Assembly (NCBI RefSeq): GCF_044324785.1
Contig: NZ_CP172127.1
Direction: 5' to 3' (one strand)
Source of the DNA: Escherichia coli
GTDB lineage: Bacteria > Pseudomonadota > Gammaproteobacteria > Enterobacterales > Enterobacteriaceae
DNA length: 64,000 nucleotides
Program-made: the position numbers and the translations under genes
Notes under the pieces: model-generated
What the model was told of the DNA's origin: nothing
What the model saw: only the letters and a program-made list of their open reading frames with translations
The model's database searches: none
Part shown: positions 1 through 64,000 of the stretch, in pieces
How positions within the stretch are numbered: position 1 is the first letter of the stretch
Layout of the letters: every line of letters starts with the position of its first letter

Positions 1-495
1 GCGGTGGTTGAAGGTCTGGAAGGATCGTTAAACGTACCGGTTAGCGAAACGGTGATGTGGACTAATAACATCACTTATATGCTGAAGAGTGAAAACAAAA
101 CCACGGGCGACCGTTTGTCGATCATCCCGGAGTATACGTTGAACTCAACGCTGAGCTGGCAGGCACGGGAAGATTTGTCGATGCAAACAACCTTCACCTG
201 GTACGGCAAGCAGCAGCCGAAGAAGTACAACTATAAAGGTCAGCCAGCGGTTGGACCGGAAACCAAAGAAATCAGCCCGTACAGCATTGTTGGCCTGAGC
301 GCGACCTGGGATGTAACGAAGAATGTCAGTCTGACCGGCGGCGTGGACAACCTGTTCGACAAACGTTTGTGGCGTGCGGGTAATGCCCAGACCACAGGCG
401 ATCTGGCAGGAGCCAACTATATCGCCGGTGCCGGGGCATATACCTATAACGAGCCGGGACGTACGTGGTATATGAGCGTAAACACTCACTTCTGA
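1..495 (+). CDS. fepA: FepA ferric-enterobactin TonB-dependent outer-membrane receptor, C-terminal part (5' end outside window)
   Basis: The frame is open from nt 1 and ends ...GRTWYMSVNTHF with a terminal Phe, typical of an OM beta-barrel. It matches my recollection of the FepA C-terminus, and entD follows as in K-12. Confidence 0.9.
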   Translation, partial: AVVEGLEGSLNVPVSETVMWTNNITYMLKSENKTTGDRLSIIPEYTLNSTLSWQAREDLSMQTTFTWYGKQQPKKYNYKGQPAVGPETKEISPYSIVGLSATWDVTKNVSLTGGVDNLFDKRLWRAGNAQTTGDLAGANYIAGAGAYTYNEPGRTWYMSVNTHF

Positions 496-544
496 TGCTA
501 ACGCTTCCTCCCCCGATATTTGGGGGAGGAATAATATAGTTGAC

Positions 545-1165
545 ATGAAAACTACGCATACCGCCCTCCCCTTTGCCGGACATACGCTGCATTTTGTTGA
601 GTTCGATCCGGCGAGTTTTCGCGAGCAGGATTTACTCTGGCTGCCACACTACGCACAACTGCAACACGCTGGACGTAAACGTAAAACAGAGCATTTAGCT
701 GGACGAATCGCTGCTGTTTATGCCTTGCGGGAATATGGCTATAAATATGTGCCCGCTATCGGCGAGCTACGCCAACCTGTGTGGCCTGCGGAGGTATACG
801 GCAGTATTAGCCACTGCGGGACTACGGCATTAGCCGTGGTATCTCGTCAACCGATTGGCATTGATATCGAAGAGATTTTCTCTGTACAAACCGCAAGAGA
901 ATTGACAGACAACATTATTACACCAGCAGAACACGAGCGACTCGCAGAATGCGGTTTAACCTTTTCTCTGGCGCTAACACTGGCATTTTCCGCCAAAGAG
1001 AGCGCATTTAAGGCATCGGAGAGACAAACTGATGCAGGATTTCTGGATTATCAGATAATTAGCTGGAATAAACAGCAGATCATCATTCGACTAGAGGATG
1101 AGCAGTTTGCTGTGCACTGGCAGATAAAAGAAAAAATAGTCATAACGCTGTGCCAACACGATTAA
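545..1165 (+). CDS. entD: Enterobactin synthase phosphopantetheinyl transferase EntD
   Basis: 206-codon ORF MKTTHTALPFAGHTLHFVEFDP...ITLCQHD, recognisable as EntD. It sits next to fepA. Confidence 0.93.
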   Translation: MKTTHTALPFAGHTLHFVEFDPASFREQDLLWLPHYAQLQHAGRKRKTEHLAGRIAAVYALREYGYKYVPAIGELRQPVWPAEVYGSISHCGTTALAVVSRQPIGIDIEEIFSVQTARELTDNIITPAEHERLAECGLTFSLALTLAFSAKESAFKASERQTDAGFLDYQIISWNKQQIIIRLEDEQFAVHWQIKEKIVITLCQHD

Positions 1166-1286
1166 TTGACGACATCTGGTACGATTCGCCCGCAGCCATC
1201 ACCGACCACGGGCGAAAGTGTAAAGCAGGTGCCTTACCACCCTGACCTGACAACCGGATATGCGGGGATTACTCCCCGCACAACGG

Positions 1287-1439
1287 CTACTTCTTCGGTT
1301 CGTAAGCGAGAACAGCCTTAAACTCAATATTACGTTCCTTCACCGTAAACTCACACAGCGAGTCTCCGACCAGAAGCGTAAATCCCAGTACCGTCAAACA
1401 CAGCACTATGACTGCCACAAGGGCATATTTCGTCAGCAT
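1287..1439 (-). CDS. hokE: Hok/Gef-family type I toxin, copy 1
   Basis: 50 codons, [55 protein letters not shown] lies ~9 nt upstream of the ATG at 1439. The sequence matches HokE as I recall it. Confidence 0.85.
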
Positions 1440-1788
1440 GTTTATATTGCCTCCATGCGAAGAAGGGACTACCATCCAAATTGTCTGGTTTGGAGTGGCA
1501 GCCCCAGGGTTGATAGAAATATCTCCTGGGGCTTCATCTTTCCAGACCTCAGAGTAAACCTGAAACCGGAAAGCTTCAGGCACCCGCCGTTATCTTACCC
1601 TTCCTTAGCAAAATATCTGTTTATTTATACAGTGAGTCCTGTTTCGGACTTCTGTCGGCAAAACTCATCATTGCTCTTAAAACGAAATCGCCCGCAGCCA
1701 TTGCTGACCGCGGGCGAAAGTGTAAAACAGGTGCCTTACCACCCTAACCTGACAACCGGATATGCGGGGATTACTCCCCGCACAACGG

Positions 1789-1941
1789 CTACTTCTTCGG
1801 TTCGTAAGCGAGAACAGCCTTAAACTCAATATTACGTTCCTTCACCGTAAACTCACACAGCGAGTCTCCGACCAGAAGCGTAAATCCCAGCACCGTCAAA
1901 CACAGCACTATGACTGCCGCAAGGGCATATTTCGTCAGCAT
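1789..1941 (-). CDS. hokE: Hok/Gef-family type I toxin, copy 2
   Basis: Same 50-codon ORF with one substitution (V8A), with the same SD and flanks. Confidence 0.85.
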
Positions 1942-2375
1942 GTTTATATTGCCTCCATGCGAAGAAGGGACTACCATCCAAATTGTTTGGGTTTGGAGTG
2001 GCAGCCCCAGGGTTGATAGAAATATCGTCCTGGGGCTTCATCTTTCCAGACCTCAGAGTAAACCTGAAACCGGAAAGCTTCAGACACCCGCCGTTATCTT
2101 ACCCTTCCTTAGCAAAATAGCTGTTTATTTATACAGTAAGTCCTGTTTCGGACTTCTCAATCCTCATTTGATCAACTGAAGCTGAACCCGTTTTTTTCTG
2201 CATGCCTCAATCGTCAAAATTCTTCGCCACCAGTCCGCACTGCCATAACTTGTCATATTGCAAAATGTAGCCAATTTGCTTCAGTCACCATCACCAAAAA
2301 AAAGAAACATTCCAGAACTTCCGCATCTCGCCCAGTCGCTCCCACTTCTATACTGAATAGAAAACGCCAACATAA

Positions 2376-3503
<1,128 letters not shown>

Positions 3504-3568
3504 GCCGGGAATTGCCTTACAGAAGAATATCCCTGACAATGGTGTTTTAACTTACATTTAACAATGTT

Positions 3569-3817
3569 ATGAAACACCCTTTAGAAACCTTGACCACCGC
3601 AGCAGGCATTTTGCTGATGGCTTTCCTTTCTTGCCTGCTGCTGCCCGCCCCCGCACTGGGGCTGACGCTGGCACAAAAACTGGTGACCATGTTCCATCTG
3701 ATGGATCTTAGCCAGCTTTACACTTTATTGTTTTGTCTGTGGTTTTTAGTGCTGGGCGCTATTGAGTATTTTGTTCTGCGCTTTATCTGGCGACGCTGGT
3801 TCTCGCTGGCGGATTAA
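3569..3817 (+). CDS. ybdJ: Small inner-membrane protein YbdJ
   Basis: 82-codon hydrophobic ORF in the K-12 position between ybdK and ybdF. Confidence 0.8.
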
Positions 3818-3881
3818 ACGTCGATTATCGCCGTACTTCGCGGCATACTTTGCTTATTCTCCTTCGCCTAAAGGAACGTTT

Positions 3882-4250
3882 ATGGATAAGCAATCACTGC
3901 ACGAAACGGCGAAACGCCTGGCCCTTGAGTTACCCTTTGTCGAGCTTTGCTGGCCTTTTGGCCCGGAGTTCGATGTTTTTAAAATTGGCGGCAAGATTTT
4001 TATGCTGTCGTCAGAGCTGCGCGGCGTCCCCTTTATCAATCTGAAGTCCGATCCACAAAAATCCCTGTTAAATCAGCAAATATACCCGAGCATCAAGCCA
4101 GGGTATCACATGAATAAAAAGCACTGGATTTCAGTGTATCCCGGCGAGGAAATCTCCGAAGCGTTACTTAGCGATCTGATCAACGATTCGTGGAATCTGG
4201 TGGTTGATGGTCTGGCTAAACGCGATCAAAAAAGAGTGCGTCCAGGCTAA
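3882..4250 (+). CDS. ybdF: YbdF (MmcQ/YjbR-like, unknown function)
   Basis: Internal ATG at 3882 gives [21 protein letters not shown]... (122 aa), as I recall for YbdF. The longer ORF from 3762 overlaps the end of ybdJ and was not used. Confidence 0.85.
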
Positions 4251-4343
4251 AGCGGAAATCTATAGCGCATTTTTCTCGCTTACCATTTCTCGTTGAACCT
4301 TGTAATCTGCTGGCACGCAAAATTACTTTCACATGGAGTCTTT

Positions 4344-4997
4344 ATGGATATCATTTCTGTCGCCTTAAAGCGTCATTCCACTAAGGCATTTGATGCCAGC
4401 AAAAAACTTACCCCGGAACAGGCCGAGCAGATCAAAACTCTCCTGCAATACAGCCCATCCAGTACCAACTCCCAGCCGTGGCATTTTATTGTTGCCAGCA
4501 CGGAAGAAGGTAAAGCGCGTGTTGCCAAATCCGCTGCCGGTAATTACGTGTTCAACGAGCGTAAAATGCTTGATGCCTCGCACGTCGTGGTGTTCTGTGC
4601 AAAAACCGCGATGGACGATGCCTGGCTGAAGCTGGTTGTTGACCAGGAAGATGCCGATGGCCGCTTTGCCACGCCAGAAGCGAAAGCCGCGAACGATAAA
4701 GGTCGCAAGTTCTTCGCTGATATGCACCGTAAAGATCTGCATGATGATGCGCAGTGGATGGCAAAACAGGTTTATCTCAACGTCGGTAACTTCCTGCTCG
4801 GCGTGGCGGCTCTGGGTCTGGACGCGGTACCCATCGAAGGTTTTGACGCCGCCATCCTCGATGAAGAATTTGGTCTGAAAGAGAAAGGCTACACCAGTCT
4901 GGTGGTTGTTCCGGTAGGTCATCACAGCGTTGAAGATTTTAACGCTACGCTGCCGAAATCTCGTCTGCCGCAAAACATCACCTTAACCGAAGTGTAA
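4344..4997 (+). CDS. nfsB: Oxygen-insensitive NAD(P)H nitroreductase NfsB
   Basis: ATG at 4344 gives [48 protein letters not shown]... (217 aa), recognisable as NfsB. Confidence 0.95.
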
Positions 4998-5006
4998 TTC
5001 TCTCTT

Positions 5007-5030
5007 GCCGGGCATCTGCCCGGCTATTTC
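5007..5030 (+). terminator. Probable rho-independent terminator after nfsB
   Basis: Hairpin gccgggc-atct-gcccggc followed by tatttc, 10 nt after the nfsB stop. Confidence 0.55.
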
Positions 5031-5056
5031 CCCTCAGATTCTCCTGATTTGCATAA

Positions 5057-6352
<1,296 letters not shown>

Positions 6353-6353
6353 T

Positions 6354-6398
6354 TAAAAAAACCGCTCTCATCGAATGGATGAGAGCGGACATCGTTTT
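6354..6398. terminator. Bidirectional terminator between convergent ybdG and pheP
   Basis: Perfect hairpin ccgctctcatc-gaat-ggatgagagcgg (6362-6388). It is flanked by an A-run upstream (a T-run for the minus strand) and gtttt downstream. Confidence 0.7.
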
Positions 6399-6419
6399 GT
6401 CGGATGTAGCGTGAATGCC

Positions 6420-7796
6420 TTATTTCCGACGCAGCGTTTTAAATGCTACAAACAGGAATACAATCCACACCGGCAGCAGAATCGCTGACAAGCGCATATC
6501 ATCCATCGTGCACATCAGCAGCAAAATCATGCCGAGGAAAGCGATGCAGAGATAGTTGCCGAACGGATAGAGCAGCGCCTTAAACTGTGTTTCACGTCCC
6601 TGACGTCGCATCGCCGCGCGAAAACGCAGATGCGCCAGGCAGATCATAATCCAGTTCAATAGCAGCGTTGCTACCACCAGCGCCATCAGCAGACCAAACG
6701 CTTTTTGCGGCAGCAGATAGTTGATTAACACCACCAGCGAAGTGATGGCTCCGGAAAGCATCAGCGAGTTAATCGGCACACCGCGACGGCTGACGCGAGT
6801 CAAAAACTTCGGCGCATTACCCTGCACAGAAAGGCCAAACAGCATGCGGCTGTTAGAGTAAACCCCGCTGTTATACACTGACAGCGATGCTACCAGAATG
6901 ACGAAGTTCAGCGCAGAAGCTACCACGTTGCTGTCGAGATTATGGAAAATCATCACAAACGGGCTACTGTTGGATTTCACTTCCACCCACGGATAGAGCG
7001 CCAGTAAAACCACCAGTGAACCGATGTAAAACAGCAGGATGCGATACACCACCTGATTTACCGCTTTTGGAATGCTTTTTTCCGGATCGCGCGCTTCAGC
7101 GGCAGTAATCCCAATCAGCTCCAGACCGCCGAAGGAGAACATAATTACCGCCAGCGACAAAATCAGCCCATTCCAGCCGGTGGCGAAGAAACCACCGTAG
7201 CGCCAGAGGTTGTCGATACTGGCTTTCTCGCCGCCGTGACCAGAAAACAGCAGCCACAGGCCAAAGCCGATCATACCGATGATTGCCAGCACTTTAATCA
7301 GCGCAAACCAGAACTCGGTTTCGCCATATAAGCGCACGTTCACCAGGTTAACGGCGTTGATGATAATAAAGAAGGCGGCAGCCCAAATCCACGTTGGAAC
7401 ATCCGGGAACCAGTACTGCATATAGATGCCCGCAGCGGTCAGCTCTGCCATTCCCACCAGCACGAACATTACCCAGTAGTTCCAGCCAGAGAGGAAGCCC
7501 GCAAACGGTCCCCAGTATTTATAGGCAAAGTGGGCAAATGAACCGGATACCGGCTCTTCGACCACCATCTCGCCGAGCTGGCGCATAATCAGGAAAGCGA
7601 TGATCCCGGCGACGCCGTAGCCCAGCAATACAGCCGGACCCGCCATCTGAATCGCCGGGCCAATGCCAAGAAACAGACCAGTACCAATTGCGCCACCCAG
7701 CGCAATCAGTTGAATATGACGGTTATGTAATCCGCGATGAAGCGTCGGCTCTTGATTCGACGCAGTATCTTCCGATACGGTTGACGCGTTTTTCAC
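6420..7796 (-). CDS. pheP: Phenylalanine-specific APC-family permease PheP
   Basis: ORF 6420-7832. The K-12-like N-terminus (M)KNASTVSEDTASNQEPTLHRGLHNRHIQLIALGG... starts at the GTG at 7796 (458 aa). Twelve-TM amino-acid permease sequence. Confidence 0.9.
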   Translation of the reverse strand: MKNASTVSEDTASNQEPTLHRGLHNRHIQLIALGGAIGTGLFLGIGPAIQMAGPAVLLGYGVAGIIAFLIMRQLGEMVVEEPVSGSFAHFAYKYWGPFAGFLSGWNYWVMFVLVGMAELTAAGIYMQYWFPDVPTWIWAAAFFIIINAVNLVNVRLYGETEFWFALIKVLAIIGMIGFGLWLLFSGHGGEKASIDNLWRYGGFFATGWNGLILSLAVIMFSFGGLELIGITAAEARDPEKSIPKAVNQVVYRILLFYIGSLVVLLALYPWVEVKSNSSPFVMIFHNLDSNVVASALNFVILVASLSVYNSGVYSNSRMLFGLSVQGNAPKFLTRVSRRGVPINSLMLSGAITSLVVLINYLLPQKAFGLLMALVVATLLLNWIMICLAHLRFRAAMRRQGRETQFKALLYPFGNYLCIAFLGMILLLMCTMDDMRLSAILLPVWIVFLFVAFKTLRRK

Positions 7797-7897
7797 GCCT
7801 TTCCCCTGTGTGTCTTTTTTGTTGAGGGGCACCTTTTAACATTTAGTGCCCATCGTCGCAAGACACAATCCACACGGTTAAACCGGGTATCCTGCTT

Positions 7898-10800
7898 TTA
7901 TTTACGTACCCGATGTCGGTGCAGCCACATCAGCTTATACGCCGCCGGGATAATAAACAGCGACAGCAAAGGCGCGGTGATCATGCCGCCAATCATCGGC
8001 GCGGCAATCCGGCTCATCACCTCTGAACCTGCTCCCGTCCCCCACAGAATCGGCAGCAGACCGGCGATAATCACCGCCACCGTCATCGCTTTCGGGCGCA
8101 CGCGCAGGACCGCGCCGTGATATAACGCCTCATCCAGCTTCTGCTCACTGAATGTTTGCGGATTATTCAACGACGGCTCGGCCTCTATAGCGTGACGTAA
8201 ATACATCAGCATCACCACGCCAAATTCGGCGGCGACCCCGGCAAGGGCGATAAAGCCGGTGCCCGTTGCCACAGAAAGATGAAAGCCCATCCACCACAGC
8301 AACCAGATTCCGCCCACCAGCGCAAACGGTACGCTGCTGATAATCAGCAACGCTTCGCCCACCCGACGGAACGCCAGATACAACAGCACGAAGATGATCA
8401 TCAACGTCATCGGCACCATGAGTTTCAGCTTATGGTTGGCGCGCTCCAGTAGCTCGAACTGCCCGGAGAATGCCACGCTGGTACCCGGTTTTAACTGCAC
8501 TTTTTCAGCTATCGCTTTTTGCAGATCGTGAACCACCGACACCATGTCACGATCGCGGGCATCGATATAAATCCAGCTCGTCGGGCGCGCATTCTCGGTT
8601 TTCAGCATCGACGGTCCGGTAGAGACTTTAACGTCAGCCACGTCTGCCAGGGTGATTTGCTGCTTCATCGGCGTCAGAATCGGCAACTGGCGCAACGCCT
8701 GCGGACTATCGCGCCAGCTTTGCGGATAACGCAGATTAATTGGATAACGGGCAATCCCTTCCACCGTTTCGCCAACCATCGCCCCGCCCACCGCAGAAGT
8801 CACAAACAATTGCACATCTGCCACCGTCATACCGTAACGCGCGGCTTTTTCACGGTTAATCTCAACGTTGATATAGCGCCCACCTTCCAGACGCTCGGCA
8901 AGCGCAGAAGCTACGCCTGGCACCGTTCGCGCCACTTCTTCAATTTGCTCCGCCATCGCGTCGATATCCGCCAGCACAGTGCCGGAAACTTTAATGCCGA
9001 TGGGGCTTTTAATGCCAGTCGAGAGCATATCAATACGGTTACGAATTGGCGGCACCCACAGATTCGCCAGCCCCGGCAGCCGCACGGTGTTATCCAGTTC
9101 CTCGATGATTTTGTCCATCGTCATGCCAGGCCGCCACTGATCTTGTGGCTTAAGCTGGATAGTCGTTTCTACCATCTCCAGTGGAGCTGAATCGGTGGCG
9201 GTTTCCGCTTTCCCGGTTTTGCCAAATACCCGCGCCACTTCCGGTACGCTCATAATCAGCTTGTCGGTTTTTTGCAGCATGCTCGCCGCCTCTGCTGCGG
9301 AAATCCCCGGCAGCGTCGATGGCATATACAACAAGTCGCCTTCATTGATCTGCGGTAAAAATTCCCCGCCAACTTTATTGAGCGGCCAGAGAACCGTCAG
9401 CACCGAAAGCGCTGCCACCAACAGCGTGGTTTTCGGCCAGTGCAGTACTTTCAGCAACAGCGGATGATAAACACGAATCAAAAAGCGATTGAGCGGGTTA
9501 CTGCTTTCCGGCGGAATTTTGCCACGGATCCAGTAGCCCATCAGGATCGGGATCACTACGATCGCCAGTAGCGCCGCGCCCGCCATCGCATAGGTTTTGG
9601 TGAACGCCAGCGGGCCAAACAGACGACCTTCCTGCCCTTCCAGGGTGAAGATCGGGATAAACGACAGCGTGATAATCAGCAGACTGATAAACAGCGCCGG
9701 CCCCACTTCAACAGATGCATCGGTGATCACCTGCCAGCGCGTTTTATTATCCAGCGTGGCGTCAGGATGCTGGTGCTGCCACTCTTCCAGCCGTTTATGC
9801 GCATTCTCGATCATGACGATAGCGGCATCGACCATCGCCCCGACGGCAATCGCAATACCGCCCAGCGACATAATATTGGCGTTCAGTCCCTGAAAGTGCA
9901 TGACAATAAAAGCAATACACAACCCCAGCGGCAACGAAATAATCGCCACCAGCGCCGAGCGCACATGCCAGAGAAACAGCGCACAGACTACCGCCACCAC
10001 AATAAACTCTTCCAGCAACTTGCCGCTGAGGTTGTCGATGGCGCGGTCAATGAGCTGACTGCGATCGTATGTTGTAACTATCTCCACGCCTTCCGGCAGA
10101 CTGCTTTTCAGCGTTTCCAGTTTGTCCTTCACGGCGGCGATCACTTCACGGGCGTTTTTGCCGGAACGCAGGATCACCACCCCGCCCGCCACTTCGCCTT
10201 CGCCGTTCAGTTCGGCAATGCCCCGGCGCATCTCCGGGCCAACCTGGACCTTCGCAACATCACGCAGATAAACGGGCACGCCATTTTCACTGGCTTTTAA
10301 AACGATGTGATTAAAGTCGTCAAGCGTTTGCAGATAGCCGCTGGCGCGCACCATATATTCCGCTTCCGCCAGTTCGATCGACGAACCGCCCGCTTCCTGG
10401 TTTGAAGCATCCAGCGCGCTTTTTACTTCGGCGAGACTGATGCCATACTGCGCCAGGCGCTGAGGATCGATAACCACCTGATACTCTTTCACCACACCGC
10501 CCACCGACGCCACTTCCGCAACGTCAGGGATGGTTTTTAGCTCATATTTGAGAAACCAGTCCTGCAATGAGCGTAAATCGGCCAGATCGTGCTTACCGCT
10601 GCGATCCACCAGTGCATATTCATAGATCCAGCCAACACCCGTGGCATCTGGCCCCAGCTCGGCGCTGACTCCCGCAGGCAGCTTACCCTGTACCTGGTTG
10701 AGGTACTCCAGCACCCGCGAGCGCGCCCAGTATGGATCGGTGCCATCTTCGAAAATAACATACACATAAGAGTCGCCAAACTGCGAGAAACCACGCACAG

Positions 10801-11041
10801 TCTTCGCGCCAGGCACCGACAACATCGTGGTGGTTAGCGGATAAGTCACCTGATTTTCAACGATTTGCGGTGCCTGACCGGGATAGCTGGTTTTAATAAT
10901 CACCTGCACATCGGAGAGATCCGGCAGCGCATCCACTGGCGTGTTAATGATGGTCCAGGTGCCCCAGATACTCAGAAACAACGCGCCCATCAGCACCAGA
11001 AAACGGTTCGCCACCGAGCGACGAATAATCCATTCAATCAT
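7898..11041 (-). CDS. cusA: Cu(I)/Ag(I) RND efflux pump inner-membrane subunit CusA
   Basis: 1047-codon [30 protein letters not shown]..., recognisable as CusA. Operon order cusCFBA. Confidence 0.97.
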
Positions 11042-11052
11042 TGGTTATTCCC

Positions 11053-12276
11053 TCAATGCGCATGGGTAGCACTTTCAGAGCGCATCCGCTCCAGTGCGCC
11101 AGAAATATTGGCTTCGGAATCAATCAGGAACAGGCCGCTGGAAACCACCTTTTCACCTTCCGCCAGACCAGAGCGTAACGCGGTGACGCCTTGCGATGCC
11201 TGGAAAACGGCAACGCGTTTCGGTACAAAGCGCCCGTCGGCATCAACGGTAATCACCCGCTGTTCGTTGCCGGTATCAATCAGCGCCTGTGACGGAATGA
11301 GCAGCATCGGTTCGCTAGCGGTATTGAGTTGCAACCAGGCGTTCATTCCCGGTTTTAGCGCCTCGTCGGCGTTGTCGACTTCCAGACGCAGCTGCAGCGT
11401 GCGGGTCGCGGCATCCACGCCGGGTAGCAGGGTCCATTTGCGAATGGTGAGTGTTTTATCCGGTCGCGCCGGAACGGTGAGCGTAAACTGCGGGGCATCT
11501 TTCACCAGCCAGGCGATGGACTCCGGGATCGCTGCAGTGACCCACACCGGGTCCATACCCTGAATTTTCGCGACCACGTTATCTTTGGCGATATTCATAC
11601 CCGCACGCAGATCAAACGCGGTGATCACGCCATCAATGGGCGCTTTGAGCGTAAAGCGAGTCTGGATTTTTTGCGTGGCGATCAGGCGGCGAATATCCGC
11701 CTCCGGCATTCCCGCCAGTCTCAGCCGCTCAAGAATGCCTTCAGTCTGGGTCGCCGTACCGCCGGTTTCGCGCAGCAGTAAATACTCACTCTGCGCTTCC
11801 ACCCAGTCGGGAATGGTCAGGTCGAGAAGCGGCGCGCCCTTTTGCACTTTATCGCCCACGGTAAGCGGATACACCTTGTCGATAAACCCGGCGGCGCGGG
11901 CCTGCACAATGGCATACTGATACTCGTTGTAACTGACATTCGCCGGGAAACTCTGGGCAAAAGTCAGCGGCCCGCGCGTGACGGTAGCCGTTTTCACCCC
12001 CAGATTCTGCGTCTGAGTCGGGTCAATGCGCACACCAGACGCAGAACTCTCTTCATCGGCATATTTCGGCACCAGATCCATATCCATAAACGGCGATTTA
12101 CCTGGTTTATCGAACCGCGTATTGGGATACATCGGGTCGTACCAGAATAAGACTTTACGTTCTGCGGTCGACGTTTTTTCTGCGGGCAGTTCAGCCCGGT
12201 CAAACCAGGTAAAACCTGCCGCAGAAATAATACCGCCCGCGATCATGCTGCCGATAATAAGCGCGATTTTTTTCAT
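11053..12276 (-). CDS. cusB: Cu(I)/Ag(I) efflux membrane-fusion protein CusB
   Basis: 407-codon ORF MKKIALIIGSMIAGGIISAAGFTWF... lying between cusF and cusA. Confidence 0.96.
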   Translation of the reverse strand: MKKIALIIGSMIAGGIISAAGFTWFDRAELPAEKTSTAERKVLFWYDPMYPNTRFDKPGKSPFMDMDLVPKYADEESSASGVRIDPTQTQNLGVKTATVTRGPLTFAQSFPANVSYNEYQYAIVQARAAGFIDKVYPLTVGDKVQKGAPLLDLTIPDWVEAQSEYLLLRETGGTATQTEGILERLRLAGMPEADIRRLIATQKIQTRFTLKAPIDGVITAFDLRAGMNIAKDNVVAKIQGMDPVWVTAAIPESIAWLVKDAPQFTLTVPARPDKTLTIRKWTLLPGVDAATRTLQLRLEVDNADEALKPGMNAWLQLNTASEPMLLIPSQALIDTGNEQRVITVDADGRFVPKRVAVFQASQGVTALRSGLAEGEKVVSSGLFLIDSEANISGALERMRSESATHAH

Positions 12277-12291
12277 CTCATTAAACCTGGG

Positions 12292-12624
12292 TTACTGGCT
12301 GACTTTAATATCTTGTAATAAAGAAAGGCTGCCCTGCTGGACAAAATTAAACGCCACTTTGTCGCCGGTTTTAATTTCACTCATTTTCGTCTGCGGGGTG
12401 ATAGTAAAGCGCATGGTCATCTCCGGCCAGTTCACGGCAGCAATCGGATCGTGATGGATGGTGATTTTTTTGCTTTCCAGATCAACACCTTTTACCACGC
12501 CAGTGGCGCTAATAACCTGCGGTTGTACTTCGCTCATGGTTTCATGATGATGTTCGTTAGCCTGGGCATTAAAGCCAATAACGGTAAACAGACTGAACAT
12601 TGCGACTTGCAGTGCTTTTTTCAT
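12292..12624 (-). CDS. cusF: Periplasmic Cu(I)/Ag(I) chaperone CusF
   Basis: 110 aa with a signal peptide, the NEHHHETM stretch and ...AVNWPEMTMRF..., recognisable as CusF. Confidence 0.96.
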   Translation of the reverse strand: MKKALQVAMFSLFTVIGFNAQANEHHHETMSEVQPQVISATGVVKGVDLESKKITIHHDPIAAVNWPEMTMRFTITPQTKMSEIKTGDKVAFNFVQQGSLSLLQDIKVSQ

Positions 12625-12647
12625 TTATTCTCTCCTGGAGTTAAAAA

Positions 12648-14030
12648 TTATTGCTGCCAACCGCCGCCTAAGGCGGTATATAAAGAAATTTCGTTAACCT
12701 GACGGGCATAATTCAGGTCAAGTAAAGTTTGTCGGGTTGCAAATAAAGAACGCTCAGCATCCAGCACTTCCAGATAACTTACCGCGCCGTGCTGATATAA
12801 TGCCCGCGCCCGTTGCAAAGTAATTTGCAGCGACGCCAGATAACGCTGCTGGGCGCTAATTTGATCGTTCAGGCTTTGACGTAATGCCAGCGCATCTGCC
12901 ACTTCTTTAAAGGCGTTCTGGATTTTCTGTTCATAATTCACCACCGACTGCTGCTGGCGAATTTCGGCGATATCCAGATTGGCCTGGTTACGTCCGGCAT
13001 TAAAAATGGGGATCTCAATTTTGGGTATAAAATTCCACATCCCGCTGCTGGCGTTAAATAATGACGACAGATCGCTGCTGGCGGTTGATATTCCGCTGGT
13101 CAGGCTTATAGATGGGAAAAATGCCGCGCGTGCGGCCCCAATATTGGCATTAGCCGCCATTAACGCGTGTTCAGCTTCCATAATATCCGGGCGCTGCAAT
13201 AAGATTTGCGACGACAAGCCCGCCGGTAATTGAACGCTTTGCAGGCTGTCGCTGTTTACTGTCTGCGCTTGCGGCAGCTTGCCGTAGCTTCCCAATAACA
13301 GTTGCAATGCATTATTCGCCTGCGCCAGTTCCCCCTGACGTTTAGCGATGTCGCTGCGGGTACTTTCAATCACCCCGCGAGCCTGTTCCAGCGCCAGAAC
13401 ATTACTGCTACCTGTCAACAGTTGTTTTTCGACAAACGCATATGACTGCTGATAATTACGCAGCGTTTCTTCGGCTATTTGCAATTGCGCATACGCCAGC
13501 TGCTGATTGAAATAGCTTTGCGCGACATTAGAAACCAGCAGAATATGCACCGCGCGCTGGGCTTCCTCAGTGGCTAAATAATTTTGTCGTTCGGCTTCGC
13601 TCATGTTCTTTAAGCGACCGAAAAAATCGAGATCAAAGCTGGCGTTAAGGCCGGTCGAGAACTCCCGCGTCGTGGCTGAATCGCCTTTAAGATTGCCGCT
13701 CCAGCTGCCGCTGCCCTCGCCATTGAGCTGTGGGTAGCGGTCGGCATCGGTCAGACGATATTGCGCCCGCGCTTCCTGCACTTTCAGCGTCGCCATGCGC
13801 AAATCCCGGTTATTCACCAGCGCCTCGCTAATCAGCATCTTCACCTGGTTATCAACAAAAAAGGTGCGCCAGCCCGCGTTCTGGTAGTTATCTGCTGCGT
13901 TAACCAGGCCGTTCTGGTTGAGTGAGAACTGCTGCGGCACGGGCATTGCCGGGCGCTGATAATCCGGTGCCAGTGAACAACCGGTTAGCGCAAGGGCCAC
14001 ACAAAATGGCAGAAGTTTACAAGGAGACAT
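12648..14030 (-). CDS. cusC: Outer-membrane efflux lipoprotein CusC (TolC-like OMF)
   Basis: 460-codon ORF with lipobox LALTGC, recognisable as CusC. Confidence 0.95.
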   Translation of the reverse strand: MSPCKLLPFCVALALTGCSLAPDYQRPAMPVPQQFSLNQNGLVNAADNYQNAGWRTFFVDNQVKMLISEALVNNRDLRMATLKVQEARAQYRLTDADRYPQLNGEGSGSWSGNLKGDSATTREFSTGLNASFDLDFFGRLKNMSEAERQNYLATEEAQRAVHILLVSNVAQSYFNQQLAYAQLQIAEETLRNYQQSYAFVEKQLLTGSSNVLALEQARGVIESTRSDIAKRQGELAQANNALQLLLGSYGKLPQAQTVNSDSLQSVQLPAGLSSQILLQRPDIMEAEHALMAANANIGAARAAFFPSISLTSGISTASSDLSSLFNASSGMWNFIPKIEIPIFNAGRNQANLDIAEIRQQQSVVNYEQKIQNAFKEVADALALRQSLNDQISAQQRYLASLQITLQRARALYQHGAVSYLEVLDAERSLFATRQTLLDLNYARQVNEISLYTALGGGWQQ

Positions 14031-14099
14031 AGGCTCATAATTTCTGGTGATTTTATGCCGCCAACTTTACTCGCCAGGCTCTGATTTTCCGGTGACAGG

Positions 14100-14121
14100 A
14101 AAATGACAAAATTGTCATTTT
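14100..14121. promoter_or_regulatory. CusR box in the cusC-cusR divergent control region
   Basis: The palindrome aaaatgacaaaattgtcatttt is read directly in the 156-bp intergenic region. It matches the published CusR-binding inverted repeat (AAAATGACAAnnTTGTCATTTT) as I recall it. Confidence 0.8.
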
Positions 14122-14186
14122 GCCAATAAGCGATTGCCATCTGATCCCGCTACTCTAGAATTGCCCGGGCAACATGCGGAGGAAAT

Positions 14187-14870
14187 ATGAAACTGTTGAT
14201 TGTCGAAGATGAAAAGAAAACCGGAGAATACTTGACCAAAGGGTTAACCGAAGCCGGTTTTGTGGTCGATTTGGCCGACAATGGGCTGAATGGCTACCAT
14301 CTGGCGATGACCGGTGATTATGACCTGATAATCCTCGATATTATGCTGCCGGACGTGAACGGCTGGGATATCGTGCGCATGTTGCGCTCCGCCAATAAAG
14401 GGATGCCGATTCTGTTGCTTACCGCGCTTGGCACCATTGAACATCGCGTCAAGGGGCTGGAGTTGGGGGCCGATGACTATCTGGTGAAGCCGTTCGCTTT
14501 TGCTGAACTGCTGGCGCGGGTGCGCACTCTCCTGCGGCGCGGGGCGGCGGTGATTATCGAAAGTCAGTTTCAGGTTGCCGATCTGATGGTCGATCTCGTC
14601 AGCCGCAAAGTCACCCGCAGCGGCACGCGCATCACTCTGACCAGTAAAGAATTTACTCTGCTGGAGTTTTTCCTTCGCCATCAGGGCGAAGTGCTGCCCC
14701 GCTCGCTTATCGCCTCGCAGGTATGGGACATGAATTTCGACAGCGACACTAACGCCATTGATGTGGCGGTGAAGCGGCTACGCGGCAAAATCGACAACGA
14801 CTTTGAGCCGAAGCTGATTCAAACCGTGCGCGGCGTGGGTTACATGCTTGAGGTGCCGGATGGTCAGTAA
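14187..14870 (+). CDS. cusR: OmpR-family copper/silver response regulator CusR
   Basis: 227 aa, [20 protein letters not shown]... with a receiver domain plus a winged-helix domain. Confidence 0.96.
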
Positions 14871-16308
14871 GCCATTTCAGCGCCCGTTTTCGCTGGCAAC
14901 CCGCCTGACCTTTTTTATCAGCCTGGCCACCATCGCGGCGTTTTTCGCCTTTGCATGGATCATGATCCACTCAGTAAAAGTGCATTTTGCCGAGCAGGAT
15001 ATTAATGATTTAAAAGAGATTAGCGCCACACTCAAGCGCGTTCTTAATCATCCCGAAGAGACACAAGCCCGACGCTTAATGACGCTGGAAGATATCGTCA
15101 GTGGTTATTCCAACGTGTTGATTTCCCTGGCAGATAGCCACGGTAAAACGGTATATCACTCCCCCGGTGCGCCCGATATCCGCGAGTTTGCACGTGATGC
15201 CATACCCGATAAAGACGCGCGGGGCGGCGAGGTGTATCTCCTTTCCGGCCCGACAATGATGATGCCGGGCCACGGTCACGGGCATATGGAACACAGCAAC
15301 TGGCGGATGATTAACTTGCCGATTGGCCCGTTGGTGGACGGCAAACCGATTTATACGCTCTACATCGCGCTTTCGATCGATTTTCATCTTCATTACATAA
15401 ATGATTTGATGAATAAACTTATTATGACCGCATCGATCATCAGCATCCTGATCGTCTTTATCGTGCTATTGGCGGTACATAAAGGTCACGCGCCGATCCG
15501 CAGCGTCAGCCGTCAAATCCAGAATATCACCTCGAAAGATCTCGACGTTCGCCTTGACCCGCAGACCGTGCCGATTGAGCTGGAACAGTTGGTACTGTCG
15601 TTCAACCATATGATCGAGCGTATTGAGGATGTCTTTACCCGCCAGTCCAATTTCTCAGCGGATATCGCCCACGAAATTCGTACACCAATTACGAATCTCA
15701 TAACGCAAACGGAAATCGCCCTCAGCCAGTCGCGCAGCCAGAAGGAGCTGGAAGATGTGCTCTACTCTAATCTCGAAGAGCTGACGCGAATGGCGAAAAT
15801 GGTCAGCGATATGTTGTTTCTCGCCCAGGCCGATAACAACCAGTTAATCCCCGAAAAGAAAATGCTCAACCTGGCGGATGAAGTCGGCAAAGTGTTCGAT
15901 TTTTTCGAGGCGTTAGCGGAAGATCGCGGCGTGGAGTTGCGGTTTGTTGGTGACGAGTGTCAGGTTGCGGGCGATCCGCTGATGTTGCGTCGGGCGTTAA
16001 GCAACCTGCTTTCGAACGCCCTGCGTTATACGCCACCCGGAGAGGCAATTGTTGTGCGCTGCCAGACGGTCGATCACCAGGTGCAAGTTACCGTCGAAAA
16101 CCCCGGTACGCCCATTGCGCCCGAGCACTTACCGCGATTGTTTGACCGTTTCTATCGCGTTGACCCCTCCCGTCAGCGAAAAGGCGAAGGTAGCGGCATT
16201 GGTCTGGCGATAGTGAAATCGATAGTTGTCGCGCATAAAGGCACGGTTGCGGTAACGTCAGATGCGCGGGGGACAAGGTTTATGATCAAACTACCGGAGA
16301 AAGGTTAA
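14860..16308 (+). CDS. cusS: Copper/silver sensor histidine kinase CusS
   Basis: ATG at 14860 (overlapping the cusR stop by 11 nt) gives [19 protein letters not shown].... H-box [12 protein letters not shown] and C-terminal ATPase motifs are present. Confidence 0.94.
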
Positions 16309-17051
16309 TTAGTTAGTTCAAACTCAAAGAGTGATGTATCGCCTTCTGTTATTATTTATCAATAAAACAGGGAAGACCTTATTGGTCGTCTGAAATCGAA
16401 GGTTATTCATTTTCGGATATTTACGAGATATTTAGATATGCAATTTAATCAAATTCGTGTTTCTACCAATTGTAGAGCACAATGCTATTACTAAATTTTC
16501 ATCACTATAAAAGAATCGGCTATAATATAAAGCGCAGTCAGGCATCATTAATCTCTATATTATTCACACAATCTATTTATCAAGTGAATTTGATAAATTC
16601 CTAATTTAAAATATTCACTATTAAGCCAGCGTCTAACGACGTTAAGATGGCAATGTGCAGATCATGTTATCAGGGTGGGGCGGTAGCGTATATTCCTTAT
16701 ACAAACCATCATTCATTTCAATAATATTTATTGAGTTATTTATTATTGTGAATAAAAAGACATTACAAATATTGGTTTAACTTTGCATATCAGGTGTTTT
16801 TTTGTTACTCGATGTAATATACGAGCCTGTCCTTAATAACATCGTGAACCCGTCAGTTGAGTTTGTGATTATTTTGTTGACTCAACAGCCCCCCGTTTCT
16901 CTGAAGTAAAATCCCGGACAAAATTCTCACATAACCATGACACTTTTCTGATATTCCCCGGTAACGCCTGAAGCCGGCCCGCTTATCTCATTACCCGACA
17001 TGTTGTACATGCAATATGTGCGGATTATTATTCATTTTCACGGAGGTTGCT

Positions 17052-18953
17052 ATGTCAACCGGATTACGTTTCACACTGGAAGTGGACGGCCTGCCACCGG
17101 ACGCTTTTGCGGTGGTCTCCTTTCATCTCACCCAGTCACTCTCTTCACTTTTTTCCCTAGACCTTTCTCTGGTCAGTCAGCAGGTTCTCTCCCTTGAATT
17201 TGCGCAGGTGCTGGACAAAATGGCCTACCTGACGGTATGGCAGGGCGATGACGTACAGCGCCGGGTGAAAGGCGTGGTGACCTGGTTTGAACTCGGGGAG
17301 AACGACAAAAACCAGATGCTGTACAGCATGAAGGTGCGCCCGCCGCTGTGGCGGGCAGGACTGCGTCAGAACTTCCGTATCTTCCAGAACGAGGACATCA
17401 GAAGCATCCTCGGCACCATACTGCAGGAAAACGACGTCACGGAGTGGAGCCCGCTGTTCAGCGAGCCGCATCCTTCCCGTGAGTTTTGTGTCCAGTACGG
17501 TGAAACCGATTACGACTTTCTCTGCCGGATGGCAGCGGAGGAAGGCATCTTCTTCTATGAGGAGCACGCGCAGAAAAGTACCGACCAGAGTCTGGTGCTG
17601 TGCGACACGGTCCGCTATCTGCCGGAGTCCTTTGAAATCCCCTGGAACCCGAACACCCGTACCGAGGTGAGCACCCTCTGCATCAGCCAGTTCCGCTACA
17701 GCGCACAAATCCGTCCTTCCTCCGTGGTGACCAAAGACTACACCTTTAAACGCCCCGGCTGGGCCGGGCGTTTTGACCAGGAAGGCCAGCATCAGGATTA
17801 CCAGCGCACACAGTATGAAGTGTATGACTGGCCGGGGCGTTTCAAGAGCGCCCACGGGCAGAACTTTGCCCGCTGGCAGATGGACGGCTGGCGAAACAAC
17901 GCAGAAACCGCGCGGGGAATGAGCCGCTCGCCGGAGATATGGCCGGGACGGCGAATTGTGCTGACGGAGCATCCGCAGGCGAACCTGAACCGGGAATGGC
18001 AGGTGGTGGCGAGCGAACTGCACGGCGAACAGCCGCAGGCGGTGCCGGGACGGCGGGGCGCGGGGACGGCGCTGGAGAACCAGTTTGTGGTAATCCCGGC
18101 AGACCGGACGTGGCGGCCACAGCCGAAGCCAAAGCCGTCAGTGGACGGTCCACAGAGCGCCGTCGTGACGGGGCCTGCGGGAGAGGAAATCTTCTGCGAC
18201 GAGCATGGCCGGGTGCGGGTGAAATTCAACTGGGACCGCTATAACCCGGCCAACCAGGACAGCTCGTGCTGGATACGGGTGGCGCAGGCGTGGGCGGGGC
18301 CGGGATTTGGCAACCTGGCGATACCGCGCGTGGGTCAGGAGGTCATTGTGGACTTCCTCAACGGCGACCCAGACCAGCCCATCATCATGGGCCGCACCTA
18401 TCACCAGGAAAACCGCACCCCCGGCAGCCTGCCGGGAACGAAGACGCAGATGACCATCCGCTCCAAAACATATATGGGCAGCGGGTTTAACGAGCTGAAG
18501 TTTGACGATGCAACAGGGAAAGAACAGGTCTACATCCACGCGCAGAAGAACATGGATACCGAGGTGCTCAACGACCGTACCACCACCGTAAAACACGATC
18601 ACCGCGAAACCGTAAAAAATGACCAGACGGTCACGATCCAGGAAGGTAACCGCCTTCTTACGGTGGCAAAAGGCCACAAAATCACAGGCGTACTAAAAGG
18701 GTCCTTATCTGAGGATGTCTTTCAGGACAGAGGCACGATTGCCGGTTCAGTGCATGTTGACGCTGTAAACAATGGTGGCGAAGGCGACGGTATACAGGCT
18801 TATACGGCGATTAAGCAAATTATGCTGGCCGTGGAGGAAAGCAAAATTGCGCTGACGCCGGATGGCATTCAGCTACAGGTCGGGGAATCGACGGTAATCA
18901 GGCTGTCGAAGGATGGCATCACCATCGTGGGCAGTTCTGTTTTCATCAACTGA
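17052..18953 (+). CDS. vgrG: T6SS spike protein VgrG
   Basis: ATG at 17052, preceded by GGAGG at 17043. 633 aa with the classic VgrG gp27/gp5 core (...SCWIRVAQAWAGPGFGNLAIPRVGQEVIVDFLNGDPDQPIIMGRTYH...). Confidence 0.93.
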   Translation: MSTGLRFTLEVDGLPPDAFAVVSFHLTQSLSSLFSLDLSLVSQQVLSLEFAQVLDKMAYLTVWQGDDVQRRVKGVVTWFELGENDKNQMLYSMKVRPPLWRAGLRQNFRIFQNEDIRSILGTILQENDVTEWSPLFSEPHPSREFCVQYGETDYDFLCRMAAEEGIFFYEEHAQKSTDQSLVLCDTVRYLPESFEIPWNPNTRTEVSTLCISQFRYSAQIRPSSVVTKDYTFKRPGWAGRFDQEGQHQDYQRTQYEVYDWPGRFKSAHGQNFARWQMDGWRNNAETARGMSRSPEIWPGRRIVLTEHPQANLNREWQVVASELHGEQPQAVPGRRGAGTALENQFVVIPADRTWRPQPKPKPSVDGPQSAVVTGPAGEEIFCDEHGRVRVKFNWDRYNPANQDSSCWIRVAQAWAGPGFGNLAIPRVGQEVIVDFLNGDPDQPIIMGRTYHQENRTPGSLPGTKTQMTIRSKTYMGSGFNELKFDDATGKEQVYIHAQKNMDTEVLNDRTTTVKHDHRETVKNDQTVTIQEGNRLLTVAKGHKITGVLKGSLSEDVFQDRGTIAGSVHVDAVNNGGEGDGIQAYTAIKQIMLAVEESKIALTPDGIQLQVGESTVIRLSKDGITIVGSSVFIN

Positions 18954-18980
18954 TTCACTCAGATTAACAGGGAGTATTTT

Positions 18981-19442
18981 ATGCAGTTCACTTTTAATGA
19001 AGGTCATATTCAGCTGCCATCGCAATGGCAGGATCAGTCGATGCAGGTCCTGGTGTCCACAGATAACAGTGGCATCAACCTGGTCATTACCCGCGAACCC
19101 GTTCCACAGGGAACCCTGACACCAGAACTGTACCAGGAAACGCTGGCGCTGTACCAGGGCAAACTTGATGGGTACACCGAACATGCCTGCCGGGAAATCA
19201 CTCTGGCAGAGGCCCCGGCCTGGCTGCTGGATTATTCCTGGAACGGTCCGGAAGATGAAGGGAATCAGGGGCGGATTAGCCAGATAGCCGTATTCCAGCG
19301 GCGTGGAGATACGCTGCTGACCTTCACTTTCAGCACCTCCTTATCCCTGAAGAACAGTCAAAAGACGATGCTGCTGGAGGTGATAAAGAGCTTCACCCCG
19401 TTGCCACCGGAGAATGACATCCAAAAGGACCAGCCGCGCTGA
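18981..19442 (+). CDS. DUF1795/DcrB-fold Eag-type effector chaperone
   Basis: 153 aa. The N-terminus MQFTFNEGHIQLPSQWQDQSMQV is typical of Eag/DUF1795 proteins, and the gene sits between vgrG and a prePAAR effector. Confidence 0.8.
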   Translation: MQFTFNEGHIQLPSQWQDQSMQVLVSTDNSGINLVITREPVPQGTLTPELYQETLALYQGKLDGYTEHACREITLAEAPAWLLDYSWNGPEDEGNQGRISQIAVFQRRGDTLLTFTFSTSLSLKNSQKTMLLEVIKSFTPLPPENDIQKDQPR

Positions 19443-19461
19443 CATAAACGAGGGATAACAC

Positions 19462-22400
19462 ATGAGTGAAGGACCAGGCGGGCCACAGGGAGCGACCGCA
19501 GGCGGTACGCTGGCAATGCGAATGCTGTCACAGCAGGCGATGGTCGCCAGCCAGATGAAACGGGCAGCCAACGACAAAGCCATTGCACAGATGTTGGCAT
19601 CAAAAAAGTCTGGCCCCCCCGCCGCCAGGCTGGGCGATGAAATTCAGCACAAGAGTTTTTTGGGGGCGCTGGCAGGGGCCGTGCTGGGGGCGATAGTGAC
19701 CATCGCAGAAGGTTGCCTGATTATCGCCGCCTGTGCCACCGGCCCTTATGCGCTGGTTCTGGTGCCTGCGCTGATGTATGCCAGCTATAAGGCGAGTGAT
19801 TATGTGGAGGAGAAACAGAACCAGCTTGAATCCTGGATAAACAGCTTTTGTGACAAGGACGGGGCCATCAATACTGGTTCTAAAAATGTAAACATTAACG
19901 GAAAGCCCGCTGCCAGGGCCGCCGTCACACTTCCCCCTCCTCCCCTGACTGAAGCAATACCCTCTCCACCACAGGGGGAACCTTCATGGGGGGATATTGC
20001 CACTGACCTGCTTGAATCGGCAGCGGAAAAAGCAGTGCCACTGGCGAAGGCCTGGGGGAACGCTGTTATCACCCTGACGGACAGCAATGCCAGTTTTATG
20101 GATCGCTTATGTGCAGGCACATCGCTTCTGTTTCCCTACGGCCCGGTATTAATGGAGTTTGCCACCATGGTGGGCGGGCGTGGCGAAATCAAAAAAGACG
20201 TGGATTTCCCGGAAGCCGGTGAAGACACGGCGCTCTGCGACAAGGAGACTAAACCGCCGAGGATAGCCCAGGGCAGCAGCAACGTCTTCATCAACAATCA
20301 GCCTGCCGCGCGCAAGGGCGACAAACTGGAGTGCAGCGCGGCAATCGTGGAAGGTTCGCCGGACGTCTTTATTGGGGGTGAGCAGGTCACCTATCTGGAT
20401 ATCCAGCCGGAGTTCCCGCCGTGGCAGAGAATGATCCTGGGGGGAATAACGATAGCCAGCTATCTTCTGCCGCCAGCGGGACTGCTGGGAAAAATGAAGA
20501 ATCTGGCGAGACTCGGCAAACTGGGAAACCTGCTGGGGAAAAGCGGGAAGCTGCTGGGCGCAAAACTCGGCGCATTGCTGAGCAGAACAAAAAATGCCCT
20601 GAAAAATACGTATAACGTCCTGAAAAAGTTTATCAAAGATCCGGTTGACCCGGTAACCGGCGCGTACTGCGACGAACGTACCGACTTCACCCTGGGCCAG
20701 ACCCTCCCCCTCTCCTTCACCCGTTTCCACAGTTCTGTACTGCCACTGCATGGCCTGACGGGCGTGGGCTGGAGCGACTCCTGGAGCGAATACGCCTGGG
20801 TGCGTGAACAGGGAAACCGGGTGGATATCATCAGCCAGGGAGCCACGCTGTACTTTGCCTTCGACGGAGACAGTGATACGGCGGTTAACCCGTATCACGC
20901 CCAGTATATCCTGCGCCGCCGCGACGATTACCTGGAGCTGTTCGACCGTGATGCCCTGAGCAGCCGCTTCTTTTATGACGCCTTTCCGGGAATGCGCCTG
21001 CGCCACCAGGTGACCGGCGATACCAATGATGACCGCCTGGCACACAGCCCCGGTGACCGGATGTACATGCTGGGCGGAATGAGTGACACCGCCAGCAACC
21101 GCATCACGTTTGAGCGCGACAGTCAGTACCGGATCACGGGTGTCAGTCACACCGACGGGATCCGGCTTAAACTGACGTACCACGCCAGCGGCTACCTGAA
21201 AGCCATTCACCGCACGGATAACGGCATACAGACGCTGGCGACCTACGAACAGGACGAACGGGGACGGCTGACAGAAGCGGATGCGCGGCTGGACTACCAC
21301 CTGTTTTATGAGTACGACGATGCGGACCGGATCATCCGCTGGTCCGATAACGACCAGACGTGGAGCCGTTTCACCTACGATGCACAGGGCCGGTGCGTGA
21401 CCGTCACCGGGGCGGAAGGCTATTACAACGCCACGCTGGACTATGGTGACGGCTGCACTTCCGTGACGGACGGCAAGGGCATTCACCGTTATTACTATGA
21501 TCCTGACGGCAATATCCTGCGGGAAGACGCGCCGGACGGCAGTACCACCACGTATGAATGGGATGAATTCCATCACCTGCTGGCCCGCCACTCCCCTGCC
21601 GGACGGGTGGAGAAATTTGAATACAACGCCGTACACGGTCAGTTAAGCCGTTACACGGCGGCAGACGGCGCGGTGTGGCAGTACCGCTATGATGAGCGCG
21701 GCCTGCTCAGCAACATCACCGACCCTGCCGGGCAGACGTGGACACAGCAGTGTGATGAACGCGGCCTGCCGGTAAGTCTGGTGTCGCCACAGGGCGAAGA
21801 GACCCGGCTGGCGTACACGCCACAGGGGCTGCTGTCGGGGATATTCCGCCAGGATGAACGGCGTCTGGGCATAGAGTACGACCACCACAACCGGCCGGAA
21901 ACACTCACCGACGTGATGGGCCGTGAACACCACACCGAATACAGCGGTCACGACCTGCCGGTGAAGATGCGCGGCCCCGGCGGTCAGTCAGTGCGGTTAC
22001 AGTGGCAGCAGCACCATAAACTGAGTGGCCTTGAGCGGGCAGGAACCGGCGCGGAAGGATTCCGCTACGACCGCCACGGCAACCTGCTGGCGTACACGGA
22101 CGGTAACGGCGTTGTCTGGACAATGGAATACGGCCCGTTCGATTTGCCGGTGGCGCGAACGGACGGTGAAGGCCACCGCTGGCAGTACCGCTACGATAAA
22201 GACACGCTGCAACTGACAGAAGTCATCAATCCGCAGGGTGAGTCATACCGTTATATTCTCGACAACTGTGGCCGGGTGACGGAAGAGCGTGACTGGGGCG
22301 GCGTGGTCTGGCGTTACCGCTATGACGCCGATGGCCTGTGTACCGCCAGGGTTAACGGCCTGGAGGAAACTATCCTCTACAGCCGGGACGCCGCAGGCCG

Positions 22401-24324
22401 CCTGGCAGAAGTCATCACCCCGGAAGGCAAAACGCAGTATGCGTATGACAAATCCGGCAGGCTGACGGGTATCTTCAGCCCGGACGGCACATCACAGCGC
22501 ACCGGCTACGACGAACGCGGGCGGGTGAATGTCACCACTCAGGGCAGACGGGCCATTGAGTACCACCACCCCGATGAACACACCGTTATCCGCTGTATCC
22601 TGCCACCGGAAGATGAACGCGACAGACACCCCGGTGAATCCCTGCTGAAAACCACCTACCGCTACAACGCCGCCGGAGAACTGACGGAGGTTATCCTGCC
22701 GGGGGATGAGACGCTGACGTTCAGCCGTGATGAGGCAGGACGTGAAGTGCTCCGGCACAGTAACCGGGGTTTTGCCTGTGAACAGGGCTGGAATGCAGCC
22801 GGTCAGCTTACCAGCCAGCGCGCCGGATTTTTCCCGGCGGAAGCCACATGGGGCGGACTGCTCCCCTCACTGGTGCGGGAGTACCGTTACGACAGCGCGG
22901 GCAATGTGTCGGCTGTCACCAGCCGGGAAGACTACGGACGGGAAACACGGCGGGAGTACCGGCTGGACCGGAACGGCCAGGTCACAACGGTGACAGCCTC
23001 AGGCACCGGGCTGGGCTATGGCGAAGGCGACGAGACTTATGGCTATGACAGCTGCGGCTACCTGAAGGCGCAGTCTGCGGGCAGGCACCGGATAAGTGAA
23101 GAGACTGACCAGTATGCCGGAGGCCACCGGCTGAAACAGGCCGGAAACACGCAGTATGACTATGACGCCGCAGGCCGGATGGTCAGCCGCACCAGACACC
23201 GTGACGGCTACCGCCCGGAAACAGAGCGGTTCCGGTGGGACAGCCGGGACCAGCTGACCGGGTATTGCAGCGCACAGGGGGAGCAGTGGGAATACCGCCA
23301 CGACGCCAGCGGCAGGCGGACGGAAAAACGCTGCGACCGGAAGAAAATCCGTTTTACGTACCTGTGGGACGGCGACAATATTGCGGAAATCCGGGAATAC
23401 CGCGATGATAAACTGTACAGCGTACGGCACCTGGTGTTTAACGGCTTTGAGCTGGTAAGCCAGCAGTGCAGCCGGGTACGGCAGGCGCATCCGTCCGTGG
23501 CCCCGCAGTGGGTGACGCGAACGAATTATGCGGTGAGCGACCTGACAGGCCGCCCGCTGATGCTCTTTAACAGTGAAGGTAAAACCGTCTGGCGGCCGGG
23601 ACAGACCAGCCTGTGGGGGCTGGCACTCAGCCTGCCCGCAGACACCGGCTACCCGGACCCGCGCGGGGAACTGGACCCGGAAGCCCCCCCCGGCCTGCTG
23701 TATGCGGGACAGTGGCAGGATACGGAATCGGGGCTGTGCTATAACCGGTTCCGGTATTACGAGCCGGAAACCGGAATGTACCTGGTGAGTGATCCGCTGG
23801 GGTTGCAGGGAGGTGAGCAGACTTACCGGTATGTGCCTAATCCTTGTGGGTATGTTGATCCGCTGGGGCTGGCAAAAACCAGTATTATAAAATCTTCTAC
23901 AGGCAAAATCCCACAAGGGTTAACAAAAAGCGAATTTGAGATTTTTTCAAAAAAATTAAAGGATGTATTAGCCCGAGAGGGAATCTCGACAGAGAATGTG
24001 TTTGTACATGGCAGTAGAGCCAGAGGAGATGCTGTATCAGGTGTTTCAGATATTGATATAAAAGTGATCCTTAGTGATAAAGATTTTGGTGCCTTTGCAG
24101 CAAGACGTATTGCTGAGTCCTCAGGAAGGACTCGAAATTTAATCAGGAAGGCCGTTGCTAAAAATCAAAAAATAAATTCAAGAGGAATTTCTAAAACTTT
24201 TGAATCTACTGTATGGGATGAGGTTTTCACTACCTTACCAAAAGGTGAGTTTTCAAGCATTCAAGTTTCTGTTATGACCAAAACTTCACCATTCAACACT
24301 AATCCGAGTATTATATTACCATGA
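19462..24324 (+). CDS. prePAAR/PAAR-Rhs T6SS effector with C-terminal nucleotidyltransferase-like toxin domain
   Basis: 1620 codons. Features in order: prePAAR-like AARLGDEIQH (19621-19650), hydrophobic helices, PAAR motifs (GKPAARA; NQPAARKGD), numerous YD repeats, and the core end DPLGLQGGEQTYRYVPNPCGYVDPLGL (ends 23871). An AT-rich 150-codon CT follows, containing HGSRARGDAVSGVSDIDIKV. Confidence 0.93.
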   Translation: MSEGPGGPQGATAGGTLAMRMLSQQAMVASQMKRAANDKAIAQMLASKKSGPPAARLGDEIQHKSFLGALAGAVLGAIVTIAEGCLIIAACATGPYALVLVPALMYASYKASDYVEEKQNQLESWINSFCDKDGAINTGSKNVNINGKPAARAAVTLPPPPLTEAIPSPPQGEPSWGDIATDLLESAAEKAVPLAKAWGNAVITLTDSNASFMDRLCAGTSLLFPYGPVLMEFATMVGGRGEIKKDVDFPEAGEDTALCDKETKPPRIAQGSSNVFINNQPAARKGDKLECSAAIVEGSPDVFIGGEQVTYLDIQPEFPPWQRMILGGITIASYLLPPAGLLGKMKNLARLGKLGNLLGKSGKLLGAKLGALLSRTKNALKNTYNVLKKFIKDPVDPVTGAYCDERTDFTLGQTLPLSFTRFHSSVLPLHGLTGVGWSDSWSEYAWVREQGNRVDIISQGATLYFAFDGDSDTAVNPYHAQYILRRRDDYLELFDRDALSSRFFYDAFPGMRLRHQVTGDTNDDRLAHSPGDRMYMLGGMSDTASNRITFERDSQYRITGVSHTDGIRLKLTYHASGYLKAIHRTDNGIQTLATYEQDERGRLTEADARLDYHLFYEYDDADRIIRWSDNDQTWSRFTYDAQGRCVTVTGAEGYYNATLDYGDGCTSVTDGKGIHRYYYDPDGNILREDAPDGSTTTYEWDEFHHLLARHSPAGRVEKFEYNAVHGQLSRYTAADGAVWQYRYDERGLLSNITDPAGQTWTQQCDERGLPVSLVSPQGEETRLAYTPQGLLSGIFRQDERRLGIEYDHHNRPETLTDVMGREHHTEYSGHDLPVKMRGPGGQSVRLQWQQHHKLSGLERAGTGAEGFRYDRHGNLLAYTDGNGVVWTMEYGPFDLPVARTDGEGHRWQYRYDKDTLQLTEVINPQGESYRYILDNCGRVTEERDWGGVVWRYRYDADGLCTARVNGLEETILYSRDAAGRLAEVITPEGKTQYAYDKSGRLTGIFSPDGTSQRTGYDERGRVNVTTQGRRAIEYHHPDEHTVIRCILPPEDERDRHPGESLLKTTYRYNAAGELTEVILPGDETLTFSRDEAGREVLRHSNRGFACEQGWNAAGQLTSQRAGFFPAEATWGGLLPSLVREYRYDSAGNVSAVTSREDYGRETRREYRLDRNGQVTTVTASGTGLGYGEGDETYGYDSCGYLKAQSAGRHRISEETDQYAGGHRLKQAGNTQYDYDAAGRMVSRTRHRDGYRPETERFRWDSRDQLTGYCSAQGEQWEYRHDASGRRTEKRCDRKKIRFTYLWDGDNIAEIREYRDDKLYSVRHLVFNGFELVSQQCSRVRQAHPSVAPQWVTRTNYAVSDLTGRPLMLFNSEGKTVWRPGQTSLWGLALSLPADTGYPDPRGELDPEAPPGLLYAGQWQDTESGLCYNRFRYYEPETGMYLVSDPLGLQGGEQTYRYVPNPCGYVDPLGLAKTSIIKSSTGKIPQGLTKSEFEIFSKKLKDVLAREGISTENVFVHGSRARGDAVSGVSDIDIKVILSDKDFGAFAARRIAESSGRTRNLIRKAVAKNQKINSRGISKTFESTVWDEVFTTLPKGEFSSIQVSVMTKTSPFNTNPSIILP
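21559..23844 (+). repeat. rhs core direct repeat, copy A (within the full-length rhs)
   Basis: Aligns with 27298-29583 at a constant offset of 5739 nt. The first ~80 nt are diverged and the rest is near-identical by eye. Confidence 0.9.
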
Positions 24325-24671
24325 AGAAAAAAGATATTAGATTTGCAATATCCATTAACTCCAACTTAAGTAAGATAGAATTAATGGAAAAAATTAAAAA
24401 TATAATCCCAGGGCTTATTGAAATAACTTCCAGTGCATTAAGAGAAGAAAAAAACATGGTAGTTATTGAAGAAAATGATCTTTATGACCCTATAAAAGCA
24501 GAGGGAGCTGATGGATGGATGTATTATAAATTCATATTATCCATATTCCCATTAAAGGGAGTGGAAACAACATTAGAATATCAACGGGAATTATCTTTTC
24601 TTTTCTTAAAGAAAATAAAAGATGCGGGCCTGTTGGGTGAACTTATATGCGAGGATGATTTTCATGACTGA
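24321..24671 (+). CDS. Presumptive cognate immunity protein of the Rhs NTase-like CT
   Basis: 116-codon AT-rich ORF whose ATG overlaps the rhs stop (ATGA), the usual Rhs CT/immunity arrangement. I recognise no motif in it. Confidence 0.7.
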   Translation: MKKKDIRFAISINSNLSKIELMEKIKNIIPGLIEITSSALREEKNMVVIEENDLYDPIKAEGADGWMYYKFILSIFPLKGVETTLEYQRELSFLFLKKIKDAGLLGELICEDDFHD

Positions 24672-24730
24672 TGACCTCTACATATATCCTCAGTTCGTGG
24701 CTGGTATTACATGATCTGACAGGGAAAGAT

Positions 24731-24880
24731 CGTGGCGAAATCAAAAAAGACGTGGATTTCCCGGAAGCCGGTGAGGACACGGCGCTCTGCGACAAGGAGA
24801 ACAAACCACCGAGGATAGCCCAGGGCAGCAGCAACGTCTTCATCAACAATCAGCCTGCCGCACGCAAAGGGGACAAACTG
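24731..24880 (+). pseudogene. 150-bp fragment of an rhs PAAR region
   Basis: Matches 20179-20328 of the main rhs (RGEIKKDVDFPEAGEDTALCDKE[N/T]KPPRIAQGSSNVFINNQPAARKGDKL). It is truncated on both sides and abuts the ISEc1 left end. Confidence 0.85.
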
Positions 24881-26171
24881 CAGGGAAAGATCACGTAACG
24901 CTGCTTTTTTGTACTAAATAATTCGCATTTTATGTTTAAAAATTGAGATATTCCTCATTACCTAAAGCTGTTTTTTATTGCTTATACATGATCAAATACT
25001 CCTTACATAATTAAGGAGAACAAAATGGAACTTAAAAAATTGATGGAACATATTTCTGTTATCCCCGATTACAGACAAGCATGGAAAGTAGAACATAAAT
25101 TGTCAGATATTCTACTGTTGACTATTTGCGCCGTCATTTGTGGTGCAGAAGGCTGGGAAGATATAGAGGATTTTGGTGAAACACATCTCGATTTTTTGAA
25201 GCAATATGGTGATTTTGAAAATGGTATTCCTGTCCACGATACCATTGCCAGAGTTGTATCCTGTATCAGTCCTGCAAAATTTCACGAGTGCTTTATTAAC
25301 TGGATGCGAGATTGCCATACTTCAGATGATAAAGACGTTATTGCAATCGATGGAAAAACACTCCGGCATTCTTATGACAAGAGTCGCCGCAGGGGAGCGA
25401 TTCATGTCATTAGTGCGTTCTCAACAATGCACAGTCTGGTCATCGGACAGATCAGGACGGATGAGAAATCTAATGAGATTACAGCTATCCCAGAACTTCT
25501 TAACATGCTGGATATTAAAGGAAAAATCATCACAACTGATGCGATGGGTTGCCAGAAAGATATTGCAGAGAAGATACAAAAACAGGGCGGTGATTATTTA
25601 TTCGCTGTAAAAGGAAATCAGGGGCGGCTTAATAAAGCCTTTGAGGAAAAATTCCCACTGAAAGAATTAAATAATCCAGAGCATGATAGTTACGCAATTA
25701 GTGAAAAGAGTCACGGCAGAGAAGAAATCCGACTTCATATTGTTTGCGATGTCCCTGATGAACTTATTGATTTCACGTTTGAATGGAAAGGGCTGAAGAA
25801 ATTATGCATAGCAGTCTCCTTTCGCTCAATAATAGCAGAGCAAAAGAAAGAGCCAGAAATGACGGTCAGATATTATATCAGTTCTGCTGATTTAAACACA
25901 GAAAAGTTCGCCACAGCAATCCGAAACCACTGGCACGTGGAGAATAAGCTGCACTGGCGTCTGGATGTGGTAATGAATGAAGACGACTGCAAAATAAGAA
26001 GAGGAAATGCAGCAGAATTATTTTCAGGGATACGGCACATCGCTATTAATATTTTGACGAATGATAAGGTATTCAAGGCAGGGTTAAGACGTAAGATACG
26101 AAAAGCAGCTATGGACAGAAACTACATGGCGTCAGTCCTTGCGGGGAGCGGGCTTTCGTAATCTTTCCCTG
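24881..26171 (+). mobile_element. ISEc1 (H-repeat, ISAs1 family), copy 1
   Basis: Imperfect terminal inverted repeats: cagggaaagatcacgtaacg on the left, and ...cgtaatctttccctg on the right. The element encloses the H-repeat-associated transposase ORF. Confidence 0.88.
25025..26161 (+). CDS. ISAs1-family (H-repeat-associated, YhhI-like) transposase
   Basis: 378 aa, [37 protein letters not shown]..., recognisable as the E. coli Rhs-associated H-rpt protein. AAGGAG SD upstream. Confidence 0.9.
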
Positions 26172-26396
26172 GACATGACGATTATTGTTCGTTCAAATCC
26201 GAGTAAAGCCGCTATTCTTGAAGAATTTTTACATGGTACACAAGAGAAACTAGGAATAGCTGAAAAATTAGGACGTTATGGACTAGGGAGTGCAGAAACG
26301 CACGTTAAGGATTTCATGATAAGACACAAAAAAATGCTTGGGTTATCTGATGAGGATGTAGCAATACTCAAAATATTGAAAGACAAGGGGTTGTGA
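26172..26396 (+). pseudogene. C-terminal stub of an orphan polymorphic-toxin CT, truncated by ISEc1
   Basis: The open frame starts exactly at the IS right end (…DMTIIVRSNPSKAAILEEFLHGTQEKLG…KDKGL). Its stop overlaps the next ATG (TGATG), as in toxin/immunity pairs. Confidence 0.55.
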
Positions 26397-26683
26397 TGAA
26401 TATAATTCTGCCGATAAAAGATATATTTATTATTGCGGGAAACATAGTTTTTAGCGTTTTATACAATGAACATATTGAGTTCCCATGCCGCTGCCAATTA
26501 CTATCTTCAAATTCTGAAGTTATGCAAGAGTTATATATTGAAAAAGAGTTATTTATTAAACGCACTACAGAAAATGATTGTCGTGCTTTAGTGTTAAGAG
26601 GAACATTGGAATACTTATTTGATGAAATTATTGCTGGCGATTGTGCATTGGCCTTATTACAAAAAGAAATAAAAAAAGATTAA
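26396..26683 (+). CDS. Presumptive orphan immunity protein 2
   Basis: 95-codon AT-rich ORF overlapping the upstream stub's stop by 1 nt. No recognisable motif. Confidence 0.55.
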   Translation: MNIILPIKDIFIIAGNIVFSVLYNEHIEFPCRCQLLSSNSEVMQELYIEKELFIKRTTENDCRALVLRGTLEYLFDEIIAGDCALALLQKEIKKD

Positions 26684-26699
26684 TCCAATATGTAGAACT

Positions 26700-26905
26700 G
26701 GACAATACCCATCTTTTAACAATGAACTTCGTAATTTTTATCTTAGAAATAATGCTACATTATATGAGGTATATCATGAAGTAATTCATGCCAAGCAATT
26801 TGCGAAAATATTTCTATCGGAGGTGCTGATGCACCATCTAATATGAGACTTATGGATATAATGACACATACAACTCATCATAAATATTACAGGCCTTGGG
26901 AATGA
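26700..26905 (+). pseudogene. Decayed orphan toxin CT with HExxH (zinc-metallopeptidase-like) motif
   Basis: One frame reads ...NELRNFYLRNNATLYEVYHEVIHAKQFAKI... and stops at 26844. Another frame, open from 26780, continues ...GGADAPSNMRLMDIMTHTTHHKYYRPWE* to 26905. This is consistent with a 1-nt frameshift near the A-run at ~26804. There is no rhs core upstream. Confidence 0.6.
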
Positions 26906-27264
26906 TAAATAAAATAGTGAAAAAAATGTTGGTTTCATATAGCCCTAAGAAACCGGAGTCTAGGGGCGGGGATTTTGTTATTCCGTTGTTTTTTAATGAG
27001 AAAGTTTCTTTTTTTAGCATAAAAAGTGGCAAGCCAGTGCGATATGGTCTTATGGTATTTACAGGGAAAGTAATTACCATAGATGATATTCTTAGTAAAG
27101 TTCGTTTTCCTGATGTTATGAATGAGCAAAATATTCAACCGTTAATTGACTTTATTAATAACATTAGCGATTTTAAAATAGGGGATGTTATTGAAATTGA
27201 TGATAATGGTAAATTGAAAGTTGTGCCAAAATCAGCAGGACACCCTGTGAGTAAATTGCCATGA
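26902..27264 (+). CDS. Presumptive orphan immunity protein 3
   Basis: 120-codon ORF from the ATG at 26902, overlapping the stub stop as ATGA. AT-rich, with no recognisable motif. Confidence 0.55.
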   Translation: MINKIVKKMLVSYSPKKPESRGGDFVIPLFFNEKVSFFSIKSGKPVRYGLMVFTGKVITIDDILSKVRFPDVMNEQNIQPLIDFINNISDFKIGDVIEIDDNGKLKVVPKSAGHPVSKLP

Positions 27265-27297
27265 TACTTAAGGGGCCTGATTTTCTGTTTTTGCCAG

Positions 27298-29583
27298 TGG
27301 GACGAATACCATCACCTGCTGGCGAGGCTGTCTCCGGCAGGACGGCTGGAAAAGTTTGACTATCATCTGACACTCGGTCAGTTAAGCCGTTACACGGCGG
27401 CAGACGGCGCGGAGTGGCAGTACCGCTATGATGAGCGCGGCCTGCTCAGCAACATCACCGACCCTGCCGGGCAGACGTGGACACAGCAGTGCGATGAACG
27501 CGGCCTGCCGGTGAGTCTGGTGTCGCCACAGGGCGAAGAGACCCGGCTGGCGTACACCGCTCAGGGGCTGCTGTCGGGGATATTCCGCCAGGATGAACGG
27601 CGTCTGGGCATAGAGTACGACCACCACAACCGGCCGGAAACACTCACCGACGTGATGGGCCGTGAACACCACACCGAATACAGCGGTCACGACCTGCCGG
27701 TGAAGATGCGCGGCCCCGGCGGTCAGTCAGTGCGCTTACAGTGGCAGCAGCACCATAAACTGAGCGGCATTGAACGTGCTGGAACCGGCGCGGAAGGATT
27801 TCGCTATGACCGCCACGGCAACCTGCTGGCCTGGACGGACGGCAACGGTGTTGACTGGACAATGGAATACGGCCCGTTTGATTTGCCGGTGGCGCGAACG
27901 GACGGTGAAGGCCACCGCTGGCAGTACCGCTACGATAAAGACACGCTGCAACTGACAGAAGTCATCAATCCGCAGGGCGAGTCATACCGTTATATTCTCG
28001 ACAACTGTGGGCGGGTGACGGAAGAGCATGACTGGGGCGGCGTGGTCTGGCGTTACCGCTATGACGCCGATGGTCTGTGTACCGCCAGGGTTAACGGCCT
28101 GGAGGAAACCATCCTCTACAGCCGGGACGCCGCAGGCCGCCTGGCAGAAGTCATCACCCCGGAAGGGAAAACGCAGTATGCGTATGACAAATCCGGCAGG
28201 CTGACGGGTATCTTCAGCCCGGACGGCACATCACAGCGCACCGGCTACGACGAACGCGGGCGGGTGAATGTCACCACTCAGGGCCGACGGGCCATTGAAT
28301 ACCACCACCCCGATGAACACACCGTCATCCGCTGTATCCTGCCACCGGAAGATGAACGCGACAGACACCCCGGTGAATCCCTGCTGAAAACCACCTACCG
28401 CTACAACGCCGCCGGAGAACTGACGGAGGTTATCCTGCCGGGGGATGAGACGCTGACGTTCAGCCGTGATGAGGCAGGACGTGAAGTGCTCCGGCACAGT
28501 AACCGGGGTTTTGCCTGTGAACAGGGCTGGAATGCAGCCGGTCAGCTTACCAGCCAGCGCGCCGGATTTTTCCCGGCGGAAGCCACATGGGGCGGACTGC
28601 TCCCCTCACTGGTGCGGGAGTACCGTTACGACAGCGCGGGCAATGTGTCGGCTGTCACCAGCCGGGAAGACTACGGACGGGAAACACGGCGGGAGTACCG
28701 GCTGGACCGGAACGGCCAGGTCACAACGGTGACAGCCTCAGGCACCGGGCTGGGCTATGGCGAAGGCGACGAGACTTATGGCTATGACAGCTGCGGCTAC
28801 CTGAAGGCGCAGTCTGCGGGCAGGCACCGGATAAGTGAAGAGACTGACCAGTATGCCGGAGGCCACCGGCTGAAACAGGCCGGAAACACGCAGTATGACT
28901 ATGACGCCGCAGGCCGGATGGTCAGCCGCACCAGACACCGTGACGGCTACCGCCCGGAAACAGAGCGGTTCCGGTGGGACAGCCGGGACCAGCTGACCGG
29001 GTATTGCAGCGCACAGGGGGAGCAGTGGGAATACCGCCACGACGCCAGCGGCAGGCGGACGGAAAAACGCTGCGACCGGAAGAAAATCCGTTTTACGTAC
29101 CTGTGGGACGGCGACAATATTGCGGAAATCCGGGAATACCGCGATGATAAACTGTACAGCGTACGGCACCTGGTGTTTAACGGCTTTGAGCTGGTAAGCC
29201 AGCAGTGCAGCCGGGTACGGCAGGCGCATCCGTCCGTGGCCCCGCAGTGGGTGACGCGAACGAATTATGCGGTGAGCGACCTGACAGGCCGCCCGCTGAT
29301 GCTCTTTAACAGTGAAGGTAAAACCGTCTGGCGGCCGGGACAGACCAGCCTGTGGGGGCTGGCACTCAGCCTGCCCGCAGACACCGACTACCCGGACCCG
29401 CGCGGGGAGCTGGACCCGGAAGCCGACCCCGGCCTGCTGTATGCAGGACAGTGGCAGGATACGGAATCAGGGCTGTGCTATAACCGGTTCCGGTACTACG
29501 AGCCGGAAACCGGAATGTACCTGGTGAGTGATCCGCTGGGGTTGCAGGGGGGTGAGCAGACTTACCGGTATGTGCCGAATCCT
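27298..29583 (+). repeat. rhs core direct repeat, copy B (orphan)
   Basis: See copy A. The offset is 5739 nt, and homology ends at the codon after the shared ...VPNP. Confidence 0.9.
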
Positions 29584-30051
29584 TTAAGATATAAAGATTT
29601 CTATGGGCTTAGTAAGAGTTCAATAATAACGAGAGGAAAGAATGCTGGTCATGGCTATGCAGCCAGCGTTACACCTGGAGGCAAAGGTACGGTGTTGGCT
29701 GGTCACGGAGGATCAAAATTTGGCGATAAAATGATTATACCAGAAGGCGTATCGATAACGATGCCGAGAGATGGTATTAAAATATCAGATATGACTGGAA
29801 AATTACTGGAATCTGGTAATGTGGATGATATAATTAAAGCTGCAAGTAATAATCCTCGTGTAGCTAGCGATCTTGAAGGTTGGGTTACTTATTTGCCCGG
29901 CACTGAAATCCCTGATTATATTTTAAAACCACCCACCAATCTTAACATACTGGAAAATTCAGTAACGGTGAACACTTCAACTTATTTATCTCAAATGGTA
30001 AATGCTGGTCAAGGTAATGTAATCTGGGCTGCATGCACCGAATTTTTTTAA
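27298..30051 (+). pseudogene. Orphan 5'-truncated rhs core with an intact alternative CT toxin domain
   Basis: The frame is open stop-to-stop from 27265 with no plausible start or N-terminal PAAR region. 27298-29583 parallels the main rhs core. It diverges after ...YRYVPNP into a distinct AT-rich 155-codon CT (LRYKDFYGLSKSSIITRGKNAGHGY...VIWAACTEFF). Confidence 0.85.
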
Positions 30052-30065
30052 CGCGGGGTAATCGT

Positions 30066-30548
30066 ATGTATTTTAAAGATGATACTGACTATACATATTT
30101 CCTTCCTAATGAATATTTTTTACACGGGGTGAAAAATGTGGGCTGGATAGACAGAGAACACCCCTTCACAAAAGGGATTAGTGACGCTGAATTTATTGAA
30201 AAGTTAAAAGCAATAATTCTAACAGAGAATGAAGCAACTTGTTTTTCAGTTAATAAAATAAGAGGATTTCACAAATGTAATTTTTGCAATAGTGAAATGA
30301 TAACAATAACCGATGGAAGAAAAAAAGGATACCTTGGCATGAGTGAAATATGGATTCCATCCATCCACCATAATGAGTATTACGCGTTTCCTTCATTAAT
30401 TTTCCATTATATAACATCTCACATGTATAGACCACCAGAGGACTTTATTGTATCTGTTTTAAACTTGAATTTAAGCGAGAGTTTTTGCGCTCAAAACATA
30501 TATGACAATAAAATTAAGGAATTAAAAATAGACTTCTGGTTTCGTTAA
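30066..30548 (+). CDS. Presumptive immunity protein of the orphan Rhs CT
   Basis: 160-codon AT-rich ORF from the ATG at 30066, 15 nt after the orphan rhs stop. It contains HKCNFCNSE. The annotated start at 30033 would overlap the toxin end and was not used. Confidence 0.6.
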   Translation: MYFKDDTDYTYFLPNEYFLHGVKNVGWIDREHPFTKGISDAEFIEKLKAIILTENEATCFSVNKIRGFHKCNFCNSEMITITDGRKKGYLGMSEIWIPSIHHNEYYAFPSLIFHYITSHMYRPPEDFIVSVLNLNLSESFCAQNIYDNKIKELKIDFWFR

Positions 30549-30568
30549 AGCTGGTAATTTAACTTATC

Positions 30569-30665
30569 GGGAATACCGCTATGATGGCAGTTTCAGACGG
30601 ACGGAGAAATGCTGTCAGCAAAAAGACTTCCGCTTCGCGTATCTGTGGGGCATGGGGATAATTTA
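30569..30665 (+). pseudogene. Diverged rhs core scrap
   Basis: Reads (W)EYRYDGSFRRTEKCCQQKDFRFAYLWG, paralleling WEYRHDASGRRTEKRCDRKKIRFTYLWDG of the main rhs (around 23286-23385) but clearly more diverged. Confidence 0.6.
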
Positions 30666-30732
30666 TCTTCATCAATTGATATATTGATTAATGGCAAGGA
30701 GGCCATTGAAATTCCGTAAGGCCAACTTGATA

Positions 30733-30914
30733 TGACGCCTGGCACACAGCCCCGGTGACCGGATGTATATGCTGGGCGGGATGAGCGACACCGCCAGCAA
30801 CCGCATCACGTTTGAGCGCGACAGCCAGTACCGGATCACGGGTGTCAGTCACACCGACGGGATCCGGCTTAAACTGACGTACCACGCCAGCGGCTACCTG
30901 AAAGCCATTCACCG
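30733..30914 (+). pseudogene. rhs core fragment (N-proximal part of the core) truncated by an IS end
   Basis: Matches 21036-21217 of the main rhs (LAHSPGDRMYMLGGMSDTASNRITFERDSQYRITGVSHTDGIRLKLTYHASGYLKAIHR). It ends at an H-repeat left terminus. Confidence 0.8.
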
Positions 30915-31023
30915 CAGGGAAAGATCACGTAACGCTGCTTTTTTGTACTAAGCAATTCGCATTTTATGTTCAGTATTTGAGATACTCCTTATAACACAAA
31001 CCTGTTTTTCATAGCTTATATAT
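30915..31023 (+). mobile_element. Solo, diverged H-repeat/ISEc1 left-end fragment
   Basis: Starts with cagggaaagatcacgtaacgctgcttttttgtacta, like the IS left end, then diverges from the canonical copy. It is cut off by the next complete copy. Confidence 0.7.
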
Positions 31024-32315
31024 GTAGGAAAAGATCACGTAACGCTCCTTTTTTGTACTAAATAATTCGCATTTTATGTTTAAAAATTGAGATATTCCTC
31101 ATTACCTAAAGCTGTTTTTTATTGCTTACACATGATCAAATACTCCTTACATAATTAAGGATAACAAAATGTAACTTAAAAAATTGATGGAACATATTTC
31201 TATTATCCCCGATTACAGACAAGCCTGGAAAGTGGAACATAAATTATCGGATATTCTACTGTTGACTATTTGTGCCGTTATTTCGGGTGCAGAAGGTTGG
31301 GAAGATATAGAGGATTTTGGGGAAACACATCTCGATTTTTTAAAACAATATGGTGATTTTGAAAATGGTATTCCTGTTCACGATACCATTGCCAGAGTTG
31401 TATCCTGTATCAGCCCTGCAAAATTTCACGAGTGCTTTATTAACTGGATGCGAGATTGCCATACTTCAGATGATAAAGACGTCATCGCAATTGATGGAAA
31501 AACACTCCGGCATTCTTATGGCAAGAGTCGCCGCAGGGGAGCGATTCATGTCATTAGTGCGTTCTCAACAATGCACAGTCTGGTCATCGGACAGATCAGG
31601 ACGGATGAGAAATCCAATGAAATTACAGCTATCCCTGAACTTCTTAACATGCTGGATATTAAAGGAAAAATCATCACAACTGATGCAATGGGTTGCCAGA
31701 AAGATATTGCAGAGAAGATACAAAAACAGGGCGGTGATTATTTATTCGCTGTAAAAGGAAATCAGGGGCGGCTTAATAAAGCCTTTGAGGAAAAATTTCC
31801 ACTGAAAGAATTAAATAATCCAGAGCATGACAGTTACGCCATTAGTGAAAAGAGTCACGACAGAGAAGAAATCCGTCTTCATATTGTTTGCGATGTCCCT
31901 GATGAACTTATTGATTTCACGTTTGAATGGAAAGGACTGAAGAAATTATGCGTGGCAGTCTCCTTTCGGTCAATAATAGCAGAACAAAAGAAAGAGCCAG
32001 AAATGACGGTCAGATATTATATCAGTTCTGCTGATTTAACCGCAGAGAAGTTCGCCACAGCAATCCGAAACCACTGGCACGTGGAGAATAAGCTGCACTG
32101 GCGTCTGGACGTGGTAATGAATGAAGACGACTGCAAAATAAGAAGAGGAAATGCAGCAGAATTATTTTCAGGGATACGGCACATCGCTATTAATATTTTG
32201 ACGAATGATAAGGTATTCAAGGCAGGGTTAAGACGTAAGATGCGAAAAGCAGCCATGGACAGAAACTATCTCGCGTCAGTCCTTGCTGGGAGCGGGCTTT
32301 CGTAATCTTTCCCTG
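31024..32315 (+). mobile_element. ISEc1 (H-repeat, ISAs1 family), copy 2
   Basis: The left end taggaaaagatcacgtaacg has 2 mismatches to copy 1. The right end ...cgtaatctttccctg finishes at 32315. Same length class as copy 1. Confidence 0.85.
31187..32305 (+). CDS. ISAs1-family transposase, copy 2, N-terminally compromised
   Basis: The canonical start has ATG-TAA (31169-31174) where copy 1 has ATG-GAA, and the SD is AAGGAT rather than AAGGAG. The frame is otherwise intact from the internal ATG at 31187 ([15 protein letters not shown]...). Confidence 0.6.
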
Positions 32316-32502
32316 CGTTAACCGCCCCTCCTTGACACCACGCTTTTGTCTACATTCTACGCAAACGGCAACTTTTATAACCAGTGTAAAAATAACGTGC
32401 CGCAATAGTCATACCTATTAATGGTAAAAAGCTGTCACAATTCATAAAAAACCTTAATATACGCCACCCTAAACATAACCAGCGTTAATGTAAGGTTTTT
32501 GT

Positions 32503-34740
32503 GTGGACTGGCTTCTTGATGTTTTTGCTACCTGGCTCTACGGCTTAAAAGTAATCGCGATAACGTTAGCGGTCATCATGTTCATCAGCGGGCTGGACGA
32601 TTTTTTTATTGATGTCGTCTACTGGGTACGCCGCATTAAACGCAAGTTGAGTGTTTATCGCCGCTACCCGCGAATGAGTTACCGCGAACTGTATAAACCA
32701 GATGAAAAACCGTTAGCGATTATGGTTCCGGCGTGGAATGAAACGGGCGTCATCGGCAATATGGCCGAGCTGGCGGCGACCACGCTCGACTATGAAAACT
32801 ATCATATCTTTGTTGGCACCTACCCCAACGACCCCGATACTCAGCGTGATGTTGACGAAGTGTGCGCTCGCTTCCCAAACGTGCATAAGGTAGTCTGCGC
32901 GCGTCCTGGCCCCACCAGCAAAGCCGACTGCCTGAACAACGTGCTGGACGCCATCACCCAGTTTGAGCGTAGCGCCAATTTCGCTTTCGCTGGTTTTATT
33001 CTGCATGACGCCGAAGACGTAATTTCACCGATGGAATTGCGTTTGTTCAACTATCTGGTCGAGCGTAAAGATCTGATTCAGATCCCGGTATACCCATTCG
33101 AACGCGAATGGACGCACTTCACCAGCATGACTTACATTGATGAGTTTTCAGAACTGCATGGCAAAGATGTTCCGGTGCGTGAAGCCCTCGCCGGACAGGT
33201 GCCCAGCGCAGGCGTCGGCACCTGTTTCAGCCGCCGCGCCGTGACCGCACTGTTAGCTGACGGTGACGGTATTGCTTTCGACGTGCAGAGTCTTACTGAA
33301 GATTACGACATTGGTTTCCGCCTGAAAGAAAAAGGTATGACGGAAATTTTTGTCCGTTTTCCGGTGGTGGACGAAGCCAAAGAACGCGAGCAGCGTAAAT
33401 TTTTACAGCACGCGCGGACGTCAAACATGATCTGCGTGCGCGAATATTTCCCTGATACCTTTTCGACTGCGGTTCGACAAAAATCTCGCTGGATCATCGG
33501 CATTGTTTTCCAGGGCTTTAAAACCCATAAATGGACCTCCAGCCTGACGCTGAACTACTTTCTCTGGCGCGACCGCAAAGGGGCAATCAGTAACTTTGTC
33601 AGCTTCCTCGCGATGCTGGTGATGATCCAGCTTTTGCTGTTACTGGCGTATGAAAGTTTGTGGCCCGATGCCTGGCATTTCCTTTCTATTTTCAGCGGCA
33701 GCGCATGGTTAATGACCCTGCTGTGGCTAAACTTTGGTTTGATGGTTAACCGCATCGTGCAGCGGGTGATTTTTGTCACTGGCTACTACGGTCTGACGCA
33801 GGGGCTGCTATCTGTCCTGCGTCTTTTCTGGGGCAACCTGATTAACTTCATGGCCAACTGGCGCGCGTTAAAACAGGTACTTCAACACGGCGATCCACGT
33901 CGCGTCGCGTGGGATAAAACAACGCATGACTTCCCCAGCGTGACTGGCGATACCCGCTCGTTGCGCCCGTTAGGCCAAATTCTGCTGGAAAATCAGGTCA
34001 TCACTGAAGAACAACTCGATACAGCACTGCGTAATCGCGTCGAAGGTCTACGCCTGGGCGGTTCAATGCTGATGCAGGGGCTGATTAGCGCCGAACAGCT
34101 GGCACAGGCGCTGGCAGAGCAAAACGGCGTGGCGTGGGAGTCGATCGACGCCTGGCAGATCCCTTCATCACTGATTGCCGAAATGCCGGCCTCCGTGGCG
34201 CTGCATTATGCAGTGCTGCCGCTGCGTCTGGAAAATGATGAGTTAATTGTCGGCAGTGAAGATGGTATTGACCCGGTTTCGCTGGCGGCCCTGACGCGTA
34301 AAGTCGGACGCAAAGTGCGTTACGTCATTGTTCTGCGCGGACAAATTGTCACGGGGTTACGTCACTGGTATGCACGCCGACGCGGTCACGATCCGCGGGC
34401 AATGTTGTACAATGCGGTTCAGCATCAGTGGCTCACGGAACAGCAGGCCGGTGAAATCTGGCGGCAATATGTGCCGCATCAGTTCCTGTTCGCCGAAATA
34501 CTGACCACGCTCGGTCATATTAATCGTTCAGCAATTAACGTGTTGTTATTGCGCCATGAACGCAGTTCTCTGCCGCTCGGCAAGTTTTTGGTCACCGAAG
34601 GCGTTATCAGCCAGGAAACGTTGGATCGCGTCCTGACAATTCAACGCGAATTACAAGTTTCGATGCAATCACTATTACTCAAAGCAGGTTTAAACACAGA
34701 ACAGGTTGCGCAACTGGAGTCCGAAAATGAAGGAGAATAA
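32503..34740 (+). CDS. nfrB: NfrB, inner-membrane family-2 glycosyltransferase (phage N4 adsorption; c-di-GMP-controlled exopolysaccharide synthase)
   Basis: 745 codons from a GTG, MDWLLDVFATWLYGLKVIAITLAV.... GT2 motifs are present (HDAED, RQKSRW), with a long C-terminal cytoplasmic region. Recognisable as K-12 NfrB. Confidence 0.94.
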   Translation: MDWLLDVFATWLYGLKVIAITLAVIMFISGLDDFFIDVVYWVRRIKRKLSVYRRYPRMSYRELYKPDEKPLAIMVPAWNETGVIGNMAELAATTLDYENYHIFVGTYPNDPDTQRDVDEVCARFPNVHKVVCARPGPTSKADCLNNVLDAITQFERSANFAFAGFILHDAEDVISPMELRLFNYLVERKDLIQIPVYPFEREWTHFTSMTYIDEFSELHGKDVPVREALAGQVPSAGVGTCFSRRAVTALLADGDGIAFDVQSLTEDYDIGFRLKEKGMTEIFVRFPVVDEAKEREQRKFLQHARTSNMICVREYFPDTFSTAVRQKSRWIIGIVFQGFKTHKWTSSLTLNYFLWRDRKGAISNFVSFLAMLVMIQLLLLLAYESLWPDAWHFLSIFSGSAWLMTLLWLNFGLMVNRIVQRVIFVTGYYGLTQGLLSVLRLFWGNLINFMANWRALKQVLQHGDPRRVAWDKTTHDFPSVTGDTRSLRPLGQILLENQVITEEQLDTALRNRVEGLRLGGSMLMQGLISAEQLAQALAEQNGVAWESIDAWQIPSSLIAEMPASVALHYAVLPLRLENDELIVGSEDGIDPVSLAALTRKVGRKVRYVIVLRGQIVTGLRHWYARRRGHDPRAMLYNAVQHQWLTEQQAGEIWRQYVPHQFLFAEILTTLGHINRSAINVLLLRHERSSLPLGKFLVTEGVISQETLDRVLTIQRELQVSMQSLLLKAGLNTEQVAQLESENEGE

Positions 34741-37699
34741 CCTTAATCGCGTCATCGGATGGTCTGGTTTACTGCTGACGTCTTTATTGAGTACCAGCGC
34801 ACTCGCAGACAATATCGACACCAGCGCAGAAGAGCTGGGGCTGAGCGATTATCGCCATTTTGTTATTTATCCCCGTCTCGATAAGGCGCTGAAGGCACAG
34901 AAAAATAACGACGAAGCAACCGCCATCCGCGAATTTGAATATATACACCAGCAGGTGCCGGATAATATTCCGCTGACTTTATACCTTGCGGAAGCCTATC
35001 GCCATTTTGGTCATGATGCCCGGGCGCGGCTGTTGCTTGAGGATCAACTGAAACGTCATCCAGGAGATGCCCGACTTGAGCGCAGTCTGGCGGCTATTCC
35101 AGTTGAAGTGAAAAGCGTTACGACTGTTGAAGAACTGCTTGCCCAGCAAAAATCGTGCGACGCTGCGCCGACCCTGCGTTGTCGCAGTGAAGTCGGGCAG
35201 AATGCCCTGCGGCTGGCACAATTACCTGTCGCCAGAGCGCAACTGAACGATGCGACGTTTGCTGCATCGCCGGAAGGAAAAACGCTGCGAACCGATCTGC
35301 TGCAACGCGCAATCTACCTGAAACAATGGTCCCAGGCAGATACGCTATACAATGAAGCACGCCAGCAGAACACATTAAGCGCGGCAGAACGCCGTCAGTG
35401 GTTTGACGTGCTTCTTGCCGGGCAGCTGGACGATCGGATCCTGGCGCTGCAATCACAGGGGATCTTCACCGATCCGCAGTCATATATTACTTACGCGACC
35501 GCGCTGGCTTATCGTGGCGAAAAAGCACGCCTCCAGCGTTATCTCATTGAAAATAAGCCGCTGTTTACCACGGACGTACAAGAGAAAAGTTGGCTCTATC
35601 TGTTATCTAAATACAGCGTCAACCCCGTTCAGGCGTTGGCGAATTATACGGTACAGTTTGCCGATAACCGCCAGTATGTTGTTGGCGCGACGCTACCGGT
35701 GCTGTTAAAAGAAGGTCAGTACGACGCAGCGCAAAAACTGCTCGCCACCCTCCCCGCCAATGAAATGCTTGAGGAGCGTTATACCGTTAGCGTAGCGACC
35801 CATAACAAGGCTGAAGCTCTGCGTCTGGCACGATTGCTGTATCAGCAAGAACCGGCAAATCTTACCCGCCTGGATCAACTGACCTGGCAACTGATGCAGA
35901 ACGAGCAGTCACGCGAAGCTGCCGATTTATTGCTGCAACGCTATCCTTTCCAGGGCGATGCGCGTGTCAGCCAGACTTTAATGGCGCGACTGGCGTCTCT
36001 GCTGGAAAGTCATCCTTACCTGGCAACTCCGGCGAAAGTGGCAATTTTATCGAAACCCTTACCGCTGGCAGAGCAACGTCAGTGGCAAAGTCAGTTGCCG
36101 GGTATTGCAGATAATTGCCCGGCAATAGTTCGCTTGCTGGGCGATATGTCGCCTTCCTACGATGCCGCCGCCTGGAACCGTCTGGCAAAGTGTTATCGGG
36201 ACACGCTACCCGGTGTGGCGTTGTATGCATGGCTTCAGGCCGAACAACGACAACCGAACGCCTGGCAACATCGTGCGGTAGCCTATCAGGCGTATCAGGT
36301 TGAAGACTACGCCACCGCACTGGCGGCCTGGCAGAAAATCAGTCTTCACGACATGAGCAATGAGGATCTGCTTGCTGCTGCCAATACCGCCCAGGCGGCA
36401 GGAAATGGTGCGGCTCGCGATCGCTGGCTTCAGCAGGCAGAACAACGTGGGCTGGGAAACAATGCCCTCTACTGGTGGCTGCATGCGCAACGTTACATTC
36501 CTGGTCAGCCGGAACTCGCACTGAACGATCTCACGCGCTCAATCAATATTGCGCCTTCTGCCAACGCTTACGTTGCGCGGGCGACAATTTATCGCCAACG
36601 TCATAATGTCCCGGCGGCGGTGAGTGATTTGCGCGCCGCTCTGGAACTGGAACCGAATAATAGCAACACCCAGGCAGCGCTTGGTTACGCCTTGTGGGAT
36701 AGCGGTGATATCGCACAGTCGCGGGAAATGCTCGAACAGGCGCATAAAGGGCTACCGGACGATCCGGCACTTATCCGACAACTGGCCTACGTGAACCAGC
36801 GTCTGGATGACATGCCTGCGACGCAGCACTACGCCCGGCTGGTGATTGATGACATTGATAATCAGGCGCTGATAACCCCACTGACCCCAGAGCAAAATCA
36901 GCAACGCTTCAATTTCCGCCGTCTGCATGAGGAGGTCGGTCGCCGCTGGACGTTCAGTTTCGATTCTTCTATCGGCTTGCGTTCCGGCGCAATGAGTACC
37001 GCTAACAATAATGTCGGCGGCGCAGCACCAGGGAAAAGCTATCGTAGCTACGGGCAACTGGAAGCCGAGTACCGCATCGGACGCAATATGCTGCTGGAAG
37101 GCGACCTGCTCTCGGTTTACAGCCGCGTATTTGCCGATACCGGAGAAAACGGGGTGATGATGCCGGTGAAAAATCCGATGTCCGGCACCGGTCTGCGCTG
37201 GAAGCCGCTGCGCGATCAGATCTTTTTCCTCGCCGTCGAACAGCAGTTGCCGCTGAACGGGCAAAATGGCGCATCCGATACCATGCTGCGCGCCAGCGCC
37301 TCATTCTTTAATGGCGGCAAATACAGCGACGAATGGCACCCGAACGGTTCAGGCTGGTTTGCCCAAAACCTGTACCTCGATGCGGCGCAATATGTCCGCC
37401 AGGATATTCAGGCGTGGACGGCAGACTATCGCGTAAGCTGGCATCAGAAGGTGGCGAACGGACAGACTATTGAGCCTTACGCTCACGTTCAGGACAACGG
37501 TTATCGTGATAAAGGCACTCAGGGCGCGCAGCTTGGCGGTGTCGGGGTCCGCTGGAATATCTGGACCGGCGAGACGCACTACGACGCCTGGCCGCACAAA
37601 GTCAGTCTCGGCATCGAATATCAACATACCTTTAAGGCGATTAATCAACGTAACGGAGAGCGCAACAACGCGTTTCTCACCATCGGAGTGCACTGGTAA
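34727..37699 (+). CDS. nfrA: NfrA, outer-membrane TPR/beta-barrel protein (phage N4 receptor system)
   Basis: The ATG at 34727 overlaps the nfrB stop. MKENNLNRVIGWSGLLLTSLLSTSALA signal peptide, 990 aa, ends ...FLTIGVHW. Confidence 0.94.
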   Translation: MKENNLNRVIGWSGLLLTSLLSTSALADNIDTSAEELGLSDYRHFVIYPRLDKALKAQKNNDEATAIREFEYIHQQVPDNIPLTLYLAEAYRHFGHDARARLLLEDQLKRHPGDARLERSLAAIPVEVKSVTTVEELLAQQKSCDAAPTLRCRSEVGQNALRLAQLPVARAQLNDATFAASPEGKTLRTDLLQRAIYLKQWSQADTLYNEARQQNTLSAAERRQWFDVLLAGQLDDRILALQSQGIFTDPQSYITYATALAYRGEKARLQRYLIENKPLFTTDVQEKSWLYLLSKYSVNPVQALANYTVQFADNRQYVVGATLPVLLKEGQYDAAQKLLATLPANEMLEERYTVSVATHNKAEALRLARLLYQQEPANLTRLDQLTWQLMQNEQSREAADLLLQRYPFQGDARVSQTLMARLASLLESHPYLATPAKVAILSKPLPLAEQRQWQSQLPGIADNCPAIVRLLGDMSPSYDAAAWNRLAKCYRDTLPGVALYAWLQAEQRQPNAWQHRAVAYQAYQVEDYATALAAWQKISLHDMSNEDLLAAANTAQAAGNGAARDRWLQQAEQRGLGNNALYWWLHAQRYIPGQPELALNDLTRSINIAPSANAYVARATIYRQRHNVPAAVSDLRAALELEPNNSNTQAALGYALWDSGDIAQSREMLEQAHKGLPDDPALIRQLAYVNQRLDDMPATQHYARLVIDDIDNQALITPLTPEQNQQRFNFRRLHEEVGRRWTFSFDSSIGLRSGAMSTANNNVGGAAPGKSYRSYGQLEAEYRIGRNMLLEGDLLSVYSRVFADTGENGVMMPVKNPMSGTGLRWKPLRDQIFFLAVEQQLPLNGQNGASDTMLRASASFFNGGKYSDEWHPNGSGWFAQNLYLDAAQYVRQDIQAWTADYRVSWHQKVANGQTIEPYAHVQDNGYRDKGTQGAQLGGVGVRWNIWTGETHYDAWPHKVSLGIEYQHTFKAINQRNGERNNAFLTIGVHW

Positions 37700-38590
37700 A
37701 TGCGTAAGTTCATTTTCGTATTGCTGACACTGCTTTTGGTCAGCCCTTTTTCCTTTGCGATGAAAGGTATTATCTGGCAACCACAAAACCGTGATAGTCA
37801 GGTTACCGATACCCAGTGGCAGGGGCTGATGAGTCAGTTACGTTTGCAAGGCTTCGATACCCTGGTTTTGCAATGGACCCGTTACGGCGATGCATTCACC
37901 CAGCCAGAACAGCGCGCGTTATTGTTTAAGCGTGCCGCAGCTGCGCAACAGGCTGGCCTGAAGCTGATTGTCGGGCTGAACGCCGATCCGGAATTTTTTA
38001 TACACCAGAAACAGTCATCCGCGGCGCTGGAAAGCTATCTTAATCGCCTGCTGGCTGCCGATCTCCAGCAAGCCAGATTATGGAGCGCCGCGCCTGGCGT
38101 AACGCCGGATGGCTGGTACATCAGCGCGGAAATTGACGACCTGAACTGGCGTAGCGAAGCCGCCCGTCAGCCTTTGCTAACATGGTTAAACAACGCGCAG
38201 CGGCTGATTAGCGATGTTTCAGCAAAACCGGTTTATATCAGTAGTTTTTTCGCCGGAAACATGTCGCCCGATGGCTATCGCCAACTGCTGGAACACGTTA
38301 AAGCAACCGGCGTTAATGTCTGGGTACAGGATGGCAGCGGCGTGGATAAACTTACTGCTGAACAGCGTGAACGTTATCTACAGGCCAGCGCCGATTGCCA
38401 AAGCTCCGCCCCAGCAAGCGGCATTGTTTATGAACTGTTTGTCGCCGGCAAAGGCAAAACCTTTACAGCGAAACCGAAACCGGATGCAGAGATCGCCTCG
38501 CTGTTAGCGAAACGTTCCTCTTGCGGTAAAGACACGCTCTATTTCTCTCTGCGCTATTTGCCCGTCGCACACGGCATTCTCGAGTATTAA
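37700..38590 (+). CDS. ybcH: YbcH, exported protein co-transcribed with nfrBA
   Basis: 296 aa with a signal peptide (MRKFIFVLLTLLLVSPFSFA). The ATG directly abuts the nfrA TAA. Confidence 0.9.
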   Translation: MRKFIFVLLTLLLVSPFSFAMKGIIWQPQNRDSQVTDTQWQGLMSQLRLQGFDTLVLQWTRYGDAFTQPEQRALLFKRAAAAQQAGLKLIVGLNADPEFFIHQKQSSAALESYLNRLLAADLQQARLWSAAPGVTPDGWYISAEIDDLNWRSEAARQPLLTWLNNAQRLISDVSAKPVYISSFFAGNMSPDGYRQLLEHVKATGVNVWVQDGSGVDKLTAEQRERYLQASADCQSSAPASGIVYELFVAGKGKTFTAKPKPDAEIASLLAKRSSCGKDTLYFSLRYLPVAHGILEY

Positions 38591-38772
38591 ATCCCTTCCA
38601 GGTAAGTCGGGTACGACCTGACTTACCACTTTCGCTCTCGTCAGAATTCCATCAAGATTAATTGCTAAAAAGCATGCTAAAGAAAGAAGATCGTTATCGG
38701 CGAACGGGCCGATCACTCATGCAGGAAGCATAGATCCTTTGAGCGGAGTTTCTGATATCTGAGGAGTGCGAA

Positions 38773-39534
38773 ATGCAATTGAGCAGCAGTGAACCTTGCG
38801 TGGTGATCCTGACCGAAAAAGAGGTAGAGGTAAGCGTTAATAACCATGCCACGTTTACCCTTCCGAAAAATTACCTGGCCGCCTTCGCGTGCAACAATAA
38901 CGTCATTGAACTCTCAACGTTAAATCACGTATTAATCACCCACATCAACCGCAACATCATCAACGATTATCTGTTGTTTTTAAATAAGAACTTAACCTGT
39001 GTAAAGCCCTGGTCGCGGCTGGCTACCCCGGTTATCGCTTGTCATAGCCGTACACCGGAAGTGTTCCGGCTAGCCGCCAACCACAGCAAGCAGCAACCCA
39101 GCAAACCCTGCGAAGCGGAGTTGACGCGCGCATTGCTTTTTACCGTATTGTCTAACTTTCTTGAGCAATCGCGGTTTATTGCCCTACTGATGTATATCTT
39201 ACGCAGCAGCGTCCGCGACAGCGTCTGCCGCATTATTCAAAGCGATATTCAGCATTACTGGAATCTGCGAATTGTCGCCAGTTCGCTATGTTTAAGCCCC
39301 AGCCTGCTCAAAAAGAAATTAAAAAACGAAAATACCAGCTATAGCCAGATTGTCACAGAGTGTCGTATGCGTTACGCCGTACAGATGTTATTGATGGATA
39401 ACAAAAATATCACTCAGGTAGCGCAATTATGTGGCTATAGCAGCACGTCGTACTTTATCTCTGTTTTTAAGGCGTTTTACGGCCTGACACCGTTGAATTA
39501 TCTCGCCAAACAGCGACAAAAAGTGATGTGGTGA
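38773..39534 (+). CDS. envY: AraC-family porin thermoregulator EnvY
   Basis: 253 aa with a C-terminal AraC HTH (...GYSSTSYFISVFKAFYGLTPLNY...). K-12 position between ybcH and pauD/ompT. Confidence 0.9.
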   Translation: MQLSSSEPCVVILTEKEVEVSVNNHATFTLPKNYLAAFACNNNVIELSTLNHVLITHINRNIINDYLLFLNKNLTCVKPWSRLATPVIACHSRTPEVFRLAANHSKQQPSKPCEAELTRALLFTVLSNFLEQSRFIALLMYILRSSVRDSVCRIIQSDIQHYWNLRIVASSLCLSPSLLKKKLKNENTSYSQIVTECRMRYAVQMLLMDNKNITQVAQLCGYSSTSYFISVFKAFYGLTPLNYLAKQRQKVMW

Positions 39535-39579
39535 AGGGCAAAGCGGAAACGGATAAGACGGGCATAAATGAAGAAGAAA

Positions 39580-39624
39580 TGGCGCGCCCTGCAGGATTCG
39601 AACCTGCGGCCCACGACTTAGAAG
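39580..39624 (-). pseudogene. pauD: argU-derived pseudo-tRNA fragment (prophage attachment-site remnant)
   Basis: The reverse complement cttctaagtcgtgggccgcaggttcgaatcctgcagggcgcgcca equals the anticodon loop through the CCA end of tRNA-Arg(UCU) argU as I recall it. The 5' half of the tRNA is absent. Confidence 0.85.
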
Positions 39625-40046
39625 TTCCTAGAACGACATTTTAAGTCAACAACTTACCGCGCCATCTCTGCGCTCACACGTCCCACTACCTCAAAACATG
39701 TAAAGCCTTGCAAGCCATTGTGAGGCCTTATGTGTCTCAGTTTTGTCCCTCTTTTTTGTACCAAAAAACATAGCAATTGAGGATAAACCTCATGCTATTT
39801 TCGCTTATATGCCTCTAAAGGCATGGCGCTTAAATAGATAAAAACACCACAAAAGCATAAAAAACCACACAGTAAAACCGCAACATAAAACAATAACAGA
39901 TAATTAAACCAAAAACAGATAGCGCATTGTGATAATCATTCAATACTAAACAAAATATAAACAGTGGAGCAATATGTAATTGACTCATTAAGTTAGATAT
40001 AAAAAATACATATTCAATCATTAAAACGATTGAATGGAGAACTTTT

Positions 40047-41000
40047 ATGCGGGCGAAACTTCTGGGAATAGTCCTGACAACCCCTATTGCGATCAGCTCT
40101 TTTGCTTCTACCGAGACTATATCGTTTACTCCTGACAACATAAATGCGGACATTAGTCTTGGAACTCTGAGCGGAAAAACAAAAGAGCGCGTTTATCTAG
40201 CTGAAGAAGGAGGCCGAAAAGTCAGTCAACTCGACTGGAAATTCAATAACGCTGCAATTATTAAAGGTGCAATTAATTGGGATTTGATGCCCCAGATATC
40301 TATTGGGGCTGCGGGCTGGACTACTCTCGGCAGCCGGGGTGGCAATATGGTCGATCAGGACTGGATGGATTCCAGTAACCCCGGAACCTGGACAGATGAA
40401 AGTAGGCACCCTGATACACAACTCAATTATGCTAACGAATTTGATCTGAATATCAAAGGCTGGCTCCTCAACGAACCCAATTACCGCCTGGGACTCATGG
40501 CCGGATATCAGGAAAGCCGTTATAGCTTTACAGCCAGAGGTGGTTCCTATATCTACAGTTCTGAGGAGGGATTCAGAGATGATATCGGCTCCTTCCCGAA
40601 TGGAGAAAGAGCAATCGGCTACAAACAACGTTTTAAAATGCCCTACATTGGCTTGACTGGAAGTTATCGTTATGAAGATTTTGAACTCGGTGGCACATTT
40701 AAATACAGCGGCTGGGTGGAATCATCTGATAACGATGAACACTATGACCCGGGAAAAAGAATCACTTATCGCAGTAAGGTCAAAGACCAAAATTACTATT
40801 CTGTTGCAGTCAATGCAGGTTATTACGTAACACCTAACGCAAAAGTTTATGTTGAAGGCGCATGGAATCGGGTTACGAATAAAAAAGGTAATACTTCACT
40901 TTATGATCACAATGATAACACTTCAGACTACAGCAAAAATGGTGCAGGCATAGAAAACTATAACTTCATCACTACTGCTGGTCTTAAGTACACCTTTTAA
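40047..41000 (+). CDS. ompT: Outer-membrane protease OmpT (omptin)
   Basis: 317 aa, MRAKLLGIVLTTPIAISSFASTE...TTAGLKYTF, recognisable as OmpT. GGAGA SD. Confidence 0.96.
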   Translation: MRAKLLGIVLTTPIAISSFASTETISFTPDNINADISLGTLSGKTKERVYLAEEGGRKVSQLDWKFNNAAIIKGAINWDLMPQISIGAAGWTTLGSRGGNMVDQDWMDSSNPGTWTDESRHPDTQLNYANEFDLNIKGWLLNEPNYRLGLMAGYQESRYSFTARGGSYIYSSEEGFRDDIGSFPNGERAIGYKQRFKMPYIGLTGSYRYEDFELGGTFKYSGWVESSDNDEHYDPGKRITYRSKVKDQNYYSVAVNAGYYVTPNAKVYVEGAWNRVTNKKGNTSLYDHNDNTSDYSKNGAGIENYNFITTAGLKYTF

Positions 41001-41019
41001 CAACGTTAAATAGATTTTC

Positions 41020-41056
41020 TCCCCGGTGGTATTGTATCGCCCCGGGGAATTTGTTT
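41020..41056 (+). terminator. Possible terminator after ompT
   Basis: A 7-bp GC stem, tccccgg...ccgggga, with a 15-nt loop, followed by atttgttt. Confidence 0.45.
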
Positions 41057-41230
41057 ACCGTTAAGAGCAACAATATCCCCTAAACTTGTAAGCATTTAAC
41101 CTGCCTCCTAACGTGTAAGCTCTTACCACAACACTAGACTCAATATATTCAAATTCGCTATGCCGTGACATCATTTAACACCTTGTAATTCATCGCCATA
41201 ATTGATTTAATTCACAAATAAAACTATAAC

Positions 41231-41899
41231 ATGGTGAAATTGATGAAAAAAAACACAGATGATGGGGCTAAAATTTACACACCACTTACCCTAAAGCTTT
41301 ATGACTGGTGGGTTTTGGGAGTATCAAATCGGCTTGCATGGGGATGTCCTACAAAGGAACACCTTCTTCCACACTTTCTGGAACATTTAGGTAACAACCA
41401 TCTGGATATTGGTGTTGGAACTGGGTTTTACCTTACTCACGTACCTGAGAGTAGTCTGATATCTTTAATGGATTTGAACGAAGCTAGCCTGAACGCGGCA
41501 TCTACAAGGGCTGGGGAATCAAAAATTAAACATAAAATTAGCCATGATGTTTTTGAACCTTATCCCGCGGCGTTACATGGCCAATTTGATTCCATTTCCA
41601 TGTTTTACCTTCTTCACTGCCTGCCTGGAAATATATCTACAAAAAGCTGTGTAATACGCAATGCGGCGCAGGCCTTAACTGACGATGGAACTCTATACGG
41701 AGCCACAATTCTTGGCGATGGAGTTGTGCACAATAGCTTCGGTCAAAAACTGATGCGCATTTACAATCAGAAAGGCATCTTTTCAAACACAAAAGATTCC
41801 GAAGAAGGCTTAACACATATACTCTCAGAGCATTTCGAGAATGTTAAAACCAAGGTTCAAGGTACTGTAGTAATGTTTTCCGCTTCAGGGAAAAAATAG
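41231..41899 (+). CDS. Class I SAM-dependent methyltransferase (prophage cargo)
   Basis: 222 aa with motif I LDIGVGTG and post-I LMDLNE. An alternative start exists at 41243. It may correspond to the DLP12 ybcY methyltransferase, but I cannot confirm that from memory. Confidence 0.75.
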   Translation: MVKLMKKNTDDGAKIYTPLTLKLYDWWVLGVSNRLAWGCPTKEHLLPHFLEHLGNNHLDIGVGTGFYLTHVPESSLISLMDLNEASLNAASTRAGESKIKHKISHDVFEPYPAALHGQFDSISMFYLLHCLPGNISTKSCVIRNAAQALTDDGTLYGATILGDGVVHNSFGQKLMRIYNQKGIFSNTKDSEEGLTHILSEHFENVKTKVQGTVVMFSASGKK

Positions 41900-42403
41900 C
41901 ATCCAACCGCAGCACGTTCTTGCATACGCCGTGTCTGCGGTTTAATTTTCACTCTCAAATATTGTAGTTAAGTACAATCATGATTCTTTGGACTATATAA
42001 ATTTTCTTGTAATTAGTTCTTTAGCCGAAATTTTAAAACAATTATTTATTCAAGGGATGGACTCTATTAGGAACTATCTCAAAAACATGAATAACCACCA
42101 TCTTACGATTGAATTATTTTACAGAGTATTCTTATTGAGAAAAACAACAGCAGGTACACCAAATAATATAGAAATGTAAATTTAGGTTCATTAATCTTTT
42201 GAGTTACAACCTAAACTTTCCGTTAATCACTAAGATATCAATAGATTATACTCACTGAGCGCACGTTTTTTACAATTATTATTTCTCACATCAAAATGCG
42301 CATACCAATCTGTTATTTGACACTTTCTTATTTGTTACTAGAGTTAATTGGGTGCTGACAAGGCACATGTTATTTACAATTTGAAAATCAGAGGAGAAAT
42401 GAT

Positions 42404-42586
42404 ATGACCGAACATCGTGGCGGTGCAGGTAATTTCGCTGAAGATCGACAAAAAGCTTCTGACGCTGGTCGTAAAGGCGGCCAACATAGTGGCGGTAATT
42501 TTAAAAACGATCCACAAAGAGCATCAGAAGCAGGGAAAAAAGGTGGTCAGAATAGCCATGGTGGCGGCCGTAAATCTGACTCTTAA
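42404..42586 (+). CDS. YciG-like KGG-repeat general stress protein
   Basis: 60 aa, MTEHRGGAGNFAEDRQKASDAGRKGGQHSGGNFKNDPQRASEAGKKGGQ..., very close to K-12 YciG as I recall it. GAGGAG SD. Confidence 0.88.
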   Translation: MTEHRGGAGNFAEDRQKASDAGRKGGQHSGGNFKNDPQRASEAGKKGGQNSHGGGRKSDS

Positions 42587-42664
42587 TTTATTACCCCCTA
42601 CATTCGTGAATAACTGAAGCTAACTGCGAGCCTACGGGCTCGCAGTGAAAACTCTGGAGTGATT

Positions 42665-43165
42665 ATGCAAATTAAATCTGTTGAAGATATCTTCATCCAC
42701 TTATTATCGGATACATACAGCGCTGAGAAACAACTAACAAAGGCACTGTCTAAACTTAGTCGCTCTGCATATAGTGATAAATTAACCGCTGCTTTTCAGT
42801 CACATCTTGATGAGACACATGGTCAAATTGAACGCATCGATCAGGTTGTTGATTCTGAAGATGGTCTTAAATTGAAAAGAATTAAGTGTGCCGCAATGGA
42901 AGGACTTATCGAAGAGGCGAATGAGGTAATTGAAAGCACTGATAAAAATGAAGTACGTGATGCAGCATTGATTGCTGCAGCACAAAAAGTAGAGCACTAT
43001 GAAATTGCCAGTTATGGCACTTTGGTAACACTCGCTGAGCAATTAGGATATAAAAAAGCGGCTAAACTCCTGAAAGAAACACTGGAAGAGGAAAAAGCTA
43101 CTGATGTCAAATTAACAGATCTGGCATTTAATAACGTTAATAAAAAAGCTCAGGATAACTCCTGA
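42665..43165 (+). CDS. YciF-like DUF892 ferritin-like stress protein
   Basis: ATG at 42665 (GGAG 7 nt upstream) gives MQIKSVEDIFIHLLSDTYSAEKQLTKAL..., recognisable as a YciF homologue. Confidence 0.88.
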   Translation: MQIKSVEDIFIHLLSDTYSAEKQLTKALSKLSRSAYSDKLTAAFQSHLDETHGQIERIDQVVDSEDGLKLKRIKCAAMEGLIEEANEVIESTDKNEVRDAALIAAAQKVEHYEIASYGTLVTLAEQLGYKKAAKLLKETLEEEKATDVKLTDLAFNNVNKKAQDNS

Positions 43166-43201
43166 ACTATAGACTTCAATTTCTTTTAGGATAAACAGAT
43201 T

Positions 43202-43708
43202 ATGAATAGAATTGAACATTACCATGACTGGCTTCGTGATGCACATGCGATGGAGAAACAAGCTGAAAAAATGCTTGAGTCTATGGCCAGCCGGATAGAA
43301 AACTATCCAGAGTTACGTTCCAGAATTGAGCAGCACATTAGCGAAACAAAGAACCAGCTTTCACAGCTTGAAAGCATACTTGATCGTAATAATATTTCGC
43401 GCTCTGTCATTAAAGACTCTATGAGTCAAATGGCCGCGTTTGGGCAATCCATTGGTGGAATTTTTCCATCTGATGAAATTGTCAAAGGTTCGATCAGTGG
43501 CTATGTGTTCGAACAATTTGAAATTGCGTGTTACACATCTCTTCTCGCAGCAGCCAAAAATGCGGGTGATACAGCCTCAGTACCCATTATTGAAGCAATT
43601 CTTAATGAAGAAAAACAAATGGCTGAATGGCTTCTTAACCATATTCCTGACACCACTGAACAATTCATGGTCAGATCTGAAATTGATGGAGTTGAAGCCA
43701 AAAAATAA
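43202..43708 (+). CDS. YciE-like DUF892 ferritin-like stress protein
   Basis: 168 aa, MNRIEHYHDWLRDAHAMEKQAEKMLESMASRIENYPEL..., recognisable as a YciE homologue. Confidence 0.88.
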   Translation: MNRIEHYHDWLRDAHAMEKQAEKMLESMASRIENYPELRSRIEQHISETKNQLSQLESILDRNNISRSVIKDSMSQMAAFGQSIGGIFPSDEIVKGSISGYVFEQFEIACYTSLLAAAKNAGDTASVPIIEAILNEEKQMAEWLLNHIPDTTEQFMVRSEIDGVEAKK

Positions 43709-43726
43709 TTCTTTTGAGGAGGCATT

Positions 43727-44617
43727 ATGTTTAGACACGTGAAAAAACTTCAATATACAGTACGTGTAAGTGAGCCAAACCCAGGCTTGGCTAATCTACT
43801 TTTAGAACAATTCGGCGGGCCACAGGGTGAGCTTGCAGCAGCATGCCGATACTTCACTCAAGGCTTAAGTGATGAAGATGCAGGCCGAAGGGATATGCTG
43901 ATGGACATAGCAACAGAAGAACTAAGTCATCTCGAAATTATTGGTTCTCTTGTTGGTATGCTCAACAAAGGTGCAAAAGGAGCACTTGCTGAAGGAACTG
44001 AGAATGAAGCTGAGCTTTACCGTTCCTTAACTCAAAATGGCAATGACAGCCATATAACTTCTCTCCTCTACGGAGGAGGCCCAGCATTAACTAATTCAGC
44101 TGGAGTACCCTGGACTGCAGCTTATGTTGATACTATTGGCGAAGTCACGGCCGATCTTCGTTCAAATATTGCAGCTGAAGCTCGGGCAAAGATCATTTAC
44201 GAACGTCTCATTAATGTTACTGATGATCCTGGAGTAAAAGACACTCTGGCATTTTTAATGACCAGGGAAGCAGCACACATGCTTTCATTTGAAAAAGCAT
44301 TACATTCAATTCGTAACACCTTTCCACCAGGGAAATTACCACCAATTGAGAAATACAAAAACGTATATTACAACATGTCAGAAGGTGAAGACGTCAGAGG
44401 TAGTTGGAACAGTGATGAAAACTTTGACTATGTTTCCGATCCAGTTCCAGCGGTTGACGGTGGGGATGGGAAGGCCTCGATAAATCTTTCGACCAAGCAA
44501 GAAGCTATGATAAAAGCTATGGCAACAAGGTTGAAATCCCATGAAGACATCAATCCTGTCACTGGCGCTGAGCTTGCTGAAGGAGAACCACAAACAAAGA
44601 TAAATAGTAAAAACTAA
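43727..44617 (+). CDS. Manganese (non-haem) catalase, KatN-like
   Basis: 296 aa with Mn-catalase-type sequence (...GELAAACRYFTQG..., ATEELSHLEIIG, AAEARAKIIYERL). It is the fourth gene after yciG/F/E homologues, as in the Salmonella yciGFE-katN operon. Confidence 0.82.
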   Translation: MFRHVKKLQYTVRVSEPNPGLANLLLEQFGGPQGELAAACRYFTQGLSDEDAGRRDMLMDIATEELSHLEIIGSLVGMLNKGAKGALAEGTENEAELYRSLTQNGNDSHITSLLYGGGPALTNSAGVPWTAAYVDTIGEVTADLRSNIAAEARAKIIYERLINVTDDPGVKDTLAFLMTREAAHMLSFEKALHSIRNTFPPGKLPPIEKYKNVYYNMSEGEDVRGSWNSDENFDYVSDPVPAVDGGDGKASINLSTKQEAMIKAMATRLKSHEDINPVTGAELAEGEPQTKINSKN

Positions 44618-44705
44618 TTATCTTCTGGTATTTAGCTATCCCTCATAAGTTAATTGCCGCTGAGATATCCTAAGCTCTAGCCTCTGAAAATACATTTATA
44701 TTTCG

Positions 44706-44737
44706 AAGCCCGCGATATTTTAAGCGGGCTTTTATTT
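44706..44737 (+). terminator. Rho-independent terminator of the yciGFE-katN-like operon
   Basis: Hairpin aagcccgc-gatattttaa-gcgggctt followed by ttatttt. It abuts the convergent tfa stop. Confidence 0.7.
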
Positions 44738-45318
44738 TAAACTTCTGGTATTACAGGCCACTCAATATCAGGTGCAGTTGATGTATCAACACGGTTCAGC
44801 AACACCCGATACTTCTTCCAGGCTTCCAGCAACGAGTTTTCTTCCTCCGTTGCGATCTCCAGATCTACAGCATCCTGAAGTGGCGCAATATGCTCACTGG
44901 CTACCTGCATCAGGCTGTTTTTTGTTTCTTCCACCTCCCGGATCCGGAACAGTTTTTCTGCTTCTGCATCTTTCACCCAGGCTGTGCCGTTCCACTTCTG
45001 AAACTCCCCTTCCGGCGATAACCAGGTAACATTTTCCGGTAACGGACCGAGTTCAGAAATAAATAACGCGTCCCCTGACGCTACGTCATAAACCGTTTTA
45101 CCCCGATGATCTTCAACGAGATGCCACGATGCCTCATCACTGTTGAAAACAGCCACGAAGCCTGCCGGAATATCTGGCGGTGCAATATCGGTACTGTTTG
45201 CTGGCAGACCTGTATGAGGCGGAATATATGCATCACCTTCACCAATAAATTCATTAGTTCCGGCCAGCAGATTATAAATTTTTATGGTCCGTGGTTGTTC
45301 ACTCATTCTGAATGCCAT
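44737..45318 (-). CDS. tfa: Tail fibre assembly protein Tfa (lambda-type)
   Basis: 193 aa, [48 protein letters not shown]..., recognisable as lambda Tfa. Confidence 0.93.
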
Positions 45319-48300
45319 TATGCAAGCCTCACAATATAGTTAAATGCGATGTTTTTGACGGTGTTTTCCGCGTTACCAGCAGCGTTAACGGTGATGGTGT
45401 GTCCATGTGAACCAATTGCAACGGAGTGCGTGTGTGCACCAATACCGACAGTATGTGCATGTGCGCCTGCGCTTGCAGCAGTGCCGGACAGCGAGTGGGT
45501 ATGAGCACCATCTGATGATGTCTTCCCTGCATTACGAGTCTGGCCACTACCGCTTGTTGTGCTCATAATCCCCGCGCTTAGATTTGAAATCGCGGTATAA
45601 CCATTAGGGAAAATGCTCGTGTTCGTGCCACCAAATGCACCGGAACTCTTGTGTTGGTGCGCACCGGCACTATTTGCAGTCCCGCTAATACTATGGGTAT
45701 GCGCCCCGGTGTTATTCGTGGATTTGGTTCCGTAATCAAACGACGATGTGTTTTTCGTCCCCAAATCCGTACTGGATGCGCTGGCGCTGTGGGTGTGCGA
45801 TTTAATGCCGTCCTGTTCCTGAGACAATACGGCCCGACCACTGGCAGGTTTGCCCTTAATCGTCCAGCCACGCATATCAGGGATCACGCCTGACGGATAA
45901 GCGGCTGCAAGTTTCGGGTAAGCAGATTTGTCAAAAGTCTGCCCCTGCATCAGGGCATAACCAGACGGAACGGTATCTGATGGCCACGGGATTGGTGCGC
46001 CGACTGGGTAGCTTTCTGGTGGAAGATTTTTCGAGGTATAAACTTCTGCCCAGTCTTCCTCAAAACCATAACCGTCTCTTGAAGAACGGTAGAACAGACC
46101 ACCATTTCTGTAATGCGCCTTCATCTGCAAGGTCCGGCAACTTCCGACTCCGGTATAGAAGTTAACCAGAATATAGCTGTCGCCAGAGCGGGTGACATTG
46201 TAAGCGCCTGATTCGGCATTCCAGGGAACGCCACCATCCGCATCGGCATATGTATCCGTTGCCCTTCTGGCAAAAGCAGCCACATGCGCGGCGGTTAAAG
46301 TAATATCTTTGGAACCATCAAACTCAACACCAGAAACCAGTCTTGGCGTTTGTAGCTTTGTTGCTGTTAATGCATTACCGTTCAGACTTGCGGACAGTTT
46401 GGTTCCAATAACCAGTTCGCCGGTTGCGTTATCAATAGCAAACGGTCTTAATGTATTCCAGCCACCATAAACATCACCTTGATTGGTAAGCAGCAGGTAA
46501 GTTTTAGCGCCATCATTACGCCATAATGCACCATACTCCCCACCTATCATTCGAATCTGATTACCACCACGCGCTACAATTTCGTCTGTGGCAAAAAGTT
46601 TTTTGCACGACAAGTTATCGTTAACGATTAACGAATGAGACTCATAAAAACCACGCCCACTCTTAAAATCAAGGATAACGTCCGCCGCGATACATTCAGT
46701 CGCTGGATTTGTTGCCCCAAACTTATAGGTCGTATCATTAACAATGAGATCAGCACCAGGTGCGGATATTGACAGGCCATCTTCGATAAACGCAAAAACA
46801 GGGAAAGCAGCGCCATCAACATAGAACACAGAGCGCAAATCATCGCCCTTATTACTCATCATTATTGAGTGGATGGCTCGTTCATTGTTTTGATATTGCC
46901 AGAACATTCCATAAGCATAACGCCCCCTGTAAGTCCAGCCACCAGGCATAACAAATCCGTTAAACTCGCAGTTATTCATCGGATCGCCTGCGGTTCGCGT
47001 TGCCGTGGTGATAATGACCCTTGATGCCAGTTCGCTTACTGAGCCAGCAGAACGCATAACAACAACAGGGTAATATTTTCCAGATGTTGCACCTGCAGGA
47101 GCGTTAACCAGCACATAACGCATACCACGCTTATCAGCAAAGTCTGTTTTACTGACCGCGTTAATGTTGTTCAGGAAGCGTCCCTTATCGGGTATATCAG
47201 CGCCGTTCTGGTCTTTCTGCAGACGTTTCTCTGCATTGTCATAGGCTGATTTTACTGCCTTTGGCGTTGCCGCCAGCGTTTCAGACGTACTGTTGGTCGC
47301 ACTGCTGAGCTGTACTATCCCCTTTTTCGTCGTGCTCGCATCCTCAAGCGCCACGGCGGATGCAATATCCTCTGCCCGTTTTGCCGCTGTCTCGGCGCGC
47401 GTTGCCGCGGATTCCGCCGTACTTTTGCTCTGTGCTGCCGCCGTCGCACTGCCAGCTGCCTCTGTCGCCTTCGTGGATGCTGTCGTGGCGCTGCCCTTCG
47501 CTGCGGACGCTTGTCTGGTCGCCTCATCTTTTGAAGCAGACGCCGATGATGCCGATGACGCCGCCGAACTGGCGGACGATGCGGCAGCCGTTTTTGAGGA
47601 TTCTGCGCTGGTTTCCGACGCTTTCGCGTTCGTCTCGGATGTCTTCGCTGCGGATGCAGACCTCTCTGCTACCGCAGCCTGTTCAGTGGCTTCGCCAGCC
47701 TTCGTTGTGGCTGCTGAGGCGGCCGATGCTGCGCTTTCTGCCGATTTCCCGGCGGTGGTGGCACTGGCTGCGGCCTCCTCCGCTTTGGCTGACGCCTCTC
47801 GGGCTGATGATGCAGCGGTAGTTTCTGAACCTGCCGCAGCTGAGGCGCTCTGTTCCGCTGCCGTTTCAGAAGACCTGGCGTTTGTCTCGGACGTTTTTGC
47901 CGCCTTCGCAGAATTTGCTGCCGCCGTTGCCGAGGAAGCTGCACTACCGGCGCTTGATAATGCGTTCGTTTCTGATGATTTTGCCGCCTCTTTTGAAGCC
48001 GCCGCATCCCTGGCTGAGGTGGTAGCTTCTGACGCCTTTGTGGTCGCGGTGGATGCAGAAGTGGCTGCTAATTGTTGTGACGCTGCCGCATTCGTTTCTG
48101 ACGTTTTCGCCGCACCGGCACTGGTAGCCGCCGCGCTTTTTGAGGACTCTGCAGCGGCAGCACTTTTTGATGCCTCAGAGGCTTTTGCTGATGCCGTTCC
48201 TGCGCTGGAAAAAGCCTCCTGAGCCGACGTCGCGGCCTGTCCGGCTGACGTGCTGGCTGCGCGTGCTGAGTCTGCAGCATCAGTCGCATGGGTTGCCGCC

Positions 48301-48719
48301 TCACGGGCAGATGTGCTGGCATCGCTGGCTGACTTCTTCGCGGCTGCCGTGTTCTGTGCCACTGCGGACGCGTTACGCGCCACCTCTTCCACCATCAGTT
48401 CAAAACGGCGCAGTGCCTCCGGACGGGCATCCTCCTCCGTCATGGCACCGAGAAAATCATTCAGCGTACCGGGTTGAGAATCTTCATACACGGTGATGGT
48501 CCCGGCATGTGACGGCGGGAAGCCTTCCACCAACAGAATAACGCTGTACTGACCGTACTCAACGTCCATGCTGTAACGCCCGGCTTCATCCGGATTTTCT
48601 GAGGCCAGTGTGTTCACCACCACCGTGGTGCTGTTACGTTTTGCTTTCAGCTGGATTGTGCAGTTCTGTACCGGTTTTCCTGTGCCGTCTTTCAGTACAC
48701 CTGAAATCTTTACTGCCAT
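45318..48719 (-). CDS. stf: Side tail fibre protein Stf (intact, mosaic)
   Basis: ATG at 48719 gives [35 protein letters not shown]... (1133 aa). It has a long Ala/Ser/Thr-rich repeat region and the C-terminal His-rich repeats and ...[11 protein letters not shown] end seen in lambda Stf. The stop overlaps the tfa start (TAATG). Confidence 0.92.
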
Positions 48720-48728
48720 ATTCACCCC

Positions 48729-48757
48729 ACAAAAAAGCCCGCCAGAACCGGCGGGCT
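48729..48757 (-). terminator. Probable terminator downstream of lom
   Basis: On the minus strand: hairpin agcccgcc-ggttct-ggcgggct followed by tttttg. Confidence 0.55.
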
Positions 48758-48783
48758 GTCATAACACTGTGTTACCTGGCTAA

Positions 48784-49383
48784 TCAGAACTTATAACCGA
48801 CGCCCACGATGAAACCGGCAGTGCGCCAGTCGCCACTGCCGGAGCCTTCATAAGCAATATCAATAGCCACGGATTCGGTCGGGTTAAACTGCACGCCAGC
48901 TCCCCACGCCAGAGAGGTGTTACTGTGGCGAGCGTCATCACTTCCGGTCAGCACGTCGTGCGTTTTTCCCTTGTTGTCAGTTACGCGGAGATAATCCCCG
49001 GAAAAAGTCGACACACGGCTGTAAGCCACGCCTGCCATCGCATACGCGCTGAACCATTCATTCACGCGTACAGACGGCCCCGCCATCACGCTGAACCAGC
49101 GGTTACGAACGGAATCTTCATGCCAGCGGGTATCGCTGTAATGGGTCAGCTGGCGATTCTTGTCTCCTGCATAGCTGAAAGACGTCACCATCCCCAGTGT
49201 GTCCGTAAACTCATAACGGTATTTCACGTTAATCCCGTTCAGATCATCGCTGCCGGGAACGTTCGTCGAGACATGAAGATACCCTGCGCTCAGCGTGGAC
49301 TGATGTTCAGACGCCCATGCAGGCGCACCGGATACGGCCAGACAAATGGCTGCGGACAAAATGGCGGCATAAAGTTTACGCAT
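48784..49383 (-). CDS. lom: Lom/Ail-family outer-membrane protein
   Basis: 199 aa with a signal peptide. The C-terminus ...DIAYEGSGSGDWRTAGFIVGVGYKF resembles lambda Lom, and the gene sits between J and stf. Confidence 0.9.
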   Translation of the reverse strand: MRKLYAAILSAAICLAVSGAPAWASEHQSTLSAGYLHVSTNVPGSDDLNGINVKYRYEFTDTLGMVTSFSYAGDKNRQLTHYSDTRWHEDSVRNRWFSVMAGPSVRVNEWFSAYAMAGVAYSRVSTFSGDYLRVTDNKGKTHDVLTGSDDARHSNTSLAWGAGVQFNPTESVAIDIAYEGSGSGDWRTAGFIVGVGYKF

Positions 49384-49405
49384 AATTACCTCTCGCTTTT
49401 CTGCA

Positions 49406-49433
49406 ATAAAAAAGGCACCATTTCTGGTGCCCT
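49406..49433 (-). terminator. Probable terminator downstream of J
   Basis: On the minus strand: hairpin aaggcacca-gaaa-tggtgcctt followed by ttttttatt. Confidence 0.5.
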
Positions 49434-49452
49434 TATATGTGTTATAACAATT

Positions 49453-52400
49453 TCAACGAATACTGATGCCGGAAGCGGCTTTTTTGGTCACAATCACCGT
49501 ACAGTCGGTGATATTACCTGCCCACTGATTGCCTTTATGGAAAACCTTAAACTCCAGAGTGACGCTTCCCCTGCCACTAGGCATATCAATAACCGCACTG
49601 TAGCTACCGGGAATGGCCCCTTTAGTTTCTCTGGATGCGATTAATACACCGTTTTTGCGAACTTCAAAACCATAACCCGTGTATCTTGTACCTCCCGGGT
49701 TATTACCACTTCCCGGATCGCTATACGCTATTCCGTTAAAGATAATGGGCGGAATAATGATTTGACGGTCAAAGTTATGATCATCGCTGATGGTGACTGT
49801 AACCGTCCCGTTTGGTGTTTCCGTGTTACCCCACGTACCAGCCTGTTTCGGAAATGATTTGGATACAGCTTTAACGAAGTCACCTCTGACCTGAGTCGCC
49901 TCCAGCATGCCCTTAATCGTACAGTTCTGGTTAATCGTGACATTGTTGAGCGTTCCTGAGTTCGCATTCACACTACCACTGATATCCGCATTTTTAGCGG
50001 TCAGCTTTCCGTCTGATGTCAGGGAAAATACCGGAGGACTGCCACCGCTGGTAATGGTGGGGGCTGTCAGGCGCTTCAGGAACACGTCGTTCATGAATAT
50101 CTGGTTGCCCTGCGCCACAAACATCGGCGTTTCATTCCCGTTTGCCGGGTCAATAAACGCGATACGGTTAGCGGCAACCAGAAACTGGCTCAGCTTGCCT
50201 TCCTCCGTGTCCTCCATGCTGAGGCCAATACCCGCGACATAATGTTTGCCGTCTTTGGTCTGCTCAATTTTGACGCCCCACATGGCATTCCATTTATCGT
50301 TAGCGTCCTTCCACTCTTTCGAAAACTCATCCAGTCTGCTGGCGTTATCCTCCGTCAGATCAACTTTTTCCAGCAGCGCTTTACCGAGATGGGATTCGGT
50401 TATCTTGCCTTTGAAAAAATCCAGGTAACCTTCCGCATCATCGCTCGCCCGACCGACGGCCTCCACGAATGCCGATTTGCCAACGGTGTTCACACTGCGG
50501 ATATAAAAGTAATAATCATGGCCCGGTTTGATATTGATACTGGCGGCTATCCAGTACAGCGCCGTACCAAGATAGCGGGCTGTGGTTTCAACCTGCCTGA
50601 TATCGGTAATCCGCTTTTCCGAGAACCAGAACTCAAACTGTACCGTCGGGTCATAAACGGCAAGATGCGGCGTGGCGGTTATCTGAAAATAGCCCGGCGT
50701 CAGCTCAATCCTCGACGGTGCTGCCGGTGCGGCAATCCGGAACGATACCGACGCCGGATCGCCCTGCTGCCCCCACGCATTTACCGCCCGGACTGTCAGC
50801 CTGTAGTTCCCCAGCGCCAGTTGCGTGAAGCGGTATGTGGTTTCCGTCGTCCGGGCCGTGCTGACCAGCCGCTCACTGCCGTCATCCGCTGTTACGGTCA
50901 GACGGAGCAGGAAGCTCACGCCCTTCACCACCTTCGGCGTGTCCCAGCGCGCCAGCACCTGATATTCCCCGCTGTCTGCGGTGACTTCGGCGGTCAGGTG
51001 CTGCACCGCTGGCGGCGTGACACCATTCACCGTGCCGCTCTGGTCGCCGTCAAAGTGCGCCCCGTTATCCACGATGGCTTCTTTTTCCGGTACATGCTGC
51101 ACGGCAGTGATGGCATACGTGCCGTCATCGTTCTCACGGATACTCACACAGCGGAACAGGCGCTGACGCAACGTCGGCAACTTCAGCCCCCACACACTGT
51201 ATTCTGCAACGCCGTCAGGAACCCGGTTCACTTTCACCTTAAGTCCGTCGGTGACGGACTGAACCTCCACGCTGACCGGATTACCACTTCCGTCAACCAG
51301 GCTTATCAGCGTGGTACCGGAGGATGGCAGCGTGATTTCACGGTCGAGCGTCAGCGTCCGGGTCTGGCTGTTCACCGCCAGCACGCGACCACCGGTGCTG
51401 ATACCGGCATAGTCATCATCGCAGATTTCAATGACATCGCCCGGTACATGGCGAAGCCCTTCAGCACCCACGCTGAAATCCACGGTCTGCGTCTCCAGCA
51501 GTTCCGTTTTAATCAGCCACAGCCCGGCGCGGTGTGCCTGCCCCCGGCTGGTACAGCCAAAGGCATCCATCTTCGTGACATTACGACCGTAACGGGCAAT
51601 GGCCTGCGTATCTTCAACAAGCTCTGTCGCCGTCTCCCAGCCGTTGTTCGGGTCAATCCAGTTCACCTCAACGGCATTATGGCGGTCCTTCAGGGCGCTG
51701 AAGCTGTAGCGGAACGGCGCGCCATCATCCGGCATCACCACATTACTGCGGTTATAGGTCCACACCTTATCTGATGGTCGGTCCTGCACGAACGTCAGCG
51801 TCTGCCCGTTCCATACCGGCATACAGCGCATCGCCGAGCAGAAATCACTGAGCACATCCCACGCCTTACGCTGCGTGGTCAGGTAGGCATTACAGGTGAT
51901 GCGCGGCTCCGTGCCGCCAAAACCGTCCGGCACTGACTGGTCGCAGTACTGGCCGATGACATACAGCGCCCATTTATCCACATCCGCCGCACCAAGACGT
52001 TTCCCCATGCCGTAGCGCGGGTGGGTCAGCATATCCCACAGACACCAGGCCGGGTTGTTGCTGTATGCCGGCTTAAACGTTCCGTCACAGATACCGCTGT
52101 ATTGCCGCGTCTGCGGGTTATAGTTCGACGGCACCTGCAGAATGCGCCCGCGAAGATGATAATTACGGCTCACCTGCTGGCTGCCGAACTGCTCCGAGTC
52201 CACCTGCACGCCGACCAGTGCCGTGTTCGGGTAGCACTGTTTCACATCGATGATTTCGGTGTATGACGACCAGAGCGTTTTGTTCTGCAGCTGGTCTGTG
52301 GTGCTGTCCGGCGTCATCCTGCGCATCCGGATATTAAACGGGCGCGGCGGCAGGCTACCCACCACCACCGAGGCCAGATACTGCGAGGTGGTTTTGCCCT

Positions 52401-52866
52401 TAATGGTGATGTCTTTTTCCGTCACCCAGCCACCGTTACGTTGTATCTGAACCAGCAGACGGACTTCCGACGGATTCCTGTCACCCTTTGAGGTGGTTTC
52501 CACCAGTGCCTGTACACCGAAGGTAAAGCGCAGACGGTCGATGTTTGCAGACGTAATGGTGCGGGTGATCGGCGTGTCATATTTCACTTCCGTACCCAGC
52601 ACCGTCTCGGAGCCGGAGGATTCAAACCCCTCCGGCGGTGTCTGCTCCTGCTCACCGGCACGGAACACCACCGTGACACCGGAGATGTTGGTATTCCCCT
52701 CAGTGTCCAGCACCGGCGTACTGTTCAGCAGCACGCTTTTTAATCCATCCACCGGACCTTCAACCGGCCCTTCGCTGATGGCATCGATCACACTCAGCAA
52801 CTGCGTGGACTTCAGGTTGTCCTTCGCTTCGCGCGGGGTATGCCCCTTACTGCTTCCTTTACCCAT
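49453..52866 (-). CDS. J: Tail tip / host-specificity protein J with a non-lambda C-terminal domain
   Basis: 1137 aa, [34 protein letters not shown].... It tracks lambda J over roughly the first 980 residues, and the last ~150 residues differ from what I recall for lambda. Confidence 0.93.
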
Positions 52867-52926
52867 TCCTCACGCTCCATAAATGACAAAACCGCCCGCA
52901 GGCGGTTTCACATAAAACATTTTGCA

Positions 52927-53598
52927 TCAGCAACCAATCACCACAACCTGACCACCGTCCCCTTCGTCTGCCGTGCTGATCTCCTGAGAAACCACGCGTG
53001 ACCCCACGCGCATTTCCCCGTACAGAACAGGCAGAACATTGCCCTGGGCAACCATGTTATCCAGTGAGGAGAAATAGGTGTTCTGCTTACCGTTATCCGT
53101 TGTCTGTATACGGGGAGTTCTGGCTTTCGGTGCCAGCATCTGCGCCACACCACCGAGCACCATACTGGCACCGAGAGAAAACAGGATGCCGGTCATACCA
53201 CCGGCCCCAATGGCTGCCCCCCATGCTGCAAGGGTGGCTCCGGCGGTAAAGAATGATCCGGCAATGGCGGCAGCCCCCAGGACAATCTGGAATACGCCAC
53301 CTGACTTGGCCCCGGCGACTCTGGGAACAATATGAATTACAGCGCCATCAGGCAGAGTCTCATGTAACTGCGCCGTTAACCCGGACGTGCTGACGTCCCG
53401 CCCGGCAATCCGTACCTGATACCAGCCGTCGCTCAGTTTCTGACGAAACGCCGGGAGCTGTGTGGCCAGTGCCCGGATGGCTTCAGCCCCCGTTTTCACA
53501 CGAAGGTCGATGCGGCGACCAAATCGTTGTAAATCCCCGTAAAGGCAGATGCGCGCCATGCCCGGTGACGCCAGAGGGAGTGTGTGCGTCGCAGCCAT
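52927..53598 (-). CDS. I: Tail tip assembly protein I
   Basis: 223 aa, MAATHTLPLASPGMARICLYGDLQRFGRRIDL..., recognisable as lambda I. Confidence 0.93.
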   Translation of the reverse strand: MAATHTLPLASPGMARICLYGDLQRFGRRIDLRVKTGAEAIRALATQLPAFRQKLSDGWYQVRIAGRDVSTSGLTAQLHETLPDGAVIHIVPRVAGAKSGGVFQIVLGAAAIAGSFFTAGATLAAWGAAIGAGGMTGILFSLGASMVLGGVAQMLAPKARTPRIQTTDNGKQNTYFSSLDNMVAQGNVLPVLYGEMRVGSRVVSQEISTADEGDGGQVVVIGC

Positions 53599-54239
53599 TT
53601 GTCGGTGTACCTCTCTCGTTTGCTCAGTTGTTCAGGAATATGGTGCAGCAGCTCGCCGTCGCCGCAGTAAATTGCGGCGTGATTCGGCACTGATGAACCA
53701 AAACAGCACAGCAGCACATCGCCCGGCTGTGCCGCTGACAACGGCACCTGATACAGCCCCGTCGCCTCCAGATTATCCAGATAGAGATTCTGGCCGTTAC
53801 GCCACCAGTCATCCTCACGATGAAAGTCCGGCATCTCAATCCCCGCCAGATGATAAGCATCCCGGAACAGTGTGTAACAGTCCGTCACACCGTGCTCAAA
53901 GCGCCGCCCGGTGAGATGCGGCACACAGCGGAACTTATGAATCGTCCCCCGGCAGACCAGCCACCACGGCAAATCACTCTGCACCTGCAGCCGCCGGTCG
54001 GCCTCACTCAGCCAGGGCAGACCACCGGGGTGGCTGTGGACCAGCGCCACAATCTCACCCTGCATTTCTGCCTGCAGCCAGTCTTCCGGCGACATACGGA
54101 AATACGCCTCCGGCTCACCGGAGATATTCACGCAGGGGAAATATCTTTCCCCCTCCGGCGTGCTTACCACGAAGCCGCACGACTCCGCTGGCGCACATCG
54201 CCGGGCGTGCGCCAGAATCGCTGATTCTGTCTGTGTCAT
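53496..54239 (-). CDS. K: Tail tip assembly protein K (MPN/JAMM plus NlpC/P60-like)
   Basis: 247-codon ORF MTQTESAILAHARRCAPAESCGF... with HSHPGGLPWLSEAD. The classical 199-aa lambda K annotation would start at the internal ATG at 54095. It overlaps I by 103 nt, as in lambda. Confidence 0.88.
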   Translation of the reverse strand: MTQTESAILAHARRCAPAESCGFVVSTPEGERYFPCVNISGEPEAYFRMSPEDWLQAEMQGEIVALVHSHPGGLPWLSEADRRLQVQSDLPWWLVCRGTIHKFRCVPHLTGRRFEHGVTDCYTLFRDAYHLAGIEMPDFHREDDWWRNGQNLYLDNLEATGLYQVPLSAAQPGDVLLCCFGSSVPNHAAIYCGDGELLHHIPEQLSKRERYTDKWLRRTHSLWRHRAWRASAFTGIYNDLVAASTFV

Positions 54240-54244
54240 GGGAT

Positions 54245-54943
54245 TTACTGCGAAAGTTTGTTAATGGAAAGGAAGCCGCCAAAGTTGCCGACGTTATTGC
54301 GGAACTTACAACCGCTCAGGCATTTGCTGCATTTATCCTTCGTGATATCGGACGTTGGCTGGTCATATTCATCCGCGACAGCCGGACCGCTATAACCGCA
54401 CTCGTCACCGCGATAGGTCCAGGTGCAGGTGTTGGCCAGCATGATACGTCCCGGAAAAACAGCGCCATCCGTTTCCGTCGGCGTGGACAGTACAAAGGAG
54501 GCACTCACCGCGCTCAGTTCGCTGCACTGCTCAATGCGCCAGCGGCTGATCACCTCCTGCTCCGGATCGGCGTAACTGTTTCCGTTGACGAAGTTCACCG
54601 CATCCAGAAAACGGGCGTAAACCTTACGCCGGACCACCGTTCCGCCGACCAGACTCTGCATATCTTCCGCCATCCCGGTGACCATACCGTACAGGTTAGA
54701 AACCGTCAGCGTGGGGCGCGTACTGGTGCCTTTGCCATTCAGTTCAAAACCGCTCCCCTGAATGGGATACGGCTGATACTGTCGCCCCTGCCAGGTGACC
54801 GGCTCACCTTTTTCGTTCTGCTCATTACAGAAAAAATAACGTTCTCCACCGACCTCTGTCAGGTCGATTTCCCAGAGCACCACGCTGGCCGACTGCTCCG
54901 CACGGGTGCATTCATTCAGTGTTTCCTGCCGGATATCCTGCAT
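54245..54943 (-). CDS. L: Tail tip protein L
   Basis: 232 aa, MQDIRQETLNECTRAEQSASVVLWEIDL..., in lambda order and of lambda size. Confidence 0.92.
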   Translation of the reverse strand: MQDIRQETLNECTRAEQSASVVLWEIDLTEVGGERYFFCNEQNEKGEPVTWQGRQYQPYPIQGSGFELNGKGTSTRPTLTVSNLYGMVTGMAEDMQSLVGGTVVRRKVYARFLDAVNFVNGNSYADPEQEVISRWRIEQCSELSAVSASFVLSTPTETDGAVFPGRIMLANTCTWTYRGDECGYSGPAVADEYDQPTSDITKDKCSKCLSGCKFRNNVGNFGGFLSINKLSQ

Positions 54944-55272
54944 CAGTTCACCACCTGTTCAAACTCTGCGCTGAACTCAACACGCAGCATACTGACCCGC
55001 GACGACCATTTTGCGCAGGTCACCTTTATCTGCCGCCACTCATAAGGCGGCGTCCACAGAAAGGATTTCCAGCCCCCGTGCTCTTCCAGAAACGACTCCA
55101 GTACCGTGGCCTCCTCACGGGGGACAGAAAGCGTCACGCTGTACGTTTTCAGGTTGGCATTCAGCCCGGCAGGCGCTCGCTGAGAATAGCCATCACCAAA
55201 GCGCACCTTTCTTACAGAAGGGACCGAAGCCACATCCATACCGGGTTTCACTTTCCAGCGGAAGGTCTTCAT
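54943..55272 (-). CDS. M: Tail tip protein M
   Basis: 109 aa, in lambda order and of lambda size. It overlaps the H stop and the L start. Confidence 0.9.
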   Translation of the reverse strand: MKTFRWKVKPGMDVASVPSVRKVRFGDGYSQRAPAGLNANLKTYSVTLSVPREEATVLESFLEEHGGWKSFLWTPPYEWRQIKVTCAKWSSRVSMLRVEFSAEFEQVVN

Positions 55273-57830
55273 CGTCCACCTCCGGAGAACAGGCCACCAT
55301 CACGCATCTGTGTCTGAATTTCATCACGGGCACCCTTGCGGGCCATGTCATACACCGCCTTCAGAGCAGCCGGACCTATCTGCCCGTTCGTGCCGTCGTT
55401 GTTAATCACCACATGGTTATTCTGCTCAAACGTCCCGGACGCCTGCGACCGGCTGTCTGCCATGCTGCCAGGTGTACCGACATAACCGCCGGTGGCATAG
55501 CCGCGCATCAGCCGGTAAAGATTCCCCACGCCAATCCGGCTGGTTGCCTCCTTCGTGAAGACAAACTCACCACGGTGAACAATCCCCGCTGGCTCATATT
55601 TGCCGCCGGTTCCCGTAAATCCTCCGGTTGCAAAATGGAATTTCGCCGCAGCGGCCTGAATGGCTGTACCGCCTGACGCGGATGCGCCGCCACCAACAGC
55701 CCCGCCAATGGCGCTGCCGATACTCCCGACAATCCCCACCATTGCCTGCTTAAGCAGAATTTCTGTCATCATGGACAGCACGGAACGGGTGAAGCTGCGC
55801 CAGTTCTGCTCACTGCCGGTCAGCATCGCCGCCATATTCTGTGCAATACCATCAAAGGTCTGCGTGGCTGCACTTTTTACCTGCGACATACTGTCCGTGG
55901 CGCTCTCTTCCCACTCACTCCAGCCGGACTTCAGGCCTGCCATCCAGTTCCCGCGAAGCTGGTCTTCAGCCGCCCAGGTCTTTTTCTGCTCTGACATGAC
56001 GTTATTCAGCGCCAGCGGATTATCGCCATACTGTTCCTTCAGGCGCTGTTCCGTGGCTTCCCGTTCTGCCTGCCGGTCAGTCAGCCCCCGGCTTTTCGCA
56101 TCAATGGCGGCCCGTTTTGCCCGTTGCTGCTGTGCGAATTTATCCGCCTGCTGCGCCAGCGCGTTCAGGCGCTCCTGATACGTAACCTTGTCGCCAAGTG
56201 CAGCCAGCTGGCGTTTGTACTCCAGCGTCTCATCTTTATGCGCCAGCAGGGATTTCTCCTGTGCAGACAGCTGGCGACGTTGCGCCGCCTCCTCCAGTAC
56301 CGCGAACTGACTCTCCGCCTTCCACAAATCCCGGCGCTGCTGGCTGATTTTCTCATTTGCTCCGGCATGCTTCTCCAGCGTCCGGAGTTCTGCCTGAAGC
56401 GTCAGCAGGGCAGCATGAGCACTGTCTTCCTGACGATCGCCCGCAGACACCTTCACGCCGGACTGTTTCGGCTTTTTCAGCGTCGCTTCATAATCCTTTT
56501 TCGCCGCCGCCATCAGCGTGTTGTAATCCGCCTGCAGGATTTTCCCGTCTTTCAGTGCCTTGTTCAGTTCTTCCTGACGGGCGGTATATTTCTCCAGCGG
56601 CGTCTGCAGCCGTTCGTAAGCCTTCTGCGCCTCTTCGGTATATTTCAGCCGTGACGCTTCGGTATCGCTCTGCTGCTGCGCATTTTTGTCCTGTTGAGTC
56701 TGCTGCTCAGCCTTCTTTCGGGCGGCTTCAAGCGCAAGACGGGCCTTTTCACGATCATCCCAGTAACGCGCCCGCGCTTCATCGTTAACAAAATAATCAT
56801 CCTTGCGCAGATTCCAGATGTCGTCTGCTTTCTTATACGCAGCCTCTGCCTTAATCAGCATCTCCTGCGCGGTATCAGGACGACCAATATCCAGCACCGC
56901 ATCCCACATGGATTTGAATGCCCGCGCAGTCCTGTCTGCCCAGGTCTCCAGCGTGCCCATGTTCTCTTTCAGGCGGCGGGTCTGGTCATCAAACCCTTTC
57001 GTTGCGGCCTCGTTCGCCGCCTGCAATGCCCCGGCTTCATCGCCGGAACGCTGCAACTGAGCAACATACGCAATCTGCTCCGCCGTCACGTTATGGAACT
57101 GGCGAGCCATCGCCGTCAGCCCCGACGTCGGGTCTGTGGTCAGCTTCCCGAAGGCTTCAGCGACCTTGTCCACCTCCACGCCGGATGCAGAGGAGAAACG
57201 CGCCACACTCTGGCTGATGGACGCAATCTGAGCCTCACCGCTTACCCCCGCCTTAACCAGTGCGCTGAGTGACTCGCTGGTCTGGTTAAACGTCAGCCCT
57301 GCCGCCTGCCCGGCTCTGGACAGGACCAGCATACGATCTGCCGTCAGTCCCGCCTGATTGCCGGAAAGGACCAGCGTTTTGTTGAAATCGGACAGGGTTG
57401 AGTTGCCCTGATACCAGGCATACGCCAGCGCACCGGTCGCCACCGCCAGCGAGGTGGCCCCCACCATCGGCAGGGTGATCGCACCGGCAAGCCCCCTGAA
57501 CATGGGGATCATCCCGCCGAAGGAGTCCTTCACCTGCCCCCCCTGTTGCAGCAGGATCAGCCACGGACTTTGCCCGCCTGCAAGCTGCGTGGCCACGTCG
57601 GTGAACTGTGCAGGCAGCATACGCATGGCGGCTTTATACTGCCCGACGGAAATCCCCGCTTTCTGTGCAGCCAGCGCCTGTCGGCTCAGCGACTGTTCAA
57701 CGACTGCCGCTGTTTTTTTCGCATCACTTTCCGTACCGGAAAAATGACGCCTGACTCTGGCCATCTGCTCGTCAAATCTGGCCGCATCCAGACTCAAATC
57801 AACGACCAGATCGCCTACCGGTTCAGCCAT
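55269..57830 (-). CDS. H: Tape measure protein H
   Basis: 853 aa, the same length as lambda H. MAEPVGDLVVDLSLDAARFDEQMARVRRHF.... Confidence 0.93.
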   Translation of the reverse strand: MAEPVGDLVVDLSLDAARFDEQMARVRRHFSGTESDAKKTAAVVEQSLSRQALAAQKAGISVGQYKAAMRMLPAQFTDVATQLAGGQSPWLILLQQGGQVKDSFGGMIPMFRGLAGAITLPMVGATSLAVATGALAYAWYQGNSTLSDFNKTLVLSGNQAGLTADRMLVLSRAGQAAGLTFNQTSESLSALVKAGVSGEAQIASISQSVARFSSASGVEVDKVAEAFGKLTTDPTSGLTAMARQFHNVTAEQIAYVAQLQRSGDEAGALQAANEAATKGFDDQTRRLKENMGTLETWADRTARAFKSMWDAVLDIGRPDTAQEMLIKAEAAYKKADDIWNLRKDDYFVNDEARARYWDDREKARLALEAARKKAEQQTQQDKNAQQQSDTEASRLKYTEEAQKAYERLQTPLEKYTARQEELNKALKDGKILQADYNTLMAAAKKDYEATLKKPKQSGVKVSAGDRQEDSAHAALLTLQAELRTLEKHAGANEKISQQRRDLWKAESQFAVLEEAAQRRQLSAQEKSLLAHKDETLEYKRQLAALGDKVTYQERLNALAQQADKFAQQQRAKRAAIDAKSRGLTDRQAEREATEQRLKEQYGDNPLALNNVMSEQKKTWAAEDQLRGNWMAGLKSGWSEWEESATDSMSQVKSAATQTFDGIAQNMAAMLTGSEQNWRSFTRSVLSMMTEILLKQAMVGIVGSIGSAIGGAVGGGASASGGTAIQAAAAKFHFATGGFTGTGGKYEPAGIVHRGEFVFTKEATSRIGVGNLYRLMRGYATGGYVGTPGSMADSRSQASGTFEQNNHVVINNDGTNGQIGPAALKAVYDMARKGARDEIQTQMRDGGLFSGGGR

Positions 57831-58257
57831 ACCGGACTCCTCCTGCGATCCCTTCTGATACTGTCATCAGCATTACGTCATCCTCCGTCATGTCCGCCAC
57901 ATCCGGGGAAGCGGGGATAACTTCATTCCCGTCCGGGCCAAAGCGGACACCTCCGGCAAGCCCTGCCGCTTTCTGCATCAGCACATCATCTTCAGGCTCT
58001 TCGTCAGCCTCGCGCCGGTTCAGCAGACTGAAATCCAGCGGATGCATATCCGGATCGCTGAAAAACAGGCTGAGCACGGTGTACGTCAGCCCGGAAAAGT
58101 GCATATCCAGCAGAACATCATGAAAATAATGGGTACTGTAAAAGCGGTGCCAGTCGGCATACTCCGTGGATGACATCCCGGCAAGCATGGCACGCCAGTC
58201 GGGTCGCCCCATCTCACGCGCCAGTTTCAGGGCAAAACTCAGCTCACCGTCGAACAC
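57823..58257 (-). CDS. T: T reading frame (expressed as the G-T fusion by -1 frameshift)
   Basis: 144-codon frame overlapping the end of G, in lambda order. The slippery site lies in the overlap. Confidence 0.85.
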   Translation of the reverse strand: MFDGELSFALKLAREMGRPDWRAMLAGMSSTEYADWHRFYSTHYFHDVLLDMHFSGLTYTVLSLFFSDPDMHPLDFSLLNRREADEEPEDDVLMQKAAGLAGGVRFGPDGNEVIPASPDVADMTEDDVMLMTVSEGIAGGVRYG

Positions 58258-58661
58258 TTTCCCGCAGAAACAGGCTCTGCGGGCCCGGCGTCCTCTGTCT
58301 GTTCAGGGGCATTATTCACCACAAACTCATACATACCAGACAGCCGGTACACCACGTTTTCAGCATGAGAAATTGCCTCCGTGGGCCAGGTGGTAAGCAC
58401 TTCCTGCTCAATCTGTTTAACGGCTTCATTCATGGACGGCATCTGCGTCTTCTGCGGATGGTTATGCCACAGGGACATCGCCACCAGAAACGCGCCGGTT
58501 CTGATGGCGTCTTCCACAGTAAACTTCCGGTTGCTGTCTGACTCCGCCTGTTCTGCCTGCCGTTTCATCAGGGCGAGATGCTCAATGCGCTGCAGGGCTG
58601 ACAGTTCAGAAAGCGTGACGGTCACACCGTTATGTTCAAATGATTCGGTTTTCAGGAACAT
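58239..58661 (-). CDS. G: Tail assembly chaperone G
   Basis: 140 aa, MFLKTESFEHNGVTVTLSELSALQRIEHLALMKRQ..., ending ...SAGKCSTVS as in lambda G. Confidence 0.92.
   Translation of the reverse strand: MFLKTESFEHNGVTVTLSELSALQRIEHLALMKRQAEQAESDSNRKFTVEDAIRTGAFLVAMSLWHNHPQKTQMPSMNEAVKQIEQEVLTTWPTEAISHAENVVYRLSGMYEFVVNNAPEQTEDAGPAEPVSAGKCSTVS
58257..58263 (-). promoter_or_regulatory. Programmed -1 ribosomal frameshift heptamer G GGA AAG (G to G-T)
   Basis: The minus-strand sequence gcG GGA AAG tgt was read in the G frame, five codons before the G stop. It is identical to the lambda slippery site. Confidence 0.85.
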
Positions 58662-58676
58662 CGCTGACTCTCCGGA

Positions 58677-59417
58677 TTAACTGGCGGTGACGGTAATTTC
58701 TGCAACCGCAGCAAACTCACCATTACCGGATACAACCGGAATGTTGACCTTGCCTGCAGCAACGCCGTTCACGGTGATGGTCATACCACTGACCGACACG
58801 GTGGCTTTTGTTTTATCCGCAGACACCGCACGAAAGCTCTTGTCGGTTACGCCCTCCGGCTGGAAGGCCACGGTCAGCGTGGTGCTCTGCCCTTTCACCA
58901 CCGAGGTGCTGGCAGGCGTCACGGTCATGCCGGTTGCCGCTGTTACCGTGCTGCGATCTTCTGCCATCGACGGACGTCCCACATTGGTGACTTTCACCGT
59001 GCGGGTGATCACTTCCTTCGCCGTCACCGCCTTACCGATACTGCTGACCCAGCCACGGAACACATCGACCGTGCCGTTCGGGAAGCGGATTTTATAGGCA
59101 CGGGTATCGCCTTCATTAAACCACGCCAGCAGCGCCTGCTGCCCCTGCTCTCCGGGCATCCACGCCAGCGTGAAGCTGGTATCTCCGGCAGATTTCTGCC
59201 CCTGCCCGGTCGCAGTCCAGTCTGCATCTTCATCATCGAGATAGCTGTCGTCATAGGACTCAGCGGTCAGTTCGCCGGGCGTCAGGTCTTTAACTTTTGC
59301 CAGACGCGACCAGTCAACGTCTGAAAGCGGATTCGCATAAGGGTCACCGCTCCCCTTATAAACCCACAGGGTGGTCCCGGCACCTTTCACCGGCATTGTA
59401 GGATTTGGTACAGGCAT
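58677..59417 (-). CDS. V: Major tail tube protein V (with C-terminal Ig-like domain)
   Basis: ATG at 59417 gives [33 protein letters not shown]... (246 aa), recognisable as lambda V. Confidence 0.93.
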
Positions 59418-59424
59418 AGCGTCC

Positions 59425-59820
59425 TCACATTTCATAGGTAATGACATAAGTCAGATCGGCTGAACTCCACAGGCCCGCATCATCGTCGCGCCGGTAGTCA
59501 TAGCCGCTGGCCACCATACTGGTGATCAAATCTGACAGTGCCGGGATATCGCTCATCACCGGATAAATCCGGGACTCCATCCACGCATCCAGCTCTGAAT
59601 CCGGCACCTGAGCAGGCAGGAAAACTTCGATATGCAGCTCCGCCTGCCAGGTATCGCTGTCCAGCTCTTCGCCCGTGTATTCAGCGCCGGTGAGATAAAC
59701 GGCAACTGCCGGAAAATCCGCCTCATCAAAAACAGCGGGGCGACCATCAAAAAACGTCGCCCCGGTGTCATGCTTCTCCAGTGCATCCAGTACGGCTGCA
59801 CGGAGTTCAGTATGTTTCAT
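59425..59820 (-). CDS. U: Tail terminator protein U
   Basis: 131 aa, [33 protein letters not shown]..., in lambda order and of lambda size. Confidence 0.92.
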
Positions 59821-60395
59821 CGCTTTATTACCATCCTCAGTTGATGCTGCAGCGCATAGCCCAGCTCTTTCGGAAGACGTTCACGCCGTATCCGCTCAAT
59901 ATTTTGTTTAAACGCCGTGGTCAGCGGCTCCGCCATCGGGATTTTCACCACATCAATGGGGTAACGGTTTTTCCCGGCCACACGCTGCATGACATGCCAC
60001 CGGCCATTTTTCAGTTGCTGAATAAACGCGCCGGGAATACGACGGTTACCCACCACAAGCACGCTGCCGCCACCTTTCAGGGATGAACGCTGCCCCTTTT
60101 TACGACGCCTGCGGCGCGAAAGGACAACCCGCGCATTACCCAGCTTGATTACGGGCAAATCCCCCCGGTTAACTTTGATTCTGGCCTGCGGATTTTTGAC
60201 CGTGGCCCTTTTCAGCCTGGCCCTTTCCTTTACCAGTTTCCGGCGTACCTTTGTCTCACGGGCAACCTGTGACGCCGACTGCGATATCGCGGATGAAGCA
60301 ACGCGGTTAATGGCCATTGCGGCGGCACCAGGCACCGCCGTTTTGCTGATACGGCTGAGGTTTTCAACGGCCTGCTCAAGACCTTTTATGGCCAT
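59817..60395 (-). CDS. Z: Tail completion protein Z
   Basis: 192 aa, in lambda order and of lambda size. Confidence 0.9.
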   Translation of the reverse strand: MAIKGLEQAVENLSRISKTAVPGAAAMAINRVASSAISQSASQVARETKVRRKLVKERARLKRATVKNPQARIKVNRGDLPVIKLGNARVVLSRRRRRKKGQRSSLKGGGSVLVVGNRRIPGAFIQQLKNGRWHVMQRVAGKNRYPIDVVKIPMAEPLTTAFKQNIERIRRERLPKELGYALQHQLRMVIKR

Positions 60396-60406
60396 ACATC
60401 CCCCTT

Positions 60407-60760
60407 TCAGCGGCGACGGTTAACGGCAGGCGGTACGCCCCGTCCAAGCCAGAGATGACAACTTCCGCCATCATCCGGCGAAACCCGATCTACCCAGAAA
60501 TTTTCCTCACCGATGGTCAGCGTGTCTCCACGCCGCAGCTGCCGCACCTCATCAGTCCGGACAAACAGGGACGGGCTGGAGCCTTCAACGCGCACGCCCT
60601 GTCCGGCATAGCTGATATTTTCAGGGTCATCAAAAACACCACGTATCACCGCACCTGACTGCTCACCGGATGTAATGGTGGCTGACGTTCCCATGTACCC
60701 GCGTATCGTTTCATCGGCGCGGGCAATGGCAGCATCGAACAGGTTATCGAAATCAGCCAC
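60407..60760 (-). CDS. FII: Head-tail joining protein FII
   Basis: 117 aa, MADFDNLFDAAIARADETIRGYMG..., in lambda order and of lambda size. Confidence 0.92.
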   Translation of the reverse strand: MADFDNLFDAAIARADETIRGYMGTSATITSGEQSGAVIRGVFDDPENISYAGQGVRVEGSSPSLFVRTDEVRQLRRGDTLTIGEENFWVDRVSPDDGGSCHLWLGRGVPPAVNRRR

Positions 60761-60771
60761 AGCGCCTCCCG

Positions 60772-61170
60772 TTATTGCATTCTGGCCAGGCCGCGCTCTG
60801 TCATTTCGGCTGCCACACCGGCAGAGACACGAAACGCCGTTCCCGGCAGCACAAATGCCACAGGTTCATCCCGCGTGGCGTGAAGTGCATCAGTATGCAG
60901 CTTCACCAGTGCCACGACCGTGACCAGTTCAGACGTATCCAGAATCACGGTATCCGGCTGCGCTGATCCCACCTCATTTTCATGTCCGGTCAGCACATTT
61001 TCCCGGCTGAGAGGGGTGTCCTGACCGGCAGTTTCATCCGTGTCATCAAGCTCCTCTTTCAGCTCTGCCACACGGAGCGCCAGTTCTTCTTTCGTCCCCG
61101 TCAGGCTGACATCACGGTTCAGTTGTTCACCCAGCGAGCGGAGACGGGCAATCAGTTCATCTTTCGTCAT
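60772..61170 (-). CDS. FI: DNA-packaging accessory protein FI
   Basis: ATG at 61170 (GGAGG SD) gives MTKDELIARLRSLGEQLNRDVSLTG... (132 aa). Confidence 0.92.
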   Translation of the reverse strand: MTKDELIARLRSLGEQLNRDVSLTGTKEELALRVAELKEELDDTDETAGQDTPLSRENVLTGHENEVGSAQPDTVILDTSELVTVVALVKLHTDALHATRDEPVAFVLPGTAFRVSAGVAAEMTERGLARMQ

Positions 61171-61211
61171 GGACTCCTCCACAGAGAAACAATGGCCCCG
61201 AAGGGCCATGA

Positions 61212-62237
61212 TTACGCCAGTTGTACGGACACGAACTCATCAGGGTCAGCCAGCAGCATCAGCGGTGCTGACTGAATCATGGTGAACTCACGCGCCGGAT
61301 CGCCGGTGGTCACCCAGTTTTTCGGGTAACGGGCAGAGGCGTTAATGCCTTCGCGCTGTGCGTCCGCATCCTGAATGCAGCCATAGGTGCGCAGACCGCG
61401 TGCCTGAGTGTTCCCCAGCACCATCGTGTTGTCCGGCAGGAAGTTCTTTTTGACGCCGTTTTCCACGTACTGTCCGGAATACACGACGATGGCCACATCG
61501 CCATACATCCCCTTATAGGACACCGCTTTGCCCAGGTCTTTCACCGCTGTCTCCAGCTCGGAATTAGAGCCACGACGGGTATCCAGCTTCTCCTTGACGG
61601 CTTTGAAGGAACGGAACAGCGCCCAGCCTTTCGGATCGAACACGATGATATTCACCACACCGCTGGCGTTCAGCGCGTAGGCTTCGATATCGTCGGTCGG
61701 GTCATACGTGGACTTGTCACGCTTGCTCCACTCCGTGCCGCCGGACTGCGTGATGTTATTCTCCTCACTGCGGCCCATATCCACCTCAACCGGATCGAAG
61801 GCTTCACCGGTCATGGTGTATTTGCCCTTAAGCACGGCAGAAACTGCCTGCATCTCTTCGACCTGAGCAATGGCCAGCTCTTCGTCACGCATGTTCTGCA
61901 TGATGATGCGACGGCGGCGGTAAGCCGGGTCCGCCAGATTCTGCGGATCTTCATCCGGCAGGCGACGCAGGGTCATCTGCGGATTCACTTCATGCTTCGG
62001 CTTGACATATCCCGGCGTAAATTCAGAGGTGGAGCCGCCACGGGAACGGATAACCTCACCGGAAACAATCGGCGAAACGTACAGCGCCATGTTTACCAGT
62101 CCCGGAATTTGTGAGAGATAGACTTTCTCCGTGGTGAAGGGATAGCTCTCACGGAAAAAGAGACGCAGAAACAGCGGATCAAACTTAAATTTCTGCTCAT
62201 TTGCCGCCAGCAGTTGGGCGGTTGTGTACATCGACAT
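61212..62237 (-). CDS. E: Major capsid protein E (HK97 fold)
   Basis: ATG at 62237 gives MSMYTTAQLLAANEQKFKFDPLFLRLFFRESYPF... (341 aa), recognisable as lambda E. Confidence 0.95.
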   Translation of the reverse strand: MSMYTTAQLLAANEQKFKFDPLFLRLFFRESYPFTTEKVYLSQIPGLVNMALYVSPIVSGEVIRSRGGSTSEFTPGYVKPKHEVNPQMTLRRLPDEDPQNLADPAYRRRRIIMQNMRDEELAIAQVEEMQAVSAVLKGKYTMTGEAFDPVEVDMGRSEENNITQSGGTEWSKRDKSTYDPTDDIEAYALNASGVVNIIVFDPKGWALFRSFKAVKEKLDTRRGSNSELETAVKDLGKAVSYKGMYGDVAIVVYSGQYVENGVKKNFLPDNTMVLGNTQARGLRTYGCIQDADAQREGINASARYPKNWVTTGDPAREFTMIQSAPLMLLADPDEFVSVQLA

Positions 62238-62292
62238 AAAAAAATCCCGTAAAAAAAGCCGCACAGGCGGCCTTTAGTGATGAAGGGTAAAG

Positions 62293-62625
62293 TTAAACGA
62301 TGCTGATTGCCGTTCCGGCAAACGCGGTCCGTTTTTTCGTCTCGTCGCTGGCAGCCTCCGGCCAGAGCACATCCTCATAACGGAACGTGCCGGACTTGTA
62401 GAACGTCAGCGTGGTGCTGGTCTGGTCAGCAGCAACCGCAAGAATGCCAACGGCAGCACCGTCGGTGGTGCCATCCCACGCAACCAGCTTACGGCTGGAG
62501 GTGTCCAGCATCAGCGGGGTCATTGCAGGCGCTTTCGCACTCAATCCGCCGGGCGCGGTTGCGGTATGAGCCGGGTCACTGTTGCCCTGCGGCTGGTAAT
62601 GGGTAAAGGTTTCTTTGCTCGTCAT
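62293..62625 (-). CDS. D: Capsid decoration protein D
   Basis: ATG at 62625 gives [33 protein letters not shown]... (110 aa), recognisable as lambda D. Confidence 0.95.
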
Positions 62626-62634
62626 AAACATCCC

Positions 62635-63240
62635 TTACACTGGTGTGTTCAGCAAATCGTTAACGGCATCAGATGCCGGGTTACCTGCAGCCAGCGGTGC
62701 CGGTGCCCCCTGCATCAGACGATCCAGCGCAGTGTCACTGCGCGCCTGTGCACTCTGTGGTGCTGCGGCCAGAATGCGGCGGGCCGTTTTCACGGTCATA
62801 CCGGGGGTTTCTGCCAGCACGCGTGCCTGTTCTTCGCGTCCGTGAGCCTCCTCACAGTTGAGGATCCCCATAATGCGGCTGTTTTCTGCCGCAACCGCTG
62901 CGGTGATCTGCGCGTTCACGTCCGGCTGCGCCGCGCTGGCGTTCTCGCCCTCCGTCGCTGGCACCACGTCAGTAACGTCAGCCTGCGAAGCAGTGGCTGA
63001 AACAGTTGTTGATTGAGTCTCTTTGGTCATTCGCCCTCCTGAGAGACGGGATTTACGTGCAACCAGTGCATCACGCATGACGGTGATCGCATCGGTGCTG
63101 TTAACAAGTTCATCAGCCAGTCCGGCATCAATGGCCTCCTGACCGCTGTACACTGCAGCCTCGGTATCCAGCACAGCCTGCACGGACAGGCCGGTATATG
63201 CCGACACCTTCTGCGCAAACATCTGGCGGGTTGCGTCCAT
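62635..63240 (-). CDS. Nu3: Scaffolding protein Nu3 (nested in-frame in C)
   Basis: The internal ATG at 63240 gives MDATRQMFAQKVSAY... (201 aa), co-terminal with C as in lambda. Confidence 0.75.
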   Translation of the reverse strand: MDATRQMFAQKVSAYTGLSVQAVLDTEAAVYSGQEAIDAGLADELVNSTDAITVMRDALVARKSRLSGGRMTKETQSTTVSATASQADVTDVVPATEGENASAAQPDVNAQITAAVAAENSRIMGILNCEEAHGREEQARVLAETPGMTVKTARRILAAAPQSAQARSDTALDRLMQGAPAPLAAGNPASDAVNDLLNTPV

Positions 63241-63954
63241 CCGGGACTGCAGTGTCTCCCGGACGTCATCCGGAAGATGGCTGTAGGGGTTGCCATCCAC
63301 CTTATGGCTGCCGCTGTAAATCAGCGTGATTTCCACACCCTGTTTCTCCAGCGCAGCACCGTAATTACTGTGAGCCATCATGACGCCGATGGAGCCTGTC
63401 CGGGCGGTCTGCGTGACCAGACGCCGGGAGGCGGCACTGGCAAGCAACTGACCTGCACTGCAGTTCATGTCGTTGGCAAGCGCCCATACCGGTTTTATGT
63501 CACGCACACGGGCGATGATGTCAGCGCAGTCAAATGCCCCCGCCACCATCCCGCCGGGCGTGTCCATATCGAGCAGAATGCCGTCCACCATCGGATCGCT
63601 GGCAGCCTGTTGCAGACGGGCGATAATGCCGTTGTAACCGGTCATCCCCGAGTACGGCTGCAGCGCCCGCGTCCGGCTGACCAGCGTGCCGGACACCGGC
63701 AGCACGGCGATGCCGTTCATGACCTGATAACTGCGGGCCTGTCGTGGTCCGTCATCATCACCGGATAATGCCAGCGTCGCGAGTGCCTCCTGGGCAGTCA
63801 GGCTGTCGCCGGACACCGCATCCGTCAGGCTGCTGATCCCAAGCTGGCCTGCAAGCGCACAAAAGAAAACCCGCGCATAGGCGGGTTCAAGCATCAGCGG
63901 CTCATTAAAGGCCATGCTGGCAATATGCGGGAGATTACGCAGCTCTGCTGTCAC
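62635..63954 (-). CDS. C: Capsid assembly protease C (ClpP/S49 family)
   Basis: GTG at 63954 (GAGGAGGAG SD) gives (M)TAELRNLPHIASMAFNEPLMLEPAYARVFF... (439 aa), recognisable as lambda C. Confidence 0.92.
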   Translation of the reverse strand: MTAELRNLPHIASMAFNEPLMLEPAYARVFFCALAGQLGISSLTDAVSGDSLTAQEALATLALSGDDDGPRQARSYQVMNGIAVLPVSGTLVSRTRALQPYSGMTGYNGIIARLQQAASDPMVDGILLDMDTPGGMVAGAFDCADIIARVRDIKPVWALANDMNCSAGQLLASAASRRLVTQTARTGSIGVMMAHSNYGAALEKQGVEITLIYSGSHKVDGNPYSHLPDDVRETLQSRMDATRQMFAQKVSAYTGLSVQAVLDTEAAVYSGQEAIDAGLADELVNSTDAITVMRDALVARKSRLSGGRMTKETQSTTVSATASQADVTDVVPATEGENASAAQPDVNAQITAAVAAENSRIMGILNCEEAHGREEQARVLAETPGMTVKTARRILAAAPQSAQARSDTALDRLMQGAPAPLAAGNPASDAVNDLLNTPV

Positions 63955-64000
63955 TCTTCTCCTCCTCTGTTGATTGTCGCAGCCCGGATTCAAATGCTGC
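63935..64000 (-). CDS. B: Portal protein B, C-terminal 21 codons (rest outside window)
   Basis: The frame reads ...AAFESGLRQSTEEEKSDSRAA* with a stop at 63935-63937. It overlaps the C start by 20 nt, as in lambda. Confidence 0.7.
   Translation of the reverse strand, partial: AAFESGLRQSTEEEKSDSRAA

Follow-up and report, generated by a model that had tools for sequence, protein, structure and literature searches.

The segment at ~16282-32360 of the window (the whole 64-kb stretch of E. coli DNA that was analysed) is, with high probability, this strain's allele of "rhs position 4", an accessory vgrG-eagR-PAAR-rhs-immunity T6SS effector module. The locus itself is not new: it has been catalogued since 2009 by Jackson et al. 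(BMC Genomics 10:584, PMC2935791), who placed nfrB-cusS as position 4 among 11 conserved E. coli rhs loci, described it as the only E. coli rhs locus in clade IV, and used it in their Fig. 5 as the worked example of C-terminal displacement. The unusual and new part of the island is only a rare, uncharacterised Rhs tip which, judged by its sequence, is a minimal Pol-beta-type nucleotidyltransferase (NTase) domain.

The cusS-nfrB interval of the window holds ~16.1 kb of extra DNA when compared to K-12, where the two genes are neighbours with a spacer of just 149 bp; the preliminary description was thus right in stating that the island splits genes contiguous in K-12. Outside this interval, the window follows the annotated order of cus, nfr, ompT and prophage genes. 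The site is framed by the following features:

14860..16308, plus strand: cusS, 482 aa (NCBIfam NF007345, 983 bits)
16309..17051, plus strand: AT-rich (~41-45% GC), non-coding leader 5′ of vgrG (composition, junction search)
32316..32360, plus strand: right-end island remnant of 45 bp, CGTTAACCGCCCC...CATTCTACG (alignment with K-12, 042, O157 and A17)
32503-34740: nfrB, the gene right of the island

The alignment with empty-site strains, which had been suggested earlier, placed the junctions at 16282-16297 and 32361, with no target duplication. The left break therefore lies within cusS and not just after its stop codon, as previously described, the difference being ~27 bp. The doubt whether the last CusS residues are native proved justified: the last nine codons (16282-16308, MIKLPEKG*) represent an island-associated tail vs. 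the ancestral VITLPA*, and in the comparison set of K-12, 042, O157 and five Escherichia representatives, the C-terminus of K-12 and other empty-site genomes reads GTRFVITLPA*. On the right, position 32315 is indeed the exact right inverted-repeat end of an ISEc1 copy, but it is not the island boundary, since the empty-site homology resumes 45 bp further on and the sequence in between belongs to the island, being also found in E. coli 042, O157 and A17. All occupied alleles bear a related xIxLPExx* CusS tail and an identical right junction, which points to one old event. The leader shares only ~80-84% identity with the usual allele in E. coli (79.7% with the O157 leader); the junction search gave ~84% for most genomes and 98.5% for DETEC-S792.

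Downstream of the leader, the gene content and order correspond to those described earlier, i.e., a complete spike-chaperone-effector cassette with an array of orphan genes and two copies of an IS behind it. The cassette comprises:

17052..18953, plus strand: vgrG, T6SS spike, 633 aa (TIGR03361, 628 bits; Phage_GPD, Phage_base_V, Gp5_trimer_C)
18981..19442, plus strand: Eag-type chaperone (DcrB/DUF1795), 153 aa (PF08786, E=6e-28)
19462-24324, plus strand: PAAR-Rhs, whole gene, 1620 aa, uninterrupted
19462..23871, plus strand: carrier part of PAAR-Rhs (Pfam, NCBIfam, motif and hydropathy scan)
23872..24324, plus strand: Rhs C-terminal tip, aa 1471-1620 (PF01909, E=1.8e-6; PF18765, E=2.3e-5)
24321..24671, plus strand: putative cognate immunity gene, 116 aa (by position and overlap; no family)

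The true start of vgrG is Met13 of the ORF opening at 17016, and its product has the gp27/gp5 hub, OB and beta-helix domains. The Rhs carrier has the prePAAR motif AARLGDEIQH at aa 54-63; a hydrophobic segment (aa ~64-106), interpreted as two TM helices, and a PAAR domain (aa 261-310) come next. It further contains DUF6531 and YD repeats, and its core closes with DPLGL(1444)...DPLGL(1466-1470). In the comparison with the O157:H7 counterpart at this site, VgrG is 96.2%, Eag 99.3% and Rhs (aa 1-1477) 93.8% identical; the identical 1620-aa Rhs was found on at least eight NCBI contigs, every time at cusS. With AARxxDxxxH, the N-terminal hydrophobic region, PAAR and a DUF1795 gene immediately upstream, the protein resembles the Eag-dependent class I prePAAR effectors reportedly described by Ahmad and colleagues in eLife in 2020, and a chaperone pairing is predicted; the Pfam prePAAR_I match is slightly under the threshold (22.8 vs. 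25 bits).

The same order (vgrG, DUF1795 eagR, PAAR-Rhs with a variable CT, immunity, and more rhs/immunity pairs downstream) characterizes the vgrGO1-eagR-rhs-ct-cti islands of pathogenic E. coli (Ma et al. 2017, Environ Microbiol 19:345), where, as summarised in PMC6730261 and bioRxiv 10.1101/2024.03.05.583533, vgrGO1 and eagR are needed for delivery and the killing is T6SS-dependent. The window also keeps a remnant of an MPTase4 (Rhs-CT1-type) tip, but its NTase tip is absent from the CT1-CT10 types listed in the review PMC6730261. The published VgrGO1 islands probably occupy cusS-nfrB as well, as suggested by the AHH and MPTase4 tip types that they share with islands at this site.

The tip bears the motif HGSRARGDAVSGVSDIDI with G1517, S1518, D1530 and D1532, and the alignment showed that the G, S, D and D are invariant among homologues. 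The structures nearest to its AF2 model (pLDDT 70) are those of MNT antitoxins and further Pol-beta NTases; the matches are weak both in Foldseek (E of 0.046 at best) and against PDB sequences (E=0.035). Like the MNT-type NTases (MntA, HEPN-MNT), the tip has the hG[GS]x9-13DhDh signature and is predicted to adopt a small alpha/beta fold, and no relation to MenT/DUF1814 was detectable. Unlike MntA, it appears from its sequence context to be a polymorphic-toxin tip with its own unrelated putative immunity protein, not an antitoxin. CdiA-like, PAAR-like/PT-HINT and Rhs carriers have the same domain at their very C-terminal end, and it also occurs in an orphan rhs array beside hcp/vasL on a metagenome contig. 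The 116-aa ORF, which has a 4-nt overlap with the end of rhs including its stop codon, has no Pfam match and six homologues. One of these is P0008 (111 aa), whose longest contig is of the same length (90,692) as that of P0001, a homologue of the NTase tip; on L086, a 111-aa ORF lies directly 3′ of this P0001 tip. Position and co-occurrence thus make this ORF the putative immunity gene for the NTase tip.

Further downstream, the island consists of displaced tips, orphan immunity genes, rhs fragments and IS elements:

24731..24880, plus strand: rhs 5′ (PAAR-region) fragment, copy of 20179-20331 with 95% identity (repeat search), cut by IS copy 1
24881..26171, plus strand: ISAs1-family/ISEc1-like copy 1, 1291 bp (NF033564, 417 bits; transposase 25025-26161)
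26169..26683, plus strand: two small orphan ORFs, 100% and 97.9% identical to two ORFs after the A17 rhs tip
26712-26810, plus strand: zincin-like metallopeptidase (MPTase4-type) tip, remnant of 33 aa (82% identity in tblastn with the MPTase toxins of O157 and A17; N3 annotation)
26902-27264, plus strand: orphan ORF 3′ of the MPTase4-type remnant (within 26712..27264)
27298..30051, plus strand: orphan rhs with no PAAR or N-terminus (repeat search, blastn)
30033..30548, plus strand: DUF7919 ORF, putative immunity gene for the orphan tip (PF25535, E=4e-34)
30736-30914, plus strand: rhs internal fragment, copy of 21034-21218 (repeat search)
30915-31024, plus strand: solo left end, 110 bp, of an older ISAs1-family element, abutting the preceding rhs fragment (sequence reading)
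31025..32315, plus strand: ISEc1 copy 2, 1291 bp (NF033564, 412 bits), oriented like copy 1, with which it shares 96% identity

The two ORFs at 26169-26683, the first of which is truncated by IS copy 1, are likely immunity genes left behind after loss of their toxin tip. In the orphan rhs, a 2.3-kb core fragment (27298-29584) is a copy of 21559-23845 with 95-98% identity, and it is followed by a second tip (~29599-30051) with the Pfam Stv domain (PF21527, E=7e-13). IS copy 1 has the inverted repeats CAGGGAAAGATCACG.../...CGTAATCTTTCCCTG, and the reading of the ends revealed no target duplication at either copy. Both IS left ends abut truncated rhs fragments, indicating insertion into existing rhs DNA and subsequent deletions. 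We propose that the array is a product of C-terminal displacement, later cut up by the ISEc1 copies.

A rhs gene followed by a GC-poor region with dissociated tips and core fragments is just what Jackson position 4 shows at the same site; what distinguishes this allele from the others is the two tips (NTase and Stv), each complete in only one of the 5,426 complete E. coli genomes that served as the population base, the diverged leader and the two ISEc1 copies. The GC-rich core, AT-rich tips and ISAs1-family (H-rpt/ISEc1) elements also recall the classical K-12 Rhs elements with H-rpt (ISAs1-family) insertions, said to have been studied by Hill and colleagues in the 1990s. K-12 RhsA-E are not known to have an intact adjacent vgrG-eag. 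They belong to clade I (Jackson et al., PMC2935791), and the cusS-nfrB rhs locus is missing from K-12.

The 64-kb window contains no T6SS core genes, as stated in the preliminary description: in tblastn, the 16 proteins of the T6SS cluster of strain N3 matched vgrG alone. The cassette must therefore depend on a machine encoded elsewhere. Strain N3, the closest complete genome (98.9% identical over 39 kb, same island layout), supports the earlier claim to this effect, as it has a full cluster (hcp-vgrG / tssBCEFG-tagH-tssJKL-tssH-vasI-tssA-tssM) beside yafV, ~355 kb from the island. The VgrG of this cluster and that of the island share 91% identity over residues 1-539, the divergence being confined to the C-terminal part; the N3 tssA carries a frameshift flag, one of many in that assembly. 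By analogy with this relative, which is ~1% different, the source genome would probably carry such a T6SS too.

Among the complete genomes, cusS runs straight into the vgrG leader and vgrG in 2,640 of 5,426, and the K-12-type empty junction is present in 2,328; more than half are occupied or hold remnants, including strains as different as O157:H7, O111, ETEC strains and EAEC 042. The site is empty in four of the five non-coli Escherichia representatives (E. ruysiae, E. whittamii, Escherichia sp. E1V33 and strain SCPM-O-B-8794), with essentially the K-12 junction, a 480-aa CusS and a VITLPA/VITLPV tail. Taken together, these data point to an old insertion still varying between strains, and not to a strain-specific one. 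A recent horizontal acquisition by this strain in a K-12-like spacer, which the preliminary description implied, is hardly credible: the absence from K-12, the GC departing from that of the flanks (core 57-63%, tips 35-40%) and the rare leader allele (about 147 records at 95-99% identity) would agree with it, but the site is a conserved rhs locus known since 2009 and occupied in 2,640 genomes, protein identity to the O157 island amounts to 94-99%, the occupied alleles share the CusS tail type and right junction, and no tRNA, integrase or target duplication was found at the island. It is also rather improbable that the island was ancestral to E. coli and K-12 arose by loss, an alternative named earlier. 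The wide occurrence of islands and remnants and the occupied-type CusS tail of the fifth non-coli representative, MOD1-EC7003 (L006), speak for it; against it are the four empty Escherichia with the K-12 tail and the absence of a T6SS beside the island at the loci inspected (N3, O157 MB41-1, 042 and the right half of A17). Moreover, deletion could not regenerate the K-12 CusS tail, so that loss would be possible only by recombining in an empty allele.

Two other readings were considered. The distal half of the island (24881-32315) might be a composite transposon with orphan modules as cargo, given that two direct, highly similar ISEc1 copies bracket the array; this is very unlikely, as neither copy has a target duplication, both left ends abut truncated rhs fragments, the orphan core is as similar to the resident one as in-situ displacement predicts, and ISEc1, annotated beside nfrB in most island-bearing genomes, also stands there in islands with quite different orphan content. 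We also consider it unlikely, though less so, that the island is an inert or silenced relic, intact but unexpressed or undeliverable and kept mainly for immunity against neighbours. The lack of core T6SS genes in the window fits a relic, as do the promoter scan of the AT-rich leader, which stayed at chance level (6 sites vs. 4.1 expected), and the EHEC data, where VgrG1 and RhsF of an orphan vgrG island were undetectable even with the promoter swapped and the T6SS is repressed by H-NS (PMC13141884). Furthermore, of the 5,426 genomes, 138 keep the 116-aa immunity gene with a truncated toxin 3′ end and 57 the DUF7919 ORF without its toxin, and IS copies delete island parts in sister strains, L091 being a precise IS-by-IS recombinant and L094 having lost the island remainder and nfrB. 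However, none of the four cassette genes (vgrG, eag, the 4.9-kb rhs, the immunity gene) is interrupted, the catalytic motif is conserved, the same Rhs is retained in at least eight assemblies, N3 has a compatible T6SS, and the homologous vgrGO1 islands kill T6SS-dependently in other E. coli, as summarised in PMC6730261.

For the preferred reading of an accessory effector module, we infer secretion, toxicity and immunity as follows. The island VgrG would serve as a spike on a T6SS encoded elsewhere, most closely represented by the yafV-adjacent cluster, with the PAAR domain of Rhs capping it and the Eag chaperone covering the hydrophobic N-terminal segment of this class I prePAAR effector. The Rhs shell would enclose the 150-aa C-terminal tip, and self-cleavage after DPLGL would free it. 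Displaced tips and orphan immunity genes would arise by C-terminal displacement and then be fragmented by ISEc1, which also drives deletions, as in the sister strains L091 and L094. In the recipient cell, the NTase tip presumably nucleotidylates an essential target, while the overlapping 116-aa gene would protect kin cells.

The gene content between cusS and nfrB proved to be as the preliminary description had it: ORF mapping and profile searches found a vgrG-eag-rhs module, an orphan array and two IS copies between genes that are indeed adjacent in K-12, with only 149 bp between them.

Features of the cusS-nfrB region (window coordinates)
14860-16308: cusS, completing the left flank after cusCFBA (minus strand) and cusR (plus strand)
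743 bp between cusS and vgrG: AT-rich leader, non-coding
17052-18953: vgrG (TIGR03361, 628 bits; PF05954, PF04717, PF22178)
18981-19442: gene for the Eag chaperone (DcrB/DUF1795), between vgrG and the effector gene (PF08786, E=6e-28)
19462-24324: PAAR-Rhs gene, uninterrupted, 1620 aa
24321-24671: ORF of 116 aa, overlapping the rhs stop
32503-34740: nfrB, followed by nfrA, ybcH and envY

The 116-aa ORF is followed by an ISAs1-family element, small ORFs and tip remnants, an N-terminally truncated rhs (27298-30051), a DUF7919 ORF and the second ISEc1. According to the profile search, VgrG has its gp27/gp5-like hub, OB and beta-helix domains all present. In the Rhs protein, a motif scan located the prePAAR motif AARLGDEIQH at aa 54-63, where the prePAAR_I HMM scored slightly under its cut-off. 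The hydrophobic stretch that follows (aa ~64-106) is read here as two putative transmembrane helices, although a hydropathy scan did not split it into two. The PAAR domain occupies aa 261-310 (PF05488, E=6.5e-16), the shell is built of DUF6531 and YD/RHS repeats (TIGR01643, TIGR03696, PF05593), and the core ends with DPLGL at 1444 and 1466, ahead of the variable tip, in a spacing that fits DPxGL-(17-18 residues)-DPxGL. vgrG and the rhs core have 57-63% GC, the tips and orphans 35-40%, which is the classical Rhs pattern. An Rfam scan of the whole window gave no match inside the island. The leader contained 6 predicted promoter sites vs. 4.1 expected by chance and no terminator, an uninformative outcome; its segment 16574-16985 is 89.8% identical to one adjoining an RHS gene in K-12 derivatives (records ~1.45-1.62 Mb), thus indicating that vgrG/rhs loci have a common conserved upstream element even in a strain without the island.

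The absence of T6SS core genes from the window, also noted beforehand, was substantiated by tblastn with all proteins of a complete T6SS cluster, where vgrG alone was matched; annotated genomes are collinear with the remaining window sequence, one flank of which has fepA to pheP and cus and the other nfr, ompT and a lambdoid prophage. E. coli N3 is the closest complete genome: it shares 98.9% identity over 39 kb, its island is arranged alike, and it carries a T6SS cluster adjoining yafV, ~355 kb from the cus locus. The cluster comprises hcp, vgrG, an rhs core gene, tssB, tssC, tssE, tssF, tssG, tagH, tssJ, tssK, tssL (annotated icmH/dotU), tssH, vasI, tssA (flagged as frameshifted) and tssM, in an order which we take to be that of the E. 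coli T6SS-2 type. The cluster VgrG and the island VgrG are 91% identical over residues 1-539, and their differences are confined to the C-terminal ~100 residues. A common trunk with a divergent C-terminus is what would be expected of alternative spikes for one machine. Given the N3 cluster and this VgrG trunk, the most likely reading is that the island depends on a T6SS encoded far away, as judged for this strain from its N3 relative. The alternative, a silent relic, is kept alive by a study of EHEC, where the products of two orphan vgrG islands were undetected in vitro. On the other hand, for the vgrGO1-eagR-rhs-ct-cti architecture, Ma et al. 2017, in what PMC6730261 relates of that work, reported T6SS dependence and a requirement for both vgrGO1 and eagR.

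Alignment of the window to K-12, 042, O157 and A17 slightly shifted both island boundaries. The left one had been placed right after the cusS stop; in fact, the window matches the K-12-type empty site up to ...GGGACAAGGTTT, with the last shared base at 16281, and then diverges within cusS. The K-12 CusS (480 aa) ends in GTRFVITLPA, the one in the window (482 aa) in MIKLPEKG, and the tails of other occupied alleles are related to the latter (VIVLPERG in O157, VIVLPERE in 042, VIKLPERE in MOD1-EC7003, a non-coli Escherichia representative). This bears out the earlier suspicion that the last CusS residues are not native: since the tails of K-12 and of the occupied alleles differ, a new cusS 3′ end was brought or created by the island. 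On the right, the ISEc1 inverted repeat does have its outer end exactly at 32315, the boundary proposed before, but the empty-site sequence (CAAACGGCAAC...) restarts only at 32361. The islands of 042, O157 and A17 also have the intervening 45 bp at their right ends, where ~69 extra bases separate this segment from the IS.

Alignment with the empty site revealed no target duplication or direct repeat at the island junctions, which the preliminary description had suggested looking for; there are no tRNA genes in the 64-kb window, and no integrase is found among the window ORFs or in the N3 annotation. We therefore rejected an integrase-type genomic island, for which a tRNA/tmRNA attachment site, an integrase and flanking direct repeats are all missing. 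A composite transposon was considered as well. The two IS copies (24881-26171 and 31025-32315) are 1291 bp each, 96% identical and equally oriented, with matching inverted repeats and ISAs1-family DDE transposases (NF033564, 417 and 412 bits); the want of direct repeats led us to reject this reading, and no target duplications were found at either IS copy. A 110-bp solo end of an older IS copy lies directly 5′ of the second one. What the IS copies do is seen in sister strains. The identical 1620-aa Rhs is encoded on at least 8 NCBI draft contigs, at cusS every time, and these contigs are 99.2-99.8% identical to the window. The assemblies GCA_034489925.1 and GCA_042601735.1 have this Rhs in an island of unchanged layout. 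One of them (GCA_043676975.1) is an exact recombinant between both ISEc1 copies, with 26172-31024 gone. Another (GCA_019012885.1) has a deletion in the stretch 25752-34619, from inside the first IS copy to 34619 and into nfrA. It takes away what is left of the island together with the whole of nfrB (phage N4 receptor/exopolysaccharide synthase gene). These sister strains show IS-driven decay: the IS copies erode the island and were not what brought it in.

In the orphan array, the rhs core segment 21559-23845 (2.3 kb) is repeated at 27298-29584 with 95-98% identity, here bearing a second tip (tip 2, ~29599-30051). Two short pieces of rhs, 24731-24880 from the PAAR region and 30736-30914, each abut the left end of an IS. 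Two small ORFs (26169-26683) match the pair that follows an rhs tip in A17 (100% and 97.9% identical), and a 33-aa remnant of an MPTase4-type tip lies at 26712-26810. Dissociated tips thus lie on core fragments downstream of the intact gene, which is the hallmark of C-terminal displacement.

We surveyed 5,426 complete E. coli genomes for the state of the site. The K-12-type empty junction was contiguous in 2,328 of them, and 2,640 had an unbroken run from the cusS 3′ end through the leader to the vgrG 5′ end. Coverage of the entire 17-kb query reached 80% or more in 635 of the 5,426. Two genomes belonging to neither junction class were inspected. In one (H60), nfrB lies directly against cusA. 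In 042 (L003, 8479-20142), the site is without vgrG or rhs and has degenerate orphan toxin and immunity genes with IS copies (an HNH/EndoVII toxin fragment, WD40-like and SUKH-3 immunity-type genes, a PAAR-like gene, ISAs1, IS1 and ISEc1), which we regard as a fully decayed version of the island. The O157:H7 island at cusS-nfrB is orthologous (VgrG 96.2%, Eag 99.3%, and Rhs 93.8% up to residue 1477) and differs in the tip; the window leader is ~80-84% identical to the common allele.

That K-12 lost the island by deletion was rejected, for outgroups have the K-12 junction together with its CusS tail, which a simple deletion could not restore. Among the species representatives, cusS, ~155 bp and nfrB with a VITLPA-type tail are found in E. 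ruysiae, E. whittamii, Escherichia sp. E1V33, SCPM-O-B-8794 and the E. coli representative, and the occupied-type tail in one, MOD1-EC7003. Most economically, the K-12 allele would be the ancestral empty state, and the occupied allele would go back to a single old insertion, or to an import by recombination in which a crossover fell within cusS, later segregating as a presence/absence polymorphism.

Several features outside the island deserve mention. The cus operon (7898-16280, cusC-cusS) is 98.0% identical to that of N3, 97.3-97.4% to those of O157 and 042, and 96.7% to that of K-12, unusually far from all complete E. coli genomes compared and at a similar distance to Escherichia sp. E1V33 (97.0%), which suggests recombination or an uncommon lineage. 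At ~1186-2157 the hokE/sok toxin-antitoxin system occurs as two copies in tandem (Rfam sok, 1431-1585 and 1933-2089), as it does in N3 and O157. After envY, the stretch 39625-64000 (ompT, a stress cluster and a lambdoid prophage with tail fibre, J, tape measure, capsid and portal genes) is collinear with A17; N3 and 042 have tRNA-Arg and fimZ there instead. Between ompT and the prophage tail genes, 42404-44617 encodes a general stress protein, two ferritin-like ORFs and a manganese catalase (43727-44617); the Mn catalase KatN is given as a T6SS-secreted EHEC effector in PMC6730261. An Rfam IS009 match lies at 44777-44975.

The least ordinary part of the island is the C-terminus of the intact Rhs (tip 1, aa 1471-1620). 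It contains HGSRARGDAVSGVSDIDI, a Pol-beta nucleotidyltransferase signature of the hG[GS]x9-13DhDh type, in which G47, S48, D60 and D62 of the domain are invariant in the homologue alignment, and it matches the profiles PF01909 (E=1.8e-6, over the cut-off) and PF18765. A Foldseek search with its AF2 model (pLDDT 70) returned nothing at E<=0.001, the nearest neighbours being MNT antitoxins and other NTases, weak, at E 0.046 or worse; the fold assignment thus rests mainly on the sequence motif. When the PDB was searched by sequence, tip 1 had only marginal NTase matches (E=0.035), and tip 2 had no meaningful ones. Homologues of tip 1 numbered 4 in a word-seeded search, and a profile search of 1.84 billion cluster representatives yielded 254 at E<=1e-3. 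Among the 150 of these 254 matches listed, the domain is nearly always at the extreme C-terminus, on carriers of up to ~2,700 aa. A scan of eight of the matches identified a CdiA-like protein with TPS and haemagglutinin repeats, one protein with DUF4280 and PT-HINT, one with RHS repeats and one with LysM, and found no carrier domains in the remaining four. A close homologue lies within an orphan rhs array, beside hcp and vasL. Such C-terminal placement on varied carriers is the signature of a polymorphic-toxin domain.

In the complete E. coli genomes, complete tip 1 with its immunity gene occurs once (N3), and a further 138 genomes have the toxin 3′ end, devoid of the catalytic motif, with the immunity gene. 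Tip 2 (Pfam Stv), which has few homologues, and its DUF7919 partner show the same pattern: complete in 1 genome vs. 57 in which the DUF7919 gene is kept and the toxin is not. By its position and co-occurrence, the product of the 116-aa ORF is the putative neutraliser of tip 1. In the literature searched, we found no paper that describes or names the tip 1 domain as a toxin, and the nucleotidyltransferase toxins that a text search of Zhang et al. 2012 turned up are of the RelA/SpoT type only. It is conceivable, though in our judgement rather unlikely, that tip 1 represents an uncharacterised family of secreted minimal nucleotidyltransferase toxins, borne by Rhs, CdiA-like and PAAR-like/PT-HINT carriers in many bacteria, which would kill by nucleotidylating a target (e.g., an essential protein or the 3′ ends of tRNAs) and would be paired with a new immunity family of its own.

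The locus has clear precedents. Jackson et al. 2009 (PMC2935791) listed 11 conserved E. coli rhs positions, among which position 4 is nfrB-cusS, the sole clade IV locus; it serves there as the example (Fig. 5, seven strains) of tips displaced by newly inserted ones. The island described here has the same site and downstream displaced tips, and its Rhs core shares 93.8% identity with that of O157:H7 at this position. An island with deaminase, AHH and MPTase4 tips was reported in a preprint on STEC O22:H8, and AHH/MPTase4-type tips are also found at cusS-nfrB in A17 and O157. From the tip types in common, we infer that the published vgrGO1 and STEC O22:H8 islands sit at cusS-nfrB.

Taken together, the observation is real, and the island, most probably served by a distant T6SS, is of a known kind, at a known site and common in the species. 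As a locus, it carries little weight: the module is a textbook vgrG-rhs accessory, its site has been on record since 2009, and about half of the E. coli genomes have that site occupied. It does provide a clean, dated case of a long-standing presence/absence polymorphism whose insertion gave a neighbouring sensor-kinase gene, cusS, a different 3′ end, and in sister assemblies the ISEc1 copies are caught removing the orphan array and, once, nfrB too. Some novelty is confined to tip 1 and the immunity gene that goes with it. As a rare, minimal nucleotidyltransferase domain found on several polymorphic-toxin carriers, tip 1 is a reasonable candidate for biochemistry; if the toxin reading is true, it would constitute a new enzymatic class among T6SS and CDI effectors, and the island itself would stay ordinary.

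Follow-up and report, generated by a model that had tools for sequence, protein, structure and literature searches.

A main and orphan rhs array at the cusS/nfrB locus of Escherichia coli with direct core repeats that probably recombine in natural isolates

The Rhs elements of E. coli K-12 were reportedly described by the Hill laboratory in the 1980s and 1990s as composites of a GC-rich core, an AT-rich core extension and a small downstream ORF, with partial core repeats and, distally, H-rpt/ISAs1-family elements. In the same body of work, Rhs cores are said to have been first recognised as substrates of RecA-dependent unequal crossing-over. Their composite structure with partial core repeats and ISEc1-like H-repeats is shared by the locus analysed here, but they lack the vgrG, EagR-type and PAAR context, and the classic K-12 rearrangement took place between the distant rhsA and rhsB instead of inside a single array. 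Orphan cdiA-CT/cdiI modules downstream of cdiBAI loci, reportedly the subject of work by Poole et al. in 2011, are comparable to the orphan described below, being silent cassettes of tip and immunity gene whose upstream homology could allow fusion. The cdi system differs in its delivery by two-partner secretion and in the much shorter retained homology.

Two described cases are closer. In Salmonella Typhimurium LT2 (STM0291/STM0292), as in our locus, a full-length T6SS-linked Rhs gene is followed by an orphan that has no start codon but shares an in-frame core and brings a separate tip with its immunity gene; when the two recombine, the main gene receives the orphan tip and the immunity gene of the original tip is lost, for which 522 bp of homology at 95% identity sufficed (PMC3967940). 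Unlike in LT2, the homology here comprises 2286 nt at 97.3% identity, the interval between the copies measures 5.7 kb and contains an IS element and older tip remnants, and the recombinants come from natural isolates instead of laboratory passage. Jackson et al. 2009 (PMC2935791) proposed that recombination between attached and dissociated cores excises or inserts a circle. They studied the same chromosomal locus (their locus 4, nfrB/cusS), with dissociated tips and core fragments downstream of an intact rhs, and inferred the process from comparisons of strains and species, whereas in the present case both states were found with 0–2 SNPs across more than 20 kb of flank and the junctions were mapped. 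The cusS/nfrB rhs island analysed here is a textbook Rhs main/orphan array whose mechanism is already known (Jackson 2009; Koskiniemi 2014), and it is the natural polymorphism among assemblies near-identical at the locus that adds somewhat to its interest.

The window, i.e. the whole stretch of 64,000 nt analysed (E. coli contig NZ_CP172127.1), contains all elements of the array on the plus strand. The gene vgrG for the T6SS spike protein (17016–18953; Pfam Phage_GPD, E = 4e-75, Phage_base_V and Gp5_trimer_C; VgrG in the annotation of strain N3) is followed by a DcrB/DUF1795-family gene (18981–19442; Pfam DcrB PF08786, E = 6e-28) in the position of an EagR-type chaperone gene, and family and position suggest that its product may act as effector chaperone. 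The intact main rhs gene (19462–24324) encodes 1620 aa with PAAR, DUF6531, 10 RHS repeat stretches and a C-terminal NTP_transf_2 domain. The Pfam PAAR match is clear (58.7 bits, cutoff 27), while that to prePAAR_I is weak (22.8 bits, below the cutoff of 25 bits). The shell ends with SDPLG, 18 residues and VDPLGL at 23842–23871, the PxxxxDPxGL motif within which the nucleotidyltransferase (NTase)-like tip begins (23845–24324; PF01909, E = 2e-6). Judged from its sequence, the main gene is a predicted T6SS-type PAAR-Rhs effector with an NTase tip and a putative immunity gene; T6SS core genes were not found within the 64-kb window. The putative immunity gene (24321–24671, 116 aa, no Pfam match) overlaps with its ATG the rhs stop codon (ATGA).

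Downstream, a fragment of the PAAR region (24731–24883, copy of 20179–20331) abuts the left end of ISEc1 copy 1 (24879–26171; ISAs1 family, H-repeat; transposase gene 25025–26161, also in the N3 annotation). Then follow two small ORFs that form the remnant of another displaced tip module (26172–26784), 99% identical both to a stretch just 3' of the main rhs in EC38 (L003) and to one just 3' of the orphan in PS2Canimalfeces12 (L004), and a zincin-type toxin stub with a putative immunity ORF (26809–27264, ORF 26896–27264; N3 annotation). The same zincin-module immunity gene is preceded directly in DETEC-S792 by a long rhs-core orphan, for which the annotation gives no more than RHS pseudogene. 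In the window, the stop codon of this ORF (TGA, 27262–27264) closes the frame just 5' of the orphan rhs (27298–30051), which consists of a 2286-nt core and a Stv tip (29584–30051; PF21527), lacks the N-terminal region and has no start codon before 27511. It is the largest of the displaced tips and presumably has no promoter of its own. Its shell ends with DPLG, 18 residues and DFYG, the latter being a degenerate second DPxG motif. As at the main tip, a small gene sits immediately 3', here the DUF7919 gene (30066–30548, 160 aa; PF25535, E = 4e-34), which is the putative immunity gene for the Stv tip. An rhs fragment (30736–30920, copy of 21034–21218), which in L012 runs on as a 2.8-kb orphan with another tip, abuts ISEc1 copy 2 (31023–32315), a direct repeat of copy 1 at an offset of 6144. 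The two elements, named ISEc1 in the annotation of RefSeq genomes, measure 1293 nt each, are 96.2% identical and both carry DDE_Tnp_1_assoc and DDE_Tnp_1.

The first-pass annotation had pointed to a 2.3-kb direct, in-frame core repeat at an offset of 5739 nt. Fixed-offset alignment confirmed it: copy A (21559–23844, core of the main rhs) and copy B (27298–29583, orphan core) match at 2224 of 2286 positions, and the constant offset equals 3 x 1913, which places both copies in the same reading frame. Outside both ends of the repeat, identity is at once at background (about 25–30%). The reported divergence of the first ~80 nt corresponds to the 5' edge at 21559–21635, where 23 mismatches in 77 nt leave about 70% identity (the quoted peptides were reproduced exactly). 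Beyond this edge the copies are near-identical with scattered substitutions, as had been stated; the longest perfect tract has 1060 nt (22588–23647 = 28327–29386), and perfect tracts of 30 nt or more number 12 and add up to 1829 nt. The concern that identity tracts might be too short for efficient recombination does not apply, since they far exceed what RecA-dependent exchange needs. The 3' end of the repeat lies at the codon for the P of PxxxxDPxGL, with one DPxG motif on either side, and identity drops there from about 95% to about 30% (23845/29584). The locus shows what is expected of a main/orphan array: an orphan without delivery region or start, its core in the frame of the main gene, homology that stops at the PxxxxDPxGL boundary, and unrelated tips matching different Pfam families. 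A repeat of such length and identity cannot have arisen by chance.

A reciprocal crossover between main and orphan core would remove the 5739 nt between the copies, and with them the NTase tip, its immunity gene, ISEc1 copy 1 and two older immunity remnants. What remains would encode a 1616-aa PAAR-Rhs protein ending in the Stv tip, with the DUF7919 gene behind it. The content of the interval is as the first-pass annotation had listed it (NTase tip, immunity gene, ISEc1 copy 1, two further tip/immunity remnants), with the PAAR fragment in addition. Chimeric proteins were built in silico from the window, and four of them were looked up in a public protein collection; two (b=244 and b=710) were exact entries from public E. 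coli assemblies. The fused protein P0006 is encoded by 99 contigs from NCBI and Logan, one example being assembly GCA_044082275.1, and P0008 by four, none of them in Logan, while the exact intact main protein was found on 9 public contigs. In fused contigs the order is vgrG, EagR-type gene, the 1616-aa Rhs with Stv tip, DUF7919 gene, ISEc1 copy 2 and nfrB. Apart from the missing 5739 nt, contig L026 differs from the window by 2 mismatches over 24,851 nt, and L029 agrees throughout its 7,974 compared nt, with 0 mismatches, with the in-silico recombinant joined inside the 1060-nt tract. These contigs support the earlier claim that one crossover deletes the interval and fuses the PAAR-Rhs to the orphan tip, and the suggested comparison across related genomes indeed yielded both the two-copy and the fused configuration. 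The fused arrangement is absent from complete RefSeq E. coli genomes, of which the closest at the locus is only 97.8% identical to the window.

The junctions of the two fusions differ. In the common recombinant (P0006; L026 and L027) the diagnostic SNPs up to 23811 are those of the main copy and the ones from 23838 onward those of the orphan, which places the exchange in a 26-nt identity block (23812–23837 = 29551–29576), and in L026 the NTase-linked alleles at 23648–23811 adjoin the Stv tip. The junction of L028 and L029 lies within 22588–23647. A further natural crossover is documented by hybrid ISEc1 copies in L018 and L022, in the interval corresponding to 24904–24984. This ISEc1 x ISEc1 deletion loses the orphan, is found in public assemblies, and would compete with the deletion between the cores; a larger deletion in the same lineage also removes the orphan. 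Since the junctions fall inside identity blocks of 26, 81 and 1060 nt, we infer that the exchange is RecA-dependent. Altogether, we consider it likely that this is an ordinary main and orphan Rhs array, that its direct in-frame cores recombine, and that near-identical assemblies carry the product.

Because the NTase immunity gene is located in the deleted interval, it is lost in the fused recombinant, as the first-pass annotation had deduced; this follows from gene content, while the activities of the toxins and of the immunity proteins, like consequences for fitness, are inferred. The Salmonella precedent named for orphan activation is real (PMC3967940), but its authors proposed that a duplication comes first, by which immunity is kept. 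No such duplication step was seen in the assemblies.

The orphan core itself is a mosaic composed of the diverged edge (27298–27374), a 5' part of orphan lineage, the main-identical tract (28327–29386) and a Stv-linked 3' end. The orphans of N3 and L014 show 42 private SNPs at positions where the window's orphan equals its main copy, and about half of these are alleles present in other rhs cores. An identical donor for the main-identical orphan sequence was not found elsewhere, and among 12 core copies compared, perfect tracts above 500 nt exist only within a single genome or between the equivalent copies of the window and of its near-relative N3. The contig L036 independently reproduces the converted orphan of the window. 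Non-reciprocal exchange has thus probably copied some 1 kb of the main type into the orphan. The mosaic 5' edge had been taken as a trace of past recombination with a different rhs lineage. The different lineage stands, but since this edge variant occurs in no full-length rhs of 5,426 complete E. coli genomes, it is better read as an unconverted remnant.

The repeat need not be poised in an adaptive sense. Possibly, though we would not put it at even chances, the orphan is a decaying displaced tip that persists chiefly on account of its immunity gene, and the deletions are incidental losses through the repeats, neutral or deleterious. Among the 5,426 complete genomes, the full NTase tip and the full Stv tip are present in one each. 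In 139 other genomes (139 of the 140 with the module) the putative NTase immunity gene stands beside only a truncated toxin-tip stub, and in 57 others (57/58; 99.8–100% nucleotide identity) the same holds true for the DUF7919 gene, whose exact protein occurs in 959 blocks of the assembly index. The ISEc1 x ISEc1 and larger deletions simply remove the orphan, the fused cell loses, besides the NTase immunity gene, two other orphan immunity genes, and the analysis gave no sign of regulation or selection. On the other hand, the abundance of the fused form (99 contigs, compared to 9 for the intact main protein) would hardly be expected under strong counter-selection, unless it reflects biased sampling, and the equivalent Salmonella recombinant was positively selected (PMC3967940).

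At the other extreme, assemblies with identical flanks include the parental array, two independent fusions of main and orphan and an ISEc1 deletion, and the 26-nt block carries only 0.1–0.4% of the expected crossover weight, yet it is the site of the dominant recombinant. Such a junction is not what one would predict from a simple crossover within the sequence of the window. P0006 is abundant, and its junction is in the last 26-nt block before the tip, where less than 0.5% of crossovers are expected. It is tempting to speculate that tip switching recurs at this locus, matters to the lineage and is more than an occasional accident, but we regard this as improbable. If true, recombinants with the complete native shell may be selected for, or earlier main-to-orphan conversion may progressively extend identity to the tip boundary and thus keep orphans ready for recombination, or exchange may be biased to the tip-proximal end.

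The events could also have run in the reverse direction, with the fused PAAR-Rhs-Stv gene being older and the two-copy form resulting from C-terminal displacement, which pushed the Stv tip downstream. This corresponds to Jackson's published model of array formation (PMC2935791) and would involve import of a 5739-nt circle or of linear, N3-like donor DNA with core, NTase tip, immunity gene, ISEc1 and older remnants. From ~22829 to 39624 the window does not differ from N3, but upstream the two are 1–2% diverged, so an inter-lineage exchange ends inside the main core. Moreover, the window's orphan can be described as orphan-lineage core up to 22587 and L028-type sequence from 22588, making a separate conversion unnecessary, and records of the fused protein outnumber those of the intact main protein about tenfold. 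However, in the tip, ISEc1 and downstream segments (~10 kb) L026 differs from the window by 0, 1 and 1 mismatches, and the window from N3 by 0, 1 and 0, while the upstream flank of L026 is that of the window, 1–2% away from N3. On its right-hand side L026 is thus already N3-like, which makes it appear descended from the two-copy form, and its NTase-linked alleles beside the Stv tip are the signature of a recombinant, not an original allele. Both fused junctions and the ISEc1 deletion can each be reached from the window type by one simple intrachromosomal event; the reverse requires horizontal import and further events. In addition, N3, L014 and L019–L020 have the two-copy arrangement with flanks diverged by 1–2%, which indicates that it predates the window's lineage, whereas L026, L027, L022, L024 and L025 are free of mismatches over the 12 kb upstream, as far as their contigs extend. 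For this reason deletion is the direction we favour, and the reverse seems unlikely to us, although both configurations could interconvert via integration of the 5739-nt circle or homologous import.

As a separate matter, the orphan could be transcribed from a promoter inside its core and form an intracellular toxin-antitoxin pair with the immunity protein, which would be compatible with recombination between the cores. Starsta et al. report a Salmonella rhs orphan as such a pair with a promoter inside the conserved core, and the region named there falls within the repeat here. However, the 14 promoter-like sites found in 24300–30700 correspond to the expectation from shuffled sequence (11.8), and the first in-frame start codon of the orphan, a GTG at 27511, is far upstream of the tip. 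We doubt that this holds for the present locus.

Least of all do we believe that the fused contigs are misassembled two-copy genomes in which the assembler ran from the main core into the orphan tip. Most assemblies involved are short-read drafts, L036 starts at 23649 and thus reflects a contig break at the end of the 1060-nt tract, and the NTase immunity protein on contigs below 5 kb occupies 85 index blocks, close to the 100 blocks of P0006. A mis-join is conceivable for L028/L029, whose junction is located in the 1060-nt perfect repeat and is unphasable by short reads, so that for P0008 an artefact is a real, if minor, prospect. For P0006 it is hardly credible. The diagnostic SNPs at 23811 and 23838 are only 27 nt apart, so single reads span the common junction. 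Logan k-mer-graph assemblies would fragment a duplicated core, and the full-length P0006 is recorded from them as well. Finally, all 24 contigs read share the fused context, with contigs of up to 104 kb and one block with a contig above 1 Mb.

The rhs region of this E. coli window lies between cusS and nfrB and corresponds to what Jackson et al. 2009 (PMC2935791) list as rhs locus 4. It begins with vgrG (17016-18953), followed by a gene of the DcrB/DUF1795 family, located where an EagR chaperone gene would be expected (18981-19442), and by an intact, presumably expressed gene for a PAAR-Rhs protein of 1620 aa (19462-24324; hereafter main), the tip of which matches a nucleotidyltransferase (NTase) family. 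The start of a 116-aa ORF (24321-24671) overlaps the rhs stop codon. Further downstream, a 153-nt copy (24731-24883) of the PAAR region 20179-20331 abuts the left end of ISEc1 copy 1 (24879-26171). Behind it we found the remnants of two older tip/immunity modules (26172-27264), an orphan rhs with a Pfam Stv-type tip (27298-30051) and a DUF7919 gene (30066-30548). These are followed by a 185-nt rhs fragment (30736-30920, a copy of 21034-21218), which abuts the left end of ISEc1 copy 2 (31023-32315), and then by nfrB. On its upstream side, the orphan's frame ends at the stop codon of the ORF before it (27262-27264), and the earliest possible start of the orphan is a GTG at 27511. In one public E. 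coli contig (L012), the 185-nt fragment runs on as a 2.8-kb orphan with another tip. Since the left ends of ISEc1 abut fragments of the N-terminal half of rhs, one of which is longer in this contig, earlier orphans appear to have been truncated by ISEc1.

A direct repeat of the rhs core in the main and orphan genes had been proposed in the first-pass annotation and was borne out. The regions 21559-23844 and 27298-29583 align at a constant offset of 5739 nt with 2224 of 2286 positions identical (97.3%), the two peptides quoted there were reproduced exactly, and identity falls to background directly beyond either end. The offset is divisible by three, and the two cores share the reading frame of the long rhs ORF. 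The first 77 nt of the repeat contain 23 mismatches, while further substitutions are scattered; a degenerate-pattern search for the donor of this diverged 5' edge of the orphan gave no match. Perfect tracts of at least 30 nt (n = 12) sum up to 1829 nt, and one of them is 1060 nt long (22588-23647, identical to 28327-29386). The 3' end of the repeat is the P codon of PxxxxDPxGL and lies between two DPxG motifs, so that the tips are swapped together with the second of these motifs. This autoproteolysis motif is degenerate in the orphan tip (29581-29610), with DFYG in place of DPxG (PLRYKDFYGL vs PCGYVDPLGL in main).

The shuffling of toxin tips in Rhs arrays is believed to create diversity among bacterial weapons. 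The locus is of a well-known kind and the mechanism is not new: architecture and proposed event match the main/orphan pair of Salmonella LT2 (PMC3967940), and the C-terminal displacement model (Jackson et al. 2009, PMC2935791) fits as well. The Salmonella precedent for orphan activation that was cited in the first-pass annotation is confirmed in PMC3967940. Direct evidence comes mainly from laboratory-evolved Salmonella (Koskiniemi et al. 2014, PMC3967940); in LT2, 522 bp of homology at 95% identity were enough, and the authors proposed that duplication comes first and that immunity is thereby kept. The testable features of such loci were found here, with the exceptions that the prePAAR score of the main Rhs is below the cutoff, the immunity function is putative and the second DPxG motif of the orphan is degenerate.

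To look for natural recombinants, we built the chimeric protein for every interval between two amino-acid differences in which a crossover could fall, and four chimeras were subjected to an exact-sequence look-up with the main protein as positive control (on record in 9 contigs). The chimera with a crossover anywhere in 22290-23647 is on record in 4 contigs (P0008) and that with a crossover after 23687 in 99 contigs from NCBI and Logan (P0006), while the remaining two of the four were absent in this look-up. P0006 is carried by the assemblies GCA_044082275.1 and GCA_044084935.1, among others, and P0008 by GCA_044104375.1 and GCA_002468915.1. The gene order of P0006 contigs is cusS, vgrG, EagR-type gene, 1616-aa Rhs-Stv, DUF7919 gene, rhs fragment, ISEc1 copy 2 and nfrB. 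The fused context was present in all 24 contigs examined and is of two types. The P0006 contig L026 has the same length as window positions 9462-23825 joined to 29565-40051, with 2 mismatches in 24,851 nt. At diagnostic sites it follows main up to and including 23811 and the orphan from 23838 onward, which places the junction within 23812-23837. In L028 and L029, which carry P0008, the last main-type site is 22587 and the first orphan-type site is 23648, so that the junction falls inside the perfect tract; L029 equals the in-silico recombinant at 7,974 of 7,974 positions. Thus, the prediction that one crossover would remove 5739 nt and fuse the PAAR-Rhs to the orphan tip is matched by L026 and L029, and the comparison of related genomes proposed together with it revealed both the two-copy and the fused form in public E. 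coli assemblies. Taken together, the repeat itself is confirmed, and its interpretation as a substrate for a presumably RecA-dependent crossover is supported.

The context of L028 (GCA_002468915.1) differs: an IS fragment is located upstream of the vgrG/EagR-type/Rhs-Stv/DUF7919 block, and ISEc1 is followed by a CN-hydrolase gene, ivy and a fadE-like acyl-CoA dehydrogenase gene. Since fadE flanks two other E. coli rhs loci (Jackson 2009, PMC2935791), this arrangement suggests a large ISEc1-mediated rearrangement.

The P0008 contigs could be assembly artefacts, as their junction lies in the repeat beyond short-read phasing and contigs of another public assembly (L036) break at the end of the 1060-nt tract; still, we consider P0008 a probable true recombinant. 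With respect to direction, we favour the origin of the fused form by deletion from a two-copy parent. The two-copy arrangement occurs in lineages with 1-2% different flanks and is therefore older than the lineage of the window. Moreover, L026 combines a left flank identical to the window with a right flank identical to that of strain N3, which shares the two-copy arrangement, and joins NTase-linked alleles at 23648-23811 to the Stv tip. In view of these observations, the reverse direction, in which a circle integrated or homologous DNA was imported (Jackson's model, PMC2935791), seems rather unlikely. Calculated from the window's own repeat, the 26-nt block with the common junction accounts for only 0.1-0.4% of the crossover weight. 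In the P0006 parent, conversion may have extended as far as 23811, and any crossover inside the converted tract would yield P0006; alternatively, the common junction may go back to a single rare crossover followed by clonal expansion. That the P0006 contigs are assembly artefacts is made unlikely by diagnostic SNPs only 27 nt apart on either side of the junction, which single reads can span, by the length of the contigs (one index block has a contig of >1 Mb) and by the full-length protein also on record from Logan assemblies. A duplicated core would fragment k-mer-graph assemblies such as Logan. Fused assemblies may, however, also carry the NTase module on a small contig; the NTase immunity protein is found on contigs of <5 kb in 85 index blocks.

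Crossover between the cores is not the only deletion at this locus. The exact main protein of the window is encoded by 8 assemblies, and the contigs L019 and L020 have the two-copy arrangement. The ISEc1 copies are 1293-nt direct repeats with 96.2% identity and a longest perfect block of 131 nt. In L018 and L022 they are replaced by a hybrid ISEc1 with the crossover at 24904-24984; the intervening 6144 nt are missing and with them the orphan, the Stv tip and the DUF7919 gene. In L021 (GCA_019012885.1), a deletion from inside ISEc1 copy 1 (about 25752) to about 34619 (the start of nfrA in the contig) removed the orphan and nfrB. The latter is annotated in RefSeq as a cyclic-di-GMP-activated glycosyltransferase gene and is located beside the phage adsorption gene nfrA. 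Mismatches to the window in 9462-21558, or in the portion covered by the contig, number 0 for L022, the further contigs L024 and L025, and the P0006 contigs L026 and L027; L018 has 23 and L019-L021 about 136. What goes beyond routine is the joint occurrence of predicted recombinants, an IS-mediated deletion and a likely conversion footprint among near-identical natural isolates. Silent-orphan and activated-orphan forms, with mapped junctions, are both present in natural E. coli isolates whose sequences hardly differ at this locus. Defined isolates and junctions and two uncharacterised putative toxin/immunity pairs make this a concrete system in which it can be asked whether tip switching, with its presumed effects on fitness, alters competition in nature, and how cells handle the loss of immunity to their siblings' toxin. 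Fused cells would be expected to be sensitive to siblings armed with the NTase tip, except where the T6SS is silent.

Comparison of the window with N3 revealed 1-2% divergence from 13000 to about 22828 and identity at about 22829-39624 (about 16.8 kb) except for 42 substitutions in the orphan core (28410-29340). The change from divergence to identity argues for an exchange between lineages with one end inside the rhs core, at about 22829. Within the 42-substitution block, the orphan of the window is identical to main in both the window and N3. This is most simply explained if a tract of 931-1060 nt was converted from main to orphan in the lineage of the window; alternatively, the difference could result from a different crossover point during displacement. 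Sequencing errors as the source of the 42 SNPs private to the N3 orphan were ruled out, as all 42 are also present in a second assembly (L014). About half of these sites have alleles present in other rhs cores, and 26 of the 42 are at third codon positions; an identical donor for the N3 orphan variant was found in none of 5,426 genomes, the next best having 96.9% identity. An assembly or polishing artefact was likewise ruled out for the 1060-nt perfect tract, which is present in the independent assembly L036 (1 mismatch in 7,023 nt). We compared 12 core copies from six genomes, and perfect tracts of >500 nt linked only copies of one genome or the counterparts in the window and N3. Within genomes they measure 1254 nt (orphan 1 vs orphan 2) and 869 nt (main vs orphan 3) in DETEC-S792 and 1060 nt (main vs orphan) in the window, while the longest one between unrelated genomes is 281 nt. 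L019 and L020 have the window's main Rhs protein and an orphan core (locus positions 17834-20120) that is a different mosaic, with N3-main-type alleles at the equivalent of main positions about 22100-22830 and N3-orphan alleles from the equivalent of 23109. These mosaics point to repeated exchange among core copies and alleles.

In a survey of 5,426 complete E. coli genomes, the arrangement of the window was shared by N3 alone, and neither the Stv nor the NTase tip was present at full length in any other genome. The DUF7919 gene behind a truncated Stv stub is kept in 57 complete genomes, and an NTase stub followed by its downstream gene in 139. In every other genome keeping the downstream gene, the stub is cut at the same nucleotide (query position 373 for Stv, 263 for NTase), so that each stub-plus-immunity module seems to go back to a single old truncation which later spread. 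A query with the in-silico recombinant detected the fused arrangement in none of the 5,426 complete genomes, and this is uninformative because none of them closely resembles the window here. Over the upstream 12 kb (cus and vgrG region, 9462-21500), identity is at most 97.8%, and the absence was dropped as counter-evidence. Dozens of draft assemblies are identical to the window over 9462-21500; the lineage is well sampled in drafts and has no finished genome in the complete RefSeq E. coli collection. The junction of the orphan 5' end with the upstream immunity gene is present in only three other complete genomes, with three different tips behind it. EC38 and similar genomes have one of these tips in the main position, and PS2Canimalfeces12 has it in the orphan position.

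With the Stv tip as query, a homology search retrieved only 5 short proteins from a database view in which full-length Rhs proteins are grouped at 90% identity under representatives with other tips and fusions are invisible. No relatives of this tip were found in a scan of species-representative genomes, no match to the core/Stv boundary sequence in a metagenome scan, and no exact entry on record for the orphan ORF product of the window, whether starting with V or with M. PDB sequence searches with either tip gave nothing significant, and the predicted structure of the Stv tip is poor (mean pLDDT 52). A promoter and terminator scan was at shuffled expectation and has no bearing on orphan expression either way; Salmonella orphan tips were reported to be expressed internally as toxin-antitoxin pairs (Starsta et al.).

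Two further features were observed in the surroundings. Just upstream of ISEc1 copy 2, a 114-nt partial tandem duplication of the ISEc1 left end (30911-31134) is 86% and 95% identical to the end of copy 1. After envY, a lambdoid prophage with genes for tail tip J, tape measure, capsid and related functions occupies 39625-64000; N3 has tRNA-Arg and fimZ in its place, and the collinearity of the window and N3 stops at 39624.

Follow-up and report, generated by a model that had tools for sequence, protein, structure and literature searches.

A predicted MNT-like nucleotidyltransferase toxin at the end of an Escherichia coli PAAR-Rhs protein, and its putative immunity gene

What does the C-terminal domain (CT) of the Rhs protein encoded in this stretch of Escherichia coli DNA do, and what protects the cell that makes it? 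Rhs, CDI and eCIS toxins rank among the chief sources of new enzymatic activities, for example deaminase base editors, (p)ppApp synthesis and RNA ADP-ribosylation. A first-pass annotation of the locus, made from the sequence alone, had seen a nucleotidyltransferase (NTase) signature in the CT and an immunity gene behind it. We examined both within the window, i.e. the whole stretch of 64,000 nucleotides, in which the following features are found.

17016..18953, + strand: vgrG, T6SS spike carrying the PAAR-Rhs effector (Pfam Phage_GPD 3.8e-75, Gp5_trimer_C, Phage_base_V)
18981..19442, + strand: DcrB/DUF1795-family protein (Pfam DcrB 6.1e-28)
19462..23871, + strand: Rhs delivery scaffold with prePAAR, PAAR, DUF6531, RHS-repeat shell and terminal DPLGL-x17-DPLGL
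23872..24324, + strand: C-terminal toxin domain (Rhs aa 1471-1620 and stop), predicted MNT-like Pol-beta-fold nucleotidyltransferase
23908..23919, + strand: I-P-Q-G motif, CT aa 13-16, marking where the toxin cassette begins on every scaffold
24010..24015, + strand: G47-S48, NTase nucleotide-binding loop (GSRAxG); G and S each in 152/154 family sequences
24049..24057, + strand: D60-I-D62, predicted catalytic metal-binding DxD; both D in 154/154 family sequences
24262..24264, + strand: Q131, putative third-carboxylate strand position of NTases; family column D or Q only
24321..24671, + strand: predicted cognate immunity gene, 116 aa, pI 4.98, by synteny behind toxin homologs
24671..24898, + strand: PAAR-domain fragment (Pfam PAAR_motif 1.3e-7; partial PAAR annotation in strain N3)
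25025..26161, + strand: ISAs1-family transposase (H-repeat), which interrupts the orphan array (NCBIfam transpos_ISAs1 4.8e-125; Pfam DDE_Tnp_1)

To judge from the encoded domains, the locus provides VgrG, an Eag chaperone and a PAAR-Rhs effector of a T6SS. All the features of a class I prePAAR Rhs effector are present (VgrG, DcrB-family protein, prePAAR, PAAR, RHS shell, DPLGL), and the vgrG counterpart in E. coli N3 is annotated as VgrG. The DcrB/DUF1795 protein is probably the Eag-type chaperone expected for a prePAAR effector, judging by class I prePAAR Rhs effectors in general. The PAAR-Rhs ORF (19462-24324, + strand) is intact and encodes 1620 aa. Its scaffold matches RHS_repeat (4e-76), PAAR_motif (6.5e-16), DUF6531 (7.5e-13) and prePAAR_I (1.2e-4) in Pfam, the last slightly under its gathering cutoff (22.8 bits vs 25). 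No T6SS core gene cluster is found within the 64-kb window.

The two DPLGL copies lie at Rhs aa 1444-1448 and 1466-1470, and the second ends at nt 23871 as annotated before, but the spacer is 17 residues and not the 18 given then. The abrupt switch to AT-rich DNA is real: the GC fraction is 0.603 in the Rhs core but 0.361 in the CT, and it drops further to 0.308 in the ORF behind it. On the other side, nt 24731-24880 of the PAAR fragment are about 94-95% identical to Rhs nt 20179-20328 (window/N3 cross-matches). The fragment appears to be a remnant of a displaced Rhs 5' region and marks the probable downstream edge of the toxin/immunity module.

To identify the fold of the CT, we used profile searches and an AF2 model. 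Pfam NTP_transf_2 (PF01909) matches the isolated CT at E 1.8e-6 with 28.7 bits (gathering cutoff 21), and still scores 23.9 bits (cutoff 21) within the whole Rhs protein. A Pfam scan of the CT at E <= 1 returned NTP_transf_2, Polbeta, one spurious match and nothing else. The profile of the CT aligns GSRAxG...SDID, including the GS, with HI0073 and MNT structures. The NTase fold proposed from the motif is found by profile search as well. According to the model (pLDDT 92, about 91 from residue 11 on), the structured part of about 135 residues has the NTase alpha/beta core fold, and no RNA-binding module is recognisable in the CT. Sequence and model together indicate that its 150 residues are a minimal Pol-beta-fold nucleotidyltransferase, the predicted toxin domain.

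The segment VFVHGSRARGDAVSGVSDIDIKV of the CT contains both G-S (24010-24015) and D-I-D (24049-24057), at the positions assigned earlier. The signature needs one correction, as the residue before G-S is a histidine and not hydrophobic; across the toxin family this residue is Q or H. The spacing from GS to DxD is x11 here and x10 in most of the family (alignment column 58 is filled in 25 of about 153 sequences). When the whole window is translated in six frames, the loose pattern G[GS]-x9-13-D-h-[DE]-h turns up a single time, which, like the Pfam score, speaks against a chance match. Across about 155 family sequences, conservation of G47, S48, R49 and S133 is at least 95%, and in the N-terminal motif P14, Q15 and G16 are found in 137, 130 and 140 of about 142.

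The strand order in the AF2 model and the HI0073 sequence suggest that position 131 is the structural equivalent of the third carboxylate. Its likely counterpart in HI0073, by position, is the D of the V-D-L strand; the profile alignment with that chain reaches residue 70 only. The E. coli CT has Q131 and so lacks the canonical third carboxylate of the Pol-beta superfamily; among the representatives 89 have D and 49 have Q. No alignment column switches together with position 131, i.e. no change compensating for D131Q was seen among the columns. A glutamine at this site could mean an altered or weakened chemistry, and the conserved D-to-Q swap poses a clean question in NTase catalysis.

The toxin family profile matches 254 sequence clusters (about 1e-7 of protein clusters), and no fewer than four delivery systems carry the family. 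Of 129 proteins, 111 have the end of the toxin domain at most 5 residues from the C-terminus, and the scaffolds include RHS, CdiA (TPS, Fil_haemagg, PT-VENN), eCIS_core, DUF4280 (PAAR-like) and PT-HINT. One homolog lies inside an hcp-vgrG-DUF2169-PAAR-like cluster. This almost constant location at the very end of unrelated delivery proteins marks the domain as a polymorphic-toxin cassette, and a widespread one. The median pI of the toxin domains is 9.4, with 20% of the family domains acidic. A scan of genome representatives (alignment A1) gave one fragment only, in Pectobacterium polonicum.

The 116-aa ORF with its ATGA overlap (24321-24671) is present and intact. The overlap is with the Rhs stop codon, and through it the ORF is predicted to be translationally coupled to the Rhs gene. 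That this ORF is the expected immunity gene agrees with the homologous loci, in every one of which, among those examined, a small acidic ORF follows the toxin; its length is 108-124 aa in 10/10 distinct loci. Most of these partners form one family, and the eight aligned ones (alignment A5) are all acidic (pI 4.2-5.0). With hhalign the 116-aa protein matches the partner in a T6SS locus with a probability of 98.5 and E 3.7e-15. The family has an invariant tyrosine, Y69, and the AF2 model of the E. coli protein is weak (pLDDT 57.9). The first-pass annotation called the protein unrecognisable and free of Rx4-6H. Both descriptions hold, since its single histidine is H115 and searches of Pfam, NCBIfam, PADLOC, PHROGs and PDB sequences gave no significant match. 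A divergent branch of the toxin is paired with a second immunity family, of about 165 aa, and hhalign detects no homology between the two immunity families (E 0.12). The immunity gene immediately downstream thus seems to vary together with the toxin.

In E. coli the whole toxin is found in one of 5426 complete genomes, that of strain N3, where the Rhs gene is frameshifted. In 138 of the 5426 the immunity gene is present without the full toxin, the CT being truncated, which would fit an exposure of natural populations to the toxin, past or continuing. The module has no match in the plasmid collection.

In Pectobacterium and metagenomic loci a DEDDh 3'-5' exonuclease gene directly follows the immunity gene, and in loci L007/L008, L014 and L015 this third gene overlaps the immunity stop codon. 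The exonuclease matches PDB 7t2s (E 1.5e-31) and a PADLOC exonuclease model (E 1e-43), and all five catalytic residues are conserved. Its PADLOC match, PDLC00753, is labelled 'Effector - Exonuclease', and the accession adjoins those of the CBASS cyclase models, a matter of numbering only, which suggests that PDLC00753 is the exonuclease accompanying CD-NTases in CBASS. In the reciprocal test, on exonuclease loci with at least 1 kb of upstream flank, the toxin is upstream in 7 of 51, and three further linkages are partial or convergent. Among the exonuclease-linked toxins 11 of 12 are of the Q131 type, as is the CT of E. coli. Homologs of the exonuclease are mostly located in unrelated contexts (TetR, GGDEF-EAL, archaeal TFIIB), hence the enzyme is not dedicated to the toxin. 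The E. coli locus has no exonuclease, so what the linkage says about the substrate is borrowed from relatives that are 45-66% identical.

We consider it about an even bet (probability roughly 0.5) that the CT is an NTase toxin adding an NMP to a nucleic-acid 3'-OH, with immunity by binding and, in relatives, an exonuclease as a second layer. This reading starts from the observed fold, conserved catalytic residues, cassette behaviour, toxin-immunity synteny and exonuclease linkage; the toxicity, the acceptor and both protection mechanisms are what we infer. By analogy with other Rhs proteins, the CT would be freed autoproteolytically from the Rhs shell after DPLGL and would act in the recipient cytoplasm. 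There its GS loop and DxD metal site would move an NMP from an NTP to the 3'-OH. The likeliest acceptor would be a tRNA, or some other RNA, at its 3' end, and the addition may then block the function of that RNA, as happens with MenT, an unrelated NTase toxin. In the producer the acidic 116-aa protein would bind and block the basic toxin. In many relatives, not at the E. coli locus, the DEDDh exonuclease may trim the added nucleotides as a second, enzymatic layer. The exonuclease linkage is the reason why we favour a 3'-OH as the acceptor, with tRNA or some other RNA as its most likely carrier, over protein AMPylation. The target had been left as 'RNA, protein or nucleotide', and the relatives' exonuclease favours narrowing it towards a nucleic-acid or nucleotide 3'-OH. 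Points against this reading are the small structured part of the CT with no recognisable RNA-binding module, the Q at the third-carboxylate site, the acidic 20% of the family domains, the protein target of the MntA antitoxins, and a window in which no T6SS core cluster is found, which makes delivery in this strain less certain.

The toxin might instead act on an essential protein in the recipient's cytoplasm, transferring AMP or another NMP to one of its Tyr, Ser or Thr residues, with the immunity protein as an active-site blocker or a decoy. Among characterised proteins the MntA antitoxins are the nearest in structure, and they AMPylate a tyrosine of HepT and not RNA (PMC7641770). Like the MNTs the CT is minimal and has no substrate-recognition domain, and the invariant Y69 of the immunity family would also fit. 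However, the recurrently co-encoded DEDDh exonuclease is not expected to strip a nucleotide from a protein side chain, a HEPN-like partner is absent at the locus, and the NCBIfam MntA model gives 16 bits against a cutoff of 60. On balance we regard protein modification as rather unlikely. The CT could also be a synthase, like the CD-NTases and Hailong HalB, which make nucleotide or oligonucleotide products. It would use NTPs to make an oligonucleotide, linear or cyclic, or some other product, harm the recipient by NTP depletion or as a toxic or signalling molecule, and leave the exonuclease to degrade the product in the producer. The match of the linked exonuclease to PDLC00753, the presumed CBASS companion, agrees with this, as do weak matches of the CT core to CBASS cyclase models and to CdnD, CdnC and HalB structures, and Tas1 is a precedent for a nucleotide-synthesising T6SS toxin (PMC11925235). 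The cyclase matches cover the shared GS...DxD core only (18 bits vs 200), though, and the CT is less than half the size of a CD-NTase and lacks its C-terminal acceptor-binding domain, which makes a synthase unlikely. A special form of this idea, which we think very improbable, is that the CT is no modifier of tRNA ends and forges an immune signal. The product would poison the victim or trigger the victim's own nucleotide-activated suicide effectors, and the CBASS-type 3'-5' exonuclease of the producers would destroy the home-made product.

Aminoglycoside nucleotidyltransferases (ANTs) adenylylate antibiotics, and the toxin could in the same way adenylylate a hydroxyl of an essential metabolite or envelope precursor. 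We hardly expect this, as the C-terminal substrate-binding domain of the ANTs is absent from the CT, the similarity to them is confined to the shared core, and the exonuclease linkage would be left unexplained. Finally, the module may be a mere remnant within an Rhs orphan array, decaying or non-toxic and functionless in this strain. The Rhs gene is truly frameshifted in N3, the sole complete E. coli genome that has the CT in full, the CT is truncated in the 138 genomes, the third carboxylate is replaced by Q, and the island is crowded with IS elements and fragments. Against this, the 1620-aa ORF is intact in the window with a complete delivery architecture, GS and DxD are preserved at the catalytic site, the coupled immunity ORF is likewise intact, and the Q at position 131, shared by 49 representatives, is a state conserved in the family and not a private mutation. 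Loss of function is, in our view, quite improbable.

We found no description of this toxin family in the searchable literature, subscription-only papers being outside the search. The first-pass annotation could not assign the CT to a characterised T6SS/Rhs toxin family, and no characterised T6SS, CDI or eCIS toxin of such a type is found in that literature either. Zhang et al. 2012 list RelA/SpoT as the sole NTases, a 2026 Salmonella T6SS survey lists ExoY.st as the sole nucleotidyltransferase, and neither the polymorphic-toxin screen of Nachmias nor a review of nucleic-acid toxins mentions the family. As far as we could find, an MNT-like nucleotidyltransferase as a secreted antibacterial toxin seems to be new. 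If RNA 3' extension is true, a MenT-type mechanism would move from intracellular toxin-antitoxin systems into interbacterial warfare, and the defence would have two layers, a binding immunity protein and an exonuclease that repairs the damage.

By sequence the toxin family appears distinct from MNT antitoxins, MenT/AbiEii, RelA/SpoT (RSH) and CD-NTases; membership in each was rejected because a tested defining feature failed. For MntA/MNT, the NCBIfam MntA_antitoxin model scores 16.2 bits vs a cutoff of 60. No HEPN toxin (Rx4HxY) lies beside the CT, since the downstream ORF has no Rx4-6H and no HEPN or DUF86 match and the upstream neighbour is the Rhs shell. The proposed MNT resemblance is real as a structural neighbourhood, through the HI0073/MNT alignment, and fails as family membership. 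The CT and the MNT antitoxins (MntA, HI0073, PDB 1no5, 8xeh, 5yep) have the GSRAxG...SDID core in common, are similarly minimal in size and both belong to NTP_transf_2; the GSx10DxD spacing is that of most of the toxin family, with x11 in the CT itself. MntA uses its GSx10DxD motif and Mg2+ to polyadenylylate Tyr104 of HepT (PMC7641770). The MNTs are antitoxins, whereas the CT is a predicted toxin on a secretion scaffold without a HEPN partner. Between its DxD strand and the strand of the third carboxylate the CT has about 40 additional residues, a helical insertion, and its family has a conserved SPF[ND]xGP tail and an N-terminal PQG motif, both absent from MNTs.

No AbiEii/DUF1814 Pfam match to the CT is found at E <= 1. 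The CT is like MenT/AbiEii in its NTase fold and, as proposed, in its outcome, the untemplated 3' addition to tRNA seen with MenT3, which extends tRNA-Ser 3' ends; its products are processed by 3'-trimming enzymes, and overexpression of PcnA counteracts its toxicity (PMC11541572). The CT is about half the size and is predicted to be delivered between cells, whereas MenT/AbiEii act inside the producer, and its partner, unlike theirs, is an unrelated small acidic protein, the predicted neutraliser. The RelA/SpoT type (Tas1, toxSAS) gives no RelA_SpoT Pfam match at E <= 1. Tas1, a T6SS effector and RelA/SpoT-fold (p)ppApp synthetase, belongs like the CT to the wider NTase superfamily (PMC3482391, PMC11925235). 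Tas1 is of the RSH subclass and transfers pyrophosphate, while the CT is of another fold subclass and is predicted to transfer an NMP. Besides Tas1, we found no other T6SS toxin class of this superfamily in the searchable literature.

CccR is a Fic-domain protein with a fold unrelated to that of the CT. It is a T6SS effector of Yersinia pseudotuberculosis that AMPylates FtsZ (PMC9755527, PMC11925235), and so resembles the CT in T6SS delivery and in its predicted AMP/NMP transfer, with a protein as the target. As a CD-NTase the CT scores 18.3 bits with NCBIfam CBASS_cyclase_b (cutoff 200), and the PADLOC cyclase matches have E >= 7e-5 and cover the core only. CBASS operons with an accessory 3'-5' exonuclease appear to combine an NTase with the same DEDDh exonuclease family as the relatives of the toxin, but they are phage-defence signalling operons, whereas our module is a predicted secreted toxin with an immunity protein. 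To our knowledge the role of the exonuclease in CBASS operons is unclear, and because it appears to be of the same family, the toxin-exonuclease system could help to explain it.

Across the Rhs island, with its flanks cusS and nfrB, the window is 98.5% identical to E. coli strain N3. The genes of this region are listed below.

Genes at the Rhs locus of the window
17016-18953: vgrG, 5' of the Rhs gene
18981-19442: DcrB/DUF1795-family gene, between vgrG and the Rhs gene
19462-24324: PAAR-Rhs ORF, 1620 aa, intact
24321-24671: 116-aa ORF, predicted immunity gene, with an ATGA overlap with the Rhs stop codon
24671-24898: PAAR-domain fragment, directly 3' of the 116-aa ORF
25025-26161 and 31184-32305: ISAs1-family (H-repeat) transposase genes, ~96% identical to each other
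26139-27264: small AT-rich ORFs of 85, 96 and 122 aa, without family match
27511-30051: second Rhs fragment, N-terminally truncated, tip a 'putative adhesin Stv' domain (PF21527)
30033-30548: DUF7919 protein gene, 3' partner of the Stv-tipped Rhs fragment

According to Pfam, the Rhs protein carries prePAAR, PAAR, DUF6531 and RHS repeats, and together with vgrG and the DcrB/DUF1795 gene it forms the standard arrangement of a class I prePAAR Rhs effector. No T6SS core genes were found within the 64-kb window. The first-pass annotation placed a DPLGL-x18-DPLGL motif at the end of the Rhs core. Both motifs are present (aa 1444-1448 and 1466-1470) and the second ends at nt 23871 as described, but the spacer is 17 residues. 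The abrupt switch to AT-rich DNA after this point was also described correctly: the GC content is 0.603 for the Rhs core, 0.361 over its final 150 codons and 0.308 for the following 116-aa ORF, whose position and ATGA overlap are as annotated.

The PAAR fragment behind the immunity gene is a leftover of an earlier Rhs rearrangement, and its nt 24731-24880 are ~94-95% identical to Rhs nt 20179-20328. The two transposase genes flank the orphan section of the island. Since the N3 annotation has a zincin-like metallopeptidase toxin fragment at the counterpart of 26139-27264, the three small ORFs there are probably more orphan toxin-immunity debris, and the Stv-tipped Rhs fragment with its DUF7919 partner is probably another orphan pair. 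Lambdoid prophage tail genes (tail fibre, 1135 aa; tip attachment protein J, 1137 aa; tape measure, 853 aa) are found on the minus strand at 45318-57830 and beyond, unrelated to the toxin module.

The 150-residue C-terminal domain of the Rhs protein (CT, aa 1471-1620) has the fold of a nucleotidyltransferase (NTase), and its GS/DxD site is intact. The motif HGSRARGDAVSGVSDIDI lies where it had been reported (G-S, 24010-24015; D-I-D, 24049-24057), and the loose NTase pattern occurs a single time in the six frames of the whole window. Profile and structure searches return the NTase-fold matches that the motif had suggested. Pfam NTP_transf_2 matches the isolated CT with an E-value of 1.8e-6 (28.7 bits, cutoff 21), limited to residues 27-71. 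Compared with the PDB by Foldseek, an AlphaFold2 model built from a 16-sequence alignment (pLDDT 92.2, pTM 0.85) retrieves nothing but nucleotidyltransferases, all of them weak matches (best E 4.7e-3, TM-score at most 0.49). In the family profile, GSRAxG...SDID is aligned with the same motif of HI0073 and MNT structures.

Among ~155 aligned family sequences D60 and D62 are invariant, G47, S48, R49, G52, A54, F72 and S133 are conserved in at least 89%, S59, F141 and P145 in 88-91%, A50 in 81%, and an N-terminal P-Q-G motif is found in more than 90%. At column 131, the place on the strand where a third carboxylate is expected, the residue is always D (89 sequences) or Q (49); the E. coli CT has Q131. 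No second column of the family alignment changes along with this switch. In the model four helices separate the DxD strand (61-67) from the following long strand (130-136), compared with the single helix that HI0073 presumably has ahead of its V-D-L strand. This difference suggests that the family has a helical insertion of ~40 residues relative to HI0073, where the alignment of the family profile reaches only chain residue 70. Pfam, NCBIfam, PADLOC and profile searches, the PDB included, returned no known family for the C-terminal 80 residues of the CT.

A word-indexed search of 5.8 billion proteins found only four close homologs, and 18 with a profile. When 1.84 billion cluster representatives were scanned in full with an HMM, 254 passed E <= 1e-3 and 37 passed E <= 1e-10. 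The NTase domain ends at most five residues from the C-terminus of the protein in 111 of 129 cases. Pfam scans of 37 long members identified eCIS_core (six members), RHS repeats (four) and the PAAR-like DUF4280 (three) as scaffolds, as well as CdiA-type proteins with TPS, haemagglutinin repeats and PT-VENN; PT-HINT, LysM and SH3 domains are also found. One homolog is located directly 3' of hcp, vgrG, DUF2169 and a PAAR-like gene. The NTase domain is a polymorphic-toxin cassette.

In the Rhs orphan arrays that bear the cassette, SymE-like toxin genes are scattered on the opposite strand.

SymE-like toxin genes in homologous loci
L004:690-1151 (homologous locus)
L007:2798-2932 and L007:8528-8899 (Pectobacterium)
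L008:10078-10218 (Pectobacterium)

At another homologous locus (L011:1662-3699) genes for an ADP-ribosyltransferase toxin and an ADP-ribosylglycohydrolase lie beside the NTase toxin-immunity pair, all within one toxin island. The glycohydrolase may represent immunity by an enzyme that reverses a modification.

The toxin-partner synteny is conserved. An ORF of 108-124 aa directly follows the toxin in all ten distinct homologous loci, frequently with a 4-nt overlap, which agrees with the earlier prediction that the 116-aa ORF is the immunity gene. Eight of the ten partners can be aligned as one family. The E. coli immunity profile matches the partner from the T6SS cargo locus with a probability of 98.5% (E 3.7e-15) and, only weakly (E 5.9e-4), that of a distant toxin with D at column 131. 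All eight aligned partners are acidic (pI 4.2-5.0). Most toxin domains are basic: the median pI is 9.4, and the E. coli CT has a pI of 10.05. We estimate a probability of about 0.9 that the locus encodes an Rhs-delivered NTase-fold toxin with its cognate immunity gene.

A divergent branch of the toxins has a different partner family of ~165 aa, located between the toxin and an exonuclease gene.

Second candidate immunity family, ~165 aa, at exonuclease loci
L017:499-996
L018:1807-2301
L029:3481-3975
L030:1238-1747
L051:37-534

No homology between the ~165-aa and 116-aa families was detected by hhalign (E 0.12). Their acidic C-terminal tails are similar (...ICEDDFHD and ...IFEDDYHD), a likeness without statistical support, and this kind of tail may be the toxin-blocking element.

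Of 5426 complete E. coli genomes, one, that of strain N3, has the whole CT. The N3 Rhs gene (L001:4594-9453) contains real frameshifts and stops after 77 codons, whereas its counterpart in the window is intact. Another 138 of the 5426 genomes, O121 and O103 STEC among them, keep only nt 24107-24671 of the window at 95-99% identity, i.e. the CT from residue 79 on, without the catalytic motifs, and the immunity gene. In the two genomes examined (L002 and L003, 7001-7565) this segment is orphaned, with a different Rhs tip ahead of it. O121 strain RM8352 has an intact immunity ORF, and in strain AH01 the ORF is frameshifted. This pattern is the usual outcome of a new Rhs tip displacing an old one, which leaves immunity-only strains.

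At four loci the immunity gene shares its last 4-11 nt with a third gene, which encodes 185-189 aa.

Exonuclease genes linked to the toxin
L007:6748-7317 (Pectobacterium)
L008:6748-7317 (Pectobacterium)
L014:1795-2358 (metagenomic toxin locus)
L015:1459-2016 (metagenomic toxin locus)

The copies are ~70% identical to one another and have a full-length, sub-threshold RNase_T match in Pfam. Their profile matches PDB 7t2s, a '3'-5' exonuclease' (E 1.5e-31), and PADLOC PDLC00753, 'Effector - Exonuclease' (~1e-43), which we infer to be a CBASS model because its accession adjoins the PADLOC CBASS cyclase models. The DEDDh residues D13, E15, D106, H165 and D170 are kept wherever the column is present in 80 metagenomic homologs, all toxin-linked copies among them. 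Judged by its sequence, the product is an active-looking DEDDh 3'-5' exonuclease.

Of the 51 metagenomic exonuclease loci whose upstream sequence extends for 1 kb or more, seven have an NTase toxin domain in that stretch, encoded on the same strand; at three further loci the linkage is partial or convergent. As the remaining loci have unrelated neighbours (e.g. TetR, GGDEF-EAL, archaeal TFIIB, lectin), the exonuclease gene commonly stands alone and has been recruited to the toxin module repeatedly. With the toxin family at ~1e-7 of protein clusters, chance adjacency is negligible, and the linkage is recurrent. Q131-type toxins account for 11 of the 12 exonuclease-linked toxins versus 36% of the family; the E. 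coli locus, with its Q131-type CT, has no exonuclease. In a single case, from Peptococcaceae (L009:1126-1716), a metallophosphoesterase-like gene with weak Metallophos and PdeM matches lies 189 nt 3' of the immunity gene; it could encode a modification-reversing enzyme or be a mere neighbour.

The first-pass annotation could not assign the CT to a characterised T6SS/Rhs toxin family, and the comparisons agree. The CT scores 16 bits versus a cutoff of 60 as an MntA antitoxin and has no HEPN partner, lacks the DUF1814 match expected of MenT/AbiEii, scores 18 bits versus a cutoff of 200 as a CD-NTase, and does not match RelA/SpoT toxins; it thus falls outside all four families. The 2012 polymorphic-toxin catalogue contains NTases of the RelA/SpoT type only (PMC3482391), and T6SS reviews describe Tas1, and CccR as an FtsZ AMPylator (PMC11925235, PMC9755527). 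In a 2026 survey of Salmonella effectors ExoY.st is the sole entry under nucleotidyltransferase, and no domain of this type is mentioned in other toxin screens and reviews. CccR is a Fic-domain protein. RefSeq labels the N3 copy just 'nucleotidyltransferase domain-containing protein', separate from Rhs. No description of an MNT-like secreted toxin family was found in the freely searchable literature. The first-pass observation is real, and its interpretation is supported. Polymorphic toxin-immunity pairs are of a known kind; what appears to be new is an MNT-like nucleotidyltransferase family as the predicted toxin.

We propose that the CT, once freed from the Rhs shell, would transfer NMPs onto a 3'-OH, with tRNA or some other RNA as the most probable target. 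Binding by the acidic partner would block the basic toxin, and the exonuclease, where encoded, would trim the added nucleotides. A nucleic-acid 3'-OH as the acceptor is a tentative assignment, with a chance of even or slightly below. Alternatively, the toxin might AMPylate proteins as MntA, the structurally closest enzyme, does (PMC7641770), but this leaves the exonuclease linkage unexplained. The probable CBASS link of the exonuclease suggests another rival, that the toxin synthesises a nucleotide product which the exonuclease degrades. Other explanations are that the toxin adenylylates a small molecule, or that the module is a decaying remnant.

For the proposed addition of nucleotides to a 3' end, the exonuclease linkage is a new and testable lead on the toxin substrate. 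MenT3 adds cytidines to the 3' ends of tRNA-Ser, its products are processed by 3'-trimming enzymes, and its toxicity is counteracted by PcnA overexpression (PMC11541572). MenT3 is a precedent for 3'-end nucleotide addition that is countered by trimming, as proposed here.

Follow-up and report, generated by a model that had tools for sequence, protein, structure and literature searches.

The DNA between positions 26172 and 27264 of the analysed window, a stretch of 64,000 nucleotides that is 100% identical to the chromosome of Escherichia coli N3 (NZ_CP031609.1), is best read as debris left by recombination in the variable 3' portion of a T6SS vgrG-dcrB-PAAR-rhs locus, in which three toxin remnants and two complete immunity genes lie between an ISAs1-family IS and an orphan rhs core, and we give this reading a probability of about 0.88. 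The first-pass annotation of the region had described two toxin stubs. That these are dead CT remnants is borne out by the full-length relatives found for each of them, whereas their number has to be raised to three, since what had appeared as the third toxin/immunity module consists of an MPTase4 scrap and an HNH tail. The coordinates, reading frames, TGATG and ATGA overlaps and IS end at 26171 given in that annotation all hold.

The effector locus and its left flank

The T6SS effector locus adjoins nrfB/nfrA and comprises, from 5' to 3', vgrG, a DcrB-like gene, the main PAAR-rhs ORF (19462-24324, 1620 aa, with a nucleotidyltransferase-type CT), imm1, a PAAR fragment, the ISAs1-family IS and the studied region, followed by an orphan rhs core with its own CT/immunity gene, a short rhs fragment, a second ISEc1 copy and finally nrfB/nfrA. 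The GC content of the cassettes is 29-33% versus 60-65% in the rhs core, which is typical of CT/immunity cassettes. An Rfam search of positions 18000-34000 gave no match, and the promoter/terminator scan remained at background, with 10 promoter sites found versus 9.1 expected.

On its left, the studied region is bounded by the ISAs1-family IS (ISEc1-like, "H-repeat"; 24881..26171, plus strand, 1291 bp), whose transposase occupies 25025-26161 and is named "ISAs1 family transposase" by PGAP. The terminal 11-mer of the element occurs at 24881 on the plus strand and at 26161 on the minus strand, and the terminal inverted repeat, CAGGGAAAGAT / ATCTTTCCCTG, places the right end at 26171. No target-site duplication was found at the IS flanks, which read GGACAAACTG on one side and GACATGACGA on the other. 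The left end of the IS abuts a fragment derived from the PAAR region of a displaced rhs (24731..24880, plus strand), which lies between the imm1 module and the IS, was identified by comparing its translation with the main Rhs and is annotated by PGAP as a partial "PAAR domain-containing protein". The right end cuts CT2, and homology to other E. coli genomes begins at 26172, directly after the IS, a boundary that is specific to N3. The absence of a target duplication, together with the PAAR fragment on the opposite flank, fits an IS-associated deletion that would have eliminated approximately 3.9 kb from an older rhs.

The history of this left-hand side is more complex than one deletion, as a solo 11-nt IS end is present at 24720-24730, directly 5' of the PAAR fragment, and the scar formed by the PAAR fragment is also present in O121 strains.

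The CT2 stub and imm2

The first remnant downstream of the IS is the CT2 stub (26172..26396, plus strand), which represents the 3' end of an Rhs toxin domain without a Pfam model; its frame covers 74 codons (26172-26393) and ends with the TGA at 26394-26396. An intact CT2 is found in IGC_RcoliRes_1.1 (L005), where a PAAR-Rhs of 1603 aa carries, after DPLGL, a CT of 133 aa ending in ...KILKDKGL. It follows from this parent that N3 retains 74 of the 133 CT residues (the C-terminal 56%), and the stub is thus without the N-terminal 59 residues of the CT and without the whole Rhs carrier. The block that contains it (module 2, 26172-26784) is present at an identity of at least 95% in 565 of the 5426 complete E. 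coli genomes. In the N3 genome module 2 occupies a single place, and the search, which covered the 3' end, detected no second CT2 3' end.

Homologues of CT2 occur in diverse bacteria, with 93-99% of the 133-aa CT covered and an identity of 66-71% among the best matches. The family features an invariant EEFLHGTQ and a conserved E..HVKDFMIRH. In particular, EEFLH is invariant in the 65 aligned homologues, with a Glu replacing the first zinc-binding His, so that the motif is EExxH and not HExxH. Neither Pfam nor NCBIfam provided a model matching CT2, and a Pfam search with 18 CT2 homologues revealed no toxin family, the sole significant match being Pretoxin-HINT in the N-terminal part of one homologue. 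An AlphaFold model of one homologue (P0004) reached a pLDDT of 87.8. Furthermore, hhalign placed the EEFLHGTQ of CT2 on the HEVIHAKQ of MPTase4 in a colinear alignment of 53 columns, with weak statistics. We infer, with moderate confidence, that CT2 is probably a toxin of the zincin-like type that carries EExxH as a variant motif and differs from minimal zincins of the Wss1/SprT/ArdC type both in the invariant replacement of the first zinc-binding His and in its lack of a Pfam match.

The stop codon of the CT2 stub is overlapped (TGATG) by the ATG, at 26396, of an intact ORF of 95 aa (26396..26683, plus strand), presumed to be the cognate immunity gene and hereafter called imm2. In L005, imm2 lies directly behind the intact Rhs-CT2 with the identical TGATG overlap. 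In two unrelated metagenome loci (L007 and L008), CT2 homologues are followed at a distance of 1-5 nt by ORFs of 93-96 aa, which align end to end with imm2 at an identity of 24-25% (hhalign P=4.5e-4). The 3' side of imm2 is occupied by a spacer (26684..26709) common to the approximately 565 E. coli genomes with module 2.

In the region of a G-run within CT2, 538 of the 559 matching genomes carry a G5-to-G4 frameshift, and the in-frame allele is restricted to about 15-21 of the 5426 genomes. In the 538 genomes the G4 allele forms one haplotype, linked to a SNP in its vicinity, which points to a single old event; for the same reason phase variation at the G-run was rejected. Given the scarcity of in-frame CT2, the threat that the putative immunity genes would have to counter looks rare.

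The junction at 26809, the HNH tail and imm3

Downstream of the spacer, an internal fragment of a Tox-MPTase4 CT (26710..26809, plus strand; 33 codons, in frame from 26712) carries the HExxH motif. The frame reads ...PSFNNELRNFYLRNNATLYEVYHEVIHAKQFAKI... and reaches a stop at the TGA of 26844-26846. The fragment matches PF15640 with E=4.5e-6 and 27.0 bits (gathering cut-off 25) at model positions 53-86 of 132, and its sequence, PSFNNELRNFYLRNNATLYEVYHEVIH, contains FN, R and HEVIH, in correspondence to the F[DN], [RK] and HExxH motifs reported for Tox-MPTase4, a family described in E. coli as linked to Rhs and delivered by the T6SS (Zhang et al. 2012, PMC3482391). At the nucleotide level, it shares 86% identity with positions 745-844 of L006, where a full Rhs-linked MPTase4 CT covers positions 1-132 of PF15640 (E=8e-34) and continues, beyond the fragment, with ...FAKIGREAYEALGRL.... 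Thus, the assignment of the HExxH stretch to a polymorphic-toxin domain, as proposed in the first-pass annotation, is confirmed. Different from complete members of the family, only the portion mentioned above is left: PGAP annotates a pseudo "zincin-like metallopeptidase toxin domain" with both ends missing at 26712-26810, and the fragment, with the imm2 spacer on its 5' side and the HNH tail on its 3' side, has neither end of the domain, no immunity gene and no Rhs delivery module. The scar joining imm2 to MPTase4 is present also in genomes of the E. coli C type, where the sequence diverges at about 26784 into another tail; since the junction of N3 lies at 26809, the MPTase4 scrap must have been truncated independently at least twice.

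A second frame, open from 26780, reads ...ISIGGADAPSNMRLMDIMTHTTHHKYYRPWE* and terminates at the TGA of 26903-26905. Its downstream part is the tail of an HNH-nuclease Rhs CT (26810..26905, plus strand), corresponding to the last 31 codons plus the stop, with a nucleotide identity of 99.3-99.6% to L003 and L004. The complete HNH CT is available in L010 and in L003 (ORF 6534-7097); it reads ...GYHVDHIVPISIGGADAPSN... and includes a DH...N...H motif (...GYHVDHIVPISIGGADAPSNMRLMDIMTHTTHH...), and in both L003 and L004 its 3' end reads ...PPGYHVDHIVPISIGGADAPSNMRLMDIMTHTTHHKYYRPWE*, followed by an ORF of 120 aa with an ATGA overlap. The tail in the window starts at ISIGG, after the DH motif, and the first catalytic His is therefore absent. 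The full-length HNH CT scores 20.4 bits on PF01844 versus a cut-off of 21.4 (E=5.6e-4), and PGAP names it "HNH endonuclease signature motif containing protein". A BLAST search with 26780-27290 retrieved two other E. coli genomes, in which the match begins only at 26809. The block formed by the HNH tail and the following ORF occurs at a single place in N3, with no second HNH 3' end in the search, which covered the 3' end. A deliverable HNH toxin was not found among the loci compared: in L003 and L010 the ORF of the rhs core stops about 140 nt before the CT ORF, and in L004 an IS1 interrupts the rhs-HNH gene.

The two frames had been interpreted in the first-pass annotation as one metallopeptidase toxin gene whose frame was lost when the A-run near 26804 acquired a 1-nt indel, with the 120-aa ORF as its immunity gene, and indeed they overlap and meet near GCGAAAAT, and their repair in silico yields one open frame. 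The repaired protein, however, scores 24.5 bits on Tox-MPTase4 versus 27 for the fragment alone, and the two matches have a common end, so that the repair brings no gain. Moreover, genuine MPTase4 runs on for 46 further model positions with a sequence unrelated to the second frame, which is nearly identical to the HNH CT 3' end, as reported above, and the sequence upstream of that end in the HNH gene is unrelated to MPTase4. A three-way DNA alignment of the window, L006 and L003 decides the matter, showing identity to MPTase4 through GCGAAAAT and to HNH from TATTTCTATCGG, with an abrupt switch of homology at 26809, where a T is the sole shared nucleotide. Two unrelated genes therefore abut at this position, which explains the different reading frames, no indel is present in the A-run, and we regard a single frameshifted metallopeptidase gene as practically excluded. 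The boundaries obtained by BLAST and the three-way alignment identify 26809 as an illegitimate recombination junction with a microhomology of 1 nt. This junction was observed only in N3 among the 5426 complete E. coli genomes, and a scan of metagenome contigs for the exact junction returned no match; such rarity, in a class of loci that is rich in repeats, could suggest an artefact in the assembly of the N3 genome. This is very improbable, as the sequence around the junction is unique and AT-rich, with a single shared nucleotide, and assemblers produce collapsed repeats and not joins of this type. Moreover, each flank is otherwise colinear with a real locus, and bona fide scars in the vicinity are common to hundreds of genomes. 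The apparent frameshift is hence the fusion of two unrelated toxin scraps, of which the second owns the immunity gene, and it suggests that, in the variable regions of Rhs/CDI loci, overlapping frames should be interpreted as a frameshift only after comparison with full-length relatives.

The intact 120-aa ORF (26902..27264, plus strand), presumed to be the cognate immunity gene of the HNH CT and called imm3 here, overlaps with its ATG, at 26902, the stop of the HNH toxin (ATGA), and it belongs to this toxin and not to the metallopeptidase. The same ATGA overlap links imm3 to a complete HNH CT in L003, L010 and L011, while in L012 and L013 an imm3 homologue of 49% identity overlaps the stop of an HNH CT of 75% identity. 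imm3 is rare, with a single cluster at 90% identity in a set of 5.8 billion proteins, and its remote relatives amount to approximately 120 representative clusters of similar size. A search of the genome-contig collection returned no relatives, and Pfam assigned none of 37 imm3 homologues to an immunity family.

Origin of the debris and persistence of the immunity genes

The arrangement of the region may be accounted for by the following order of events, which we reconstructed from the few genomes compared. An older resident rhs would have extended from the PAAR region as far as CT2, an organisation found in E. coli C and IGC_RcoliRes_1.1, until an incoming rhs-CT1/imm1 displaced it; an IS-associated deletion would then have gutted it from the PAAR region (24880) to the middle of CT2 (26172). 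The imm2/MPTase4 junction at 26710 would represent an older scar, common to about 10% of E. coli, and the MPTase4/HNH junction at 26809 a later non-homologous joining, present only in N3. The three toxin scraps would be unable to fold or to be delivered, since the Rhs shell and the PxxxxDPxGL cleavage motif are absent and the catalytic domains are incomplete. Neither a core nor a DPxGL motif lies upstream of any of them, and the PxxxxDPxGL motif is present in L003, L005 and L006. The putative imm2 and imm3 proteins may still work and could protect N3 from kin delivering Rhs-CT2 or Rhs-HNH.

Debris of this kind is the ordinary product of C-terminal displacement, a known phenomenon described together with orphan modules in Rhs/CDI loci (Poole 2011, PMC3150448), and the region represents one more documented case in which the toxin was lost and the immunity gene retained, leaving the current understanding of Rhs evolution unchanged. 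As in the orphan rhs-CT/immunity modules, AT-rich cassettes are stacked 3' of a full-length GC-rich rhs (PMC3150448; Jackson 2009 BMC Genomics 10:584, as cited by Kirchberger 2017), the immunity ORF directly follows or overlaps the CT stop, strains share cassettes in differing order, and some fragments are interrupted by IS elements (PMC3150448). Different from the scraps of N3, classical orphans retain a piece of the rhs core and the PxxxxDPxGL motif, so that homologous recombination can load them again onto the main gene; the three scraps, without core, motif and part of the toxin domain, are beyond reloading, and the MPTase4 scrap additionally lacks an immunity gene. Orphan immunity arrays have also been reported in T6SS clusters of V. 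cholerae, for which homology-facilitated illegitimate recombination was proposed (Kirchberger 2017, PMC5361080). The region resembles these arrays in that an incoming pair replaces the old effector and leaves the old immunity gene behind, and its junction with a 1-nt microhomology is consistent with the illegitimate end. It differs from the V. cholerae auxiliary clusters in that the effector is an E. coli Rhs, an IS-associated deletion contributes and protection is putative.

The two small ORFs are not chance features. At a GC content of 29-33% about 8% of random codons are stops, and the probability of an open run is approximately 5e-4 for 95 codons and 6e-5 for 120 codons. Pfam and NCBIfam searches with the stubs and the small ORFs revealed nothing except MPTase4, so that neither imm2 nor imm3 falls into a named immunity family. 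Both ORFs are uninterrupted, as was originally noted, and their conserved relatives lie directly 3' of complete cognate CTs elsewhere, diverged pairs included, which makes imm2 and imm3 credible putative immunity genes on the basis of position and co-variation. As the searches with the 3' ends of CT2 and HNH detected no further copy in N3, both are regarded as true orphans.

That their intactness reflects selection, as suggested in the first-pass annotation, is unproven, with weak outside support and counter-evidence both at hand. The copies in N3 are at most 1% (0.4-1%) diverged from the toxin-linked copies, which makes their intactness uninformative on selection and explicable by the youth of the rearrangements that we propose, and in N3 the toxin stubs, each read in its own frame, have no internal stops either. 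The ORFs could therefore be neutral relics, intact through recency, without selective maintenance and maybe unexpressed, a reading to which we give somewhat less than even odds. In its favor, imm2 differs from the toxin-linked copies by only 3-4 nt, 2 of which are non-synonymous, and imm3 differs from that of L003 by 2 nt, both non-synonymous; imm3 is frameshifted in PS2Canimalfeces12 (L004), and shortened imm2 variants exist (P0129, of 81 aa and with 63 members, P0135 and P0137-P0139); the cognate toxins are rare or undeliverable, and the promoter scan did not rise above background. On the other hand, most of the matches at the CT2 G-run are frameshifted, yet imm2 is annotated as an intact CDS in nearly all of the 30 carrier genomes of module 2 that were sampled. 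Furthermore, an orphan imm2 copy of 74% identity in L016 displays a dN/dS of 0.23 and no indel in 285 nt, and the neighboring 77-nt CT2 stub has accumulated two indels and lost family-invariant residues.

Module 2 is present in about 10% of E. coli, and in about 96% of its carriers the toxin is killed by the G5-to-G4 frameshift while the 95-aa imm2 would remain open. It is tempting, but doubtful, to take CT2/imm2 as an undescribed Rhs toxin-immunity family whose toxin is a minimal zincin with an invariant EExxH and whose carriers, including N3 with its IS-truncated stub, would for the most part be "defence-only", with imm2 selected against a rare minority of toxin producers amounting to about 0.4% of genomes. 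As an uncharacterised, probably zincin-like EExxH pair that is common in E. coli and usually toxin-dead, CT2/imm2 may offer a natural test of selection on orphan immunity. The minus-strand ORFs at 26368-26565, 26850-27080 and 26935-27138, which carry no PGAP annotation, are regarded as chance ORFs antisense to imm2 and imm3.

Frameshift in CT2 and the fate of imm2

The window retains only the 3' remainder (26172 to 26396) of CT2, an Rhs C-terminal toxin domain. Among the 559 E. coli genomes that match the region of a G-run upstream of this part, 538 have lost one nucleotide of the run (ATGGGGGTT to ATGGGGTT), and this 1-nt deletion splits the toxin. The run maps to positions 5870 to 5880 both in the locus of E. 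coli C and in that of IGC_RcoliRes_1.1, the latter with an intact Rhs-CT2. The in-frame allele occurs in only about 15 to 21 genomes, and a nearby A/C SNP is linked to the deletion. The deletion looks like a single old pseudogenizing event rather than phase variation at the G-run. In a sample of 30 genomes, imm2, the presumed immunity gene of CT2, still has an intact CDS annotation in almost every case.

Another orphan imm2 associated with an IS is found in other genomic surroundings. In a Logan contig (L016, positions 1 to 1090), the right end of an ISAs1 element, an SMI1-like ORF, a decayed CT2 tail of 25 codons, and an intact imm2 homologue (74% identical) adjoin fliJ.

Chimeric junctions on the MPTase4 scrap

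In E. coli C-type genomes, the internal piece of the Tox-MPTase4 domain is joined at ...YHEV to a different C-terminal tail (KNVNKGVGLVGDNG...EPFWRF*), with no match in Pfam, so that two chimeric junctions have formed independently on this scrap. The tail is followed by a 65-aa ORF, which looks like a truncated immunity gene (E. coli C locus, 6613 to 6800 and 6803 to 7000).

IS remnants and the main PAAR-rhs gene

The terminal repeat of the IS also occurs on its own, as an 11-nt copy (CAGGGAAAGAT) at window 24720 to 24730, directly 5' of a PAAR fragment (24731 to 24880) and 150 bp upstream of the start of the complete IS. Since the same scar, formed by imm1 (the immunity gene behind the main PAAR-rhs), the IS end, and PAAR, is shared by O121 strains and others, in which it runs on into rhs sequence, it predates the IS-CT2 junction.

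The main PAAR-rhs gene (window 19462 to 24324) is an uninterrupted 1,620-aa ORF with a nucleotidyltransferase-type C-terminal domain. PGAP instead calls two features here, an incomplete pseudogene with a frameshift and, separately, a "nucleotidyltransferase domain-containing protein."

In the second ISEc1 copy, ATG TAA (window 31168 to 31190) occupies the position of the transposase start of the first copy, and PGAP places the start at an ATG further downstream. An IS left-end segment of about 110 bp is present twice (30915 to 31030 and 31028 to 31140).
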